64,000 bases of DNA from Candidatus Wolframiiraptor sinensis (GTDB lineage Archaea > Thermoproteota > Nitrososphaeria_A > Caldarchaeales > Wolframiiraptoraceae). The stretch's first letter is position 1. Each line of letters opens with the position of its first letter. The stretch spans positions 147,548 through 211,547 of the forward strand of contig JALNKA010000001.1 of the NCBI GenBank assembly GCA_023261815.1, written 5' to 3'. The notes under the pieces are model-generated. The model made no database searches and was not told the origin of the DNA. It was given only the letters and a program-made list of their open reading frames with translations. Positions 1 to 64,000 of this stretch are shown piece after piece. The position numbers and the translations under genes were made by a program.

Positions 1-802
1 CCCTCAGCCTGACCGCGGCGATGATCCCGGCGAAGACGGGCGTGGTGGCCGACAGCGGGCCAACGATATTCGCTCTCGAGAGGTCTAGGCCTATCAGGTA
101 GAGCATGTCTCCGAGGCCGACCCCGAGAATGCCGCCGATCGACGCGAAGATCATCTCCCTTCCCCTCATGCCGAGTATCGAGGCCCTGGTGTTGCTCGAG
201 AGCATGCTGTAAAGGCCGAGGAATGGGAGGAGGACCAGCATCCTGAAGAAGGCCAGGAAGATCGGGTCCACCATCGGTATTACGCGCTTGAAAAGAGCGA
301 TTCCAATTGCCCAGAAGAGGGAGGTTAGGAGTGAGGCGGCGAGGCCTATTCTCTCATCTCCGCTAGCGCCCCCAGGCTCTAGAGATCTCGAGATCAGCCA
401 TATCGCCGCGACGATCATCAGGGTTCCGAGGATGACTTCGAGGCTGAATGGCTCTCCAAGAAACCATGCGCTCATCGGTAGGAGGAAGATTGGATAGGAG
501 TAGGCTATGGGCACAGCTCGCGAGACCCCTATATTCCTCAATCCGAGGAAGTAAAGCGTGTCGCCGATAAGCCATGAAATTATCGAGGCCACGATGATCT
601 GGCCCGCGATCACGGTGTCGAGCATTAAGAGCGAGTTCGGGCTTCCAAGGAGAAGCACCATCAGAAATAGGAATATCGTGGCCGGGATGCTGCGGATGAA
701 GTTTAGGCCTATGGGATTCACACTCTTCATGCTGCTCTTGTAGAAGCCGGCTCCAGCCGCCCAGCAGAAGGCTGCTAAAAGCGCGAGCGCCTCTCCGAGC
801 AT
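1..802 (-). CDS. EamA/DMT family transporter (runs off left edge)
   Basis: Hand translation from ATG at 802: MLGEALALLAAFCWAAGAGFYKSSMKSVNPIGLNFIRS...GDTLYF...YPIFL; two hydrophobic EamA repeats; absent from ORF track because it is open-ended. Confidence 0.85.
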   Translation of the reverse strand, partial: MLGEALALLAAFCWAAGAGFYKSSMKSVNPIGLNFIRSIPATIFLFLMVLLLGSPNSLLMLDTVIAGQIIVASIISWLIGDTLYFLGLRNIGVSRAVPIAYSYPIFLLPMSAWFLGEPFSLEVILGTLMIVAAIWLISRSLEPGGASGDERIGLAASLLTSLFWAIGIALFKRVIPMVDPIFLAFFRMLVLLPFLGLYSMLSSNTRASILGMRGREMIFASIGGILGVGLGDMLYLIGLDLSRANIVGPLSATTPVFAGIIAAVRLR

Positions 803-921
803 CCTCGAAAATTTCATGAAGCCATAATATTGACTGGCCAGCCTGCACGCGCGTAGATTCACTTAAGAGCTCGAAAGACGTCATGTGGCCCGTGGTGCGG
901 GTCGGCGCGGGGTGAATTCGC

Positions 922-1623
922 GTGGAGGTTTATGTTGGGACCTCGGGCTGGATGTATGACTGGAACTCCGGCGGGACGCTGGACTGGTATCTCGAGAACT
1001 CGGGGCTCAACGCGGTGGAGCTCAACGCATCCTTTTACAGGTTTCCATTCCCATCCCAGGTTTTGGGATGGGCTAGGAGGAGGGCCGGAGTCAGGTGGGC
1101 GGTCAAGGTCCACAGATCCATAACGCATCTGAGGAAGCTCTCGGATAATGCTCTCGAGACGTGGAGAAAGTTTCACAGGATTTTCCAGCCGCTGGATGAT
1201 CGCGTGGACTTCTACCTCTTCCAGATGCCGCCCAACTTCTCGGCTTCGGAGGCGAGCATCGCTAGGGTGAGGAGGTTTATCGCGGAGTCCGGGCTTGGAG
1301 GAAGATTCGCGATAGAGTTCAGGCATGAGAGCTGGTTCAGCCGCGAGCTCGCGGAGATGATATCCGGCATGGGAGCCACTTACGTCTCCGTGGACTCGCC
1401 CATGGGATCCTTCATACACTCGAGCGGCAGCGTGATCTACCTGAGGATGCATGGGAGGTCGAGCTGGTATGCTCACGATTACTCGGTCGAGGAGCTCTCC
1501 GAGATCGCGGAGACGATACTCTCGCTCAAGCCCAGCAAGGTTTACATATTCTTCAACAACGATCACTGGATGCTCGAGAACGCGAGGCTAATGCTGGGGC
1601 TCCTGAGGCATGGCCTCGGCTAA
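922..1623 (+). CDS. DUF72 family protein (TIM barrel)
   Basis: VGTSGW, VELNASFY, LFQMPP, AIEFRHESW, YLRMHG, FFNN motifs. Confidence 0.92.
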   Translation: MEVYVGTSGWMYDWNSGGTLDWYLENSGLNAVELNASFYRFPFPSQVLGWARRRAGVRWAVKVHRSITHLRKLSDNALETWRKFHRIFQPLDDRVDFYLFQMPPNFSASEASIARVRRFIAESGLGGRFAIEFRHESWFSRELAEMISGMGATYVSVDSPMGSFIHSSGSVIYLRMHGRSSWYAHDYSVEELSEIAETILSLKPSKVYIFFNNDHWMLENARLMLGLLRHGLG

Positions 1624-1656
1624 ACGAATATTACCCCCATCCGCCGATTACTCAGC

Positions 1657-1941
1657 GTGGTCAAGGTAGTTAAGAGGGATGGGAGCGAGGAGGAGTTCGT
1701 CCCGGAGAAGATAGTCGTGAGCTGCCTAAAGTCCGGAGCAACCCCCGAGGCCGCGAGAAAAATCGCTAAGATAATCGAGGGCAGGATTCTCGAGAGGGGA
1801 CTGGAAAAGGTAAACGCTTTCGATCTGACCAAGTGGATACTGGAGCTCCTCAGGAAGGAGAATGAGGAGTGGTATAGGAACTGGATAATATTCGATAAGG
1901 CGGTTAAGAGGCGGGACACCGAGAAGGAGCTGAAGAAGTAG
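1657..1941 (+). CDS. Stand-alone ATP-cone domain protein
   Basis: VVKRDGSEEEFVPEKI N-terminal ATP-cone signature, 94 aa. Confidence 0.85.
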   Translation: MVKVVKRDGSEEEFVPEKIVVSCLKSGATPEAARKIAKIIEGRILERGLEKVNAFDLTKWILELLRKENEEWYRNWIIFDKAVKRRDTEKELKK

Positions 1942-2031
1942 AGCATCGCTAAGAATACTCCAAGGGCCGGAGCCCCAGCCGCGCGATTAGTTACACTTAT
2001 ATCTCGGGCTCCATAACAATATTATACGAAT

Positions 2032-2526
2032 ATGGGAAGGAAGGCTCGAGAAATAGTTGAGAAGGCTGGAGTAAAGGTCGATGAGCTCATCGAGATGCTG
2101 AAAAAGGCTTATGCCGATGAGTGGATAGCCTTCTACTATTACAATCTCTTGGCTAAGCTGGCCAAGGGCATCGGCTCCACGGAGATCGCGGATCAGATAA
2201 AGAAGATAGCGGATGAGGAGCTCGAGCACCAGTCGGAGCTTGCCGATAGGATCATCCAGCTCGGCGGAGAGCCTCCGAGAAGATTCGAGGATTTAGTTAA
2301 GATCGCGAACTGCCCATACGTCGAGGTTCCGAAGAACACTGGCGACTTAAAAGCAGTGGTCAGGGCGATAATCGAGGCGGAGGGATGCGCGATCGAGGCC
2401 TACGATAAGATACTGAAATGGCTGAAGGATGTTGGCCCCGACCCTGTAACCTTCCACGTCATCAGGCACATACTGCAGGAAGAGGTCGAGCACGAGGACT
2501 TATTCGAGACAATCCTGGGAGAGTAG
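2032..2526 (+). CDS. dpsL: DPS-like (DPSL/thioferritin) ferritin-superfamily protein
   Basis: AYADEW..YYY, EELEH and EEVEH di-iron motifs, Cys pair (ANCPY, AEGCA). Confidence 0.85.
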   Translation: MGRKAREIVEKAGVKVDELIEMLKKAYADEWIAFYYYNLLAKLAKGIGSTEIADQIKKIADEELEHQSELADRIIQLGGEPPRRFEDLVKIANCPYVEVPKNTGDLKAVVRAIIEAEGCAIEAYDKILKWLKDVGPDPVTFHVIRHILQEEVEHEDLFETILGE

Positions 2527-2562
2527 GCGCATTCTCCAAAACCCCAATTCTTTTTCATATTC

Positions 2563-3825
2563 CTATCCTCTCAGTATCTTTAGCCTCGAGAGCTCATCGG
2601 CGAGTATCGGTAGAAATGCTCCCACATCTGATATGACGCCGATTGATTGGGCCGTCCCCCTATCCACGAGCTTGAGGACGACCGAGGGGTTGATGTCCAC
2701 GCACACGACCTTGGCGGTTGATGGGAGCATGTTCCCGACGGCGATTGAGTGGAGCATCGAGGCCAGCATGAGCACCATGCTAGCGTCCTTCAAGTGCCTC
2801 CTATACTCCCTCTGCGACTCGACCACGTCTGTTATCACGTCTGGTATCGGGCCATCATCGCGAATCGAACCAGCGAGCACATAAGGAATGCCATGGACGA
2901 TGCACTCATAGAATATCCCCTTCTTTAAGACGCCCTTCTCTACGGCGCCCCTAAGACCGCCGCATTTCATGATCTCGTTTATGGCGGCCAGGTGATTCCT
3001 GCTCCCGCCGGGCATCCTCACGCCCTCATCGACCTTGAATCCCAGAGATGTTCCGAAGAGAGCGTACTCCACGTCATGGACCGCGAGCGCGTTACCGGAG
3101 AGCAACGCATCAACGAAGCCCATTCTTATTATCCTCGCGAGGTGCTCCGCGGCTCCTGTGTGGACGATGGCCGGCCCAGCGACCACGACTATCTTCCCGC
3201 CCAACTCCTTAACCCTAACCATCTCAAGAGCTATCTTCTTGACTATCGTGGGCGTCGGCTTCTCGGAAGAAGCCCTGCTACTCATGAACTCGAAGATGCC
3301 CGCGCCGGCCCTAGGGTACTCGGGGGGCTTGACGCGAACCCCCTCCTCTCCGACCACTATCAAATCTCCCTTCTTGACCTCCCTGATCGACTTGCAGTAA
3401 GCCCTCTCTTCCAGCGGATCCACGACTATCACCTTATCCATGCAGATGTTCTCGACCTCGATCCACCTGCCCTTATAGCGTATCCAAGTCGGGTGATTTG
3501 TCGTCGCGTAGAACCCGTCTGGGAGGACCATGTCGCGGGGCGCGGGCTCCAGCTTGACGTCAGAGATCTTTTCCGTCACCGCTCCGAGGGATCTCAGCTC
3601 TCTAAGGATTAGCTCGAGGTGCGCCGCGCTCTTCCCGATAATCAGCATCCTCGCGTAGCTAGGTTCATCCTTCCTTTTTCCAATCCTGAAGTCGAGGACC
3701 TCGAATTCCCCGCCGAGATCCATGATCCTGTCAAAGATCTTCGGGAGTATGTGGGAGTCTATTAGATGACCTTCAAGCTCTATGATCTCCGAATACTTTT
3801 CTTCCGAGTCGTGGAAGGTGGTCAC
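2563..3825 (-). CDS. TIGR00300 LOR/SDH-family protein (archaeal ornithine cyclodeaminase-like)
   Basis: LEGHLIDS, FYATTNHPT, FEFMSS..SSEK, GNALAVHD, LAGSIRDDGP, MLHSIAVGN. Confidence 0.88.
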   Translation of the reverse strand: MTTFHDSEEKYSEIIELEGHLIDSHILPKIFDRIMDLGGEFEVLDFRIGKRKDEPSYARMLIIGKSAAHLELILRELRSLGAVTEKISDVKLEPAPRDMVLPDGFYATTNHPTWIRYKGRWIEVENICMDKVIVVDPLEERAYCKSIREVKKGDLIVVGEEGVRVKPPEYPRAGAGIFEFMSSRASSEKPTPTIVKKIALEMVRVKELGGKIVVVAGPAIVHTGAAEHLARIIRMGFVDALLSGNALAVHDVEYALFGTSLGFKVDEGVRMPGGSRNHLAAINEIMKCGGLRGAVEKGVLKKGIFYECIVHGIPYVLAGSIRDDGPIPDVITDVVESQREYRRHLKDASMVLMLASMLHSIAVGNMLPSTAKVVCVDINPSVVLKLVDRGTAQSIGVISDVGAFLPILADELSRLKILRG

Positions 3826-3903
3826 CTCTCACGCGCACCAGCCTCCCTCGCGGGACGATAAACAATTTCACACGATATTTTAATCCTTCTCTCGTCATCG
3901 CCT

Positions 3904-4569
3904 TTAACGCCTGATGCGCCCCTCCTCCAGCACTATCACCTCATCCGGCTCCAACTCATCCGGCAGCTCTCCGCCCCCATGAGATGCTATCACGATTCCA
4001 GCGCCGTTTCTCCTCCTCTCTTGAAGGGCTGCGGCCACAAGCCTGGATCTCTCACTATCTAGGTGGGCGAACGGCTCATCGAGGAGTATTAGCTCGGGCT
4101 CAACCGCTAGGGCGCGGGCGATCGCGACTAGCTGTGACTGGCCCGTCGAAAGCTCCTTAGCATTCTTATCCGCCAGCTCCATGAGCTCGAGCTCCTTCAT
4201 GATTATCTCCGCTCTCTCGGCAACATTTCTCGAGTCGAGCCCTCTGATCCTGAGAGGATAAGCGATGTTCTCGAGAACGCTTCCGCGGATCAAGATGGGC
4301 TTCTCATGAACGTACGTGATCTTCCTCCTAGCCGCGATCTTCTCGGCCTCACTCATTTCCCAGAAGCTTTGACCATCCACGATGACATCGCCGCGCAGGG
4401 GTCTATAAAGCAGGGCCGCTATCTTAAGGAGCGTAGTCTTGCCGCTGCCATTATGGCCCGAGACGAGAATAACTCTTCCCGATGTGAGCTCAGCCGAGAT
4501 GTTTTCCAGCGCCCACGCCGCCATGCCGGGGTACTTGTGCCAAATGCCCCTCAGCTCGATGACCATCAC
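3904..4569 (-). CDS. tupC: Tungstate ABC transporter ATPase
   Basis: Walker A GHNGSGKTT, LSTGQ, LLDEP; operon with tupB/tupA. Confidence 0.8.
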   Translation of the reverse strand: MMVIELRGIWHKYPGMAAWALENISAELTSGRVILVSGHNGSGKTTLLKIAALLYRPLRGDVIVDGQSFWEMSEAEKIAARRKITYVHEKPILIRGSVLENIAYPLRIRGLDSRNVAERAEIIMKELELMELADKNAKELSTGQSQLVAIARALAVEPELILLDEPFAHLDSERSRLVAAALQERRRNGAGIVIASHGGGELPDELEPDEVIVLEEGRIRR

Positions 4570-5213
4570 TGCGCTCTCACCCCCATCAAGATCTTAACGG
4601 ATATCGCGGTCATGATCATGAGCACTAGGAGTATGATGCCGAGTATTATGGCGCTTTCGAATTCGCCTCGAGCCACGTCGAGCGCTATCGCCGTCGTCAT
4701 AACCCTCGTGAAGCCCCTGATGTTCCCGCCCACCATCATGGCGATGCCGAGCTCTCCAACAGCCCTCGAGAACCCCATTATCGTCGAGGCCGCGACTCCG
4801 GGCGCCGACTCCCGGAGAACGAGCATCATGGCTTGAGACCTGCCCGCTCCAAGGCTTAGCGCGAGCTCGAGATAAGATGTTGCGATGCCCCTAAGAGCCC
4901 TATAACACGTCGAGATTATAAGGGGTGTTATGAGAATTGCTTGGCCGATTATGATCGCCTGGGGCGTATAGAGGAGCTTGAGGAAGCCGAGGGGACCCGA
5001 GCTACTGAGAAGAAGGAAGAGCAGCAGGCCGAGGAGAACAGTCGGCATCCCTACCAGCGACTCGATGAGCGCCTCGAGAACAACAACTCTCCTCCTAAGT
5101 GAGAGGAGGTATGCGGCTGGAATGCTCCAAGAGGCGGATAAAAGAGTCGCGAAGCCGGAAACGTAAATCGACCTAAGGGACACATCTAGGATCTCGGAGA
5201 ATACTTGGCTCAT
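4566..5213 (-). CDS. tupB: Tungstate ABC transporter permease
   Basis: GMPTVLLGL, GPLG..LLYTP, FSRAVGELG..MMVGGNI...TRVMTTAI; ATG at 5213 overlaps tupA stop. Confidence 0.88.
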   Translation of the reverse strand: MSQVFSEILDVSLRSIYVSGFATLLSASWSIPAAYLLSLRRRVVVLEALIESLVGMPTVLLGLLLFLLLSSSGPLGFLKLLYTPQAIIIGQAILITPLIISTCYRALRGIATSYLELALSLGAGRSQAMMLVLRESAPGVAASTIMGFSRAVGELGIAMMVGGNIRGFTRVMTTAIALDVARGEFESAIILGIILLVLMIMTAISVKILMGVRAQ

Positions 5214-6139
5214 GGGAAGCCCACCTCCATGCCAGATGCAAACTCGCTCCACAAATCCCCGAGTTTCTCAATATTCTCATCGGCCGGGCGGAATAGCGGC
5301 TGCCCATACTCTCTCTCGCCGAACACTCTTATCTGATCCTGATTCTCTTGAAGAAACTTTAGGAAGAGCAGGGCATACCTCTTCTCGTCTCCGGAGCAGG
5401 CTTTAGCAACATAGGCCGAGTATATGTTGATCATATCCGGATCATCCGGGCTCGCGTAGAGGATGACGAGGCTTGGGAGCTTCCCCTCGCTTTTCAGCCT
5501 AAGATATGAGCCGATATCTGCCAGAGAGTAGGCTGAGAGCTCATTCGCGATTATCAGGGTCTGCTCCATCCCTGCAGCGGCCTCCCTGTACCATCCTCCG
5601 CCGGCGGGATTTAGTCCAGCCCTACCCCAAATCCCCAGCTCCCTGAGATGCGTTCCCGATAAATCGCCTCTACTGATGAAGATTATTTTGCCCGATTCGC
5701 CGGCCGAGTAGATCCTCCTGAAGGCCTCGATGACGCTTCTCGATCCCCTGACCTCCGCCGGATCCCCTTCGGGCCCCACTATGATAAAGTAATTATATGC
5801 GAATATCACGCCCGCCTCGAGCACGCCCCTCTCCACGTACTGCTTTTCGAGACTCGGCGCATGGGCGAGCACGGCGCAGGCATCGCCGCGCTCAGCGTAT
5901 TTAAGTGCGGCACCAGTTCCAGCCGCTATGAACTCGATCCTAACCCCGGGATACTTTTCCTCGAATTTTCTTTTGAGCTCGTCGAGGAGCCCAGTGGCGT
6001 ATAGCGATGTGGTGGTCGCTATCCTGATCCTCACCTCGCTGGATAGGAGCACGTGAGCGGATCCCGCCACGATCGCCGCAGCCAAGATCATGGCAAGCGC
6101 GATGAGCCTCCGGGAGATCATGCAAGTTTGCCGCGACAC
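5210..6139 (-). CDS. tupA: Tungstate-binding protein
   Basis: ATTTSLYATGLL TupA motif, GTGAAL, HAP, SRGDLSGTH; N-terminal anchor. Confidence 0.9.
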   Translation of the reverse strand: MSRQTCMISRRLIALAMILAAAIVAGSAHVLLSSEVRIRIATTTSLYATGLLDELKRKFEEKYPGVRIEFIAAGTGAALKYAERGDACAVLAHAPSLEKQYVERGVLEAGVIFAYNYFIIVGPEGDPAEVRGSRSVIEAFRRIYSAGESGKIIFISRGDLSGTHLRELGIWGRAGLNPAGGGWYREAAAGMEQTLIIANELSAYSLADIGSYLRLKSEGKLPSLVILYASPDDPDMINIYSAYVAKACSGDEKRYALLFLKFLQENQDQIRVFGEREYGQPLFRPADENIEKLGDLWSEFASGMEVGFP

Positions 6140-6171
6140 CTCGCCACCGAAGGCTTATTGAGCATTTTGAC

Positions 6172-6193
6172 CGTTATCCGAAAACCAATAACG
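6172..6193. promoter_or_regulatory. ModE-type operator CGTTAT-N10-ATAACG
   Basis: Perfect 6-bp inverted half-sites between divergent tupA and ModE-like regulator; resembles bacterial ModE box half-sites. Confidence 0.65.
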
Positions 6194-6215
6194 CTTATAG
6201 CGCCCATCGCGCCCG

Positions 6216-7256
6216 ATGTGGTTGATGGCGAGGATCACGATTAGATTCGAGTGCATGGTTGAGCTTGGTGGAAGGCCTGTTCTCGACCGGCTCTCCGCGC
6301 AGGTTCTCAGGGCCATAGATGAGCGGCTCTCGATAATCGCGGCATCCAGGGCTCTCGGAATACCATACACGAGCATATGGGAGATAATCTCGAGGATCGA
6401 GAGGCTTGCCGGCGGCCGTATAGTTATCGCTAGAAGAGGTGGGCTGGGCGGTGGAGGCGCCAGATTAACCGCCCTCGGGAGAAGGCTTCTCAACGCATAT
6501 GAGGAGGGGGTTAGGATGCTCGCGACCGCCGGACTCCACGCGCCGCTGCACCCTTCATCGAGCCCGCAGCTTCTCATGGCCCATAGCAGCGACCCGCTTC
6601 TTGACATGATTCTAGAGAGGCTTTCGCATGAGGGCTGCTCGGCGAGATGCTTCTGCGTGGGCTCCGGCTTATCGCTCGCCATGCTCTCCCTCGAGGAGGC
6701 CGATGTCGCGGGAATACACCTCTACGACCCCCAAACTGGGTCATATAATGAGCCGTATCTCGAGAGATTCTGGCTCCGGGATAAGGTTGCGAGGCTCGGC
6801 GGATATGAGAGGCAGCTCGTCATGGCGTATGGCGAGCGGGTGAGAGCGAGAAGCCTAGACGAGATCTTGAAGGCCCTTCTCTCGGGGGAGCTGAGACTCG
6901 CGAACCGGAATCGGGGCTCCGGGACGAGGATCCTTATCGACCACCTCCTCGAGCAGGCTGGAAAAAATGTCGGCGCTGACCCGAGGCGCGTTAGGGGATA
7001 TGAGAAGGAGCATTACACGCATGAGGAGGTTGCGAGGAGTATTGCGTCCGGAGACGCTGACGCCGGGTTGCTGCTGAGATGCGTGGCGGACGAGCATGAT
7101 CTCCCATGGATGCACGTCGCGTGGGAGCGCTACGAGTACTATGCCCTGAGGTCCCGAGCTGGAGGAGAGGGGGTTCAGAGGCTGAAGCAGATCCTTGAGT
7201 CGAGCTGGCTCGACGACGCGCTTTCATCAAAACCCGGATACAGAAAAATTGATTGA
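6216..7256 (+). CDS. ModE/LysR-type HTH fused to PBP-superfamily (molybdate/tungstate-binding) domain
   Basis: SIIAASRALGIPY..W..I, RRGGLGGGGARLT; VGSGLSL, DVAGIHL, NRNRGSGTR, GDADAG. Confidence 0.85.
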   Translation: MWLMARITIRFECMVELGGRPVLDRLSAQVLRAIDERLSIIAASRALGIPYTSIWEIISRIERLAGGRIVIARRGGLGGGGARLTALGRRLLNAYEEGVRMLATAGLHAPLHPSSSPQLLMAHSSDPLLDMILERLSHEGCSARCFCVGSGLSLAMLSLEEADVAGIHLYDPQTGSYNEPYLERFWLRDKVARLGGYERQLVMAYGERVRARSLDEILKALLSGELRLANRNRGSGTRILIDHLLEQAGKNVGADPRRVRGYEKEHYTHEEVARSIASGDADAGLLLRCVADEHDLPWMHVAWERYEYYALRSRAGGEGVQRLKQILESSWLDDALSSKPGYRKID

Positions 7257-7270
7257 AGGTGGAGAGGGCC

Positions 7271-8314
7271 CTAGTAGAGTCTCGGCTTAGGTATTCTCAG
7301 GAATCTCCTGATTCCAGCGAGCACCTCGCTCTTCCCGCCGATGAGTGCTATCAGGTCGTATGCGGCTTTAGCGATGATCTTGCCGGAAATGCTTATGCTC
7401 GGCGCCAGCTGGAGCTCTATCTCGCCGAACCTTATGTCGGGGAAAGCCTCAGGCCCTGAGTTATATGATTGAATTGCGGCTCTAGGCAGGTTTGGATCCC
7501 GCTTCGGCACATCAAGGCAATCATCCTGGCTTGAGGGGATATCGCGGCTTCTGAGAATGAGCGCTGACCACTCCCTTTTCCCGATCCTCGCAACGTAGGC
7601 TATGGCGCCCAGCTCGGGATCCCTGAGATCCTCCGGCTTAACCCCGAGCTTCGAGACATACTGCCCATCTATCTTGAATGAGATGTGATCGCTCGAAACC
7701 CTCAGCCTATCTCTGGGGATCTCGACGAAGTAGTGTATCGGCTCAGCCCTCCTCTTCACGGGAACTAGAGCTGTTCCTGTGCCCACCCCGCTCACCGGAA
7801 CCTGGGCCAAAACCCATGGATTCACCCTAACAGGATACTCGCCGACCAAGGCATCAATGATTCTAAGCCTCATGAATCCCTTCCTCGACTCGAGGAGCCT
7901 GATCTCTCGGCGGACCTGAGCCTCAAGCCGCGCTCCGAGAAGATTATCATCGGCGCGAATCCGCCCCTCTAGCACAGCCCTCCCAGAATCCACCTCGATA
8001 ATCCTGTGCTCTCCGGGATCTATTCCCTCGGGGCAGAACCATTCCTCAAAGGTCTCAGGCTTCTTGTAGAAGAAGTTCCTCTCAGGGGAGATCCAGAGTC
8101 TGAGCCCGCCAGTGTTCCACTCATTCCTCGATAGCACGCTCTCCAACTTGGGATTAACCCATAGTAGATTGGGCGATGAATCGAGGAAGATGCCCAGCAC
8201 CCTAGCTCCCCTCTCGCATACGACGATCCTACAATTCTTATCATGGAGAACAGCGCTCTTGGAGAACCGATCGATTACCCCGACGAGCTCCTCCAAGCTA
8301 ATCGACTCGCTCAT
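7271..8314 (-). CDS. Hypothetical protein (DUF6786-like beta-sandwich)
   Basis: 347-aa ORF; GARVLG, WNTGGLRLWISPE, IQSYNSG..FGEIELQ. Confidence 0.6.
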   Translation of the reverse strand: MSESISLEELVGVIDRFSKSAVLHDKNCRIVVCERGARVLGIFLDSSPNLLWVNPKLESVLSRNEWNTGGLRLWISPERNFFYKKPETFEEWFCPEGIDPGEHRIIEVDSGRAVLEGRIRADDNLLGARLEAQVRREIRLLESRKGFMRLRIIDALVGEYPVRVNPWVLAQVPVSGVGTGTALVPVKRRAEPIHYFVEIPRDRLRVSSDHISFKIDGQYVSKLGVKPEDLRDPELGAIAYVARIGKREWSALILRSRDIPSSQDDCLDVPKRDPNLPRAAIQSYNSGPEAFPDIRFGEIELQLAPSISISGKIIAKAAYDLIALIGGKSEVLAGIRRFLRIPKPRLY

Positions 8315-8464
8315 ACCTACACTGGCTGGAGCTATAGCTCATAAATTAATTTTAATTTCATCATGAGCGTCATCCACAGCGCTAATTGATGCTGCCTAAT
8401 ACCCCGAAATCCATTAAACGCATAAGTTTTTAAACAATCACCTCAAAGGTCTTGATGAGAGGGC

Positions 8465-8902
8465 GTGAGCATCTTCCAGAAATTTGCGAAAAAGTATTTC
8501 GATGAATCTTTGAGGGATCTCGAGAGAGCTAAAAGAGCGTTCATGATCGAAGACTACCCTCAAGCAGTCTTCTACGCTCAGCAATCGCTGGAGAAGGGCG
8601 TCAAGGCGATGCTGGAGGTGAGGAGGCGCATCGTATACAATCATGGCCCCGAGCTGATAGGGGTATTCGCTGAGGTATTCGAGAGCGAGTGGCGACGGGA
8701 ATTCGATCACATTATGGAGGCTCTCGAGTATCTCATGGAGTATTATACTAGGGCTAGATATCCATTCTTGATGAGGGGTGAGGTGCTGGGGCCGGATGAT
8801 ATCGTGACGAGGAGTGTGGCCGAGAGGGGAATCGCGCTGGCGGAGAGGGCGCTGGAGGTGGTGCGAGATTATCTCGCGAGAAGAGGCATTATCGGCGGTT
8901 GA
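8465..8902 (+). CDS. HEPN domain protein
   Basis: AVFYAQQSLEK.VKA, YNH, YTRARYP. Confidence 0.88.
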   Translation: MSIFQKFAKKYFDESLRDLERAKRAFMIEDYPQAVFYAQQSLEKGVKAMLEVRRRIVYNHGPELIGVFAEVFESEWRREFDHIMEALEYLMEYYTRARYPFLMRGEVLGPDDIVTRSVAERGIALAERALEVVRDYLARRGIIGG

Positions 8903-9368
8903 GAGGGTGCTGGAGGCGAGAGGCAAGCGCTTAAAATCTCTCGTGATATTTGGAAGTAGCATCTACAGTCCATTGAAAGCGAGAGACGTGGATTTGCTCG
9001 TGGTCACCGATAGAATAGCTGATGCCGACGAGAAATGTGCTCTCGAGTTTGAGATTGCTAGAGCGCTGAGAGCGGTACATCCTAAAATGCCGATTGACAT
9101 AATAGTATTTGATGAGTGCTCCTTCAGGGAAAATTTGGAGCCAGGCACCTTGCTATCAGGCCTAATAGCCGGCTATGAGATCATTTATGACGAGCTGGGA
9201 TTGAATGACTTAATCGTCGAGCTCGCGAAGAGCATTGCCAGCAGCGAGTACATAGTGCAGAAGAGCGGGAAAAGAATAAACTTATCAGCTCTTGCTAGAG
9301 CGAGACTCAGAGCGTTGGGCGCGGGATTCGCAGAAAAGCGCGAGCAGGATGAGATTCATCAAGACTGA
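8814..9368 (+). CDS. Minimal nucleotidyltransferase (MNT); true start uncertain
   Basis: VIFGSS..ARDVDLLVV, IDIIV; overlaps HEPN gene. Confidence 0.82.
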   Translation: MWPRGESRWRRGRWRWCEIISREEALSAVERVLEARGKRLKSLVIFGSSIYSPLKARDVDLLVVTDRIADADEKCALEFEIARALRAVHPKMPIDIIVFDECSFRENLEPGTLLSGLIAGYEIIYDELGLNDLIVELAKSIASSEYIVQKSGKRINLSALARARLRALGAGFAEKREQDEIHQD

Positions 9369-9373
9369 TTTCG

Positions 9374-10132
9374 CTAAATCTGGTCGGGGGGAACCTTGTC
9401 CGGCGCGTGAGCGACCCTATACTTCAGGCCGTACTTCTTTAGTCTCTCGACGACATGCGGGTAGAGTATGAGCTCCTCTATCTCCGCCTCCTCCGCCAGC
9501 TTCTCATCTATCTCGGCGAGCCTGATCATAAGCTCCTTTAAGCTCTCCTCTGTCGAGAATGATGTCATTATTGATGGGTGGCAGCTCACTCCAGCCTTAA
9601 GCAGGTTTTTCAGAGAATTCAGCTGAAGATCGAATCCTCTCGGATCCGCTCCCGTGAGCATGTGGAACTCGTTCTCATTGCATCCCTTTAGGGATACCCT
9701 GACATGGAGAAAGTCATAGCCGGATAACCGGGACGCATAGCCCTCGTCATGGCCTATCAGGATGCCGTTGGTTTCGAGTATGAATAACAACCCTTTTCCG
9801 GAAAGCTGGTCTAGAACTCTCAGCAGGTGCTCCCTGCCTATCGTCGGCTCGCCGCCGCTGATCCTGGCCTGGCTGACACCCCTGCTCCTAGAGAGGCTGA
9901 GAAGCCTAGTAGCAACATCCTCGGGCTCATGGAATGCTCCAACCTTGAGCGGCCTCAATCTAACATTATCTGATACCCAGCAGAATTTGCAGAAGAGTCC
10001 GCATCCGACGCAGTCCGCGGTCACTATGCCGCCATACCATCTATCGACGCGAAACCTGTAGTATTTTCTCTCATAGCCCCTCGCGACGTGCTTCTCGAGC
10101 ATTAGATGGGTTTTCACGGGATCATAGCCCAC
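9374..10132 (-). CDS. Radical SAM protein
   Basis: CGLFCKFC (CxxxCxxC), ISGGEPT, LETNG. Confidence 0.9.
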   Translation of the reverse strand: MGYDPVKTHLMLEKHVARGYERKYYRFRVDRWYGGIVTADCVGCGLFCKFCWVSDNVRLRPLKVGAFHEPEDVATRLLSLSRSRGVSQARISGGEPTIGREHLLRVLDQLSGKGLLFILETNGILIGHDEGYASRLSGYDFLHVRVSLKGCNENEFHMLTGADPRGFDLQLNSLKNLLKAGVSCHPSIMTSFSTEESLKELMIRLAEIDEKLAEEAEIEELILYPHVVERLKKYGLKYRVAHAPDKVPPDQI

Positions 10133-10142
10133 GGGGAAACTT

Positions 10143-10165
10143 GATAAGCATGCATGCTATTTATC
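10143..10165. promoter_or_regulatory. Palindrome between divergent radical SAM and glycosylase genes
   Basis: Perfect 12-bp AGCATGCATGCT (10147-10158) with GATAA at its left edge and TTATC just to its right. Confidence 0.35.
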
Positions 10166-10247
10166 TTTCTCCAACGCGGGATCAATAATGAGCAGCGCAT
10201 GAAACTCTCAAAAGCTCCCTAACGAGCTCATCATTAATGGAGCGGCG

Positions 10248-11276
10248 TTGGAGCTGATCATCGATTGCGGCGATTACAGCCTGAAGAACTCGCTCACACC
10301 ATCATTCATCTCGAGCCTATATGAGAGCATCAGACCCGATGCGTGGATTAAGGTTGCTGGCAGGCTCGGCGGCAAGCTGAAGATTGAGCAGAGAGGGAGA
10401 AGGCTCATAATAACATCAACGGCCGAGATCTCCAGGGATGAGCTGGAAAGATTGGCTCTATTCGAGTCCGGATTATGGCGCGAGGAGTTCGAGAGCGGCA
10501 TCAGCAAGTTTCCCCCGAGCTTCAGGGATGCTGTGGAGGCTCTGGCGAAGACTTACCCCGGCGTAAGAATACCGATAGCTCCATGGGATTTCGACTACAT
10601 CCTAGTGGCGGTCCTACTCTCCAAGAGGGCGAACTACGAGATGGTCAGGAGATGGTGCAGAAAGCTCTGGAAAGCATTTGGAGATAATTTGCACAACTTA
10701 TCCTCAGCAGGATCATCAATCTTGAGGAGGATTACTCGTAGCTATCAGCTCGAGGATGCGGCGAGGTCCCTGAGGGACTTGATGAGATTGATGAAGGAGC
10801 CCAGGAGAATTCACAGCGAGATCATCCGGAGATTCGGCGCTCCGCGGGAGCCCCTTTCCGAATACCTGCTGAGCCTGCCACCCGAGATCGCGAGGATTAT
10901 TCTGCTCTCGGCCTGGGGCATCGGGCCGAAGGTTGCTGACTCGACGATACTCTCGACATTCAAAGCCCCACACTTCATACCATGTGATGTTCATCTGAGA
11001 ATTTTCGTCGAGAGGTTGTCGCTGGTAGAGGATTTCAAGATGCCCGAGAAGGCTCTTTGCAGGAGATTCCTGTGCGGCGATGAGGGCGCTTGGGGTCTCG
11101 CTCCATGCTCCAGCCGGAGATGCCTACGAGCAATTCTCAGGCCTCTTGGCGACCTCGGAGGATGGATTCAAACACTTATTTACCTCCATGGGAAGGAGTA
11201 TTGTAGATCTGTGAAGCCGCGGTGCGGCGAGTGCCCCTTGAGAAGATTGTGCTCGAGTTCTAGTAGGGCCCCCTAG
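10248..11276 (+). CDS. HhH-GPD / endonuclease III-like DNA glycosylase with [4Fe-4S] FCL motif
   Basis: LLSAWGIGPKVAD (HhH with Lys), PCDVH, C-x6-C-x2-C-x5-C at C-terminus. Confidence 0.85.
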   Translation: MELIIDCGDYSLKNSLTPSFISSLYESIRPDAWIKVAGRLGGKLKIEQRGRRLIITSTAEISRDELERLALFESGLWREEFESGISKFPPSFRDAVEALAKTYPGVRIPIAPWDFDYILVAVLLSKRANYEMVRRWCRKLWKAFGDNLHNLSSAGSSILRRITRSYQLEDAARSLRDLMRLMKEPRRIHSEIIRRFGAPREPLSEYLLSLPPEIARIILLSAWGIGPKVADSTILSTFKAPHFIPCDVHLRIFVERLSLVEDFKMPEKALCRRFLCGDEGAWGLAPCSSRRCLRAILRPLGDLGGWIQTLIYLHGKEYCRSVKPRCGECPLRRLCSSSSRAP

Positions 11277-11277
11277 T

Positions 11278-11670
11278 TCATGGCAGGGATACTTGGAGGA
11301 ACTCATCCTTCGCGGAATGCTTTCTCAGGATCTCGGCCATTTTCACAGCCGCTGCTAGGAGCATCTCATATAGTTCTCCGGCGCTTATCCCAGCATCCTC
11401 GCACCTCTCCTCATCCAATGAGTATGGAGCTCTAACCCATATCGTTAAGATCTCACCAATGATTGCCACTCTGAGATGCGGGAGGCCCATGACGGCCATC
11501 TCGCGCGATGGCATTAGAGCATAGCCCTCAGCCCTCTTCTCGGGATTCAGGCCGGCGGATCTTCCCGCCTCCAGAATTTCCTCGGTGATTTCCTCGACGC
11601 GCTCCGGCGAGGCTTTCAGCGTTATGTGAATCCTCGCCAGCCCATCCCTCATCTCCTCAATTCCGCTCAT
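11278..11670 (-). CDS. Hypothetical protein
   Basis: 130-aa ORF with coding-like composition. Confidence 0.65.
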   Translation of the reverse strand: MSGIEEMRDGLARIHITLKASPERVEEITEEILEAGRSAGLNPEKRAEGYALMPSREMAVMGLPHLRVAIIGEILTIWVRAPYSLDEERCEDAGISAGELYEMLLAAAVKMAEILRKHSAKDEFLQVSLP

Positions 11671-11694
11671 CTCGCAGACGTCCTCCAGAGCATT

Positions 11695-12089
11695 TTAGCC
11701 CTGCTGCATCTGAAATCTGAGCTTATTGAGGTCGGGGTCTCCGCTAAACACCCTCATCAAAGCATACAGGTGATCTGTTGAGATGAATTTCTCCAGGCTT
11801 GCCTCGCTTTTTCCGAGATCCGCCTTGTATCTCGTCTCCACCCTTATCAATCCTCTTTCGGCGAGCAGCTTCTCAGCGGCGGGCAAGGCTGATGCGGCCT
11901 TGCCCATCTCCTCCAAGCTCATACCTCTAATGCCCCATAAGCAGGTTAGAGTATCCATTAGATCGCTCTCCCACGCGGATCCATAGAGCAGTAAAAGGGC
12001 TCTTAGATATCCGCGGCCGTGCGCTCAACAACACCTCTGCCCTCAGATCCCAGAACCTCTCTTATAGCACGCTCCATCTCTCCGCTCAT
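11695..12089 (-). pseudogene. Hypothetical protein with 1-bp frameshift at ~12006
   Basis: ATG 12089 MSGEMERAIREVLG...TAADI|LRALLLLYGSAWESDLMDTL joins ORF 11695-11958 if one C is restored. Confidence 0.6.
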
Positions 12090-12150
12090 GCCTCTTCTCC
12101 CAGATTACCGGGATCTAAGCCCTTTTAAGTGTTTGGATGTCTCTAAGTCG

Positions 12151-13338
12151 TTAGGATGCATCGGTGTAATCCGTGAAGGTCCATGAGGCTCGATCCAGCA
12201 GTATCTCTCTGAGTATCCTTTTCGAGTATTCTGGCTCGAGCTGGAGCATTAGCGCAGCGAGGTGCTTGCAGAAGCTCAGCGCGTCCTTCATCCTCGCCCA
12301 GTCGGCGCAATCATGGATAATCATCTTCCTCTCCAGGTCTATGAAGACCTTGTATTCCTTGACTCTCGCTGATAAGATGTTCGCGGTCTTCTCCAGAACC
12401 TCTATCTCCCCTCCGCCCATCTCTCTAGCCCTCCTGAGCCTAGCCTCATTCGTCAGGAGCTTCAGCATCTCCTCGACGCTGTCCGGGATCCTCTCAGGCG
12501 GGAGCATTTGAGAGAGCTTGGGATGCTCCGCGGCGCCGCGCCTCAGATTCTCCTCCACTTTCTCGAGAACCCTCCTCTGAGCCGGAGTTATTATCCCGAG
12601 TATCTCGAGCACCTGCAGGGCATCATGAACAGCATATCCCTTGAAATGATTATTGAAGTAGCCGTAGACGCTCTTCACCCTCACAGATACCTCGATTATC
12701 CTGGGCTTCCAGGCCTCAAGCTCCTCCCTGCTATAATGGTAATAGTACCACGGTCTCTTCCCCCTGCCATGCCATCTCATGTAGGCGAAGTCGGCGGTGA
12801 TGTGTATCTCCGGCGGGAGAAGCGGCTCATCAACAATCGTGTAAGCGACATTATACCTAGACAGGATGCTCATCACATCGCTCCTCAACCACGACTCATC
12901 CCTGAATTCTATGGCGAACTGGTATTCTCCTGGCAGCTCCGCGAGAAACTTCTCGAGAACATCAGCGCCCTCCTCGTACTCGAATTTCGGGGGCAGCTGG
13001 ATGAGCAGGGGGCCGAGCTTCCCCGAATCCCTCAGGGGCCTCAGCAGATCAAGAAACCTGGCCAAGTCCTTCAGAGCGCCCTTCCCCGGATCAAGCTTCT
13101 TCTCATGCGTTATGATGGAAGGTATCTTCGCCGCAAATATGAATCCTCTTGGGGTGTGCCGCGCGAGCCCCTCAACGACCTTGAGATCCGGATAGGAGTA
13201 GAAGGTCGAATCCATCTCAGCGGTATCGAAGACGCTGCAGTATTTCTGGAGCTTACTCTCCTCCCGCTCGTAGAATACTCCCTCCCAGTCCCTGTAGCTC
13301 CAGCCGCTCGTCCCTATTCTGATCAAGCCTGGTATCAC
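12151..13338 (-). CDS. DUF72 protein with C-terminal SWIM zinc-finger-like domain
   Basis: IGTSGWSY, EMDSTFY, LIQLPP, YMRWHGR, YFNNH; C-terminal HDCADW...FCKH. Confidence 0.88.
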   Translation of the reverse strand: MIPGLIRIGTSGWSYRDWEGVFYEREESKLQKYCSVFDTAEMDSTFYSYPDLKVVEGLARHTPRGFIFAAKIPSIITHEKKLDPGKGALKDLARFLDLLRPLRDSGKLGPLLIQLPPKFEYEEGADVLEKFLAELPGEYQFAIEFRDESWLRSDVMSILSRYNVAYTIVDEPLLPPEIHITADFAYMRWHGRGKRPWYYYHYSREELEAWKPRIIEVSVRVKSVYGYFNNHFKGYAVHDALQVLEILGIITPAQRRVLEKVEENLRRGAAEHPKLSQMLPPERIPDSVEEMLKLLTNEARLRRAREMGGGEIEVLEKTANILSARVKEYKVFIDLERKMIIHDCADWARMKDALSFCKHLAALMLQLEPEYSKRILREILLDRASWTFTDYTDAS

Positions 13339-13416
13339 GGGTTGGAATCCGAATCCACGAGATATAAATTTCCGGGATGACCCTTGAGATGTTAGAGCCT
13401 GCGGGATGCGCGAGGC

Positions 13417-14346
13417 ATGGCAGAGATAATAATCGGATGTGGGGGATGGAGCTACTTCCAGGCGTTGGGCGTGGATCCGCTGAAGCTCTATTCGCTGGCA
13501 TTCAGGTTCGTCGAGGTGAACTCCACGTTCTACAATCTACCGGACGTGGGGACAGTGGCCGCTTGGAGGAGAAGGGTTCCAAGCAGCTTCGAGTTCTCGG
13601 TGAAGGCCAATAGACTCATCACGCACAAGTGGAGGCTGACTCCATCGAGCCAGCTCATAGAGCTGCTGCAAAGGCATCTCGAGCTGTGCGGAATCCTGAG
13701 ATCTAGGATAATAGTGCTGGAGGTTCCGAGAAGAGTGCACTTGAAGGAGATAGCGGTCAATCTCTCGAAGATACTTGATCAGGTGGATCTGGGGAATGTC
13801 AGGCTGGCGGTCGAGCCGAGATGCGGGTGGGCGGCAGGATCCGCCGAGACGATACGCGCGCTCAGGGATATGGGCATAATACCCGTGGCAGACTACTCCA
13901 AGGAGGACCCACCATACGATGATGATGAAATAGCTTATAGCAGGCTATTCGGGAGGGGAGAGCACAACATATACCAGCTGACGGACGAAGATCTAATGGC
14001 AATCAGGGAGAGGGCCTTGAAGAGGAGGTCGAAGAGAATCTACCTGAGCTTCCATGGGATAGCCATGTACCTGGATGCGGCGAGGATGGAGAAGTTCCTG
14101 AAGAGCGGGGAGCTTCCCCCAGCCACATCCAAGTTTGGGATAGACTCGCTTGAGGAGGTTTTGAGGGATGCGAGGTTCCCGGCGGCGAAACAAGAGCTTG
14201 TTAGAAAGCATGGCTGGAAGCTCGTGGACGTGGATCCGAGGACGAGGGTTCCGGCGAGCGTGATCTTGAAGCAGCTGAGAAGAGACATGTACAACAGCTT
14301 AGAAGAAGTGATCGAGGAGCTGAGAAGAAGATTTGAGAAAGCATAG
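13417..14346 (+). CDS. Divergent DUF72 protein with DUF2795-like C-terminal domain
   Basis: IGCGGWSY, VEVNSTFY, YSRLFGRG; tail RFPAAKQELVRKHG...YNSLEEVI. Confidence 0.82.
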   Translation: MAEIIIGCGGWSYFQALGVDPLKLYSLAFRFVEVNSTFYNLPDVGTVAAWRRRVPSSFEFSVKANRLITHKWRLTPSSQLIELLQRHLELCGILRSRIIVLEVPRRVHLKEIAVNLSKILDQVDLGNVRLAVEPRCGWAAGSAETIRALRDMGIIPVADYSKEDPPYDDDEIAYSRLFGRGEHNIYQLTDEDLMAIRERALKRRSKRIYLSFHGIAMYLDAARMEKFLKSGELPPATSKFGIDSLEEVLRDARFPAAKQELVRKHGWKLVDVDPRTRVPASVILKQLRRDMYNSLEEVIEELRRRFEKA

Positions 14347-14639
14347 GATACGCGGCGTGCGATATTGGGAAAATTTTATATGAGTGCCTTATGGGGCAAA
14401 GGCAAAACTTTGGAGGCTGAATTATAAGCGGAAATGTTCATGTGAGGAAAGCCGCTGGAGGGTTATTCATCGCCAGACGGAAGCTGGGATCGGGAAGCTA
14501 TGACCGGAGAGCTTCTCGAAGATCCACTGAATTATGTGCTCAGTGTGCGCCGGTCAGTAGGGCAGCAACCGCCAGATAATCTCCGCTGACTTGTTCATGA
14601 AAGCTTATATGCTGTGGGCGGGTTAGTGCTAGCGAGATA

Positions 14640-14945
14640 ATGGGCGAAGAATTGACCCTCGAGGAGTTTAAGGAGGCCTTAAAGGAGCTTAGGGTGAGCA
14701 GAGCTAGAAGGGACTTCCTAAGCCACTTAATATCATACATAATCGTGAACGCCTTCCTGATATTCATCAACTTGTGGACTAGCCCGGGCGCCATATGGTT
14801 CCCATGGGTTCTAGCGGCATGGGGCATAGGCCTGGCCTTCCACTACTTCGGGAGCAGGCCGAGCTCGGTCATCGAGGAAGCGGAGAAGGAGATAGCCATG
14901 ATCGAGTATCGGGCCAGAAGAAGGAAGAAGAGCGCGGAGCAGTAG
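14640..14945 (+). CDS. 2TM domain protein
   Basis: FLSHLISYIIVN.FLIFIN...WFPWVLAAWGIGLAFH. Confidence 0.85.
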   Translation: MGEELTLEEFKEALKELRVSRARRDFLSHLISYIIVNAFLIFINLWTSPGAIWFPWVLAAWGIGLAFHYFGSRPSSVIEEAEKEIAMIEYRARRRKKSAEQ

Positions 14946-15078
14946 CCAGCAAATCCCGATGCCATTTTTATGAGGGGAGCGTGGCTCAGTAGAGATTCTC
15001 TCATTTCCGGCAAGGTTTATAGGGTGACATGCTCACCGCGATTTCCAACAGCGCGCGTGTAGGGTGAGTGGGAGACGA

Positions 15079-16544
15079 ATGAGCTCGATCGCGGGCGAAT
15101 CCTATCAATCCTATCAGTCACGACCCTAGCCTCATTTCTAACGGGCTTAAACGTTAGGCTCGCGCTCGTCGGCTTCCCCATAATCGCGCATGAGCTCGGA
15201 TCAAGCTTCGACGAAGCCCTATGGATTATTCAGGGCTTCCTAATAGGATCAACAACGATACAGCTGATAGTCGGGGATCTCGCCGACCTATTCGGAAGAG
15301 TGAGGCTATTTAACATCGGCCTACTAATCTTCACCCTCGGCGGCCTAGCCTCCGGCCTAGCACTGAGCCCCGACATGCTGATAATCTCGCGGATAATGCA
15401 GGGGATAGGCTCGGCCTTCCTGATAACGCTCAGCGTGACGATCCTGACGGACAATCTCCCGCGCAGCGTCCTGGGAACATGGCTCGGAATAAATCAAATC
15501 GCCTGGAGAATTGGAGCGCTATTAGGGCTAACATTAAGCGGGATAATCATAGACTTACTGGGATGGAGATGGGTCTACCTATTTCATGCGCCTGTGGGCT
15601 TCGCGGCTCTCATATGGAGCCTGAGAACTCTGAGAGAGGCATATAGGCCTCCGCGCGAGGCGTGCATCGACATCCCAGGATTCGCGCTATTCACGCTATT
15701 CCTCTTCTCCACAGCTATAGGCTTGACGTTGATGCTGAACGCAGCTAAGTGGATCAGTGAGATAATGCTGCTGATGATCCTCGCATCCATCCTCCTCTCG
15801 CTCTTCATAATTCATGAGAGAAGGGGGAGATGCAGGGCGCTGGACTTATCGATATTCAGGAACCTCCAGTTTACGGGAAGCATAATAGCTCAGCTCCTCT
15901 ACGCCATGGGCTTCGGAGGCTCCATGACCCTACTGGTGATCTTCTTTGAAATCTTAGAAAGCTATTCAGCATCATTAACGGGACTACTGATAACGCCGTT
16001 CGAGCTCTCATTCCTCATATTCGGAATACTGGGCGGCAGAATATCGGATAAACGGGGATTCGAGATGCCAACCATAGCCGGGTTATCCCTCGCCGCCGCA
16101 GGCCTACTCACGCTATCGAGGATAAGCGCCTCAACGAGCCCATCCTCCATAATCGCAGCAATAATACTTCTTGGAGCAGGCGCAGGGCTCTTCGTAGCCC
16201 CGAATACCAGTTCTATAATGACATCCGTGCCCCCGGACAAGAGAGGGGTAGCATCAGCGATAAGGACGCTCTCATTCAACATAGGCTTCCTCCTGAGCCT
16301 GAACATCGCAGTCATATCGCTCGTGCAGGTAACATCATACGATGTCGCCTCGCGGCTGATAATTGCGGAGGGGATGATGAACGCTGAAGCGAGCATCACG
16401 GCGAGCAGCCTCGCAAAAGCCATATTAGGAGCATTTCAGGCACAGGCGGCAATAATGCTGGCGGGAATACCATTCTCACTATTAAGAATGATCCTCGGCA
16501 AAAACCTTAGGAAACCGCAACGCCCCAAGCGCACCTTGCCCTAA
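15079..16544 (+). CDS. MFS transporter (DHA2/EmrB-like), apparent 1-bp frameshift at 15093-15095
   Basis: Frame is open upstream of 15300 (ILSVTTLASFLTGLNVRLALVGFPIIAHEL) without a start; ATG 15079 joins it if GGG is GGGG; GDLADLFGR motif A. Confidence 0.82.
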
Positions 16545-16642
16545 CAAGCATGATGGAAAAGAGGGGGCAGAAGAATATATGGCCACCAAGACCTCGAAAA
16601 AGTTAAATATATATAGTGCCTCCTTTATCGAAAAGCATCATG

Positions 16643-16691
16643 TTAACATTTTTGCAAAAATTTTTCTTATTTTTTTGCAAAAATTATTATA
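16643..16691. promoter_or_regulatory. Tandem palindromes TTTTTGCAAAAA (16649-60, 16672-83) upstream of a TATA-like box
   Basis: Two perfect 12-bp palindromes 23 bp apart; 16643-16662 matches 18430-18449 at 17/20. Confidence 0.5.
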
Positions 16692-16720
16692 CCGGCAAGG
16701 ACCACAATCCATCGTGGAAA

Positions 16721-17110
16721 ATGGAAGGGAGGAGGAACGTGGCGGAAACCATGTGCGGGGTGAAATGCGCGGCCATGTTCAAGGGTGTTATTAGGGATCT
16801 TATGGGTGAGAGCGCGCTAATAGTCCTAGAGCGTCAGCTCTCGAGGAAGCTGACCGAGGCAGAGCCCTTCGAATACATGCTGATAGATCCTAGAAGATTC
16901 TATGATGCGCTGGCCTCCATTATCGGGCCCAACGCCGCACGCACTCTTCTAAAGCTCATCTTCAAACAAATAGCCGAAAAACACAAGTTAACGTGGCTTC
17001 GCGCCGATGAACTCATAGCAATGATGATCAAGGGTGGAGAAGGAGCAAAGGAGCAAATCTCAAAGCTCTTCCAAGAAATATGCAAATCCGAAAACTCCGA
17101 AAATTACTAA
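16721..17110 (+). CDS. Small helical protein (DUF3227/NitrOD-like, tentative)
   Basis: LMGESALIVLE...DPRRFYDALASIIGPNAARTLL; start at 16721 or 16751. Confidence 0.55.
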   Translation: MEGRRNVAETMCGVKCAAMFKGVIRDLMGESALIVLERQLSRKLTEAEPFEYMLIDPRRFYDALASIIGPNAARTLLKLIFKQIAEKHKLTWLRADELIAMMIKGGEGAKEQISKLFQEICKSENSENY

Positions 17111-17161
17111 AATATCTCTCAAGAAAAATGATTCTGAAAAGAATCTTGAAGGTGATGCGAA

Positions 17162-18217
17162 ATGGATGAAACGAGGAGAGTTATAGAAGCGCTTATGCAA
17201 GTGGGACCCCGATTCACTGACATATCTCAAGTATCTGGAATTCCAGTTTCTACTGTAAGGTATATATTGCTTAAGAAATTACCAAAGTTCGGCTTTCATG
17301 TTCAAATTTCTGTAGACTACGCAGCACTCGGTCTACAGAGGTACCTAGTGGAGTTCAGGAGTAAGTACCCCGTCTATCATATTTCAAAGATACTTGATCT
17401 TCTTGGGGAATGTACATATTTAGACTATTACGTTTACTCTATGAACGAGAGAAGATTTCTATCAATCTTTGCGCTTCCTCCAGCATATGAAGGAGATTTC
17501 TTGGAGTTCTTGAACCTCATGCAGGTTTCTGGTCTTATCGAAAATATCAAAGTATGCAAGCTTGTTTATTTGAGAGCTTTACCCTTAATGACAGATTTTT
17601 TTGATTTTTCAAGAGGTGTATGGGAACAGGATTGGTTTACTAAACTTGGGATGAGAGAAATACCAGAATCGCCCGAACACGTCCATTCCAATCCGAAAGT
17701 CGATAAAATAGATCTAATAATTCTTTCTGAATTACAAAAGAGAGTAACTAGAATCAAGTATGGCGAACTTGCTCAAAAGTTTAGGTTAACGCGTCAAACA
17801 ATCAGCAAGCACTACAAACATGCTAGGAACTTTATCAAACTTTTTGCAGTTTATTGGTTTCCACCAATGAATCCTGAGCTCATTGCAATACCATTACTGA
17901 TAAGAGTCCCTGCCGAAAGCAGGTATAGAAAGATACTCATTAATATACCATTCACCTTCTCTGAATTCAGAAGTGAGTCAGGGGAATATTTTGCGATGCT
18001 TCTCGTTCCAAGTATGGGTTTTTACAAAACTCTCGAGGTATTAACGAGTAATATAGAATCCCTTAGAATGAATTTTTTAGATATGCGATACACCGGAAAA
18101 TTTACAATCCAATATAATCTCTTTCAAAAAGGTCTCTGGATAAATCCGTTTGAAACTGCTATTGAAAAACTCATACAGGTAGTGAAAGGCAATATGAAAA
18201 CAGGAGAAAAAGGATAA
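17162..18217 (+). CDS. Transcriptional regulator with two HTH modules (Lrp/AsnC-like duplication)
   Basis: FTDISQVSGIPVSTVRY and IDLIILSELQ...YGELAQKFRLTRQTISKH; AT-rich. Confidence 0.72.
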   Translation: MDETRRVIEALMQVGPRFTDISQVSGIPVSTVRYILLKKLPKFGFHVQISVDYAALGLQRYLVEFRSKYPVYHISKILDLLGECTYLDYYVYSMNERRFLSIFALPPAYEGDFLEFLNLMQVSGLIENIKVCKLVYLRALPLMTDFFDFSRGVWEQDWFTKLGMREIPESPEHVHSNPKVDKIDLIILSELQKRVTRIKYGELAQKFRLTRQTISKHYKHARNFIKLFAVYWFPPMNPELIAIPLLIRVPAESRYRKILINIPFTFSEFRSESGEYFAMLLVPSMGFYKTLEVLTSNIESLRMNFLDMRYTGKFTIQYNLFQKGLWINPFETAIEKLIQVVKGNMKTGEKG

Positions 18218-18254
18218 GTAAACAAAAATAAAGAGAGAAGGGCGATATTAGCGC
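18217..18254 (-). terminator. Putative terminator for the peptide gene
   Basis: GGCG-ctaatat-CGCC hairpin followed by CTTCTCTCTTTATTTTTGTTT on the minus strand. Confidence 0.4.
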
Positions 18255-18263
18255 CTGCTTCCT

Positions 18264-18404
18264 TTAGAGTGGAACTTTAGATACTTTCTCTGCAGGCACG
18301 CCTATCAAAGCTGATACTGCTAATATGGCTGCTTCAACGGCTATTATGATTAACATCTCCTTGGATAGGCCTAATCTTAGGGCTACATCCTCAAAGTTGT
18401 TCAT
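18264..18404 (-). CDS. 46-aa hydrophobic peptide (unannotated)
   Basis: MNNFEDVALRLGLSKEMLIIIAVEAAILAVSALIGVPAEKVSKVPL; TATA-like TTAATATT ~22 nt upstream; hairpin and U-rich tract downstream. Confidence 0.6.
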   Translation of the reverse strand: MNNFEDVALRLGLSKEMLIIIAVEAAILAVSALIGVPAEKVSKVPL

Positions 18405-18512
18405 GGTTTATTAATGGTTAAGGAGAATATTAACATTTTTACAAAGAATTCAGAAATTTTTGTAATTTTGATGATTCTATGAGCAATACTTATATACTAT
18501 TGCGTCAGCGGG

Positions 18513-19049
18513 ATGAGATTGAGCCTGTTTATGCGGCTGCGAGCCGGCCCCCTCCTACTGCTCTTGTTTACGATAATGCTGATAGTTTTTCTCGCGTATC
18601 GCGGCTTGTTCGAAAATTTTGAGTTATTTCCTCCTAGCCCTGACGCGGTTTATCCGAGACCTGTTGTTGAGCTATTTTCAAGACAAGATTATGAAGTTGT
18701 GTCAGGGGGGAATGCTCCGGGCGTCATCAAACTTACCATCAGATTGAGTAATAATAGTAGTGAGCCCGGTATTCGGGGGGCTTTTGCGGCTGGCGTTCTT
18801 GTGGTGTTGAAGGGGGCTAGAGTTGATGGTTATGATCTCGGGGAATTTTCGGGCATTATAGGTGTGAGTGAGGATGGTAGCATAATTAATCCCGTGAATT
18901 CTAGCATTGTGGAGCTTTTCGCGGATAAAATCGGCCCATGGCAGTCGATAAGCGCCGTGCTCCACGTGGTAGCTCAGCGGAGGGATGAAGCAGAGGGTTT
19001 GCATAGCGATGGCCCTGATAACCAAGCCCAAGATAGTGATCCTCGATGA
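18513..19049 (+). pseudogene. Membrane-anchored hypothetical protein truncated at ~18970
   Basis: N-terminal TM; last ~25 codons are out-of-frame read-through into a dppD fragment. Confidence 0.55.
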
Positions 19050-19476
19050 GCCGACCTCGGCTCTGGACATAATAACCCAGGCGAACATAATCAATCTCCT
19101 GAAGCAATTGAAGAGGGAGCGCGGCCTATCATACATCTTCATAACGCACGACCTCGCATTGAGCAGCGAACTGGCGGACTACGTGGCGGTAATGTATGGT
19201 GGAAAGATCGTTGAACGCGGACCAGCGGACGAGGTTTATGTCTCACCCGCGCATCCCTACATGAAGCTGTTATTAAATAGTATTCCGAGGTTAAGGCAGG
19301 ACATTCCTCCATCATTCATCCCGGGTGCGCCGCCTGACTTGAGGAATCCGCCCGCGGGGTGCAGATTCCACCCCAGATGCCCGTTTATGATAAGGGGCAA
19401 GTGTGAGGTGGAGGAGCCGCCGGCCTTTAATGTTGGAGTGGGACATTATGCTGCTTGCTGGCTATATGGGGAGTGA
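18973..19476 (+). pseudogene. C-terminal half of oligopeptide ABC ATPase (DppD/OppD), Walker A missing
   Basis: Begins at LSGGMKQR directly after an in-frame TAG; [23 protein letters not shown]. Confidence 0.85.
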
Positions 19477-19482
19477 GAGGGG

Positions 19483-20457
19483 ATGAGCGAGCCCCTGATA
19501 AGATCGGTTGATCTTAAGACCTATTTCCCGGTTAGGAGAGGACTGTTCAGGATAGCTGGATACGTTAGGGCAGTCGATGGAGTTAGCTTGGAGATTTATC
19601 CCGGCGAGACGTTAGCGTTAGTCGGCGAGAGCGGATGCGGTAAAACCACTCTGGGCAAGACGCTGCTGAGAATAATAGAGCCAACAGGAGGAAAGATCTT
19701 CTTCAAGGGGCAGGAGATTACGAGCCTAGATGATGATGAGATGAAGCGTCTCAGAAGACGCATGGCCATGATTTTCCAGGATCCATACGCGAGCATAAAC
19801 CCCAGCTATAGCGTCTTCAAGGTGATAGAGGAGCCTCTGGAGATACACGATATCGGGACGAGAGAGGAGCGAGCAGAGCTCGTCATGAAGGCATTGGATG
19901 ACGTGAAGCTCACGCCGCCCGAGGAGTTTGCGAAAAAGTATCCGCATATGCTGAGCGGCGGCCAAAGACAAAGGGTCGCGATCGCCAGAGCGCTGGTTCT
20001 CAGGCCCGACTTTATAGTGGCCGACGAGCCCGTCTCAATGCTCGACGCATCCGTTAGGGTGGAGATACTTCTCCTGCTGAGGGAGCTCCAGAAGAAGCAT
20101 AACATATCATACCTGTGCATAACACATGACATCGCCACCTCGAAGTACTTCTCCGAGAAGATCGCGGTGATGTATGCCGGGAGGATAGTGGAGTTCGGGG
20201 CCTCTTCAACAGTGCTGAAGGATCCACTGCACCCATATACGCGGGCTTTGATAGAAGCCATCCCGGATCCCGATCCATCGAACAGACTCAGTATTAGGAG
20301 GGTGATTAGGGGTGAGCCGCCCGACCTATCCAACCCGCCAAAAGGCTGCAGATTTCATCCCCGATGCCCCTACGTTATGGATGTCTGCAGGCATGATGAT
20401 CCAGATCTCGTCCAGATTCGATCGGGACATCATGTTGCATGCCACTTATATGATTGA
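19483..20457 (+). CDS. Oligopeptide/dipeptide ABC ATPase (DppF/OppF)
   Basis: [30 protein letters not shown]. Confidence 0.92.
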
Positions 20458-20581
20458 AAACCCATTGGAGGCTAGGAGATTTTTAACCGAGGTGAAAAGA
20501 CCTCCTAAACGACACATTTCACTTTCACCTAAATAGCGTTGAAAATAATCCATTATAAGCCTCCGAAGCAATCGTATATCC

Positions 20582-21985
20582 ATGGAGTCGTGCAAGATTC
20601 TTGCCTCATCAGTATTATTGATCTGCCTTGCTGTTCTGATGGTGGGTCAAGCTTCAGCAGCCGCTCTCTCTATACCAGTCTTTCCTCTTAGTGAGGAGAT
20701 GCGCGATTTGCCGATCAGGGTTTACTGGATGGATGGAGTCTGCGCGCCGGAGCAGAGGAAGATCATCAAAGATGGCGTCAATATTGCTCTCGGCGTGCTT
20801 GCCGGCGGAGCGAGCGTGCTCGCGGGAGAGTATCCCGAGGGCTTCGCAGGCTTCGAATTCTTCAGATTCATGATGATCTCAACGGCCGAATCAGCTCAAA
20901 TCATAGTGACGGATGCGAATATAGGCACGACCGGCAAGACCACCCTACTTAGCCTTGGAGGCAGAATCGTTCCCCCGGTTAGGGTGGAGCTCGGATGCGA
21001 TCTAGCCTCAATAGGGGTTGACGCGGTTGTGACGATCGCCTTGCACGAGCTCGGGCATGCCTTGGGCTTAGGCCACGCGGACTTCGAGGAATACAATGGA
21101 GTGAAGGAGCTCATGTATCCCGTGGCGCGGCAGTTCATGTACCCATCAACACTAGACCTCTACGCGATTTACCTGCTAGTGATTAAGGGATATAGCGGCT
21201 CATCCATAAGCCTGCCTGAATGGCTGCCATACGCGCAGGTATCGCCGCAGAGCCTCGTGTATCCCGAGATAGCTAAGGAGAGGGTGGCCGAGGAGGAAGC
21301 TGTTGCTGTCGCGGAGCTGGAGAAAAGGCTCAACGAGCTATCGAATAAGCTATCCTCGCTCGAGAATAAGGTGATTAGTCTCGAAGACGACATACAGGTA
21401 ATCGAGAGGAGGATTGGTGAGCTTGAGGAAAGGGTGGGCGCTCTGGAGAACAGCACGCTCGATTTGATAAGGTGGGCGAATGAGACGGAAGCCGCCTTGG
21501 AGATGTGCTTCAAAGATCTCAGCCGCTTAAACGAGTCGATTTTGCAGCTCTCGGAGGCGCTAACCGGCCAATCGAGATATTTTGATGAGAAGATCACCGA
21601 GCTTATCATGAGCTTGGAGAATCTCAGGGGCAGCTTGAATGAGGCTCACGCGAAATGGTCCGAGAACTTCAAGACCATCACGGAGAGACAAAATGCTCTG
21701 GAGGAGAAGTTGAGGAGCCAGGAGGAACGCATCCAAGTATTATATGAAAGATCGAGGCAGATGAGCAGCAGGATGGAAGAGCTGAGGCTGAGAATATCGG
21801 AGCTTGAGGAATCTCTTGAAGAGCGAGATCTGCAAATAGCTCGGCTTCAGAGCTTCGGCATGATCCTATCGATAATGCTGGCCGCGACATTAGCCATCGC
21901 GATAGCAGGCCTGATCCAAGCGTCAAGGGCTAGGAAGATCGGCATTGCGGGCGGCTCGGGAAATGATCAGCAGGGCGTGACGTGA
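20582..21985 (+). CDS. Matrixin-like zinc metalloprotease with coiled-coil stalk and C-terminal TM anchor
   Basis: Signal peptide, HELGHALGLGH, Met-turn LMYP, ~190 aa of heptads, C-terminal TM followed by RARK. Confidence 0.85.
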   Translation: MESCKILASSVLLICLAVLMVGQASAAALSIPVFPLSEEMRDLPIRVYWMDGVCAPEQRKIIKDGVNIALGVLAGGASVLAGEYPEGFAGFEFFRFMMISTAESAQIIVTDANIGTTGKTTLLSLGGRIVPPVRVELGCDLASIGVDAVVTIALHELGHALGLGHADFEEYNGVKELMYPVARQFMYPSTLDLYAIYLLVIKGYSGSSISLPEWLPYAQVSPQSLVYPEIAKERVAEEEAVAVAELEKRLNELSNKLSSLENKVISLEDDIQVIERRIGELEERVGALENSTLDLIRWANETEAALEMCFKDLSRLNESILQLSEALTGQSRYFDEKITELIMSLENLRGSLNEAHAKWSENFKTITERQNALEEKLRSQEERIQVLYERSRQMSSRMEELRLRISELEESLEERDLQIARLQSFGMILSIMLAATLAIAIAGLIQASRARKIGIAGGSGNDQQGVT

Positions 21986-22058
21986 GGCTCAGCTCCATCC
22001 TTCCAAGCTCCTCGGCGATTTCCTTATATACTGTGGGAGAGGCTTGTTTGGCGAGCTC

Positions 22059-22970
22059 ATGCCAAATTTTCGCATTAGGCTTGGATCGGCGTTGATGATC
22101 GTGATCGTTGCTGTCATCGTGCTTCTTTACCTGATGCTGCCGTATGTTAGAGAGGCATATCCTTCATCAACTACCACGACTTCCACCGAGGCATCTACAG
22201 CGCCAACCACGACCACGCCATTGATGAACCCACAAACCCTAAGCATCGAGCTCGATATATCGGATAAGGAGGGCGTGAGAGATTTCGGGGAGATCGCGGT
22301 AATCGAGGTGGATGAGCCGGATGCGCTAAGATTCAAGCTGATCAACTGGAGCGCGGAAGGCTTGCGGGCTCTCTCCTTGAACGGGAGAGTGGATCTTGTG
22401 TCAGAGGGCACGAGCTACAAAGTCGATATGCCCTGCATGCTCTACTTCAATGCTTCATGTGCTAGGATCATGCTCCTCATACCGGGCTATGATGGGCCAT
22501 TGAGAATAGAGCCCGGAAGATACTCGGTGAGGCTGGAAATGCGCTGGAGTAACGCTGAAGGCTCCGGAAAAGTAAAACTACACATCTCCACGAGAGCGTA
22601 TAAGGCGTCCATAATAGATCTCGGATACAGGATTCCCGAAGACACGGCATCATGGGTTATGGCGGAGGGATCCACAAGGTCCCATGCCCTGCTCATCAAC
22701 AGAGTGGAAGCCGCCGCCGAAGATTCGGGGTACGGCGAGTTCACGGCCTATCTATGGGTTTTCGCGCCCGTTGAAGAGGAAGCAGTCAAGGCCTTCAAAT
22801 TCGAGATAAAATCACTTGAGACCGGAAAGGTGGAGCATCATCTTGAGATACCAGTTGAGAAGAGGAATGCCACCTACCGCGTAATGCTTCTGATCAAAGC
22901 AGCTCCCGGAGAATATCGCCTCAGCATACTCCAGCCCATCAACCTCTCAGTAGATCTCAGAGTCAAGTGA
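22059..22970 (+). CDS. Membrane-anchored surface protein with Thr/Ser linker
   Basis: N-terminal TM, SSTTTTSTEASTAPTTTTP, beta-rich domains. Confidence 0.7.
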   Translation: MPNFRIRLGSALMIVIVAVIVLLYLMLPYVREAYPSSTTTTSTEASTAPTTTTPLMNPQTLSIELDISDKEGVRDFGEIAVIEVDEPDALRFKLINWSAEGLRALSLNGRVDLVSEGTSYKVDMPCMLYFNASCARIMLLIPGYDGPLRIEPGRYSVRLEMRWSNAEGSGKVKLHISTRAYKASIIDLGYRIPEDTASWVMAEGSTRSHALLINRVEAAAEDSGYGEFTAYLWVFAPVEEEAVKAFKFEIKSLETGKVEHHLEIPVEKRNATYRVMLLIKAAPGEYRLSILQPINLSVDLRVK

Positions 22971-23026
22971 TTAGGATGAGCATGCTAGGCGGCGGATATG
23001 CGTCGCGTCCTCGAATACGCTTTTCG

Positions 23027-23818
23027 TCAGATTCCCTTGAGTTCTCCTAAGATTATCTCGGCGATTCTTTTGCCGCTGAGCAGCATGCCGCCGAATATCG
23101 GCCCCATTCTCGGGAGCCCGTATACGCTCGCAACCGCCATCCCGGTTACATAGAGCCCTGGCGCAACCCTCCCAGCATACTCCGAGACGAGCTTCTCCGA
23201 GAGATCAGCGTAGGCCGATCTCTCGCCCCTGATCGCCACCCCGAGCTCGGGTATCTTCCTGCACGCGATGGATACCACCTCCGCGCCGTGCCCGGTCGCG
23301 TCTACAACCGCCTTAGCCTCCGTGAAGAGCGGATCGACGTGATAGCCTCCCTCGTGAACGGGCGTCCAGACCCATACAACGCCGCACACCCTTAATGGAT
23401 CCACTCTGTAGATGAGGTCTTGGACATGCGCTCCGAGCAGCACGCTCGCGCCCGCGTCAACAGCCTTCGCGGCCAGCTTCGCGATTATCTCCGGCGGGCT
23501 CGCGACATAGAGCCCATAATCTGTTGCGGAGTATCTTATGCCGAATTCCTCCAATAGCGGTAAAACATCCTTCTGGAATGCTGCCTTGGGTAGCAGGTTT
23601 CCACCAGGGCCTGTCCCGCCGCCGAGGCTAAACCTCCTCTCGAGAATCAGCACCTTGAAGCCTCCTTTCGCGAGATAGTATGCCGCCGTTAATCCCGACG
23701 GCCCGGCCCCAACGATGGCGACGTCAACCTCGCTGAGCTCCTTCAGCTCCCTGAGAGCGTGCTCGACGATAGCCCTAGTAATATTCGCCTCCCTGATCAC
23801 GGCTTCAAATCTCCGCAT
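23027..23818 (-). CDS. thi4: Thiazole synthase Thi4 (His-type, sulfide-dependent)
   Basis: VGAGPSGL, GGG, HVDP, DATGH, PRMGPIFGGMLLSG. Confidence 0.92.
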   Translation of the reverse strand: MRRFEAVIREANITRAIVEHALRELKELSEVDVAIVGAGPSGLTAAYYLAKGGFKVLILERRFSLGGGTGPGGNLLPKAAFQKDVLPLLEEFGIRYSATDYGLYVASPPEIIAKLAAKAVDAGASVLLGAHVQDLIYRVDPLRVCGVVWVWTPVHEGGYHVDPLFTEAKAVVDATGHGAEVVSIACRKIPELGVAIRGERSAYADLSEKLVSEYAGRVAPGLYVTGMAVASVYGLPRMGPIFGGMLLSGKRIAEIILGELKGI

Positions 23819-23950
23819 CCGAGAATATCAAGTTAAATCAAGGAGACGTGAGAAGATTCTCTCAAGAATTCGGTAAATCCTCTTCGGGGAAAGCGAGGTG
23901 CTCGCGCCGACAAAGTTTATATAAGGGACCCCAACACGCTTAACGCGGTG

Positions 23951-24066
23951 CAGGAGCTTGCCGGGTGATCGCGTTCACCTCGCCTAATGAGACTCTTTCC
24001 TCATCTAGGAAACACGCTTCAAGCCTTTTCCCGGGAGCTCCCCCGAGCATCCTAATTGAACTCCTG
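23951..24066 (+). ncRNA. Putative structured 5' leader of the his operon
   Basis: TATA TTTATATAA at 23916-24; nested helices 23954-65/24030-40, 23971-74/24014-17, 23983-91/24000-09. Confidence 0.4.
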
Positions 24067-24070
24067 TTGA

Positions 24071-25090
24071 ATGGTGATGCGCATGGCCAAGATTAGTTTT
24101 GCTCTTCCGAAGGGCCACCTCTTCGATGGAGCGATCAAGCTCCTAGAGCAGGCTGGCTACGCGATCTCTGACGCCGAGAAGTCCTATAGGCCGATGATAA
24201 ATGATCCGAGGATTGAGCTGAAGATCCTTAGGCCGCAGGAGATACCGATGTTCGTGGCGGATGGATTGCATGATATAGGAATAACTGGGCTCGACTGGAT
24301 CAGGGAGACGCGCGCTGACGTGGAGGTTCTCCTGAACCTCGAGTACGGAGCGGTCAAGCTCGTTCTAGCGATCCCAAAGTCGTGGACGGGCGTGAATGAT
24401 CTCTCAAGCCTCCTCGAAAAATTCCACCAAGAGAATAGAGTCCTGAGAATCTCCACTGAGTACCTGAACATCTCGGCCGAGTGCATCATGAGCAACAATG
24501 TCTATAGGGAGCTCTACGGCTCAAAGGAGCCGCTGATCATTACGCCGTGGTGGAGGAAAGGCGAGAATAGCAGGGTCGTGTTATACCTGTCCTTTGGTGC
24601 GACGGAGGCTAAGCCTCCCAAGGAGGCTGACGCGATAATCGACGTCATGCAGACGGGTGAAACGCTCGAGCGGAATAACCTCAAGCCGATTGAGGTTTTG
24701 ATGGAGTCATCCGCGATTCTGATAGCGAACAGGAGCTCCCTAAAAGACCCGGAAAAGCGCGAGAAGATCTACGATATCCTGATGCTGCTCAAAGGGGTGA
24801 TAGATGGGAGAAGGAAGCTGCACATTTTCGTTAACGTGCACAAGGATAATCTCCCGGCCTTACTGGAGAATTTGCCGGCCCTCAAAAGGCCCACGATCTC
24901 GCCGCTGGCCGACGAAAACTGGTACTCGGTGAATACCGTGATAGATAGAGACCAGTTCCTGGAGATTCTCCCGGTGTTGAGGAAGCTAACGCAGGGATTA
25001 GTCATTTACGAGCCGAGGCAAGTTCTCCTCATTGAGGAGATGATGGGCAATAGGATGTCGAGGAGGGATGAAGATTGTCGTCGCCAATAG
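24071..25090 (+). CDS. hisG: ATP phosphoribosyltransferase (long form)
   Basis: ALPKG, RPQEIP..V..G.HDIGITGLD, TEY, GATE, C-terminal regulatory domain. Confidence 0.93.
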   Translation: MVMRMAKISFALPKGHLFDGAIKLLEQAGYAISDAEKSYRPMINDPRIELKILRPQEIPMFVADGLHDIGITGLDWIRETRADVEVLLNLEYGAVKLVLAIPKSWTGVNDLSSLLEKFHQENRVLRISTEYLNISAECIMSNNVYRELYGSKEPLIITPWWRKGENSRVVLYLSFGATEAKPPKEADAIIDVMQTGETLERNNLKPIEVLMESSAILIANRSSLKDPEKREKIYDILMLLKGVIDGRRKLHIFVNVHKDNLPALLENLPALKRPTISPLADENWYSVNTVIDRDQFLEILPVLRKLTQGLVIYEPRQVLLIEEMMGNRMSRRDEDCRRQ

Positions 25091-25196
25091 GCGCGGTGAA
25101 GCCGAGCAGTATGCGAAAGTTATTGAAGAACTTCTGATGATGCGCCATGATGATAGCTATACTAGATCTCGGGATAGGAAATCTATTCAGCATTAA
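25068..25196 (+). pseudogene. N-terminal stub of a deleted gene (probably hisD)
   Basis: SD-like GAGGAGGG then ATG MKIVVANRRGEAEQYAKVIEELL, ending out of frame inside hisH. Confidence 0.45.
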
Positions 25197-25752
25197 ACGC
25201 TCCTTCGAGAGGATCGGCCGCGAGGCGAAGATATGCGCGGGCATCAGCGAGTTGAGGAGATCAGATGCGCTGGTGCTCCCGGGGGTTGGCAACTTCTCTT
25301 GGAGCCTGCGAAAGCTCGAGAGCATCAGAGGAGCTATAAGCGAGCTCATCCTCGACGACCATGTTCCCGTCCTCGGGATATGCCTCGGAATGCAGCTGCT
25401 CTTTTCCGCCAGCGAGGAGGGGCCTGGAGATGGGCTAAACGCGATCCCCGGAATCGTGAAAAGGTTTCCAAGAAATCTTAGGGTGCCGCACATGGGATGG
25501 AATAACCTGATAATTGTCGGATGGTCGCCGATAATGGATGGGATAACTGAGCGAGACTACTTCTACTTCGCGCACAGCTATTATGCCGCGCCGGAGGATG
25601 AGAGAGTGGTCGTGGCGAAAACGGAATACGGCGTAATATTCCCATCGATAATCTCGAGCGGGAACATCTTTGGAGTGCAGTTCCATCCGGAGAAGTCTTG
25701 GAAGCCCGGCGAGCGGATAATAAGAAACTTCGTGAAAATAATTAGGCGATGA
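25147..25752 (+). CDS. hisH: IGP synthase glutamine amidotransferase subunit
   Basis: GNL.SI, PGVG, GICLGMQ, PHMGWN, QFHPEKS. Confidence 0.95.
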   Translation: MMIAILDLGIGNLFSIKRSFERIGREAKICAGISELRRSDALVLPGVGNFSWSLRKLESIRGAISELILDDHVPVLGICLGMQLLFSASEEGPGDGLNAIPGIVKRFPRNLRVPHMGWNNLIIVGWSPIMDGITERDYFYFAHSYYAAPEDERVVVAKTEYGVIFPSIISSGNIFGVQFHPEKSWKPGERIIRNFVKIIRR

Positions 25753-25767
25753 CGTTGGTGGCTCACC

Positions 25768-26481
25768 TTGCTCGTAATCCCATCGATAGACTTGATGGAT
25801 GGCAAGGTTGTCAGGCTCCTGAGGGGCGATCCAAGGCAGGCGAGGTTTTACGATAACATCGGCGATCCGGTAACAATCGCCAAGACGTGGGAATCAATGG
25901 GTGCGCAACTTATTCATGTCGTCGACCTAGATGCGGCCCTCGGGAGAGGCGACAATGTGCGGATCATGAGGGAGATCATCAGCGCGGTGAAGATTCCGAT
26001 ACAGGTTGGCGGCGGGATAAGAAGCATTGAGCGGGCGCGTCAATTAATCAGCCTCGGAGCGGGCCGGATCGTGATAGGCTCGCTGGCCTTCAAGGACGTG
26101 AACGCTCTTGAAGCTCTCCTGGATGAGGTTGGCCCCGAGAGAATAGTCGTCGCGCTAGATCACTCGATGGGGATTGTGGTGATTGATGGTTGGAGGGAGA
26201 ATACGGGAATGAGGCTTCGAGAAGCCGCTAAAATGTTCATCGACATGGGCGTGAGCTTTCTCCTAATAACATCGATCCAGAGAGATGGCTCCCTAACAGG
26301 GCCCGATATCGAGAATCTGCGCAAGGTTCTCGACCTAAACGCGAGGGTAATGGCATCCGGAGGCATAAGATGCCTAGAAGACATCATGGCCCTAAAGGAG
26401 CTCGGGGTATACGGCGTTATCGTGGGGCGCGCGCTATACGAGGGCCGCCTCGATTTAAGAGAAGCTTTAAGAATCGCGTGA
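25768..26481 (+). CDS. hisA: ProFAR isomerase
   Basis: IPSIDLMDGKVVRL, HVVDLD, QVGGGIRS, ASGGI. Confidence 0.95.
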   Translation: MLVIPSIDLMDGKVVRLLRGDPRQARFYDNIGDPVTIAKTWESMGAQLIHVVDLDAALGRGDNVRIMREIISAVKIPIQVGGGIRSIERARQLISLGAGRIVIGSLAFKDVNALEALLDEVGPERIVVALDHSMGIVVIDGWRENTGMRLREAAKMFIDMGVSFLLITSIQRDGSLTGPDIENLRKVLDLNARVMASGGIRCLEDIMALKELGVYGVIVGRALYEGRLDLREALRIA

Positions 26482-26507
26482 GACGCCGTGCCTACGGTGC
26501 TGCATAA

Positions 26508-27311
26508 ATGCCATTAGTCAAGCGCATAATACCATGCTTAGACGTGGATCACGGAAGAGTCGTTAAAGGCATAAACTTCATTGGATTGAGGGATGCCGGA
26601 GATCCCGTCGAGCTTGCCAGGAGATATTGCGATGACGGAGCGGATGAGCTGGTCTTCTTGGACATAACGGCGTCGGCTGAGAAGAGGCGCATATTGAGAG
26701 ATGTTGTCAAGGCGGTCGCATCGGAGATAGATATACCGTTCACTGTGGGCGGCGGGATAAGGAGCATAGAGGACGCTAGCATGGTCCTATCCAGTGGAGC
26801 CGACAAAATCTCGGTAAACACGGCGGCAGTGGAGAGGCCCGAGCTCATAAGCGAGCTGGCAAAAGCATTCGGATCACAATGCGTTGTCCTAGCAATAGAT
26901 GCTAAGAGGAGATATGAGCGGAGAGATGATAGGATCGTAGTGGAGACGCCGGAGGGCCCATGCTGGTTCGAGGTCTACATCTATGGGGGCAGAAAGCCAA
27001 CCGGCTTGGACGCGATTGAATGGGCCGTCAGGGGAGAAGAGCTCGGAGCCGGCGAGATACTCCTAACATCAATGGATAGAGATGGAACGGAGCTGGGATA
27101 CGATATCGAGCTGACCAAGAGCATCTCTGAGCGCGTGAGCATACCAGTAATAGCGAGCGGCGGCGCCGGAAAGCCCGAGCACTTTCTAGAAGTTTTCATA
27201 GACGGTAAAGCGGATGCAGCCTTAGCAGCATCAGTCTTCCACTACAGCAAATACCCTGTACCCGTCATCAAGAAGTTCCTCGGCGAGAGGGGGGTTCCCG
27301 TAAGGCTATGA
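26508..27311 (+). CDS. hisF: IGP synthase cyclase subunit
   Basis: [36 protein letters not shown]. Confidence 0.96.
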
Positions 27312-27694
27312 GAAGCCGGAGAGCCGTGAGAATCGATGAGCTGAATTTTGAGAAATGCGGAGGCATACTCCCAGTAGTAGTCCAGGAGCATGGAACCGGG
27401 AGGGTGCTGACGCTGGCCTACGCGAATAAGGAGGCGATTCAGAAAACCGTTGAAACAGGTTACGCCCACTATTACAGGCGCTCCCATGGAAGAGTCATGA
27501 TGAAGGGCGAGACGTCCGGAAACATCCAGGAAGTGGTCGACATTCTCGTCGACTGCGATCTGGACGCAATACTATACATCGTCAAGCCGAAAGGCCCAGC
27601 ATGCCACCTCGGAGAAAACACGTGCTTCCATAACAGATTAAAGGAATGGAAAACAATCAATACAAAAGATTGTGGGGAAAGCCATCAACTATAG
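27308..27694 (+). CDS. hisI: Phosphoribosyl-AMP cyclohydrolase
   Basis: KGETSG, DCDLDA, ACHLG..TCF. Confidence 0.94.
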
Positions 27695-27920
27695 CCCCGC
27701 GATTCGGGGCGCATGACATCTTCCGGAAATCCGGGAAGCTCTCGACTAATGTGGCCCCATAAATCCAAAAATACGATAAAATTCTACGCTTAACATCGTT
27801 AAATCTAAACACAAATTAATCTGAGGGTCTTTCTTAACATGCGAATGCATAAAATGTCTCGAGAAAAATAAGGAGTGTTTTTTAAGATTTGTTTCTAACG
27901 GTGCGTGTCTCACTGAAGAG

Positions 27921-29362
27921 TTAGTAATGGATTTTTATGTGCTTCGGCTCCATGTATTGCATCAAACCACTTCTCCCAAGGTCATGACCTAATCCGCTTT
28001 CTTTTCGAGCAGGATATGGGGCCTCGACGGAGGTGACGTCAACGTTGTTGATTCCTATGCTTCCAAACTCGAGTCTGCGAGCGGCTTCTTTCGCGGTCCT
28101 AAGGCTGGTGGTGTAAACATAAGCGACGAGCCCGTACTCCGTCTGATTGGCCCATTCTACAGCTTGTTCGAATGATTCGAAGGCCATCACGCCGACAACC
28201 GGGCCGAAGGTCTCCTCTCTCATGACTTTCATGTCATGGGTTACATTGGCGAGTATTGTGGGCTCATACCAATAGCCTTTACGGAATAGCTCGCCCTCAG
28301 GTCTTTTACCGCCATAAAGCACCTTGGCCCCCTTGCTAATGGCATCATTAACGTGCTCCAATACCTTGTTTAGTACCTCTTTATTGGACATCGGGCCCAG
28401 ATCGGTGTTGGGGTCAAATGGGTCGCCGATCCTGAGCTTCCTCGTTTCTTCAACGAATTTGTCCAAGAAATCATCGTACATGCTCTTTTCCACGTAGATT
28501 CTGTTCACGGAATTACATATCTGGCCCATGTTCCTGAATGATCTTCTGACAGCTCCTCTGACGGCCAGGTCTAGGTCCGCGTCGGCGAACACGATCATCG
28601 GCGTCTGATTTCCCAGCTCAAGCGTGAGCCTCTTCAAGCCCTGAGCCGCAAGCTCATAATCCTTTTGCCTACTTCAGTTGACCCCGTGAAGGTTATCTTT
28701 CGAACGAGCGGATGAGTTACGAGAGCCTCGCCCACACTCCTCCCAGACCCGGTAACTACATTCACTATCCCCTTTGGCGCTCCTGCATCGGCCAAACATT
28801 CCACGAATTTTATCGGCGAAATGGGTGTATATGATGGGGGTTTTGCGACGATTGTGCAACCTGCGGCCAGCGCGGCTCCGACCTTCCAAGATAAGAGTTG
28901 GACGGGATAATTCCAAGGAGTTATCGAGGCGACAACACCTACGGGCTCCCAGACTACTATGCTGTCATGTGTTTTGTCGGGTAACGGAATAACGTGCCCA
29001 TAAATTCTGAAAATTTCTTCAGAGAAGTATCTGAGAGCATAAGCCGCGTTCATCACCTCGTTAACCGCCTGCTTGAATGGCTTGCCTTGCTCCAGCGTAA
29101 GATACCTTGCTATCTCCTCAGCACGTTTCTCGACCATGTCAGCGGCTCTGCGAAGAAGACTTCTACGATCATCCAATGAGATCTCAGACCAGCCCTTGAA
29201 CGCTCTATAAGCAGCTTGAACCGCTCGATCAACATCCCTTGCCCCAGCGGATGGAGCCTCGGCGAAAACTTCCTCCGTTGCGGGATTTTCAACGCTAAAA
29301 TACTCGCCACTACTCGCCTCAACCCATTCCCCATCAATGTACATGAGATATTTCTCCAACAC
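27921..29362 (-). pseudogene. NAD(P)-dependent aldehyde dehydrogenase (GabD-like), 1-bp frameshift at ~28655
   Basis: PWNYP, FTGSTEVG, LELG, GQIC, EETFGP; one extra G restores RIMELAAQGLKRLTLELG. Confidence 0.85.
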
Positions 29363-29511
29363 TATTCCCCATCTTATAACACTGATATAACACGTTAATA
29401 AAGATATAAGGGGGTCAACATGCTACTGCGCCCCCATTGCCTTTAAAATGGGAAATGCTAAGCCGAGGCTGAACTAACTAGCGGGGATAGGCATGTTCTT
29501 CGACCATTTTA

Positions 29512-29542
29512 TGTAATACTTATTAGATAGCAGCGTATTACA
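29512..29542. promoter_or_regulatory. Inverted-repeat operator TGTAATAC-N15-GTATTACA of vapBC
   Basis: Perfect 8-bp arms immediately upstream of the antitoxin start. Confidence 0.6.
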
Positions 29543-29548
29543 AACCAT

Positions 29549-29824
29549 GTGAGCGTTGTAAGTTTTCGCGTCGATAAGCGGCTTAAAGCTAGAATGGATA
29601 GACTTCGGCACATAAACTGGAGCGAGCTATTGAGGAGGTACGTCGAGTCCGTCGTGGAGCAGGAGGAGCGGAAGTTAAGGTCCGCTAAAGACCCCTTAGC
29701 CATTAAGCGCGCAGTCGAGGAGATGGATAGGCTGGCAAAGATCTCCGAGGGATCCGGCTGGATAGCCGAGGAAGAGGTGATCAGATGGAGGAGGAGAAGA
29801 TTCTCGTACTCGACGCAAGCGTAG
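29549..29824 (+). CDS. vapB: VapB antitoxin (RHH)
   Basis: VVSFRVD..LK..MD...INWSELLR; overlaps PIN gene. Confidence 0.85.
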   Translation: MSVVSFRVDKRLKARMDRLRHINWSELLRRYVESVVEQEERKLRSAKDPLAIKRAVEEMDRLAKISEGSGWIAEEEVIRWRRRRFSYSTQA

Positions 29825-30213
29825 CGGTGAAATGGTTTAATGTCGAGCCACTACGCGAGAAAGCCCTAATCATAAGAGATAGATATGTTAATGGCGAGAT
29901 AGAGCTCATAGCACCAGACCTCTTATACTATGAAGTGGCAAACGCTCTCAGATACAATCCCAGATTTGGCATAGAAGAGGTGAAGTCCGCGCTCAAAGCC
30001 CTAGAAGATCTGAGCATAATAACGTATGATTTCGAGGGAGAGCTGCGGGAAAAAGCAGTGGAGCTAGCATATAGATTCGGAATAACAATCTACGATGCAG
30101 CATACGTCGCCCTGGCGGTGATACGGGATGCATCCCTGTACACGGCCAATAAAGAAGTCGCAGCGAAGGCTCAATTAACAAATGTAAAATATCTATCCGA
30201 AATAGCCCCATAA
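29785..30213 (+). CDS. vapC: VapC PIN-domain toxin
   Basis: VLDASV, YEVANA, TIYDAAY; final TAD reads TAN. Confidence 0.9.
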   Translation: MEEEKILVLDASVAVKWFNVEPLREKALIIRDRYVNGEIELIAPDLLYYEVANALRYNPRFGIEEVKSALKALEDLSIITYDFEGELREKAVELAYRFGITIYDAAYVALAVIRDASLYTANKEVAAKAQLTNVKYLSEIAP

Positions 30214-30997
30214 GCTGAAAGAGGAAGACCATCCATAAGCATCACCAGCTACGAGTTGAGGGGCAAGTGGTCGTCAACGATTAATGGACTAGATATTAGT
30301 GATTGCCACGAATCATCATGCCAGAATACTGCCATATTTTCCTCGAGACCTCTCCCGGCCACCAACATTTCTATTGTTACCCTTCCGGGCTAAAAGCAGT
30401 AAACGTTTATCGGGCACCTACTGTCCTCAACAACCCGATTAAAAGCTTATTTCTCTTATCAAGGCTTTCTCGCCAACTTTTAGCCGGAATTCTTCCCCCA
30501 AAAAGCACCACAACTGCTAGGACTAAGATGAGTATTTTTCGCGCTAAATTTCCGAGAAAAACTCAGGCGAATTTAATAGAATATGATGGAAGCTCATTCG
30601 GAAATGAGGTTTTTGAAACTTTAGACGGTTTAAGTCTCTTGGAAAGCCGTCTAAGGTCAGGCGGATAAGGTAATAGGGCAGGATGCTGAGATGATAAACC
30701 TGACGATACCAGGGTCCGAAAAAAGAGAGCTAGACGGCTACATCATCATGCTACTCGGCGTCGAGCCTCAAAGAGAGTACCCCGACAAGGTAGAAATCCC
30801 CCAATCTAGCTACGAGATCACTCTGAAGGTCTCACAGAGACTACGCTAAAATGTTGCTGGAATGATCAGATCAAGAGGAGGTTAGGAGACTTATAGAGGG
30901 TTATAGAGCAATAATGCGGCATCGTGAGCACTTTTATCCTGAAAAACGGTTATATGTCCTTCGCAAAACTATGGTTAATGGAGGTGCTTAATGGTTT

Positions 30998-31399
30998 TTG
31001 AGCGGCTTCAGGAAGGAGGCCAAGGACTGGTTTGATGGCGCCATGGTGGATCTTGAAGAAGCACGCTCAGCTTTATTAAATAACAGAGTTAATTGGGCAT
31101 TATTTGCAGCCCATCAAGCCGTTGAGAAAGCTCTAAAATCGGCCTTCATGATCCTTAAAAGGGAGAGGCCTCCCAGAACGCATGATTTGGTTAGATTGCT
31201 TGGCGAATTAGGCTTAGAGCTTCCTGAAAACTTGAGAACTGGAATTTCAGAGCTCTCCCCATATTACGTTTTAGCTAGGTATCCGAATGCTGGATTGGAG
31301 AGACCTTGGGAAAGCATTGATAGAACCCTAGCTGAAAAGCTCATAAACGTGGCCGAGGAAGTGGTGAGAAGCATTGGCAGAGTTACGGGACTTGGATAA
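30998..31399 (+). CDS. HEPN domain protein
   Basis: FAAHQAVEKALK, RTHDL, YVLARYP. Confidence 0.9.
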   Translation: MSGFRKEAKDWFDGAMVDLEEARSALLNNRVNWALFAAHQAVEKALKSAFMILKRERPPRTHDLVRLLGELGLELPENLRTGISELSPYYVLARYPNAGLERPWESIDRTLAEKLINVAEEVVRSIGRVTGLG

Positions 31400-31721
31400 A
31401 CTGGAGATTCCAGAGGAAATCAAGAAAATTCTCAAAGACTTCATTGTAAAGGCCAAGGAGAATCTAGGCGACGTGGAAATATATCTCTTCGGAAGCTATG
31501 CTAAAGGTAATTGGCTATATGACAGCGACTTAGACCTAATACTCGTCTCACCAGCATTCAAGAATATCGACATGAGCAGGAGATATAGGATCGTGAGAGA
31601 GCTCCTACCCGCGAAAATATCCGTGGAACTACTTATTTATACACCAGAAGAATTTGAAAGACTAAAGAAGAAAAGCATAATCCTGCAGGATGCAATGGAG
31701 TATTGGGTCAAGCTATTATAA
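31374..31721 (+). CDS. Minimal nucleotidyltransferase (MNT)
   Basis: YLFGSYAKG...SDLDLILVS. Confidence 0.9.
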   Translation: MAELRDLDKLEIPEEIKKILKDFIVKAKENLGDVEIYLFGSYAKGNWLYDSDLDLILVSPAFKNIDMSRRYRIVRELLPAKISVELLIYTPEEFERLKKKSIILQDAMEYWVKLL

Positions 31722-32008
31722 AAAATGGCTTTTGAAGTAAGAGATCTCTTGAAGAGAAGGAGCCCATGGGCCCTTACCTGATTTAGAAGCTTGTTACGTT
31801 TTTCTCAGCTCCCTTCAAGCTATATTCTGGGAAGTATCATCAAACTATATAATTCTTAATTCTTTTTAAATGGTGTGGAGGTTTAATTATCGTATCTCCT
31901 AACCAATGGTTTACAATGATTGGCGCTAATTTCTCAGTTTTAGCATCGATTAAACCATGTAGATGTTCTAAGATAACTATTTTTCTATCAGTTTATGAGT
32001 AGAAGCTA

Positions 32009-32839
32009 TTACTTTCTTCGGAGAACATCAATGAATTTTTCAACGAAGTCCATGGTCTTTATGATATTCTTTGAAAATCCATAATCCCTTAGCTTATCTG
32101 CAAGAAGGGTTACGTGAAGAGGCGTTAATCCAGCCTCTGTTAAAAGTTCCTCGTTAACAAGTACCTTCTCGGGTGGGCCGTCTGCGATTTTTATTCCGTC
32201 TTTTAATATTATCACCCTATTGGCAAATTCGGCTGCCAGGTATAGATCATGAGTTATCATCATGATTGATCCACCATTTTCCCTATACTTCAAAAGGATG
32301 CGCATCAATTGGAGACTTCTCTTGAAATCTATTCCCGTTGTTGGTTCATCAAGTATGAGGAACTCGGGCTTCATAGCTATAACTGATGCTATTGCAACTC
32401 TGTGTTTCTCACCAACGCTAAGAAGATGTGGAAAAGCATTAAGCGGTTTATCTAAGTCTACGATTTTAAGAGCTTCCTCAACCCGCCTTTTAACCTCTTC
32501 TTCCGGTAATCCTAAGTTCCTAGGACCAAATGCGATTTCATCGTAAAGAGTTGAAGCAAATATTTGATGTTCTGGATTCTGAAAGACATATCCAACAATG
32601 CTGGCGCGCTCTGAGACTGTTAGATCTTTAATATCTTTCCCCTTTATTAAGACCATTCCTTCATCAGGCTTGAGTAATCCGCTCATAAGCTTCGCGAGTG
32701 TTGTCTTTCCAGATCCATTTTGCCCTAGTAGCGCGATGAATTCACCTTGCTCTACGGTCATGGTGATACCATTTATCGCCTTTATTCCTCCAGGATATGT
32801 GTAACTTACATTAATTACTTCTACAAGTGGATTTGCCAT
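32009..32839 (-). CDS. ECF transporter ATPase (second copy)
   Basis: GQNGSGKTT, VFQNPE, LSVGEK, LDEPT. Confidence 0.9.
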   Translation of the reverse strand: MANPLVEVINVSYTYPGGIKAINGITMTVEQGEFIALLGQNGSGKTTLAKLMSGLLKPDEGMVLIKGKDIKDLTVSERASIVGYVFQNPEHQIFASTLYDEIAFGPRNLGLPEEEVKRRVEEALKIVDLDKPLNAFPHLLSVGEKHRVAIASVIAMKPEFLILDEPTTGIDFKRSLQLMRILLKYRENGGSIMMITHDLYLAAEFANRVIILKDGIKIADGPPEKVLVNEELLTEAGLTPLHVTLLADKLRDYGFSKNIIKTMDFVEKFIDVLRRK

Positions 32840-33695
32840 CTTCGAGAACCCTCCTAAAAATTTCATACGCATCTTTGAGCGAAATGGGTATACTCGGTAG
32901 GATTATCCCTCTTTCTAGAAGTTTATAAGCTATTTCAGAAACTTGCGGAGGTCTAAATCCATATCTCTCAACATCAATCTTCTTTGAAAATATTTCTGCA
33001 GGCCTCCCCTGCATCTTTATCATCCCATTATCCATGACTATCATTCTGTCAATATGATTCACAGCCCATTCAACTTTGTGTTCTACGGCCAGAATTGAGA
33101 CTTTGAAATCCTTCTTAAGTTTAAGGATAAGATCCGTTATTCTTCGGGTACCTTGAGGATCAAGCTGGGAAGTCGGCTCGTCCAGTATTATTATCTTGGG
33201 CCTTAGAGCTAGGACAGAGGCTATAGCGAGGGCCTGCTTTTGGCCTCCGGATAAGCTAGCTGGCGACCTATCTTCCAGACCTTTTAATCCAACTATATCC
33301 AATACCTCTCTTATTCTTCTTCTTATCTCTTCAGGTGGAAAGCCTAAATTTTCCAATGGGAAGGCAACTTCATCATAAACTGATGATGTGACGAGCTGCA
33401 TTTCTGGGTTCTGAAAAACTATTCCAATATACTGTGAAAGCTCTGCTGGAGAAGTTTTAAAGGAATCAAGACCGAAGACACTGACACTTCCTTTAACTTC
33501 AGCTTTAATTACTCTTGGAACAATTCCCACTATGGTATAGCATAAGGTTGTTTTACCACATCCGCTCGGTCCCGTCAATAGTACGAACTCGCCCTCTTTT
33601 ATTTCGAGCGAAACATCTCTGAGTGCGTAATCCTCCTCACCTCTATATCTCACCCATAAGTTCTTAATTTCTATCGCAGCGGTCATAATTATCAC
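32811..33695 (-). CDS. ECF transporter ATPase (first copy)
   Basis: GPSGCGKTT, VFQNPE, LSGGQKQ, LDEPT. Confidence 0.9.
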   Translation of the reverse strand: MIIMTAAIEIKNLWVRYRGEEDYALRDVSLEIKEGEFVLLTGPSGCGKTTLCYTIVGIVPRVIKAEVKGSVSVFGLDSFKTSPAELSQYIGIVFQNPEMQLVTSSVYDEVAFPLENLGFPPEEIRRRIREVLDIVGLKGLEDRSPASLSGGQKQALAIASVLALRPKIIILDEPTSQLDPQGTRRITDLILKLKKDFKVSILAVEHKVEWAVNHIDRMIVMDNGMIKMQGRPAEIFSKKIDVERYGFRPPQVSEIAYKLLERGIILPSIPISLKDAYEIFRRVLEDGKSTCRSN

Positions 33696-34495
33696 CTCAC
33701 AAATGGCATAATACAGAAGATCAGGCCTAACACGTAAATCAGCCCGCCGAATATTAGAAATAAAGTATCCCTAAACTCCCATCTCAGATTTTTCGAGAAT
33801 GTTCTTTGAAGCGAGAGCCCAAATCCCTTGCTATCCAGCGCGACGCCGAGTTCAATGGCACTCTTCATCATTCGTATCATTAATGGCGTGAATATGGTGA
33901 CATATTTCCTTAACCTGCTCGGGAGATTTCCTTTCCTCAAATTAAGAGCTCTGGACTCTTGTGCATCAATTATCAGCTTCACTTCATTGATTATAGTTGG
34001 TAAGAACCTTAATGCTAGAATCGGAATATACGCTATCTTGTATGGAACCCCACATCTGACTAAGGCTTGGAAGAGGTCTCCTGGTTTTGACGTAGTAAGC
34101 ATCGTGATGACCGCAATGATGGGACTTAAAACTAGGAAAGCCTTACTTAACGCCAAATTTAATACTAGATCTGTATAACTCCAGCCCAAAATCGGGATTG
34201 TAAGAATGGGTACCCCTCCTCGAGGAGCTGATGCGGGCCAAAAAATTAAGCTGAAGAAGAGGATGACAACAGTTAATATTCCCACGAGCTTAAGCCAGAA
34301 TGCTGGCGGTCTAGATATAATTAAAGCGATGATTACTGAGGCATAGATTACCGCGCCGTAAATGGGACTTAAAAGATAATTTCCATTATATATGGAAAAA
34401 GCGAGCACCACAACAGCCCATATAATCTTAGCTCGTGGGTCAAGTTTATGCATAATGCTTTTGCCAGGTGAATATAAACCATATTCGAAAGACAA
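33692..34495 (-). CDS. ecfT: ECF transporter T component
   Basis: LDPRAK, LRFLP, AQESR, ALDSKGF. Confidence 0.9.
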   Translation of the reverse strand: MSFEYGLYSPGKSIMHKLDPRAKIIWAVVVLAFSIYNGNYLLSPIYGAVIYASVIIALIISRPPAFWLKLVGILTVVILFFSLIFWPASAPRGGVPILTIPILGWSYTDLVLNLALSKAFLVLSPIIAVITMLTTSKPGDLFQALVRCGVPYKIAYIPILALRFLPTIINEVKLIIDAQESRALNLRKGNLPSRLRKYVTIFTPLMIRMMKSAIELGVALDSKGFGLSLQRTFSKNLRWEFRDTLFLIFGGLIYVLGLIFCIMPFVR

Positions 34496-34538
34496 TTTCC
34501 ATCACCAAAAAGAATGAAGGTTTAAAGAACGCTCGGCA

Positions 34539-35387
34539 TCATTCAGCGAAAGTCACGCGATCGGACCAGTGGAGCCCCCATTTCTTCACAACAGGATACA
34601 ACACATAGCCTAGAGCTGGTCCAACTATTGCGGTTACTATCGCGTTGTTAATGAATACGAATGGTGCAAACCAGCCCCAGATGAATAGTGGCGGTAGGCC
34701 TACGAGTGGTTGAGCAACGTCAAGCCACCAGGAGATATATAGAGCGCACCATAGTGAGCTCACCAAAACACCCCATAGGTAGAAATCGAAGATCGATTTG
34801 CTGGACCTCAACGAATGGTCTCTCATGAACTTGTAGGGAATGTAACCTAGTAGGAAGTTCCCGATGAAACCTCCTATGCTTCCAAATCCTAAGTAGCCTC
34901 CTAAAGCATCGGCAATCAAGTTCCCGAAAGCCAGGCCAATGCATCCAGGTATCCCGAAAAGTATCCCGAAGACCGGTGCCAACATATTGGCCGGCCGAAT
35001 CCATGTAAACCCTGGAATAACTATTAATCCTGCAGTAACTACCAGTCCCCCACCATATATCGCGGCAGCCAGCGCTGCTATGGCTATATCAATTGAATCC
35101 CATTTTATCGTTTGTTTTACGAGCTTTTTTCCTTTGATTGTTCTTCCAGAGAGCTCCATGATGAATAATACAGTACCAATTATCCATAATATTCCCGCAA
35201 CAATTCTCCAGAAATCAAAGCCTAGGCTAAGAAAGGCTGCTCCCCAGCTCCAGACTTGCGGCCCTCTCTCCCAGATGATGCCACTTGCAGCAGCGAAAGT
35301 TACGCCTCCCCAAATGGCTATCGCTATAACTATTATCGCTAGGATTATTGCGAGGGGTGTGTAGTACCTACCATCCATTATACTCAT
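34539..35387 (-). CDS. ECF S component (QueT-like) with N-terminal extra TM helices
   Basis: AALAAAIY, IRPAN.L.PVFGILFG.PG..G.AFGNLIAD, GFIGNF. Confidence 0.75.
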   Translation of the reverse strand: MSIMDGRYYTPLAIILAIIVIAIAIWGGVTFAAASGIIWERGPQVWSWGAAFLSLGFDFWRIVAGILWIIGTVLFIMELSGRTIKGKKLVKQTIKWDSIDIAIAALAAAIYGGGLVVTAGLIVIPGFTWIRPANMLAPVFGILFGIPGCIGLAFGNLIADALGGYLGFGSIGGFIGNFLLGYIPYKFMRDHSLRSSKSIFDFYLWGVLVSSLWCALYISWWLDVAQPLVGLPPLFIWGWFAPFVFINNAIVTAIVGPALGYVLYPVVKKWGLHWSDRVTFAE

Positions 35388-35677
35388 CCGGACTTCACCC
35401 CCTTCTTAGGGATCTTAATCCAAACGCCAATGCCCAGGGCTACTAGTATCAAGCCTATAATATTCGGTATATAGCTGGCCTCCGCTGCAACCTTTCCATA
35501 AATCCCTGCTTGGAGAAGGGCTAAGTATATGCCAAAGCTTATCAGCCACCCTAGGCCGACGAAAAGTGCCAGCAAACCGCCTCTCTTCTTCATTAAAGCC
35601 ATCGCAAGTCCCATCAATGTGATGATTACTCCCAAGATCACGATAATATCCCATCCTAAGAAAAGTTCCATTTTCAT
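35384..35677 (-). CDS. Small 3-TM membrane protein, first gene of ECF operon
   Basis: Hydrophobic 97 aa, ATGA overlap with S component. Confidence 0.7.
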   Translation of the reverse strand: MKMELFLGWDIIVILGVIITLMGLAMALMKKRGGLLALFVGLGWLISFGIYLALLQAGIYGKVAAEASYIPNIIGLILVALGIGVWIKIPKKGVKSG

Positions 35678-36070
35678 GATACTGAAAAACTTGATTTCCT
35701 CTTAATTAAGTTTTATTGAAATTTTGGTAGCAAAATAACATGATTCAGCAAACCGGTAACTCGGAATACAAAGTTCCGGAAAAGCCCTGAAAAGCATGAA
35801 TAAATTCGGAGAAAACCTGAGTTTGGCCATCGAGAATCAAACTTAGTTAATTGATGGCTGGTGTAATTTAACTTGTGCCACCATCTTTTTCACGTATCTT
35901 CGGGATTAATATTGAGATGCCTGAGCTTAAGCTCGTTGGCGATCAAGAGGTCTTTTTTGAATCAAAGTCTTATCATAATGTGAAGACATTGAAAATCAAT
36001 GTTTAGTGTTTGTTAAATGTTTGGTAACTGCTGACCTAATGCTTTACGCTTTTAAGAATTTTGAGTCTAG

Positions 36071-36496
36071 TTATTCGAGGCGCTTTGGTGCTACTTCAAA
36101 AGCATTCTGAACTTCGAATCTTCTGAAAAAGATTTTCATCATTCTTTCAGACGCGTATAGAATCTCACCTTCTTCTAGAATCTTTAGAATGAATCTATTC
36201 TCTTTCTTGAGCATCTCAGAGAATTCTTCTATAGTGTACCCCACGGGCTCCAATGGCAGCTTTAATTCATCATTGAGCTCCAGTAGAAGTTTGATTCTAT
36301 CGAGGAAATTTTCCCTGAAATCCGCGACGACCAGTAGGTCTACGTCAGATCCTTCATTGAAATCTCTTCTAGCAAATGAGCCGAAGAGCATTATTAAGTC
36401 CGGTCTAAGTTTTTGAATTATTATTTCCTTATATCGCTCTATCTTTGAAAAAATTTCCTGACTTCTCTCAATATCGACTCTGCGTAGTTTATACAC
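36071..36496 (-). CDS. Minimal nucleotidyltransferase (MNT)
   Basis: LFGSFAR..NEGSDVDLLVV. Confidence 0.88.
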   Translation of the reverse strand: MYKLRRVDIERSQEIFSKIERYKEIIIQKLRPDLIMLFGSFARRDFNEGSDVDLLVVADFRENFLDRIKLLLELNDELKLPLEPVGYTIEEFSEMLKKENRFILKILEEGEILYASERMMKIFFRRFEVQNAFEVAPKRLE

Positions 36497-36849
36497 GTGG
36501 AAGCCACCTCCTTAGTATAATACTTGTATGGAGCCCCTGATGGATAAAAATTCGGATATCGTGAGGCGATATAATGTCTATCCAGCTCTCTACCATAATC
36601 GATGAGTTCCTTGAAAACTTCACTAAACTTTGAAGCCTCCTCAAGCAACTCCATAACGGAATGTGTGATGATCGCTCTATAACCCTTCAAGTATAGAAGA
36701 CCCTTAAGAGCTTTCTCAGCAGATTGTTGCGCGAAGAATGAGGAGGCATAATAATTTCCACTTTCCAAGCAATCTCTAGCCGTCTTCAGATCGGCCTCAG
36801 CTTGGTCAAGCCATCTTAAGCCTTCCTCAAAATTCCCCATAGAGATCAT
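36439..36849 (-). CDS. HEPN domain protein
   Basis: FFAQQSAEKALK, THS, HYIASRYP. Confidence 0.9.
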   Translation of the reverse strand: MISMGNFEEGLRWLDQAEADLKTARDCLESGNYYASSFFAQQSAEKALKGLLYLKGYRAIITHSVMELLEEASKFSEVFKELIDYGRELDRHYIASRYPNFYPSGAPYKYYTKEVASTCINYAESILREVRKFFQR

Positions 36850-36972
36850 CCTCCGATTCTAAAAACATAAACAGGTGGTGAATTATATTGCTTTTCTTCT
36901 TCCCGCATGCGCCGAGTCCAACATTCAATAGCGGCATTGTTGATCGTTCGGGAAAATAAAAAGTTAGTTAAA

Positions 36973-37743
36973 TTATGGAATCTCCTGTTTTACTGATCTT
37001 CCGCATTTGCCGCAGAATTTGTCGTCTGGTTTGAGCGGGTTTCCGCAGTATCCGCAGAATAGATTTGGCTGCGCGGTTGCGAGTTGAGGTGTAGATATGA
37101 TTGCGGCTGATTCTTATACATTTGCGGTCGATCTGCCGATGAAGACCATGAAAATCGGGGATATTATGAGAGTTATGATCCATCCAATGTATGGTATGAA
37201 TGATATTCCGCTCAGCACCAGACTTATCGCGAATAATATGATGATCCATAACATGTAGTTTCCCCAGCCTACGGCTTTGATTTTAGACAATATCGCGTTG
37301 AAATCGAACGCGCTTCCCAGCTTTCCCACTTTAACCATATGTGCTATCGCCATAATCGCTATTATCGTTATGATGAACGCGAGTATTATCCCGGCAACCA
37401 TTAGTATGCTTCCCATTATGCCGAGCCCGATCATGGGCATGAAAATGCCGGCCATAATCATCGAGGCTGCTCCAATCGCTATCAGTATTATTGGCACTAT
37501 CATGTAGACTATCGTGACGGCGAATACTTTTGCACCATCTATCCAGAGCTCTCCATATTTCTCAAGGCGCGGCGGATCGGTGCTTCCTGGCGACTCCTTG
37601 ATAACTTTTGCAAAATAACCCGTTACGATGAAATTGACTATCGGTATTATGTTCAGTATTATGAGCGCCACGAGCCTCCCAATGCTCTTGAACAACTTAA
37701 TAGTGTATTCATAGGAGTCTCTAAGATTCTCTTCAAGTTTCAT
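36973..37743 (-). pseudogene. DUF4013 membrane protein with C-terminal double zinc ribbon, in-frame TAA at 37114-37116
   Basis: IIPIVNFIVTGY, PP.L, G.K; after the stop the same frame reads ESAA...FCGYCGNPLKPDDKFCGKCGRSV. Confidence 0.75.
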
Positions 37744-37745
37744 TT

Positions 37746-38078
37746 TCATGATTCCTCCAGCCTTGAGCCGCATCCACTGCAGTATAGATAGTCAGACGGA
37801 TTTGCTCTTCCGCATTTGGAGCATATCTTCGTGGAAGGCGCAGCAATTTGTGTAGCTTTTTCTTGGACAGCTGATTTAACTAGAACTACATCTCCGAGAG
37901 CGAGTATTTGAGATGATGGGATTGCCTCTTCCTCTCCCTCTCCCAACTTATCGTATATCAGGACGATCTTTCCCTCTTGGTCGTATCCTATGTCTTTGAC
38001 CTTGCCGAGGCGCACAGCATTATCAGAGATAATGTCTTTACCAACGATCTCATCCCTTCTGAAAAACTTTTTACTCAA
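37746..38078 (-). CDS. PRC-barrel protein with C-terminal zinc ribbon
   Basis: IVGKDII..AVRLGKVKDI, ILALGDVVLVK, CSKCG..N....YCSGCGSRL. Confidence 0.85.
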   Translation of the reverse strand: MSKKFFRRDEIVGKDIISDNAVRLGKVKDIGYDQEGKIVLIYDKLGEGEEEAIPSSQILALGDVVLVKSAVQEKATQIAAPSTKICSKCGRANPSDYLYCSGCGSRLEES

Positions 38079-38533
38079 AAAATCATCACCACTTATTTGC
38101 GGTGATTATGCTCTTCTGATGTTTATAAGTTTCAAAATTGTCCTATAAGAAAATCATGGTTTAGAGAATTAATAATGGATAGAGCATTTCATGATCATGC
38201 AGTCCTAAAACAGGACATTGATTGGTAGGCGGATCCTGCATTAACCAGAGCTATCCCTTTTTGATCGAAGCTGGGCACACTTGTAACCTACATGCCAAGC
38301 TCGCTAGTGATCTTATGATTCCACTTGATTTCCTTGGGAGTTGGAATAATCCATCCCGAGCATGCATTCTCAGCGCTAGGTTCCTCATTCTAATCAAAAA
38401 TTCGCGGGATCATGATGCTTTAGCGGATACATTTTTCGCGGTCATTCCTGTCCTAGCCACGATCGCGGTGTTAAGAGGGAAGAGCAAAGAAAGCTTAGAA
38501 CTCAAGATGAGGATGCAGGGCTTGCTAACGGTA

Positions 38534-39862
38534 TTAATGATGAGTGCTGCTCTCCTTGACTTGGCTCACCATTTCTCTGAACTTTTTTATTTGCTCGTTA
38601 TGATCTACTATGGGCTCGTAGTAACCTCTTATCCTGTGTCTTATCGGGTCATGAATCCTCTCACATTCATGGTCCGTCAGCTCAGGGATGTACCTCTTTA
38701 CATACAGGCATAATGGATCATATTTTTCTGCTTGCCTCACGGGATTGAATATCCTAATCGGCAGAGGGTCTACGCCCACCGAGGCGGACCACTGCCAGTT
38801 GCCCACATTAAGGACCTCATCATAATCTATGAGGTGCTCTTTGAAAAATTCTTCTCCAATCCTCCAATCCACGAGGAGGTCTTTGACCAAGAAGTTGGCC
38901 ACTATTAACCTAACCCTATTGTGAATCCATTTTTCAGCCTTCAGTTGCTTAATGCCGGCATCCACGATGGGATAGCCGGTCTTTCCCTCCTTAAAGGCGC
39001 TAATCAGATACTTGTCATTCTCCCACATGATTCCTCTTCTACGAGGATTGAGCTCCAAATCTCTCATGTAAGGGTATCTGCGCTTTAGGTGGTAGTAGAA
39101 CTCTCTCCAAGCTAACTGCCTCACAAACTCCTCGGAGAATCTCACAGCCCGGTTGAATACCTCCCTCACGGAGACTATGCCGAGGCTTATGTATGGAGAC
39201 AGCTTTGAGGTGCCATCCAAGTAAGGGTAATCCTTGGTTGCGGCATATTTTTTGTAGCTGAATGATTGAAGTCTATGAGAATACCAGTCGGCTCTCCATA
39301 TCCGCTCTTCAGGAATCCTCCAACCATTTCTCTTGCACAGCTCATTCAGGTCCGGTTCGTCTATCTCGACGAAATTATCGGGTGGGACTTCTCCAGCAGT
39401 TTCGGCATTGACGAGCCTTCTCCACTTTCTATAAAACATCGTGAAATTTATCGGGGAGCCCAGGGAGGATGGGTCGGCCAGCAGGTTGTCGATTATCTCG
39501 ATGAGCCTTACGCCACTTCTTCTACAGACATCCTTGATCTCCTGAACCAATGCGTCTTCATGCCATGATAAGGGTGATGCCGTGTAGATCGCGTCAAACC
39601 TATATCTCCCCAATAAGTGCTCGAATGCTTCACGCGTTTTATCATAGAGCACATGTAGCCTCATTTTAGAACCTAAATTTCTCAGGGCGTCCAGAAGAAA
39701 TATGAAGCGCGGGTCGTCGAAATTCATCTTTCGATCCCTCAGGACTTCAGGATCTATTACAAAGACTGCCGCCACTTTATCGGCCTTAGATGCCGCCTCG
39801 ATTAGCGCCTTGTTATCTCTTATCCTCAGATCACGCCTGAACCAGTAGAGAACCCTCATCAC
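38534..39862 (-). CDS. phr: Deoxyribodipyrimidine photolyase
   Basis: WFRRDLRIRDN, TSKLSPY, LAWREFY, GKTGYPIVDAG, HNRVR, DYD..N.GNWQW, RIFNP. Confidence 0.95.
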   Translation of the reverse strand: MMRVLYWFRRDLRIRDNKALIEAASKADKVAAVFVIDPEVLRDRKMNFDDPRFIFLLDALRNLGSKMRLHVLYDKTREAFEHLLGRYRFDAIYTASPLSWHEDALVQEIKDVCRRSGVRLIEIIDNLLADPSSLGSPINFTMFYRKWRRLVNAETAGEVPPDNFVEIDEPDLNELCKRNGWRIPEERIWRADWYSHRLQSFSYKKYAATKDYPYLDGTSKLSPYISLGIVSVREVFNRAVRFSEEFVRQLAWREFYYHLKRRYPYMRDLELNPRRRGIMWENDKYLISAFKEGKTGYPIVDAGIKQLKAEKWIHNRVRLIVANFLVKDLLVDWRIGEEFFKEHLIDYDEVLNVGNWQWSASVGVDPLPIRIFNPVRQAEKYDPLCLYVKRYIPELTDHECERIHDPIRHRIRGYYEPIVDHNEQIKKFREMVSQVKESSTHH

Positions 39863-40775
39863 CCGACCTCCCTAGGGTTATTAAGCGCATTACCTCATCA
39901 CCCCTAAGCTCTTCGAGTAGCCTTGAAATAGCTTTCTCCTTTTTCTTCGCCTCCACGATTATGTCTATCGCCCGCTCCCCGAGAAATAAGGAGATCAGAT
40001 TTTTGAAATCTCTTACTTCCACGTAATCTCCGTGCTCGCCAAAGCGGTGAGCTCGTTGTGGTGCTGATGACAGGTGAGTCTCGGGGACGATGTTCCTCCA
40101 AGTGGAGACCAGCCTATCCATGCTGAACTTCGACGGGTTTAGCGTATGATGGTAATAATCGAGGACCGCTGGGAGGCCGAGCGATTCAGATATCTCTATC
40201 ACCTCGGACATCGTGTAATGTCTCTCATCATTTTCCAGCGCGAGCCTTCTTGTAAGCCACTTATTGTTTTCTATCGTTTCCTCAAACCTCTTGAGGGCTC
40301 TCATTTTATCACCGTAAACTCCCCCGACATGTACCACTACGAGGCTCTCATCCCCCAGACCTAAAGTGTCTAGCACCCAGAAGTGATACCTCAACTCCGC
40401 TAAAGACCTCATTATGACGTTCTCGTTTGGACTATTGAGCACCACATATTGCCCCGGATGCATAGTTATCCTGATGCCGTAGTCTCTCACTCTATCTGCC
40501 GCTTCCCTCAAGATTCTCTCGATCGCCTTAAACCACCCTCGATTGAAGCGCGTGTGAGATGCGAATGGAATGAAATTGGAGCCCAGTCTAAATATCGTCA
40601 AGCCCATTCTCCTAGATAGATCTAAGAGCTTCATAAGATCATCCAAATTCCTCTTAAAGACTTCTAGTAACCTATCCTCGCTCAGGCTGCGGAGCTTTAT
40701 CCTATGATTCGTGGACAGCCTGTTATCGCTCGTCGAGCAGAAGAATCCAAGCCCTACTCTCAGCTTGACGACCAC
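39831..40775 (-). CDS. uvsE: UV damage endonuclease UvdE
   Basis: FRLGS..IPFASH, RITMHPGQYVVLNSP, HVGG.YGDK, LALENDE, DYYHH, HLSS, VEAK.KE. Confidence 0.93.
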   Translation of the reverse strand: MVVKLRVGLGFFCSTSDNRLSTNHRIKLRSLSEDRLLEVFKRNLDDLMKLLDLSRRMGLTIFRLGSNFIPFASHTRFNRGWFKAIERILREAADRVRDYGIRITMHPGQYVVLNSPNENVIMRSLAELRYHFWVLDTLGLGDESLVVVHVGGVYGDKMRALKRFEETIENNKWLTRRLALENDERHYTMSEVIEISESLGLPAVLDYYHHTLNPSKFSMDRLVSTWRNIVPETHLSSAPQRAHRFGEHGDYVEVRDFKNLISLFLGERAIDIIVEAKKKEKAISRLLEELRGDEVMRLITLGRSGDEGSLLVQA

Positions 40776-40840
40776 GTTCTCTGTGCGTGAGAAGCAATCT
40801 TAAAAGTTGAGCGCTTAAATTCATTGGGAATGGGTAAGAA

Positions 40841-41788
40841 GTGGTGAGGCATCCCAGGCCCAGAGTGGTCGTGAGCGAGTGTCTTGGCTTCAGGCCCACC
40901 AGATACGATGGTAACATTATCTACGATGAGATCGTTGAAGTCCTGAAAAAATTCGCTGATTTGATCCCAGTGTGCCCTGAGGTCGGAATAGGGTTGGGAA
41001 TTCCCAGGAACCCCCTAGTGCTTACGAGAAACGGGGATGATGTCTGCCTAGTGGATACTAAGACTGGGGAGGATTTTTCACGCCGCATGAATGAGTTCGC
41101 CCATTCATTCATAGCCGACCTTAAGGATGTTGATGGCTTTCTCATGAAATCCAAGAGCCCATCTTGTGGGGTCGGCGACGCGAAGGTCTATGGAAAGGGT
41201 TGGGCTGTTGTCGGCAGGTCAGACGGCATTTTCACAAAGCTCATGCGAGAGACCTTCCCACTCTTGCCGATTGAAAGCGAGAAGCGTCTGCTGAAATACG
41301 AGATAAGGAGGAACTTCTTCACAAAGATCTTCTCGATAGCCGACCTCAGAGAGACCCTTTCGGGGGCCAGGATGGGGGAACTCGTAGAATTCCATCGGAG
41401 GAACAAGTACGTATTAATGCTGTATAACCCGCATCTTTTCAAGAAGCTTGGCAGGCTGATGGCTGAGAGGGATCAGAAGGAGCCGCAGGAGTTGAAGAGA
41501 GAGTACGGTAGAGCTTTCCTAGAGGCCCTTTCCAGAAATCCGGGAAGAGGCTCATACGCAAACGTCTTCATGCATCTCTATAGCCACGTCAAGGAGAATT
41601 TGGTTGAAAAGGAGAGGAAGTACATATTAGCCCTCATAGAAGGGTATAGGATGCGGAGAGTTCTCCTGAAGACGCTCATAGCGTACTTCAGGGGATTCAT
41701 ATACAGGCTGGGAAATGAGTATCTGGCAGAGCAGAGATTCATAGACCCGTATCCCGAGGAGCTGGAGCAAATGCGCGAGGACGAGTAA
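40841..41788 (+). CDS. DUF523-DUF1722 (YbgA/TudS-RudS-like) Fe-S desulfidase
   Basis: VSECLG...RYDG, PVCPEV.IGLG.PR, KSKSPSCG, GIF; FH..NKY.LM, YL.EQ....PYP. Confidence 0.9.
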   Translation: MVRHPRPRVVVSECLGFRPTRYDGNIIYDEIVEVLKKFADLIPVCPEVGIGLGIPRNPLVLTRNGDDVCLVDTKTGEDFSRRMNEFAHSFIADLKDVDGFLMKSKSPSCGVGDAKVYGKGWAVVGRSDGIFTKLMRETFPLLPIESEKRLLKYEIRRNFFTKIFSIADLRETLSGARMGELVEFHRRNKYVLMLYNPHLFKKLGRLMAERDQKEPQELKREYGRAFLEALSRNPGRGSYANVFMHLYSHVKENLVEKERKYILALIEGYRMRRVLLKTLIAYFRGFIYRLGNEYLAEQRFIDPYPEELEQMREDE

Positions 41789-41843
41789 ATGCATTTTGAA
41801 AACCCCGGCGCCCCGGAGCCTTAACTCCAGCCTTTTCCAAAAC

Positions 41844-42620
41844 TCATCTTTGGCAATTCTCGCAGACGAAAGTTTTCCTGTTTATGGGCTTCTGCCTGTA
41901 GAATTTAATGGGGTATCCGCAGATCATGCAGAAACCGCTGAACCTATTATATACGTATAGCATGTCCTTTATACTCCTTCCCCGAATCTTAAGCTCTAGA
42001 AATTGCCTGCTCAACTCCCTCGTAAAGTGAATTATCTTGCGCACCTCTTCTCGAGATAGATCTCCCACCCTCCTTTCGGGATCAACGCCCGCTCTGAAAA
42101 GGATCTCATTTCTCAGAATATTTCCTATCCCTGCTACAACCGATTGATTGAGCAACACGATTCCAATCTTCTCATCCTGAAATCTAATAATGTTCTCGTA
42201 TGCACGCTCTTCATCCCATTCATCACTCAGCGGATCAGGGCCCAAGTCGAGCTTCAACCGCTCCAGAATGTGGTCTCGTGGACCGACCTCCACTATCGGT
42301 GCATTATAGACGGCAATCTTCCTGTTATTCCCGATGAGCATCAATCTAATCCTGTTCATGGGCTTGAGAAGCGACTCGCCCGCCTCGTATACGTGTATCG
42401 TGCCATACATCATTAAATGAACTCTAATGACCACATCGCAGTCGAAGAAGAATAAGATGTTCTTGCCAAGCGAATCCGATTTAACGAACCTCCTTCCAAC
42501 GATCTCTTCAACGGGGACTAAAACCTTCCTAGATCTCACAAAAACCTCCCTGATGCTTTCGCCGGAGAACTTGTTGCTAATCTCAATGGCATATGCTTTA
42601 GCCGTTGGCCCCTCAACCAC
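41844..42620 (-). CDS. Fpg/Nei DNA glycosylase with N-terminal Val
   Basis: GTG start gives MVEGPTAK; GKN, HLMMYG, LGPDPL, LLNQSVVAGIGNILRNEILF (H2TH), C-terminal C4 zinc finger. Confidence 0.9.
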   Translation of the reverse strand: MVEGPTAKAYAIEISNKFSGESIREVFVRSRKVLVPVEEIVGRRFVKSDSLGKNILFFFDCDVVIRVHLMMYGTIHVYEAGESLLKPMNRIRLMLIGNNRKIAVYNAPIVEVGPRDHILERLKLDLGPDPLSDEWDEERAYENIIRFQDEKIGIVLLNQSVVAGIGNILRNEILFRAGVDPERRVGDLSREEVRKIIHFTRELSRQFLELKIRGRSIKDMLYVYNRFSGFCMICGYPIKFYRQKPINRKTFVCENCQR

Positions 42621-42802
42621 GCTGGAAATCGGGATCACCCTAAACTTAAATCTAAAAACACAGAGCCGAAAAGAAACGTGGAGACGGTAGAAGTGGAGCT
42701 CGCATGTAATAATTCAATGCTGAATCAAGGCTTTATTTCTCGATGTGGTCCTTTAGAAGAATCCGAATATTTAAATAAGGCTAACCATAAAATGTCGCTC
42801 GC

Positions 42803-43588
42803 ATGATATCAATCAACTCAAGTTTCTTGAGATTTCTGAACATTTTAACTTATGCTCTCATGATCATTGTAAACAGACTTGCTGGCGGAACCACGATTAT
42901 TGGCGGTAAAACTACTGCCCAGATTTCTGATACAAACCCGACGCTGATAACTCCGGCTGGATGCACCTTCTCCATATGGGGTGTCATATACATTTTACTC
43001 GGAGTGTTCGTTCTTTATCAAGCATTGCCAACTCAGCAGTCAAGAGAATACGTGGACAGGATCGGCTACCTATTCTCAATCAGCAACTCGCTGAATGTCC
43101 TCTGGATCTTTCTATGGCAGTTCGAGCACCTCGCTCTCTCTGTCATAGTCATCTTCTTGCTGCTCGCCACTCTGATCATGATTTACCTCCGACTAGAAAT
43201 TGGAAAGTCTCGCGCGCCGTTGCGCGAAAGAATCGCCTTTCATGTTCCTTTCAGCGTCTATTTGGGGTGGATAACCATAGCCTCCATAGCAAATGTGGCC
43301 ATAGCTTTGGTTTCAGCCGGCTGGAGCGGCTTCGGAATAGGCCCGGAAATCTGAGCAGTGACGGCGTTGGTGGCCGCCTTGCTGATCGCACTGAGGGTTG
43401 TGATGGCGAGGAGGGATCTCGCATATGGATTCGTGGTGATGTGGGCCTTAATAGGGATAGCCGTTAATCATGGCGCAAATCAAGCCATCGTAGCCGTAAC
43501 GATGATAAGCGTCACCATACTCGCCATAATCTCAGCCATCGTAACTCTCTTAAAAGTAAGACACATCAATAAAGTCGCCTCATTCTGA
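42803..43588 (+). pseudogene. TspO/MBR-related membrane protein, in-frame TGA at 43352-43354
   Basis: ITPAG.TFSIWGVIY, LNVLWIFLWQ, FSVYLGWITIASIAN, D.AY..V..WALIGI. Confidence 0.75.
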
Positions 43589-43624
43589 AGAAACTGCCCA
43601 CTTTAAAATATCTTGAGCAGTCTG

Positions 43625-43850
43625 CACGGTAAGGAAGTTCTTCGGGGGCTCGCGGCTAAAGATGGATGCTAAGGATGGTAAGTTTGTGATCGAGGTTATT
43701 AGAGATCCATTCTTGCCGGCTTTAGAAGAGGCCCAAGTTCGGCTCAACAGCATTCAAGCAATTCTAGGAAGAATCCGAGAAGATGCAAGAGGAGATGTTT
43801 CATGAAGAAGATATTCGCTGAACTCAACATATCTCCTCCCAATATTGGGC
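43625..43850 (+). pseudogene. Degenerate AbrB-type vapB and vapC start
   Basis: KDGKFVIEVIRDPF...EESEKMQEEMFHEEDIR with frameshifts, overlapped by MKKIFA. Confidence 0.4.
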
Positions 43851-44413
43851 ATTTCAGTCAATGGTGTCGATAAGATTTTACAAGTGTTAGGGGGTCTTTA
43901 TAGATCAAATGTCATCGAAATATACTACTTGAGATAATGGGTAAGCTGAGTAAAATGAAGCATGATCTGGGCATTGTGGAGGATGGGCATTGGCGAGGAA
44001 CCAGAGATAAAAGCGCTGGTCAAGTTCTTGGAAAGAGTCGGCGAGAGGGCGAGTGCAGCAATTTTAAAGGATGAGTTTTCTGAAAACTCAGAATGGACGA
44101 AGATCTTGACTGCCAATGAATGCAGAATGCCAATTAACTGCTTCCAGCTCTAGCAACCAGATCCTGCAATCTCATACTTTCGTCAATTACCTTTAATTCT
44201 TTCTGAGGAATCGAGGTGATTTTCGAACTTTCCCTGATGGACAAAAACTCGCGTATGGGTCTTGAGTTTGCTGAAGGCAATCTAGCAGCTAGTCTGTTTC
44301 TTCTTCGAAATCTCCATTTTCATTACCACACGGACCTGCAATATTGCCGTCATCCACCATTATCTCTCTTCAGACCATTACTCTAAGTACCATTAATTGG
44401 TTATCTACGTAGC

Positions 44414-44848
44414 CTAGAATTGAGAATTAGGATGCGAAAGTATTGTTATTCCTATCTTCTCTAGATAATTCTTTAGCTTGAACTGATTTTTATCTAGAGT
44501 AAGTAGGGCTGAACCGGGTTTCCCTGAAACCGCTATTAATAAGTCGATGTCGTAAACGGTCTCTCCGCTTAGCAACACCTCTGCTTTTATCTCAGATGCG
44601 AGTCTTATTACCTCTTTGTCGACTTCATATATTGTTAACCACTTTAAAGCTTCATCAAGCCATGCAAGCTCTCTTGCGTCTCCATACTTCTTCCATAAAT
44701 AAAATGCTCCAATCATTAGCTCGTATTCTGTTAATCTACTTATCCCTATATCTTCTATCCTATCTTTTAGAGATTCTAAAGTTCTGCGTGCCTCCGGCTC
44801 TCCTTTCCTAAGTGCTATTAGAAAGCTCGTGTCGAGGAGAAGTCTCAT
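44414..44848 (-). CDS. vapC: VapC PIN-domain toxin
   Basis: LLDTSFLI, EYEL, IDLLIA, LLTLD. Confidence 0.9.
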   Translation of the reverse strand: MRLLLDTSFLIALRKGEPEARRTLESLKDRIEDIGISRLTEYELMIGAFYLWKKYGDARELAWLDEALKWLTIYEVDKEVIRLASEIKAEVLLSGETVYDIDLLIAVSGKPGSALLTLDKNQFKLKNYLEKIGITILSHPNSQF

Positions 44849-45062
44849 GGGTCCTCGCCCTAAACTCAGCTTTTACTTTCTTTATCACCTCTAGCATTTC
44901 ATTTTCGTGCCCTGTGAGGTAACTCGAGAGGGACAGAAGCCTCTCGATCCTCAGCGATACATTAGATGTGATAAGATAATTTATGATCTCCGAAAAGGAT
45001 CGTTTACCCTTTATCCTTTCTAACTTCTCATACACTTCATCGGAAATCGTTATCGTTTTCAT
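44808..45062 (-). CDS. vapB: VapB antitoxin (DUF217-like)
   Basis: MKTITISDEVYEKL..IKG.RSFSEII. Confidence 0.88.
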   Translation of the reverse strand: MKTITISDEVYEKLERIKGKRSFSEIINYLITSNVSLRIERLLSLSSYLTGHENEMLEVIKKVKAEFRARTHETSPRHELSNST

Positions 45063-45965
45063 GTAAAATACACTATACACAAGAATATATAAGATTTTCT
45101 ACTTCCCCAGCTGAATTCTCTCAGAAGCATGGAGCTGCTAGAGGACTATAAGCGAGACTCTGACGCGTATATTAAAGATTATGTTTTGATCATCCGTTGC
45201 TTGCATTATATTTAGCGTTAGCGCGATCAGAGGAGACCTCTATTAAATTAACGTTATTTGATTCTCATCAAGAGGCTGCCGAGAAGCTTGATATTCCCAC
45301 ATTTGTATCAACTATCGATTCGCATAAGTAGTCTAAACATCTGCCTTTCATTCAGGTCGTCTTAAATTCTAAATTAAATCATCTCGAATTTTGAGATCAT
45401 TCATTTTCGCTAAAGTCATAAGTCTCGGGTCCTAGTACACTTTGAAGCGACATAAAGAGACTAAAAACTGAAAGAAGGGACAAGCGAATTAGAGTATATA
45501 GGAGCTATTAAGATGAAAAGGACTGAAATATCATGAAAGGCTTTGTGAAATAATAAAAAAAGCTGAAAAGGGTAACAGTACGAATTGCAGGAGCTTAAAT
45601 GTTATTACGAGTTCTTGGCTCCTATTCTCATTAATTGTTGGAGATTTGATGGGTGGCTATGTAACTCATAAAACAATGCACACCCCTATAGAAAAATCTC
45701 TGAATTCACAATGAGCTGGATTGCTGGCGTAACAATAACATGGTTACCCGTCATCAGAAGATTACAAAGGTGCATCGAGGAATTAAAAAGATTGAAAGAT
45801 AAGATGCCGCTCTTGGAAGGGAAAGGCTGAATGTTAAAGTTTTTCTTAAAGAGATGCAACCTATCTTGAGAACCTCTTGCACAGGTTGGAATCTTGAGAG
45901 CGTATGATCCCGGAATTTGAAAACTTTATTATTCGCTATTCAATTATTCTGGCTGTCAGCAAGCT

Positions 45966-46175
45966 ATGGTTATAACTGCTTTGGTTAATGTTTTGAACTT
46001 TCATCATCCGCATGTTCAATCGATATTTAATGAGGGGTTGTGGGGTTTCCCTGAGGATAAGCTAGGGATCAATAAGAGGAAATGGGCGCTATTGGAAGTT
46101 GGTGGAGAGGTATTACTTTATGGCGAATATAAGGGAGTTAAGGGTATTTGGTTTCTTTGCAAGATTATCGATAAA
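45966..46175 (+). pseudogene. 5' part (EVE/PUA-like domain) of a nuclease gene split by inversion
   Basis: GLWGFPED..INKRKW..LEVGGEVLLY...GVKGIW..CKIIDK, ends at the left breakpoint. Confidence 0.7.
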
Positions 46176-46292
46176 GGCCTTGGAGAGAGCACCTCTTCTA
46201 AAGCCGTACTTCTCGGCAACGTACCTCCGGAACTTTTCAGCTAACCATTTTGGAAGCTCAACCTTTATCACCTCAACATTCTCTTCGCTCAA
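46176..46292 (-). pseudogene. 5' part of RHH antitoxin, inverted away from its 3' part
   Basis: TTG SEENVEVIKVELPKWLAEKFRRYVAEKYGFRRGALSKA; TATA TTTATAT at 46327-33 (minus strand). Confidence 0.72.
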
Positions 46293-46673
46293 TTTTGATC
46301 CCAAAAGTACTTTAGTACTAAAGACCATATAAACTTGCTGGAACCCCTTGAAGCAAAAAGGAAATAGTCTTCACGCAATGGATTCTCGAGATTCATAAAA
46401 GCCGTATTATTACAGGCAATAGGGAATAAGCATGAACCTCTAGTAAGTAATAGCTGGATCCAAAGCTTTCTAGATGTATGAAGCAAGGAATGAATATTCT
46501 CGACCGGTCTTATTTCAAAAATTCTCTAGCATCACATCATGATCTTGAAACTCACCCCTTTCTTGTCCTCTGACCATACAAGAGCCCCGCAAATTATCTC
46601 AAAGCTTTAAGTGCAAGATTTTTCCTCGAAGTAGTCAAGAATACTAAATGCTGAAAGGTAAGCTGACCGCACC

Positions 46674-47370
46674 TCAAACTAGCTTGAGCTTTGTTTCAAG
46701 CTCCTTGATCCTTCGCTTCTCCTCATAGTATTCCTTTATTTCCTTCCAAGAGATTATCCTGAAAATGTCTTTCAGCTCATGGAAAGAGCCTTCTATCCAT
46801 TTCTTCACTTCAGCAATCTGATTGTCGTCAGTTACTAGAACTGGTATTGAGTTCCAAAAGATCAAAGGCATGCTTGAGCTTGCTTAAGGATTCGAAAAGA
46901 TTTCCTCCAAGCTGAATTTCAAACACCACTGAGGGAACACTCTTGGGAGTTCTCTTCCAGACCACGTCGAGCCTTTTATTCTCCAACGGGTATTCTTTCT
47001 GAGGAAATCTATTCTGAATTAAGCCGACTTGATAGATTATCTCTTTGATCTTTTCATGATCGGGTTTATCAACGATTATTCCAGTATTTCTGATGTTCAA
47101 TTCTTCTTTCATCCGCTCAAAGATTCTATAGTCATATGATACATAGTGTCTTCTTTCGTCACCAAAGAGTATTAATGACCACCTGTCGGTTTTCGCTTTG
47201 AAGATTCTAACACCGAATAATGGCACGAGCTCCTCTCTTCGCAGCGGCTTTATCTTATCAAGTAGCTCCAGATCAAGCTTTTCGTAAGGCGAAACAGCTC
47301 TGAGCTTTACCTGCCAGGGATAACCGGTTGGATTTTTAATCCAATAATTCACCGGAGAACGAGATCCGAA
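46674..47370 (-). pseudogene. 3' part of EVE-like/PD-(D/E)xK nuclease; extra base at 46856-59
   Basis: YW...TGYPWQVKL, then KEYPL...RLDVVW...VFEIQ..GNL..SL.KLKHAFDL|WNSIPVLV. Confidence 0.7.
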
Positions 47371-47532
47371 TTAGCAGATATTATCGAGAGAGAGCTCGGA
47401 ACTGGATGGAGCTCAGGTTCCGGTAATGTGAACGCAATAGTAGGTCTAGGCTTATTATCTGATTATGAATGGTGGGGTGAAGATCTCGTTGAAGCGCTCA
47501 GAAGGAAATACAGTTTACCTGATAGATGCTAA
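47371..47532 (+). pseudogene. 3' part of antitoxin
   Basis: LADIIERELG...VNAIVGLGLLSDYEWWGEDLVEALRRKYSLPDRC*, overlapping the vapC start. Confidence 0.7.
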
Positions 47533-47908
47533 TGTACTCCTCGAGGTCCTTTACAAGAGGAGCCGTTGGGAGGAATCATATAAGTTATTGAACAAAGTCA
47601 AAGAGGGCTCGATAAAAGCATTGATGCTGCATTTCGTGATTCACGGGATCTCAGCGATACTTGGAAAACCTGATTTAGCGGCTAAGCCATTAGCCGAAAT
47701 TCTCTCATGGCGTGGTCTAACAATTGTAGATCTATCCGTAAGCGATGAACTTACTGCATGTGAAATAGCAAGCAGGCTAGGTCTCGATTTTGATGATGGA
47801 TTGCATTACCACTTCGCGAAGACCAGGAATTTATCCATCATAAGTTTTGATAAAGATTTTGATAACCTTGATATTAGAAGAATTGAACCACATGAGATCA
47901 CAGTTTGA
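47489..47908 (+). CDS. vapC: VapC PIN-domain toxin (currently cut off from its promoter and antitoxin)
   Basis: YLIDANVLLE, LDFDDGLHY, ISFDKDFD; SD GGGGTGA before TTG. Confidence 0.87.
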   Translation: MKRSEGNTVYLIDANVLLEVLYKRSRWEESYKLLNKVKEGSIKALMLHFVIHGISAILGKPDLAAKPLAEILSWRGLTIVDLSVSDELTACEIASRLGLDFDDGLHYHFAKTRNLSIISFDKDFDNLDIRRIEPHEITV

Positions 47909-47976
47909 AAAGCGTAGTTTGGCACCATAGTTCTGTAGTTAATGCTGCATTACAGGGGCTGCTGATCTGGTGCTTT

Positions 47977-48369
47977 TTAAATGATTATAGCCTCTATGTC
48001 CAGATATTTTGCTACTTTTTCAAAGTCCCTATCCTTTGTAATTATTTTATCGATTCCGTTATGAAGCATTATTCCAAGGATCATTATATCGAATTCGTTT
48101 ATCTTTTCACCGATTTTCTCGAGTTTTTCATGGATCATCGCGGCCTTCTCCGCGGAATACGAGTCGAGAGGTAAGACGTCGAAGCTCCTGAAGAAACGCG
48201 TGAATGCCATTTCCTCGGATTTGCTCATCCTCGATCTCCTCCTGAAGATTTCGTATACCGTTATCGCCGTCGTCTTCGCGCCTTCACGATCGATCTCCGG
48301 TAAGAATCTTTCCACGGTGCTTGGTCGTCGAAGTAGCTCTATCACGAACGACGTATCTATGAGGAACAT
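47977..48369 (-). CDS. vapC: VapC PIN-domain toxin
   Basis: LIDTSFVI, TVYEI, FDIMI, ITKDRDF. Confidence 0.9.
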   Translation of the reverse strand: MFLIDTSFVIELLRRPSTVERFLPEIDREGAKTTAITVYEIFRRRSRMSKSEEMAFTRFFRSFDVLPLDSYSAEKAAMIHEKLEKIGEKINEFDIMILGIMLHNGIDKIITKDRDFEKVAKYLDIEAIII

Positions 48370-48587
48370 TGGGAACTACCCCTCACTTTTATCGACCTTC
48401 TTGATTCCAAAATCTCCTTATCTAACTCGTCTAACCACTCTGAGTCCTTTAAAATACCAGCAAAATCCCTCAAGCTTGGGCGTCTCTCCTCCAGAATCCT
48501 TTCCAGCAAATCGGAGAAGCTTTCGCCTTCCTTCTTCAACTTCACGAGTTTTTCATAAACTTCCTCTCTTATCGTTAATGTTTTCAT
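48357..48587 (-). CDS. vapB: VapB antitoxin (DUF217-like)
   Basis: MKTLTIREEVYEKL..LKKEGESFSDLLER; 14-bp palindrome ATGTATTAATACAT at 48586-99. Confidence 0.9.
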   Translation of the reverse strand: MKTLTIREEVYEKLVKLKKEGESFSDLLERILEERRPSLRDFAGILKDSEWLDELDKEILESRRSIKVRGSSQCSS

Positions 48588-49213
48588 GTATTAATACATT
48601 TATAAACTAACTAATAAATATCTCTACCCACTATGAATGTGGCGTCGAGGAGGAGCATTTAAACGGCCCCTCACTTGCATCAAATCTAGTACACTCCTCT
48701 ATGGGAGCATCAAGTTTTGGGATTACAGGCTTCATCAGGGTCTTTATCTGCCCCTCCGCCCGTAGCGCCATTATTAGAGCGTGAATCACTTCATCCATCC
48801 CAGCAATGACCTCGTGAACAGTCTCTCGACAGCTTTTCAGTAATCCCTAGCATTCACGTTGATCTCAACGGGATGAAATATTAAAAAGCATCTGATAAAT
48901 AAACAAAACCAAAAGTTATGGGCTTCCGTAGGGATTATAGAAATTTTGTTGCTGTGCTCCTTATATACTCCATGCTTCTAGGATAGCTACTCATAAGATT
49001 AACAATTTCCCCCAGCCATAAACAATGTCAACCACCGCCTCAAATTCGTCGTACTTCATTCTCGCGAAAGATGCCTGGTGTTCAATGTCTCTCCTCCGAC
49101 GATCTTGGACTTTTATTCCTCGTTGACTCCATCTCGATCTCCTCGGGACCTCATCCATTTACTGGGGGTTGTACTTGATAGCATTGGAGAGCTGATTATG
49201 GATGGTTGTAATT

Positions 49214-49570
49214 CTAAAGCAGATAGCCTCCTTCAGGGCCTACTACTTCGAGTTTTCCCGTCAGAAGGTTCGGTCTCAGGCCTAGTGTTTCCAATGCGAA
49301 GATCCCTAATAGGGGTGTTGGGACATCGAGTTCAGCAACGAAGACTGGGCCCTTTCTCCCCTCGACTTCGGCCTCGGCCACAAATAGTCTAGCCTTTAGC
49401 CTTCTCCTATCAGCCAATGTGAGCTCCACCTCATAGCCGGTCGAGGTTAATTCGAGCTCCGAAATGGTCTTGGGATCCAACACTATGTAGGATGCACCGG
49501 CATCCACTAAAGCCCTGACAACCTTTTCCCTCCTCCCCCTGATTATGATATCGCAGTACACGTAACCCAC
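49214..49570 (-). CDS. Clan AA (retropepsin-like) aspartyl protease
   Basis: ALVDAGASYIVL, LADRR, PLLG..ALE.LGL. Confidence 0.8.
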   Translation of the reverse strand: MGYVYCDIIIRGRREKVVRALVDAGASYIVLDPKTISELELTSTGYEVELTLADRRRLKARLFVAEAEVEGRKGPVFVAELDVPTPLLGIFALETLGLRPNLLTGKLEVVGPEGGYLL

Positions 49571-49816
49571 AAGATAGTACGCTGTCCACGCGAATTTAAG
49601 CATTGAAAGCAAGTTTTTCAGAGAGTTGTCAAATAATCTCAATTTTTTAGCTAACCTGATTGCTTTCTTTTTGCTAATCACTTTCTCATTCTAGCGAGCT
49701 CTTCATCGTCTGTTCTTTAATAACTCGAAAATCAACGCGTTTTGAGCCAAAGCAGGTAAATGTGAATTTAGGAGGAATACTGCTTTAATTCACTATCCCT
49801 TCTCCTCATGAGATTT

Positions 49817-51973
49817 TTATTTTTCATTTTTCAAAATCACGCTCAGAATTGTTTCGCTCGCTCTTTTCAATAACTTAATATATTCACTGCTATCGTAAAT
49901 TCCGGGATTTAATATTAGCGGAATTGTTCTTAAGGGTTCCGGCCCAGCAATTATGTATGCCACTTCTTGACCAGGTCTTACTCTAAGACCAGCTTTTTCA
50001 AGTTTCTTGATGGTGATCGCTCCTCTCGACTTGACTAGGTACTCATCTGGATATTTGGTGACGACTCGCCTTACTGCCAAGTCTCCGATGTTGACTTCGC
50101 CCAATATTATTTTCCTCACATACTCGTTGTAAATTTCTAGGCATTCTAGGGCCTTGATCCTCAGCTCTTCGGGAGAGTTTGCCTCAGCCAACTTTTTCAA
50201 CATCCTTAACTGCATATCCTTGACTATCTTCGGACAATCTCTTCTCCTAGCTTCGATGCCGCGATACTTTAATCTGCCATCTTGGAAAACCCCGAAATAT
50301 CTGCTGTTTACGGGCTTATTGGGATTTGCTCTTGAAGGCAGGAAAGCAATCCACTTGTAGATGCCCTCATAGCTCAATGGTAATCCTAGTTCTCCTTCGA
50401 TTTTCTTGACAAGCTTAAGGTAATCTACCTCCGAAGCATCTTCCTTCTTAACCCATAGGGAATCGACTATTCCGTGAATCACTTTGAAGCCCATTTTCTC
50501 AGCGATCTTGACAGCTTTCAGGAGGGTGGCCCTGGCTAAGGCGCAGACCGCTAGGTGAGCCTCCCTCGAGCCAAATTTCGCCTTCTTAAATCCGAGATAT
50601 CCGAAGGACGTGACTAGAATCCATTTTAGAGCATCCGACCTTTTCTCGTAGATCTTCTTAAGCTCCAGGTCATTGACTTCTCTGGAAAGCAGCTTATAGC
50701 TTAGTCTCTTTTTGAGAGGAAGCTCAATGGTCCTAGGAACGACCCCCCTCCACCGCTTGCAAATGTGAAACCCTAAATCGGGAACTTCGTATCCATTATT
50801 TCTGCAGCATTCACAGTTTACTGTCTCGCCAGAGATGTTATATCTTAGCATGAGCAAGGGATAAAGACTCTTGAAGTCTATCTCGGCAACATTCCAGTGG
50901 ATTCCGATTCTTGCATCTAGGATCAAGCCACCTCTATCAGCTCTAATAAGAGTACGCCCATCCATGTAAACCGGTTTGCTGGGGATTCGCGGAAGAAGCA
51001 CTCCAAGCTTGTATGCCTGATAGTATTGGAGGGAGGACATGCATGATCCTATAGTGCGTCGAGCTGCATCCTGTATCGGGATTCTGGTAATTCTGGCCAC
51101 CTCGATGACACCCTCTAATCCCGTCTCCTCGTAAAGCATTGAGTTGGAGGAATCTAAATGAAGTCTCCCCCTGAGCTTTATCCCTTTGAACCTATGATAG
51201 ATCCTGCCATAACTAAAGTACGAGGATGATCTTATCCGGATCCTTCTCGGGTCGCTTAATCTACCGAGTCGAAATCTAACGCGGTTCAACTTGGCGCGAT
51301 AGTGAAGGTATGGGATGAGGAAGGAATCTCCGCGATCCGTTATGATAATGTCCAGATCAAGCTCGTCTAATAATTTGGTGAGCGTCTCTAAGATCCGGTC
51401 CTCCGGTCCATCCAATGCTATCTCCTCGTTCTCGTGCTTCACTATGATCTTCTTGAGGCGATCTTTGAAAGATGGTGTTATGCCGCCCGCCTCGAGCTCG
51501 GCTTCTAGGAAGCCCATTTTCAGCCAGCTCAAATCATAATCTAAATCCTCGACCGAGTCCAAAGCCCTGATCTCTCCATCTCTTATTTCGACATAGGCAG
51601 TTGGGTAAAGATCATGTTCGTAGAGGAATTCCTGCATTGAAGGCAAATCAACATTGTAAACTTGGAATTGACCATGATTTCCCATATCTAGAATCAGCTT
51701 AGCAGTCCGCCTCTTCCCCCCTATCGGAACATTGACCTCTAGGACGGTCTCGAGAGGCGCTCCGGGTCTAGGCGACCTTTCCACAAAATTCACTCCATAT
51801 ATTCGTGAGAGGATTCCTGCTAGTTCGATCAATCTCTCTAATGATCCTCTAATGTAGACTTTTGGAGACCATTTTAGCTCATGGAGGTGAACGCTTCTTC
51901 TGAGATCCTTTATCCATAAACCGATGCTGCTGTTTCCAATTGGGTGGAGGTCAAGGAGCCAGCCTCGCGTCAA
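49817..51973 (-). CDS. polB2: Family B DNA polymerase, PolB2 (Dpo2-like) group
   Basis: DFKSLYP, LKWILVTSFGYLG, HGIVDS in place of YGDTDS, RYFG, GIEARRRD; degenerate exonuclease. Confidence 0.88.
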   Translation of the reverse strand: MTRGWLLDLHPIGNSSIGLWIKDLRRSVHLHELKWSPKVYIRGSLERLIELAGILSRIYGVNFVERSPRPGAPLETVLEVNVPIGGKRRTAKLILDMGNHGQFQVYNVDLPSMQEFLYEHDLYPTAYVEIRDGEIRALDSVEDLDYDLSWLKMGFLEAELEAGGITPSFKDRLKKIIVKHENEEIALDGPEDRILETLTKLLDELDLDIIITDRGDSFLIPYLHYRAKLNRVRFRLGRLSDPRRIRIRSSSYFSYGRIYHRFKGIKLRGRLHLDSSNSMLYEETGLEGVIEVARITRIPIQDAARRTIGSCMSSLQYYQAYKLGVLLPRIPSKPVYMDGRTLIRADRGGLILDARIGIHWNVAEIDFKSLYPLLMLRYNISGETVNCECCRNNGYEVPDLGFHICKRWRGVVPRTIELPLKKRLSYKLLSREVNDLELKKIYEKRSDALKWILVTSFGYLGFKKAKFGSREAHLAVCALARATLLKAVKIAEKMGFKVIHGIVDSLWVKKEDASEVDYLKLVKKIEGELGLPLSYEGIYKWIAFLPSRANPNKPVNSRYFGVFQDGRLKYRGIEARRRDCPKIVKDMQLRMLKKLAEANSPEELRIKALECLEIYNEYVRKIILGEVNIGDLAVRRVVTKYPDEYLVKSRGAITIKKLEKAGLRVRPGQEVAYIIAGPEPLRTIPLILNPGIYDSSEYIKLLKRASETILSVILKNEK

Positions 51974-52226
51974 GCTTCATCCCCATCTTAAGCTCTCTCT
52001 CAAGAATCCTCAATCTCTCCTCATGCGACAGTAATCCTGACATGGTAAGCAGGTCGAAGGTATCCCGTTCTGGGTACATAGAGGCGGCGTGAGCATAGCG
52101 GTAAACTTGGCCCACCAAGCTCTCGAACGCCTCGCGCTCCTCCCTGAACAAAGCCCTCCTGAAATTCTTCCATCGGCAAAGCTCAAGCTCGAGCCTCTGC
52201 CGATATGTCAGCGTATTTCTTCCCAT
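51951..52226 (-). CDS. Small PolB2-associated protein (arCOG07300-like)
   Basis: MGR...YR......W..FRRAL...E..AF..L; overlaps the polB2 start. Confidence 0.78.
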   Translation of the reverse strand: MGRNTLTYRQRLELELCRWKNFRRALFREEREAFESLVGQVYRYAHAASMYPERDTFDLLTMSGLLSHEERLRILERELKMGMKLDARLAP

Positions 52227-52633
52227 TTCTGTTCATGCGTATCGTAAGTGGAGATTAAAAGGATGGAGGAGGTAGGTGAAAGTGCGAGCAAATAGGCTTC
52301 ATTTGAGGGGAGTATTGATGGCCAGTTTGGCCAGAGTCTGGAGGACAACATAACTCGCATCAGGAAGAGCATTTAACATATGAAGTCACCTTAATACGAT
52401 TCGACTTACTTTAACCGATAAACTTCACTTGAATGAATTCCTCAGCAACTGACGAGCCCCTCATCTCGCTTAGAGCTTTCGCTCAAAGGTCGCGAGATCC
52501 AACCTAACTTCTACTAAAGCTCATGGTTGATTATGGGAGGAGAAACTTATCCGGGGATGTGTGTATCGCTGGAATGACAATTGCTCTACATTTACTAGAT
52601 AATTTTATATACTAGTTACCTTGTCATTCTACT

Positions 52634-52879
52634 ATGGAATCAGAAGGAGAGATCGTCAAGGTTACGAGAAATTTTCAGGTTACGATACCAAGCCGGATAA
52701 GATCTAGAGCCGATATCAGGGAGGGTAGTTTTGTAAGAGTAATTTACGATGAGGTTGAGGGCGTGATTAAGATAATTCCGCTGAAGAGAAAGAGATTGAC
52801 AGTGACCCTTGGCAGGCAGATCATGGTAGAGGAAATAGAGAAGACCGTTGAGGAGATGCTCGATGAGACTACTTCCTGA
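52634..52879 (+). CDS. vapB: AbrB/MazE-type antitoxin
   Basis: VKVTRNFQVTIPSRIR...IREG; upstream IR GAATGACAA/TTGTCATTC. Confidence 0.9.
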   Translation: MESEGEIVKVTRNFQVTIPSRIRSRADIREGSFVRVIYDEVEGVIKIIPLKRKRLTVTLGRQIMVEEIEKTVEEMLDETTS

Positions 52880-53267
52880 TACTAATGTCCTGGTCTATGA
52901 TACTATAGAGGATAGTCGTCATCATAAGGAGGCAGCGAAGATCATAGATTCTGCAGGCGAGATCTTCATGCCGCTGATAGTCATCCATGAATACATTTGG
53001 GTTATGCTGAAGCTATCCATAAGCCCTGCCATAATATCCGCAAAGATTCATGAATATCTTGAGGATGTAAGAGTGAGACCTATTCATGAATCCATTAAGG
53101 TGATGGATGATGCGCTCAGAATGCTCGAGGAAGAAAAGGCCCCTACAAAGGACATCAACGATTATGTCATCCTCTCCCTAGCACTAAACAATGACCTGAC
53201 ACTTGCAACCTTCGACAAAGAACTAAAAACAATAGCCTTAAGAAAAGGCGCGGCTGTCATTCCATAA
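52863..53267 (+). CDS. vapC: VapC PIN-domain toxin
   Basis: LPDTNVLVY, IHEY, INDYVI, ATFDKEL. Confidence 0.9.
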   Translation: MRLLPDTNVLVYDTIEDSRHHKEAAKIIDSAGEIFMPLIVIHEYIWVMLKLSISPAIISAKIHEYLEDVRVRPIHESIKVMDDALRMLEEEKAPTKDINDYVILSLALNNDLTLATFDKELKTIALRKGAAVIP

Positions 53268-53577
53268 CGCGCAGTCCCATGCTCACTCGTGACAATGCTC
53301 ACACCATATTAAAGATTTGAAAACATATTGCATGATTTTTACACCTCTTTATGGTTAAAAATTCTCTGGCTTTAGTCTTCGGGATAATGTATCAAGCTGG
53401 ATGTTAGAATCAAGGAATCGATATAAGGAATAGTGGTGAGCATAAGGGAAGCACTGCCTTAGCGACTTTGAAAGCCTACGTTATGATTTTAATTCCTTAA
53501 TAACCACTATCCTGGTAAACGAGAACAATCACGCCCATTTTTATGGATCTGATAACCATCACAGTCCCTCAACATCG

Positions 53578-53925
53578 TCATTCTTGATTGGCTTGAGGAC
53601 TTCTTCTTTCCAACCACTCCACGATATATTTAATGAAGGCATTGAGGTCTGAGAGCTTTGCCTGGAGAAGGATGTATGGTATGTCTTTGTAGCGTTCTGG
53701 CCTTTGAAGCTGGAGGGAAGAAATGATCTCATTTCCAACATCTATCATGCACTCAATGGAAACTTGAAGATATCTTTCAACGGCTCCTCTTATCTTGAAG
53801 TCGTTTACGAGATCCTCCATGGAAACCGTCTGCAGTTCTTTCAGGAACCCTATGTATTCCCTCAGCTTGCTAAGCTTCGCTATAACTAGGCTTTTCTCTA
53901 CGCTAGGACCATTTTCGTGAAACAT
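53578..53925 (-). pseudogene. DUF86 HEPN (HepT-like) toxin with in-frame deletion of the RNxxxH motif
   Basis: AVERYLQVSIECMIDVGNEII...PERYKDIPYILLQAK|LSDLNAFIKYI; no R-x4-6-H present. Confidence 0.75.
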
Positions 53926-54383
53926 TCTTCATACCTCTCCATGGCTCTTTTGAAATCGAGATATTCATCCTCAGCTTTTGCCTCAAATTCTATCCTGGCT
54001 CTCTCATCGCTACAATGAATCACTATACCATGTTTTATTACCTGATGCTTGAGTAATGGGGGAGCCGTGTTTAGAATTATCAAATCTACTTCGCCACTCG
54101 ATGCCTGTGATAATTTATTAACTAAGTGTAAATAATATTCGAGTATTTTATGGGGTGGAGTGGATAAAAGAACAGCTACGTCTACGTCGCTTTTGACGGT
54201 TTGATTGCCCCTCGCATATGACCCAAATAGATAAGCAACTAATACTTCACGCTCTCTTTCGAAGAGGGCCCTTAAATTTCTAATTACTTGGTCTTCCAAC
54301 TCTCCCCCTTCCCCCAACTGAATCTCCATGGAATGATTTAACTGTTGACCAGTCGCTAGATGCATCACGACCGATAAAGACAT
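53898..54383 (-). CDS. MntA-type nucleotidyltransferase antitoxin
   Basis: AYLFGSYARG....SDVDVAVL, VDLIILN.APPLL...V...G. Confidence 0.9.
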   Translation of the reverse strand: MSLSVVMHLATGQQLNHSMEIQLGEGGELEDQVIRNLRALFEREREVLVAYLFGSYARGNQTVKSDVDVAVLLSTPPHKILEYYLHLVNKLSQASSGEVDLIILNTAPPLLKHQVIKHGIVIHCSDERARIEFEAKAEDEYLDFKRAMERYEECFTKMVLA

Positions 54384-54503
54384 ACCTCATGATCCATTAT
54401 TTACTTGATTGTTAGCGATGTGAATGTTAAAGATAGTTCTGGAAAAATTCAAATCGCAACGTTTCTAAGAAATTAGCACCTATTACGTTTTTTCTCCCTA
54501 TTC

Positions 54504-55873
54504 ATGCTTATATTGCTGGTATTGCATGGAATTTTCAGCTCAGAGCATCTATATCTATTGATGGTATTGCCGTTGATAGCTTCATTCATCGTTCTTGTTG
54601 CATTAATTAGGGCGAAAGAGATGGGCAGAAAAACTTTAACTTTCATTAAAGTAGCTTCTATCCTCTCACTAGCATCCGGAATCGCCTTCTGTTGCGCCAC
54701 TAAATTATCAGCATTCAACATCATTTTGGTTCTCGCGTTTATCTTACCAGTCACAATAATTGGTCTCCGTTTAAGATACATAATCCAGCCATTAATTGAA
54801 TATCATTCGTCAGAAAGTGTGTTGAAGGGCGCTCCCATTAGCAAAATTACATATGCAAAGATAGAATATCATCATGGGCCATTAAATGGACAATGTACTA
54901 TTTCACCAATAGATATAGTCGCAGAGCCGCTTATCTCAGGAAACGATATTTCCACAACTCTAACATGTAGATTGAATTGCAAAATGGTTAGATTGCATGA
55001 AGGATGCGGACTCTTGTTAACTTTGAAGTTGATAGTTCCGTCAAGTTATTTAGGAGAAGATATTGAAGAGGAGCTCGCGTTTCATGGCATCAACATCTAC
55101 ATAGATAGCACTCATTACTCTTCGATAACATTCTATGAGGGCTCTGAAGGCGCTCCAGTAAGACCGACCTCAGTAACGGTAATGAAGCCTGCGAAAATCA
55201 GCTTTCTATACTTCAACCTTTGGTTACCGGCATTTCGGAAGGATCACATATGCTTGCGGCGATTTTAATAGATCGCTCTGGAGGAACATTATTTGCAGAT
55301 GTAACATCATTCGAGATATTTGAATGGATGCAGGAGGGAGAGGTTTGGCGCCCGTCCCGATAAAAATAATTTCTCATAAACTTGACCAAGTTATGAGGGA
55401 TTTAATGCATTATCATTATAAGATGGGGAAGCTGGACTCCGTGCAAGAAGTTACCCGTACTGTTTTCGACAACTTTATCAACAATAGAAATAATGGAGGT
55501 TGATTCTGAAGAATATTTCATAATGGCGATCGAATTTAGCTTGAGTGTGTTAGATTACAACAACCTATATTCGATTAAAATTTATGTTGATGGTGAAGAA
55601 TTTTATAAAATCCTTTTAATGGAAGCTTTACATCTACTCAAGGATCATAGATACATTGTAAAGATACCACATTTGCCACCATTAACACCAAGGAAAGGGA
55701 AACATTCAATCCTATTAAAGTTGCTTAAGCAAGACTTTCTTTTAAAGAGAGAGCAAACGCTCTCCACGCGCATAATCCAGTTCACATATCCCCCTGCCAA
55801 AAAACATGAAGTAAAAAGACGAAAGCGAAAAAGGAAATTGAGGAAGAAGTCTCCTAAAGAGGTCATTAAGTAA
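54504..55873 (+). pseudogene. AT-rich hypothetical membrane protein locus, probably fragmented (ORFs 54504-55268 and 55493-55873)
   Basis: N-terminal TMs; alternative frames stay open across much of 55230-55490. Confidence 0.4.
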
Positions 55874-56344
55874 ACATCCCCTTTACACTTAAACTTTCTT
55901 AAAATATTCTTGGAAAAATTAGCCCCAGCTCAAGAGTTCAGCCAATATACTTTTCGGTATTACCATAATCAAGATCACCTTCCGACATTTTATCCATATT
56001 CCGCCGTTCCCTTCAACGGAATCTTTTTATTGAGACAGCTTCGCGCTTCACCTGATTTCCCGAATTTTCTCTGGGCTCCATTATCTCGCGTATCTGCCGA
56101 CTTATACTAGCTGAATTCTTCTTAAGAGCGAGCAATAAATGGAGGATGATAATCAAGATTCTAACGTACAAGCCAAGAGTGATGGTGCTTGATTTAGGGG
56201 GTGGGTGGGGGCTACAGATGTGGAATATTGCATTGGGTGCTTGATGAGGCTGATGAACCTCAGGGGCTACGTAGTCTCTTGATAGGTTTGCACATTCCGG
56301 AACCCAATGCTTATAAAAGGCGTGGAGAGATTAATAAGGGTAGA

Positions 56345-56980
56345 ATGGCAGTAGATGTGAAGAGGGAGGTCCTGAGGCTCTTAAGGGAGGATGAGGAATT
56401 TAGGTATGCCGTAGCTGGGCTCCTCGGATTAGAGGAGGTGTTGAGGAGGCTTGATAGGCATGGAGAGGAACTGGTAAAGCTAAGAGAAGAGCTGGTAAAT
56501 TTGAGAGAAGACATGAACCGTTTGAGAGAGGACACGAACCGTTTAAGGGAGGACATGAATAAGTTGAGAGAGGATATGATGAGGGGCTTTGAGACAATGG
56601 AGCGCCACATATCTGCCATAGGTGCTAGGTGGGGATTAATGGCTGAGTCCGTTTTCAGGGAAGGTCTTAGAGGGATCTTAGAGAATGAGCTGGGCCTAAA
56701 GGTTGAGAGGTGGAGGGAGTATGACGATGCTGGAGAAGTCTACGGTTATCCAAGCTATGTTGAGGTGGATATCTCGTTAAAAGATGAGAAAACTATACTG
56801 GTGGAGGTGAAGTCTCATGTCAGCTCATCCGATATCTTCGAGCTCTCGAGGAAAGCTAAATTCTATGAGAAGAGAACTGGAAGATCTCCAAGCAGAATAT
56901 TGATAGTAACACCATTCGCTGATGAGAGAGCATTAGAGGCAGCAATACATTTGGGAGTAGAGATATACACGAAGATTTGA
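56345..56980 (+). CDS. DUF3782-like coiled-coil plus PD-(D/E)xK protein
   Basis: LLREDEEFRYAVAG, LREDMN heptads, IGARWG..AE..FR.G, VEVDI..ILVEVKS. Confidence 0.85.
   Translation: MAVDVKREVLRLLREDEEFRYAVAGLLGLEEVLRRLDRHGEELVKLREELVNLREDMNRLREDTNRLREDMNKLREDMMRGFETMERHISAIGARWGLMAESVFREGLRGILENELGLKVERWREYDDAGEVYGYPSYVEVDISLKDEKTILVEVKSHVSSSDIFELSRKAKFYEKRTGRSPSRILIVTPFADERALEAAIHLGVEIYTKI
56480..56584 (+). repeat. Five 21-bp coding tandem repeats (LREDMNR-type)
   Basis: LREELVN LREDMNR LREDTNR LREDMNK LREDMMR. Confidence 0.75.
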
Positions 56981-57262
56981 GGAAAATTGTTATAATTATG
57001 GTCACAGTTCAGGTGAACTCTATTAATGATCGGAATAATAGCTGTAGCGGCAATGATTGCAGCTGCTGCGACATTGTTAACGATGAGGCGAAAGTAAAAG
57101 CACCATTTTATTACAGCTTAATCCAGTTTCACGCGTGAGACTACTTTCAAGTATTTCTACGAGGATCTGGCGGGTTTTTCGAGGTTATTAGAAATTAATA
57201 TACAGTTTTTGGTATGACAGTATGGTAATTCTTTTATAGCGTTTATGGTAATACCATATGGT

Positions 57263-57496
57263 ATGTCCAAGGTCATTACTCTCAAGGTTAGCCCGGAGAT
57301 AAGGGAGCGGATGAAGAAATTTAGAGGTAAGGTGAATTGGAGCGCGGAGATAAGGAGGTTTATACAGCAAAGGCTTGAGGAGCTTGAGAGGGAGGAGAGG
57401 CTTAAGTCTCTTGCCGAGGAGCTTAAGAATGCTTCTTGGAGTGTTCCACAAGGATTTTCCAAGAGGTCGGTGAGGGAGGATCGTGACGGTCGTTGA
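57263..57496 (+). CDS. vapB: VapB antitoxin (RHH)
   Basis: VITLKVSPEIRERM......VNWSAEIRRFI; upstream TATGGTAAT repeats and TACCATATGGTA palindrome. Confidence 0.88.
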   Translation: MSKVITLKVSPEIRERMKKFRGKVNWSAEIRRFIQQRLEELEREERLKSLAEELKNASWSVPQGFSKRSVREDRDGR

Positions 57497-57875
57497 TGCC
57501 TCGGTAATAACAGCCATAATCCTAAGGGAGGATAACTATGAGAAGTTACTACAGCATCTAAAGAATTCCATAACCCTAGATCAAGCCTTTAAAGAAGCCT
57601 CCAATGCGATCTGGAAAGCAGTGATGAGAGATCATCTAAGCGGAGAAGAGGCCGTAAAAGCCTTCAGCCTCTTAAAAATGATGAAGGGGATCCTCGAGAT
57701 AAGAAATGAAGACGAATACCTGGACGAATCATTTAAAATCGCCCTGGAGACCGGATTAACCATCTACGACTCCCTATACTTGGCATTAGCACGATCCGAG
57801 AAAAGGCCACTATTAACACTAGATGAAAATCAAAGAGAAGCCGCTAAGAAGCTCGATATACCCATCTTCTATTGA
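57483..57875 (+). CDS. vapC: VapC PIN-domain toxin
   Basis: VVDASVI, KEASNAIWK, TIYDSLY, LLTLD. Confidence 0.9.
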   Translation: MTVVDASVITAIILREDNYEKLLQHLKNSITLDQAFKEASNAIWKAVMRDHLSGEEAVKAFSLLKMMKGILEIRNEDEYLDESFKIALETGLTIYDSLYLALARSEKRPLLTLDENQREAAKKLDIPIFY

Positions 57876-57999
57876 TTCTCGGCAACCGAGTTTTGTTTAG
57901 ACTAGCGATTTTATGAGCCCTCCATCAACTTGTATGACTGCTCCGGTTATGTAGCTGGCTTTCTCTGATGCTAGGAAGACCACTAAATTGGGTTCTGAG

Positions 58000-59177
58000 T
58001 TAAGTAGGAATATATAGTGAATTGTTACTTTCATTCCTACTTAACCCTTCCCTCTCGATTAGCTCATCGAGGGCTTTTGGGGAGAACCCGATTCCCCACA
58101 TCCTGAGGATGTTGATGCAAGCTACAAAATGTCTGTCTGCCATAAATCCGCAACCTTCGCATTTAAAGACCTGCCCATTTGTCTTGGACAAACGCCCGCA
58201 TCTTGGACAGGTCTTGCTCGTGTTCTTAGCTGAAACATAGTGTGTTTTGTAGCCATGCCACGCCATTTTGTACTCAATGAAGTCTTGGATTTTCCTATAG
58301 GGTAGGAAGGAGACTTTTCTATTCCTACGCTTAGCGTATTTATTCCTCGTCGCGTTGTAGCTTAACCCCTTTAGTTTCTCGAGGATCGGGGTAACGCCGT
58401 TTTTAACGAATTCTCTAACGATTGACGTGGTTATTTCATGAAGGATGTCGTTGACCCTTCTTTTCTCACGCTTAGAGTATTTCTCCATAAGCATCTTCGA
58501 AGTCTTGGGCTTGAATTTGGACAAAGCTTGGATTTTTCTACGCTTCTCAAAATAATGAACCCTTACGCTGTACAGTTTCTTAAGGTCGATTTTCCGATAC
58601 CCTAACCCATCCTTTGCTTCAAGTATGTCTAAGCTCATTAGGTTGACGTCTACTGAAGCGTAGCCACAGGGCTTTTTCTCTTCAACCTCTTTCCTGAAGG
58701 TTACAATCGCTCTATTGTTGAGTAACGTGATTTCCCCCACCTTTAACTTTCCCTCTCTCCATCCCTCAACAAATTGTCTTTGATAGGAGCTTATGACCAG
58801 CGGAACTTCGATCCAGCTGTAAGGTTTTGTTGTAACGGCTATTTTATCTCCTCTGAAACGCATAAGCTCCTTCTGGAGTCTCATGGCTGAGGCCTTGAAG
58901 GTCGGAGGCTTATCGGGGTCAGCTCTCCCCTTCTTCACGAGTCTCTTCCAGGAACGTATTATTCCGCACGCCACCCTGCAAGCCGATATGCAGTAGTGGG
59001 TTGCAAATCCGTACTTTTGCTTGAAGTGGTTGTAGAGCGCCTCTCAAGCTTCATTGGAGAGCTGATCTTGTTCTTTAAGGCATAAGCTATACATTCGTTA
59101 ACCATTTGATTAAAGGTCTCAAGCAGAGGCTTGACATCGGCATTATGCTTGAAAATCACTGCTTTAACCACTTCCAT
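58000..59177 (-). CDS. tnpB: TnpB RNA-guided nuclease homolog, 1-bp frameshift at 59040-41
   Basis: SVDVN (RuvC-I), ILEKL (RuvC-II), TSKTCPRCG..FKCEGCG, ADRHFVACINI (RuvC-III with His). Confidence 0.88.
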
Positions 59178-59355
59178 CCCTGCGCCCGCCTCTCAGGATC
59201 TTCTCTATGTCGCTTTTGTAATAGCGCAGTCTTCCGCTTGGAAGGCGAACCGCTCTTATGAGCCCCTTCTTATACCATAGCCATAGAGTCTTGTTGCTGA
59301 CTTTAAGGATGGTTCTGGCTTCCTTCGGTGTAACGAGTTCTTCGTATGACATCAA
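59164..59355 (-). CDS. MerR-type HTH protein (IS607 TnpA DNA-binding domain only)
   Basis: TPKEARTILKVSNKTLWLWYKKGLIRAVRLPSGRLRY; no resolvase domain. Confidence 0.82.
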   Translation of the reverse strand: MMSYEELVTPKEARTILKVSNKTLWLWYKKGLIRAVRLPSGRLRYYKSDIEKILRGGRRDGSG

Positions 59356-59598
59356 AGAAATATTAGAAACGAGCTAATATTTAAGTTCTATCTATTCTGA
59401 AACTGCTGCATAGGCGGTTATTAAGCTGCTTAGAGAAAAGGTCATCGTTTGAACCATGAGGAGTGCTCCATAACCTTCTCTTAGGGCTTTAACGCGGCCA
59501 CACATCTCGATGTAGGTTCTGATGAGCATCAGCTTAATGCTGAACGAATCGATCTAAACATTTATATATGATCCAAGTATTGATGCTTGGGTGCTTAG

Positions 59599-59838
59599 AT
59601 GCCTAAGCGTACAACCATACTGCTTGATGAAGACGTGTACAGGAAGATCGTGGAGGAGAGCTTGAGAAGATACGGTACCACGAAGGCCTTATCCGAGGTC
59701 GTAAACCAATTAATTAGAAAGGCTCTTAGAAATGAGTCTGAACTTCTGAGCCTCATATTCTCCGACAAGATTGCTAAAACCACCTCAAAGGAGTTCGAGG
59801 CATTCCGCAGGAAGCTCTCTGAGAGGCTGGAGGCTTGA
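59599..59838 (+). CDS. vapB: Antitoxin (RHH/CopG-like)
   Basis: KRTTILLDEDVY..IVEES..RYG...ALSEVVN. Confidence 0.82.
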   Translation: MPKRTTILLDEDVYRKIVEESLRRYGTTKALSEVVNQLIRKALRNESELLSLIFSDKIAKTTSKEFEAFRRKLSERLEA

Positions 59839-60263
59839 TCATCGATACCATCTATCTCCTGCCTCTGGCCAGGATAGCTATCGACACGGATCTACTGGAA
59901 GCAATCGCTAAAGGAAGAGCTAGCTTGAAGTTTGAGGAGATAGCCATCAACTCGATCTCGATCTTCGAGCTTCAAGCCAAAGCCGCAAGACTCTCGGTGC
60001 CCGCTGAGTTCGTTATTAAGGCGGTTGAGGTAATAACCAGCTCATTTAGGATAATACCATTTCACAGGAGTGACATAATTGAGCTCAGCTATCAGCTAAA
60101 AACAATCATCCCAGACTACCTCGACTGCGTGATAATAGCGACCGCAGTAGCGGAGAAAGAAGACCTAGTCACCGAGGATTCTCTAATACTTGCCCAGGCA
60201 GACAGGCTGGAGAAAGAATATGGCATAAGAGTGATGAGCTATAGAGAAATCGTAAGACAATAG
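59835..60263 (+). CDS. vapC: VapC PIN-domain toxin
   Basis: IIDTIYLLP, SIFEL, DYLDCVI.ATA, LVTED. Confidence 0.88.
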   Translation: MIIDTIYLLPLARIAIDTDLLEAIAKGRASLKFEEIAINSISIFELQAKAARLSVPAEFVIKAVEVITSSFRIIPFHRSDIIELSYQLKTIIPDYLDCVIIATAVAEKEDLVTEDSLILAQADRLEKEYGIRVMSYREIVRQ

Positions 60264-60403
60264 ATTATTAACGTTAGGAACCAGATCCGCTCAAAAGCTA
60301 ATTGTTGAAGGAAATCGGAAGGGATGTCAGAAAACTTAACTTATCTGAGGCTTAGTTAAGTATAAATAGTAGTCTCAAATAGGATTACCAAATGGTGATC
60401 TGC

Positions 60404-60634
60404 ATGGGTAAGCTTGTGAACGTCTCTGTAAAAGTCCCAAAGGAGCTTAGAGACCTCATGAGGAAAGTTGATGTTAACTGGAGTGTGTATCTGAGGGAGG
60501 CCATAGAAATGAAGGTGAGCATAGAGCTGAGTAAGATGGCGCTCAATACTCTCGATGAGATACGGAGGAGGGTTCAGGAGATACCGATGGAGGAGCTGGT
60601 TAAATGGATCAGGGAAGACAGGGAGATAAGCTGA
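60404..60634 (+). CDS. vapB: VapB antitoxin (RHH)
   Basis: VSVKVPKELRDLM..VDVNWS.YLREAI. Confidence 0.87.
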   Translation: MGKLVNVSVKVPKELRDLMRKVDVNWSVYLREAIEMKVSIELSKMALNTLDEIRRRVQEIPMEELVKWIREDREIS

Positions 60635-61056
60635 AGATCGTTGTTGATGCGAGCATCGTGGCTAAATGGATTATCCCCGGAGAAAAATGGGAGAGAAATG
60701 CGAGAGCCCTGGCCGAGGATATAGCTTATAGGCGGGTCGAGGCGCATGCCCCTTCATTAATACTGTACGAGCTAGCCTCCGTGATAAGCAAGGCGATACG
60801 CGCTGGAAAGATGAACTCGGCTGATGGGGCTAAAGCTCTTCAGGCCATAGGCTCCATAGGTTTAATCATCGATGATATATGTTGGGATGATCTGAGCGAA
60901 ATATTGAAGATAGCTGAATCAACGAAGCTAACAGTATACGATTCAGTATATGTATACTTGGCTAGGAAAATGGGTTGCAAACTATTGACAGCTGATACCG
61001 AAGTTAAAAATAAAGGCGGATCCATAACCGAGATAATCACGTTTGATGAATTTTAA
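60604..61056 (+). CDS. vapC: VapC PIN-domain toxin (real start possibly CTG 60631)
   Basis: IVVDASIVAKW, YELAS, TVYDSVY, LLTAD. Confidence 0.9.
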   Translation: MDQGRQGDKLKIVVDASIVAKWIIPGEKWERNARALAEDIAYRRVEAHAPSLILYELASVISKAIRAGKMNSADGAKALQAIGSIGLIIDDICWDDLSEILKIAESTKLTVYDSVYVYLARKMGCKLLTADTEVKNKGGSITEIITFDEF

Positions 61057-61119
61057 TCATCCAAGACGATTATGAGCAATATATGCCGAAAGAACCTTTT
61101 TCGCTAAATTGCTCTATTT

Positions 61120-61273
61120 TCAGTAGCAGAAGGGGAGGACTTGGCTACTTAAGGCCCTCTAATACTTGCTCAAGCAGATAAATTGGAAAAGGAATACGGT
61201 GTAAAAGTAATGAACTATAGAGAAATTGTAAGATAGGTTACTAATTTTCAAGAGCTGGAGAGTTCTGCTCAAA
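61120..61273 (+). repeat. Diverged direct copy of the 3' end and downstream flank of vapC 59835-60263
   Basis: Aligns to ~60143-60296 (CTCTAATACTTGC.CA.GCAGA, CTATAGAGAAAT.GTAAGA, GCTCAAA). Confidence 0.75.
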
Positions 61274-61396
61274 GTTTTCAGCCCTTAAATTCGATTCGTC
61301 ATATAACCTTCATGGACGAGTTTATAAGAATTCATTCCTTAGCATTCTTATGTTTGGCTTCTTTTTATCAACTTTTCCAGCGACCCGGCTTGATCT

Positions 61397-62113
61397 CTAG
61401 TATGTTGATATTTTGTTTGCAACTTCTCTTAGGATTTTCATGGTTTCGTTGAGCATCTCTCTCGTCTCAACAGAATCCCTGTGAATAACTTCTAGCATCT
61501 CTCTAGTCTTCCTAGATTCTTCCATCAACATGTCTACGATCTTTGTGAGTTTTTCGGAAACATCCTTATACATTTCTATAAGAGCCCTGAGGTTATTGTC
61601 TGTTCTTTTAGCGAAGTCTCTAAATTCTTCTTCGAAGTCTCTGAATTCCTCTTCGAAGTTTCTAAATTCCTGCCTATAATCTTTAAATTCTTGCCTGTAA
61701 TCTCTAAATTCTTGTCTATAATCTCTAAATTCCTGCCTATAATTTTTAAATTCCTGCCTATAATCTCTGAATTCCGACCAATAGTCCATGAATATTGACT
61801 GCATCGCTCCGAAACCTTCCTGAAGCTCATCTACAAGTCTACCATAACGTATCTCGAAGAATTTCATTTTAGATCTAGGCTTGGCTTCTTTCTCTTCCAT
61901 TGTTTTTATGAATGCTGGAGGTGGGGGAGATTTAACAATCTCGATAAACTTAGCTACGGCTTCATCATCTCCTTGAACGAAGACTGTAACACTTCCATCC
62001 TTCTCATTCTTAACATATCCGGATAGACCTAAATCTTGAGCAGACTCCTGGACAAACCTCCTAAACCCAACCCTCTGCACTCTCCCATAAAATCTGAGCA
62101 AGAATGCTTTCAT
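61397..62113 (-). CDS. Acylphosphatase fused to a coiled coil with heptad repeats
   Basis: GRVQRVGFR, GYVKN..DGSV; EFRDYRQ-type repeats. Confidence 0.88.
   Translation of the reverse strand: MKAFLLRFYGRVQRVGFRRFVQESAQDLGLSGYVKNEKDGSVTVFVQGDDEAVAKFIEIVKSPPPPAFIKTMEEKEAKPRSKMKFFEIRYGRLVDELQEGFGAMQSIFMDYWSEFRDYRQEFKNYRQEFRDYRQEFRDYRQEFKDYRQEFRNFEEEFRDFEEEFRDFAKRTDNNLRALIEMYKDVSEKLTKIVDMLMEESRKTREMLEVIHRDSVETREMLNETMKILREVANKISTY
61610..61774 (-). repeat. About eight 21-bp coding tandem repeats
   Basis: EFRDYRQ EFKNYRQ EFRDYRQ EFRDYRQ EFKDYRQ EFRNFEE EFRDFEE EFRDF. Confidence 0.85.
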
Positions 62114-62167
62114 AATCTAGAACCTAATCAAGTAACCAACATAAAAACTTTTAAAAATTAATAATCA

Positions 62168-62270
62168 GTGACACTACCCCATTTTTGAAAATGAGTCAAC
62201 ATATTGCCGGGTGAGTCAGGTGTTGAAATCCCATCTACGTCTCCTTGCTGAGCGTCGGCTCCCATTCAGT
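62168..62270 (-). mobile_element. Orphan IS200/IS605 right end / omegaRNA-like relic
   Basis: Minus strand ends in hairpin CTCATTTT-CA-AAAATGGG then GTAGTGTCAC, typical of IS605/IS1341 right ends; upstream WEPTLSKET* resembles a tnpB tail. Confidence 0.5.
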
Positions 62271-62497
62271 TAAGGTTACTCTAATAAATGATGAAGGAAA
62301 AGAAGTGACAACTGCCGAAGGTACGGTCATCTTTCCATAATGATAACATGGTAATCAATAATTCAAGAATACCGTAGATTATTTGACTTGGAGAAATTTC
62401 TATAGAGCAAAGTGCTAATCAACACCAGCCTGTCACAGGTGTAGCGCATGGGCTAATTCTATTAACTGCTTCCTTGATAACTTCAAGATTTTCCTCA

Positions 62498-62716
62498 TCA
62501 TTTCCCGGCTATTGTCAGCTCTAGGATTTGGTAGGCTAGGAGGCCTGCTATGAATAGGCCTATGCCTATGAACATCATGCTCACGGGAATGAGGGCTATG
62601 ATTTCTAGGCCTTGTGGAAGCTTTATGGAGTATGTTGATATGCCGTAAAGAATGAGTCCTCCTATGAGCGCTATCATTGCTCCGGCTATTGCCAGGCCGA
62701 TATTTCTCACGGCCAT
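62498..62716 (-). CDS. Small 2-TM membrane protein
   Basis: Two hydrophobic helices, 72 aa. Confidence 0.6.
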   Translation of the reverse strand: MAVRNIGLAIAGAMIALIGGLILYGISTYSIKLPQGLEIIALIPVSMMFIGIGLFIAGLLAYQILELTIAGK

Positions 62717-63061
62717 TATCTTACATCCGGCTATCTGGCTGAGGTTGTATACCTCGATCTCCTCTCTCGTTATGCCTTGAGCGGCAGAATATCAGCCTCC
62801 TATCCGTTACCACTATCTCGCTCTTCTGATAATAGTCGTAAGCGGAGAACCTGACAGCATCGCCTTCTAAGAGCCAGTCATCTAAAGCCATGGACATCAC
62901 AGGCATAGCGATCCACTTTCAATTTTTCGGGCACCTTTCCTCCGATAGCTTATAAGCAGAGGCCCCATTCTCGCCATTTTTGGCCACGGCATGAAATCCA
63001 TTTTCAGGAGGGTCTTGTAGGCATTTATCTGTGGCGGGTCTCAATAGGGGAGAGGAGGTCT

Positions 63062-63676
63062 TTAGAGGGCTCTATCCAGCCTTATTAGTTTTTGTGGCCA
63101 GCTTCTGTCCGCTAGAAGTTCATGCTTATCCTTTATCGCTTGTAGGATGGCTTTTACGAATCTCCAGAAGCTCGTGGGCGTGAAGCACAGCTCATCCACA
63201 CCATGTCTGTGGAATATCTGGACACTCATATACCGGTACACGTGTCTCGTAACAGATCTTGATGGAGTGTATCCATATATTCCATAACCATGCATCCCGT
63301 ATCCCATGACTGGCCCGCCCTCAACCTCAAGGTCTACGCGGGTTTCGGTCAAGAACTTCATGTCATCTATCTCGTTCCATCGAACGAATCTTTCATTGCC
63401 CAACAGGAGCCCGTCCTCGCGCACCTCAACCCTGGACGCCTCCCTATGCTTGAGGGAGGATATACGATAGATCATTAAAAAGCCGATTAATGCGCTAAGG
63501 GAGCCCAGGAGTGGCTTTATATCTATAAAATCGGAGGACATCAGCATAAGTCCCACAATTAATGTGAATATCCCAAGGAATATGACCATTATTAAAGCCA
63601 TAACCCTCATTATGTAAAATGACATTGCTTCGCGGGTTCTCAAGCAATCACTTTCCCTAAAGAGTATCCTAGTCAT
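63062..63676 (-). CDS. 2-TM membrane protein with PH-like soluble domain (tentative)
   Basis: Two TMs, then VEVREDGLLL...VRWNEI. Confidence 0.6.
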   Translation of the reverse strand: MTRILFRESDCLRTREAMSFYIMRVMALIMVIFLGIFTLIVGLMLMSSDFIDIKPLLGSLSALIGFLMIYRISSLKHREASRVEVREDGLLLGNERFVRWNEIDDMKFLTETRVDLEVEGGPVMGYGMHGYGIYGYTPSRSVTRHVYRYMSVQIFHRHGVDELCFTPTSFWRFVKAILQAIKDKHELLADRSWPQKLIRLDRAL

Positions 63677-63730
63677 TTGCTATTCAGTTACGATATCCTC
63701 GGTCATGAAGATAAGCCTTTTCTTAAGTAA

Positions 63731-64000
63731 GGGATCCCTAACATCCATCTCACCAATAGCGAGGAGAGAAAACGTGAGTTCAGGAGCCTGCTGAGTAGGG
63801 GTGCTATCGACAATCTTTCAGAGCTAGATTTCAGGCGTATAATTTCTTCGCTATGGGCTTATGTGGGGTGGATTAACAAAGATTATGTTGCAGATAGAAT
63901 CTTAAAAAGCACCGATTTCAATACTCTGAGATCGGAGCTTAAGAAACTGCTTTATGGTCACGACCCCCTAGCTGAACGCTATGATAGGTTTTTCGAGATA
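63731..64000 (+). pseudogene. Start-less open frame running off the right edge, possibly restriction-associated
   Basis: EERKREFRSLLSRGAIDNLSELDFRRIISSLWAYVGWINKDYVADRI...LKKLLYGHDPLAERYDRF. Confidence 0.35.

Follow-up and report, generated by a model that had tools for sequence, protein, structure and literature searches.

A 1195-bp inversion interrupts two neighbouring genes at once in Candidatus Wolframiiraptor sinensis: a predicted EVE-nuclease gene of the type IV (modification-dependent) restriction class and vapB, the antitoxin gene of an adjacent vapBC pair. The window analysed, a 64,000-nt stretch of contig JALNKA010000001.1 (assembly GCA_023261815.1), carries the inverted segment with junctions exact to the base; the same arrangement recurs in independent assemblies, and an intact allele is present in public data. 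Very probably, an illegitimate and now fixed inversion pseudogenised the EVE-nuclease gene and vapB and left vapC promoterless, as a one-off event and not as one state of a reversible switch.

Reverse-complementing the segment, as the preliminary description had proposed, opens the reading frame through each junction without adding or removing a base, and the proposal proved correct to the base, with intact forms of both genes found in public data. Alignment of these intact proteins to the window (tblastn) places the left break between nuclease codons 70 and 71 and the right break between vapB codons 51 and 52. The intact nuclease P0017 (301 aa) matches three window pieces at 298 of its 301 residues, a full-length alignment with the reconstructed protein, and its residues 70|71 fall exactly at the left junction, in the frame that had been read there. 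The frame read across the right junction is likewise borne out by intact antitoxins of 92 and 104 aa and by the DNA of contig L021, which is colinear across it. Window positions 47372-48638 and 46177-46786 align at adjacent positions of that contig (1576 and 1579) on opposite strands, which is the un-inverted right junction at the DNA level. Contigs from other runs join 46175 to 47370, 46176 to 47371 and 46177 to 47372, again on opposite strands. Each breakpoint can be placed only to within 2 bp (AA/TT), a microhomology unaccompanied by long inverted repeats, as noted earlier. The preliminary description had also suggested looking for a colinear intact locus in relatives; full-length homologues of 297 aa in two of them (G037 and G040) are colinear across the junction and across the frameshift described below.

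Table 1. Coordinates of the inverted segment, the split genes and neighbouring features in the window
Feature	Position	Strand	Evidence
Inverted segment, 1195 bp	46176..47370	.	tblastn; L021 DNA alignment; joints in other runs
Nuclease gene 5' part, codons 1-70 (N-terminal half of the EVE-like domain), own upstream region kept	45966..46175	+	70/70 identical to P0017 aa 1-70; colinear with G037 and G040
Nuclease gene 3' part, codons 71-301 and stop (remaining EVE-like domain and nuclease module)	46674..47370	-	P0017 tblastn: aa 71-241 = 47370-46858, 169/171 identical; aa 242-301 = 46856-46677, 59/60 identical, frame offset by one base
+1 frameshift: four T on the minus strand, intact allele needs three	46856..46859	-	falls at P0017 241|242
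Spacer between nuclease gene and vapB, with vapB upstream region	46329..46673	-	homologous to L021 upstream of intact vapB
vapB 5' part, codons 1-51 if 104 codons are read; start of the shorter, 92-codon frame at 46292	46176..46328	-	P0127 aa 1-51
vapB 3' part, codons 52-104 and stop, severed from start and promoter, overlapping the vapC start	47371..47532	+	P0127 (intact antitoxin, 104 aa): aa 52-103 = 47371-47526, 51/52 identical
vapC, PIN-domain toxin gene, intact frame; alternative start 47489	47465..47908	+	PF01850
Chimeric 92-aa ORF from the inversion: nuclease codons 1-70, then 22 codons antisense of vapB	45966..46244	+	on 1 contig
Chimeric 71-aa ORF from the inversion: vapB codons 1-51, then 20 codons antisense of the nuclease gene	46113..46328	-	71/63/59-aa start variants on 5+3+9 contigs
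Neighbouring intact vapBC (PIN and VAPB_antitox)	44414..45080	-	domain scan
Neighbouring intact vapBC (PIN and VAPB_antitox)	47977..48587	-	domain scan

The nuclease gene carries a second lesion inside the flipped segment. The extra T that had been called in this run is real, with P0017 residues 241|242 lying on the frameshift; it stops the nuclease frame early and leaves a 174-aa ORF (46828-47352), whose product was found on 16 contigs, and a contig from another run (X2) is in the same frameshift state (0 gaps). Re-inversion alone would therefore not restore the nuclease. Intact P0017 was found on 5 contigs. It shares with P0127 and P0147 a common longest contig of 6555 nt, and from this shared figure of three proteins the contig appears to hold the intact locus. 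A search for a near-identical intact locus among metagenome contigs gave five loci, none of them close (identities of 47-53% in the nuclease module). The same gene is broken differently in relatives from its family: in G002 it is frameshifted and has lost its 3' end, and on a G021 contig just the last 37 codons remain, with a stop.

The flipped arrangement is present in material from other studies. A 2544-nt contig of an independent study (X2) spans 45998-48541 with 1 difference and bridges both flipped junctions, and a contig of a third study (X4) spans 46067-46279 with 0 differences and bridges the left one; coverage gaps in X2 and X4 were excluded from the evidence. NCBI and Logan sources together gave 16 contigs with the flipped-form fragment protein P0057 and 17 with P0122-P0124. 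An assembly or amplification chimera, with the flipped arrangement absent from cells, might be suspected in a window taken from a metagenome-assembled genome (33 contigs), since whole-genome amplification is known to produce inverted chimeras joined at short microhomologies. Such a chimera would require two reciprocal base-exact artefacts, and it is contradicted by the bridging contigs of the other studies and by the repeated calling of the flipped-form products, which together make it vanishingly improbable. The flipped form is real and no assembly artefact.

The opposite orientation circulates as well. In a fourth study, record 15 of X6, 1936 nt long with 26 differences, connects 46175 on one strand with 47370 on the other, which is the un-flipped nuclease gene. 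Runs X1, X2 and X4 are flipped and X6, ~98.6% identical (about 1.3% divergence), is un-flipped; the nuclease-bearing strain shows one orientation per run in 4 of 4 runs, as read from contigs, which drop rare variants, so that a minority orientation in X1 or X2 could be present. Across these runs orientation tracks strain background, and the contigs show no variation within a population.

Both orientations within one species are what a switch would predict, and the preliminary description had raised a phase-variable one, in which a site-specific recombinase toggles the restriction nuclease and vapBC together. Breaks with a 2-bp overlap are, in addition, formally compatible with serine-recombinase chemistry. 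The crossover sites, however, share no similarity beyond the 2 bp: compared as inverted sites with shifts of +-8, the junction pair gave at best 13/39 matches, and random pairs of 40-mers from the window averaged 14.0, with 82% reaching at least 13. Of 44 inverted-repeat pairs, the 25 longest include none that flanks the junctions. An eight-base match near both junctions, ATTATCGA, is a direct repeat in both arrangements and so cannot drive an inversion; it was treated as chance. Matches to PF00239 (Resolvase) and PF00589 (Phage_integrase) were absent from the present genome (G000, 92.4% complete) in a search whose controls matched in 12/14 and 14/14 genomes, and no recombinase was detected among 10 neighbouring ORFs scanned. 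An intact serine recombinase, for which a genome search had been advised, was thus not found; one could lie in the missing part of the genome, and the tyrosine recombinase usually expected in archaea went undetected too, which sets limits to the search. Inversion of the flipped allele would in any case not regain the 'on' state, since that allele is frameshifted, and orientation goes with sequence divergence and is uniform among the contigs of each run. A programmed switch is therefore very improbable, and this part of the earlier interpretation is not supported.

Invertons, by comparison, are bounded by inverted repeats, and dedicated invertases turn them back and forth within a population. 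Neither the inverted repeats nor the recombinase of a programmed invertible element was found at the present locus. As with the invertons presented in the available portion of a bioRxiv preprint (10.1101/2023.03.11.532203), the segment ends inside coding sequence, exists in either orientation and alters the possible proteins; unlike them, it shows neither repeats nor an invertase, has one orientation per sample and carries an extra frameshift.

The N-terminal half of the nuclease was assigned from family-level profiles. The profile of a 61-sequence family alignment (A1) matches PDB 1wmm (PH1033, UPF0310) over positions 6-121 (E 2.9e-6), as well as 2p5d (9.6e-4) and the YTH protein 4rcm (2.4e-3); Pfam EVE (PF01878) matches 24 of the 61 members (best 5.8e-7), and NCBIfam PRK00809 matches 26. 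Neither P0017 itself nor any of the window pieces matches a Pfam model, and Pfam and NCBIfam searches of the window gene pieces and full-length homologues returned nothing meaningful for the nuclease. The profile matches are significant and agree with the EVE/PUA-like N-terminus proposed from the letters, and the N-terminal ~120 residues are accordingly annotated as a putative EVE/PUA-like domain. The PADLOC model PDC-M12A matched 11 of the 61 members weakly (best E 6.6e-4) and was not used. Among its named members, the ~300-aa family is mostly archaeal; in the sources it goes by no name beyond 'hypothetical' or 'predicted RNA-binding protein', and it may be listed in the supplements of Bell et al.

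In the C-terminal half, E196, D205, E221, K234 and K236 are invariant in the 61 sequences. A D, an E and one K also show little or no variation among 53 proteins of other architectures, hand-picked for varied length and module position. Since Q stands behind E-x where K would be expected, the next helix would have to supply the lysine. As leads only, structural alignment of P0017 residues ~150-301 (ESM Atlas model) gave clusters with PF27126 NmeDI_C (TM 0.77-0.78) and also Mrr_N clusters. The module has no Pfam match in the local library, which was without PF27126, and the C-terminal half has no PDB sequence match; the NmeDI paper (PMC2095814), in its available portion, holds nothing specific on the fold of the C-terminal domain. 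With its invariant D, E and K, the domain looks like a restriction-endonuclease module and may be the PD-(D/E)xK-like domain proposed earlier, though Q follows E-x.

This module occurs in 407 representative clusters (E<=1e-3), and its fusions among the 53 scanned proteins are with Mrr_N (4), DUF1802 (4), EVE (3), winged HTH (2) and HARE-HTH (1). A putative modified-base reader fused to a nuclease module that appears to be reused with other DNA readers is the composition looked for in a type IV enzyme, and we predict the gene to encode an EVE-nuclease of this type. The EVE-PD(D/E)XK core architecture has been predicted to form type IV restriction enzymes in the portion consulted of Bell, Wolf and Koonin 2020 (PMC7641849), and TspA15I and VcaM4I are tested EVE-HNH enzymes, as given in the available parts of PMC6765204 and PMC7897488. 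The present gene resembles the enzymes so described in its predicted N-terminal EVE/PUA-like reader, C-terminal nuclease and defence and toxin-antitoxin neighbourhood. It differs from both groups in a module without a Pfam match, whose nearest named neighbours are NmeDI_C clusters (Atlas), in belonging to a ~300-aa family without a characterised member and in being broken in the present genome.

On the other side of the segment, the toxin gene vapC retains an intact frame with a strong PIN match (PF01850, E 2.2e-15; 57.7 bits, cut-off 23.6), and by eye the PIN acidic residues are kept. In the intact allele, the antitoxin gene (L010 1416-1694, minus strand) overlaps the toxin gene (1040-1483, minus strand), and the locus has the PIN toxin and small overlapping upstream antitoxin gene by which VapBC is recognised. 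The 92-aa RHH antitoxin reported earlier stands as to the gene, with intact 92- and 104-aa forms; the 'RHH' label does not have Pfam support, as no Pfam model, antitoxin and RHH models included, matched at E<=5, and a match to the RHH region of a PDB HicB antitoxin was non-significant (E 0.65). Atlas feature matches, leads only, point to clusters auto-named ribbon-helix-helix (0.94) and to RHH_6 (0.90). The locus is therefore like type II VapBC systems in its PF01850 toxin gene preceded and overlapped by a small antitoxin gene, with two further vapBC pairs nearby, and unlike them in an antitoxin without a Pfam antitoxin or RHH match, which here is split, leaving the toxin gene without its upstream promoter region. 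The earlier claim that the toxin loses its promoter as the antitoxin is split agrees with the anatomy: the vapB promoter region, with a TTTATA hexamer seen by eye at 46333-46328 on the minus strand, lies inside the flipped segment and faces away from vapC. Column 75 of a 13-sequence VapC alignment is Pro in 3 sequences and Leu in 10; the three Pro sequences are otherwise identical to that of the window over shared residues, which confines the Leu-to-Pro change to window-type alleles. With this private change, VapC may have been a weakened toxin beforehand or have decayed afterwards. The locus belongs to an islet of accessory genes whose GC content, 0.36-0.42, is lower than the 0.44-0.51 of its flanks, and no tRNA gene, and hence no obvious integration site, was found in 38000-56000.

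These features fit a simple sequence of events. The ancestral order, all on the plus strand, would have begun with the EVE-nuclease gene (301 codons), followed by 345 bp of spacer holding the vapB promoter, then by vapB (92-104 codons) and the overlapping vapC. A single illegitimate recombination event in the lineage of this genome, between breaks sharing only 2-bp microhomology, would have flipped the 1195 bp, splitting both genes, turning the vapB promoter away from vapC and creating two short chimeric ORFs. The locus also carries the +1 frameshift in the nuclease gene and the private Leu-to-Pro in VapC, in whatever order the three lesions arose; the rearranged allele would have become fixed in a nearly clonal lineage across several hot-spring samples, while a sister strain of the same species would retain the intact colinear locus. 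We infer that the event was unprogrammed and irreversible, that both gene products are probably lost and that vapC is probably silent. Pseudogene formation by illegitimate, microhomology-level rearrangement occurs in prokaryotic accessory regions. The locus is like such pseudogenes in its clean junctions, 2-bp microhomology, breakpoints without a mobile element and low-GC accessory islet, and unlike typical ones only in being fully reconstructable, with both ancestral genes and the derived allele in public data.

The same one-off inversion could have been positively selected, by removing a harmful or costly modification-dependent nuclease and disarming the adjacent addiction module in one stroke, a reading we consider improbable. 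A one-step disarming of the toxin-antitoxin pair would be compatible with the anatomy, the vapB promoter region being inside the flipped segment and vapC starting within the 3' part of vapB. Contigs with the flipped allele outnumber those with the intact allele (P0057 on 16, P0017 on 5), but contig counts are not population frequencies, and the two other breakages, in G002 and G021, also speak for selection. A C5-cytosine methylase match (PF00145) is present in G000 and in 22 of 24 genomes of its family and absent from G037 and G040, the relatives with an intact orthologue, a contrast that phylogeny confounds and that offers very few independent comparisons. Moreover, tRNA methylases also fall under PF00145. 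It is unlikely, on this evidence, that the inversion was selected for removing a nuclease in conflict with host cytosine methylation and for escaping toxin-antitoxin 'addiction' in the same event. The intact allele is present in strains ~98.6% identical to G000; the frameshift or the VapC Leu-to-Pro may predate the inversion, which would then be neutral; and drift in a clonal lineage fits the data equally well. If selection did act, the repeated independent destruction of the nuclease gene in a methylase-bearing family would form a wider pattern.

Read as a one-off illegitimate inversion, the locus documents clean, ordinary decay of defence genes in an uncultured hot-spring archaeon and calls for no new mechanism. 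With an inversion that is reconstructable base by base, and with ancestral and derived alleles both circulating in hot springs, the locus is a useful strain-tracking marker. The intact and broken alleles form a natural pair for testing the uncharacterised ~300-aa EVE-nuclease family, and the three independent breakages of the nuclease gene, with their possible link to host C5-methylation, may merit a comparative test.

The nuclease gene and vapB are each interrupted at one end of an inverted segment, with the left junction in the former and the right junction in the latter. Reverse-complementing 46176-47370 by script restores a long reading frame starting at 45966 and another that runs from 46328 to 47532, and these restored frames are not chance continuity because the intact proteins are present in public data. 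The intact 301-aa EVE-nuclease P0017, found on five contigs (sources NCBI, JGI/IMG, Logan, and ENA), aligns to the window as three segments with no residue missing or repeated between them, the last of them one base out of frame at a four-T run on the minus strand (46856-59), the site of the frameshift named in the preliminary description. The closer versions of the antitoxin are 104 aa long (P0127 and P0137), and P0127 is colinear across the right junction once the segment is turned. DNA alignment places window 47372-48638 on 1576-308 of the relative's contig L021 (93.0% identity) and window 46177-46786 on 1579-2184 (86.4% identity), so that positions 1576 and 1579, neighbours in L021, match window segments on opposite strands. 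The inversion is confirmed to the base.

Reading frames, protein matches, and islet-flanking genes at the inverted locus (window coordinates)
Feature	Position	Strand	Basis or match
92-aa ORF	45966-46244	+	ORF list
71-aa ORF	46113-46328	-	ORF list
65-aa ORF	46674-46871	-	ORF list
174-aa ORF	46828-47352	-	ORF list
147-aa PIN-domain ORF (vapC)	47465-47908	+	PF01850, E 2.2e-15
P0017 aa 1-70	45966-46175	+	70/70 identical
P0017 aa 71-241	47370-46858	-	169/171 identical
P0017 aa 242-301	46856-46677	-	59/60 identical, frame shifted one base
P0127 aa 1-51	46328-46176		rest of same VapB, 5′ part
P0127 aa 52-103	47371-47526		51/52 identical
Fpg/Nei-type glycosylase gene	41844-42638		flanks islet on one side
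Family B DNA polymerase gene	49817-51973		flanks islet on the other side

Intact forms of the two genes also occur in relatives. Uninterrupted 297-aa homologues of the nuclease, colinear across both the left junction and the frameshift position, are present in G037 (L002 1282-2175) and G040 (L003 1321-2214), each a species representative in the same order, with 57-58% identity to the 180-aa piece of the window. The antitoxin gene on contig C32 of G021 is intact, encodes 92 aa, and overlaps a vapC 95% identical to that of the window.

Logan contigs of four public runs from four studies were aligned on 44800-48800, a comparison of contigs that rare variants may escape. X1, the probable source run, contains one contig identical to the window. 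A 2544-nt contig from X2 (another study; 45998-48541) spans both junctions and has the frameshift, with one difference and no gap, and X4 (a third study) contributes a low-depth 213-nt contig (46067-46279) with zero differences. The flipped-form 174-aa fragment is called on 16 contigs, and chimeric vapB start variants of 71, 63, and 59 aa on 5, 3, and 9 contigs, respectively. The X2 and X4 contigs, together with flipped-specific products on so many contigs, rule out an assembly product as the origin; the flipped arrangement is real DNA.

The same species also harbours the un-flipped allele. A 1936-nt contig of X6, the run from the fourth study, connects 46175 to 47370 on opposite strands with 26 differences in all (~1.3%), showing the nuclease gene intact in a closely related strain. 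X6 depth across 46810-47345 is 12.8, contributed by the un-flipped contig only, with no flipped-form contig there. The longest contig for each of P0017, P0127 (VapB), and P0147 (VapC) is 6555 nt, a common length that points to a single contig with a colinear nuclease-vapB-vapC locus. At depth 130 (shorter side 47 letters), another X6 joint links 45138 with 46569 on opposite strands; read in un-flipped order, it suggests a form from which the entire nuclease gene is missing together with its upstream region.

The preliminary description also proposed a phase-variable switch, for which the junctions offer little. They have in common just a 2-bp AA/TT ambiguity, as first described, and none of the 25 longest of 44 inverted-repeat pairs returned by a repeat finder flanks them. 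Aligned as inverted sites (40 bases, shifts no larger than 8), they agree at no more than 13 of 39 positions; for 40-mers paired at random from the window the mean is 14.0, and 82% of pairs reach at least 13. The intact serine recombinase sought in the window's own genome was not found, as distinct from absent: Resolvase (PF00239) has no match in this 92.4%-complete assembly, with 12 of 14 control genomes positive. Phage_integrase (PF00589, tyrosine recombinase) also has no match there at E≤0.01, with all 14 control genomes positive, and an Xer-type recombinase may lie outside the assembled part or have diverged too far for detection. Since the flipped allele is also frameshifted, re-inversion would leave the nuclease non-functional. 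A single orientation occurs in each of the four runs, and it tracks sequence divergence. Programmed switching of the segment is accordingly very improbable, retaining a sliver of probability because contigs cannot exclude rare variants.

We propose that the ancestral locus carried, in this order and all on one strand, the nuclease gene, a spacer containing the region upstream of vapB, then vapB and vapC. Inspection by eye places a TTTATA hexamer at 46333-46328 of the minus strand. After the flip, nuclease codons 1-70 would stay behind the nuclease promoter, fused to 22 antisense codons, and vapB codons 1-51 behind the vapB promoter, now leftward, fused to 20 antisense codons, leaving only the promoterless 3′ part of vapB upstream of vapC. 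From this arrangement, both functions would be lost and vapC silent, and the one-step disarming of the toxin-antitoxin pair suggested earlier is a fair hypothesis. One of the three residue differences between the window and P0017, Gly in the window and Glu in P0017 and P0020, falls two residues away from the left junction; its codon change at 47366, five bases inside the right end of the flipped segment, might be a repair scar or chance. A 10-bp palindrome, TTATCGATAA, occupies 46165-46174, with the left breakpoint one base beyond.

The VapB antitoxin has no match in Pfam, and its putative RHH label draws on Atlas leads and a sequence pattern. Relative to its nearest relative P0144 (99%), the window VapC has a single Leu-to-Pro change at alignment column 75, a column with Pro in 3 of the 13 sequences aligned, each a window-type allele, and Leu in the other 10. 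The toxin may have been weakened before the flip, or the change may be decay after it.

The nuclease family comprises at least 125 clusters at 90% identity, with most members 290-310 aa long and named in the sources only as "hypothetical" or "predicted RNA-binding protein". Profile comparison shows the N-terminal ~120 residues to be EVE/PUA-like, as initially described: a 61-sequence alignment profile matches PDB 1wmm (PH1033, UPF0310; E 2.9e-6) and a YTH protein (E 2.4e-3), and Pfam EVE and NCBIfam PRK00809 match 24 and 26 of the 61 members. No Pfam model matches the C-terminal ~150 residues, in which E196, D205, E221, K234, and K236 are invariant. The ESM Atlas model of this half aligns at TM 0.77-0.78 to NmeDI_C-bearing clusters and also to Mrr_N clusters, a lead only. 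With the C-terminal half alone as query, HMMER against the full library retrieves 407 representative clusters at E≤1e-3, in which the module is mostly C-terminal in proteins of 150-525 aa. For 53 proteins, chosen from 150 listed clusters for varied length and module position, a Pfam scan of the other part identifies Mrr_N (4), DUF1802 (4), EVE (3), winged HTH (2), and HARE-HTH (1), a reuse with DNA readers that fits a module of restriction-nuclease type. The putative architectures for type IV restriction listed by Bell, Wolf and Koonin (PMC7641849) include EVE-PD(D/E)XK, and the same authors assign EVE domains that evolve fast to settings of defence and of toxin-antitoxin systems; Lutz et al. 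(PMC6765204) tested EVE-HNH enzymes and report few PUA-PD-(D/E)XK fusions. The EVE-nuclease type IV architecture is thus known as a prediction (PMC7641849), of which the ~300-aa family here is a predicted member.

Other copies are also broken. G002, of the same genus, carries a decayed EVE-nuclease gene (L004, G002:C95, 1283-1974) with a frameshift near codon 30 that puts the N-terminal 29 residues and residues 24-238 in different frames; the frame ends right after a conserved K-L-K-H-A stretch, and the last ~60 codons are gone. Of the nuclease gene, L021 (G021:C32) keeps just the last 37 codons (2075-2185, window 46674-46786), which are 86% identical and include one internal stop; beyond them come unrelated sequence and a 461-aa ORF. 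An X4 contig that matches it has the same form. Although 86-93% identical to the window, the 6.4-kb L021 contig is assigned to the bin of a different genus, which may reflect mis-binning or transfer of the islet. A C5-cytosine methylase match (PF00145) occurs in the window's genome (C33:24551-25462) and 22 of 24 genomes of its family, versus 1 of 16 genomes in three sister families, and G037 and G040, with intact nuclease orthologues, are among the genomes without it. This contrast, confounded by phylogeny, hints at a conflict between nuclease and host methylation, a lead and not a result, against which stands the intact nuclease allele in a strain nearly identical to the window's genome.

The window (C9:147548-211547) belongs to a metagenome-assembled genome of 1.18 Mb in 33 contigs; all public runs containing it are labelled hot-springs metagenome, and named relatives of its proteins are MAGs of Nitrososphaerota, Aigarchaeota, and Bathyarchaeia. 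A 259-aa ORF at 56201-56980 (+) matches DUF3782 (E 7.7e-27) and PDDEXK_10 (E 3e-19), and tblastn aligns it weakly with the EVE part of P0017 (39%, 38 residues, E 2.7e-4). The inverted locus lies inside a low-GC islet (44200-48400; GC 0.36-0.42 vs 0.44-0.51 in the flanks) holding two further vapBC pairs, three modules in all; a search of 38000-56000 found no tRNA gene. The event is most probably a gene-killing illegitimate inversion in an accessory islet, of an ordinary kind and unusually well documented, and one of the genes it hit belongs to an architecture predicted to act in type IV restriction.
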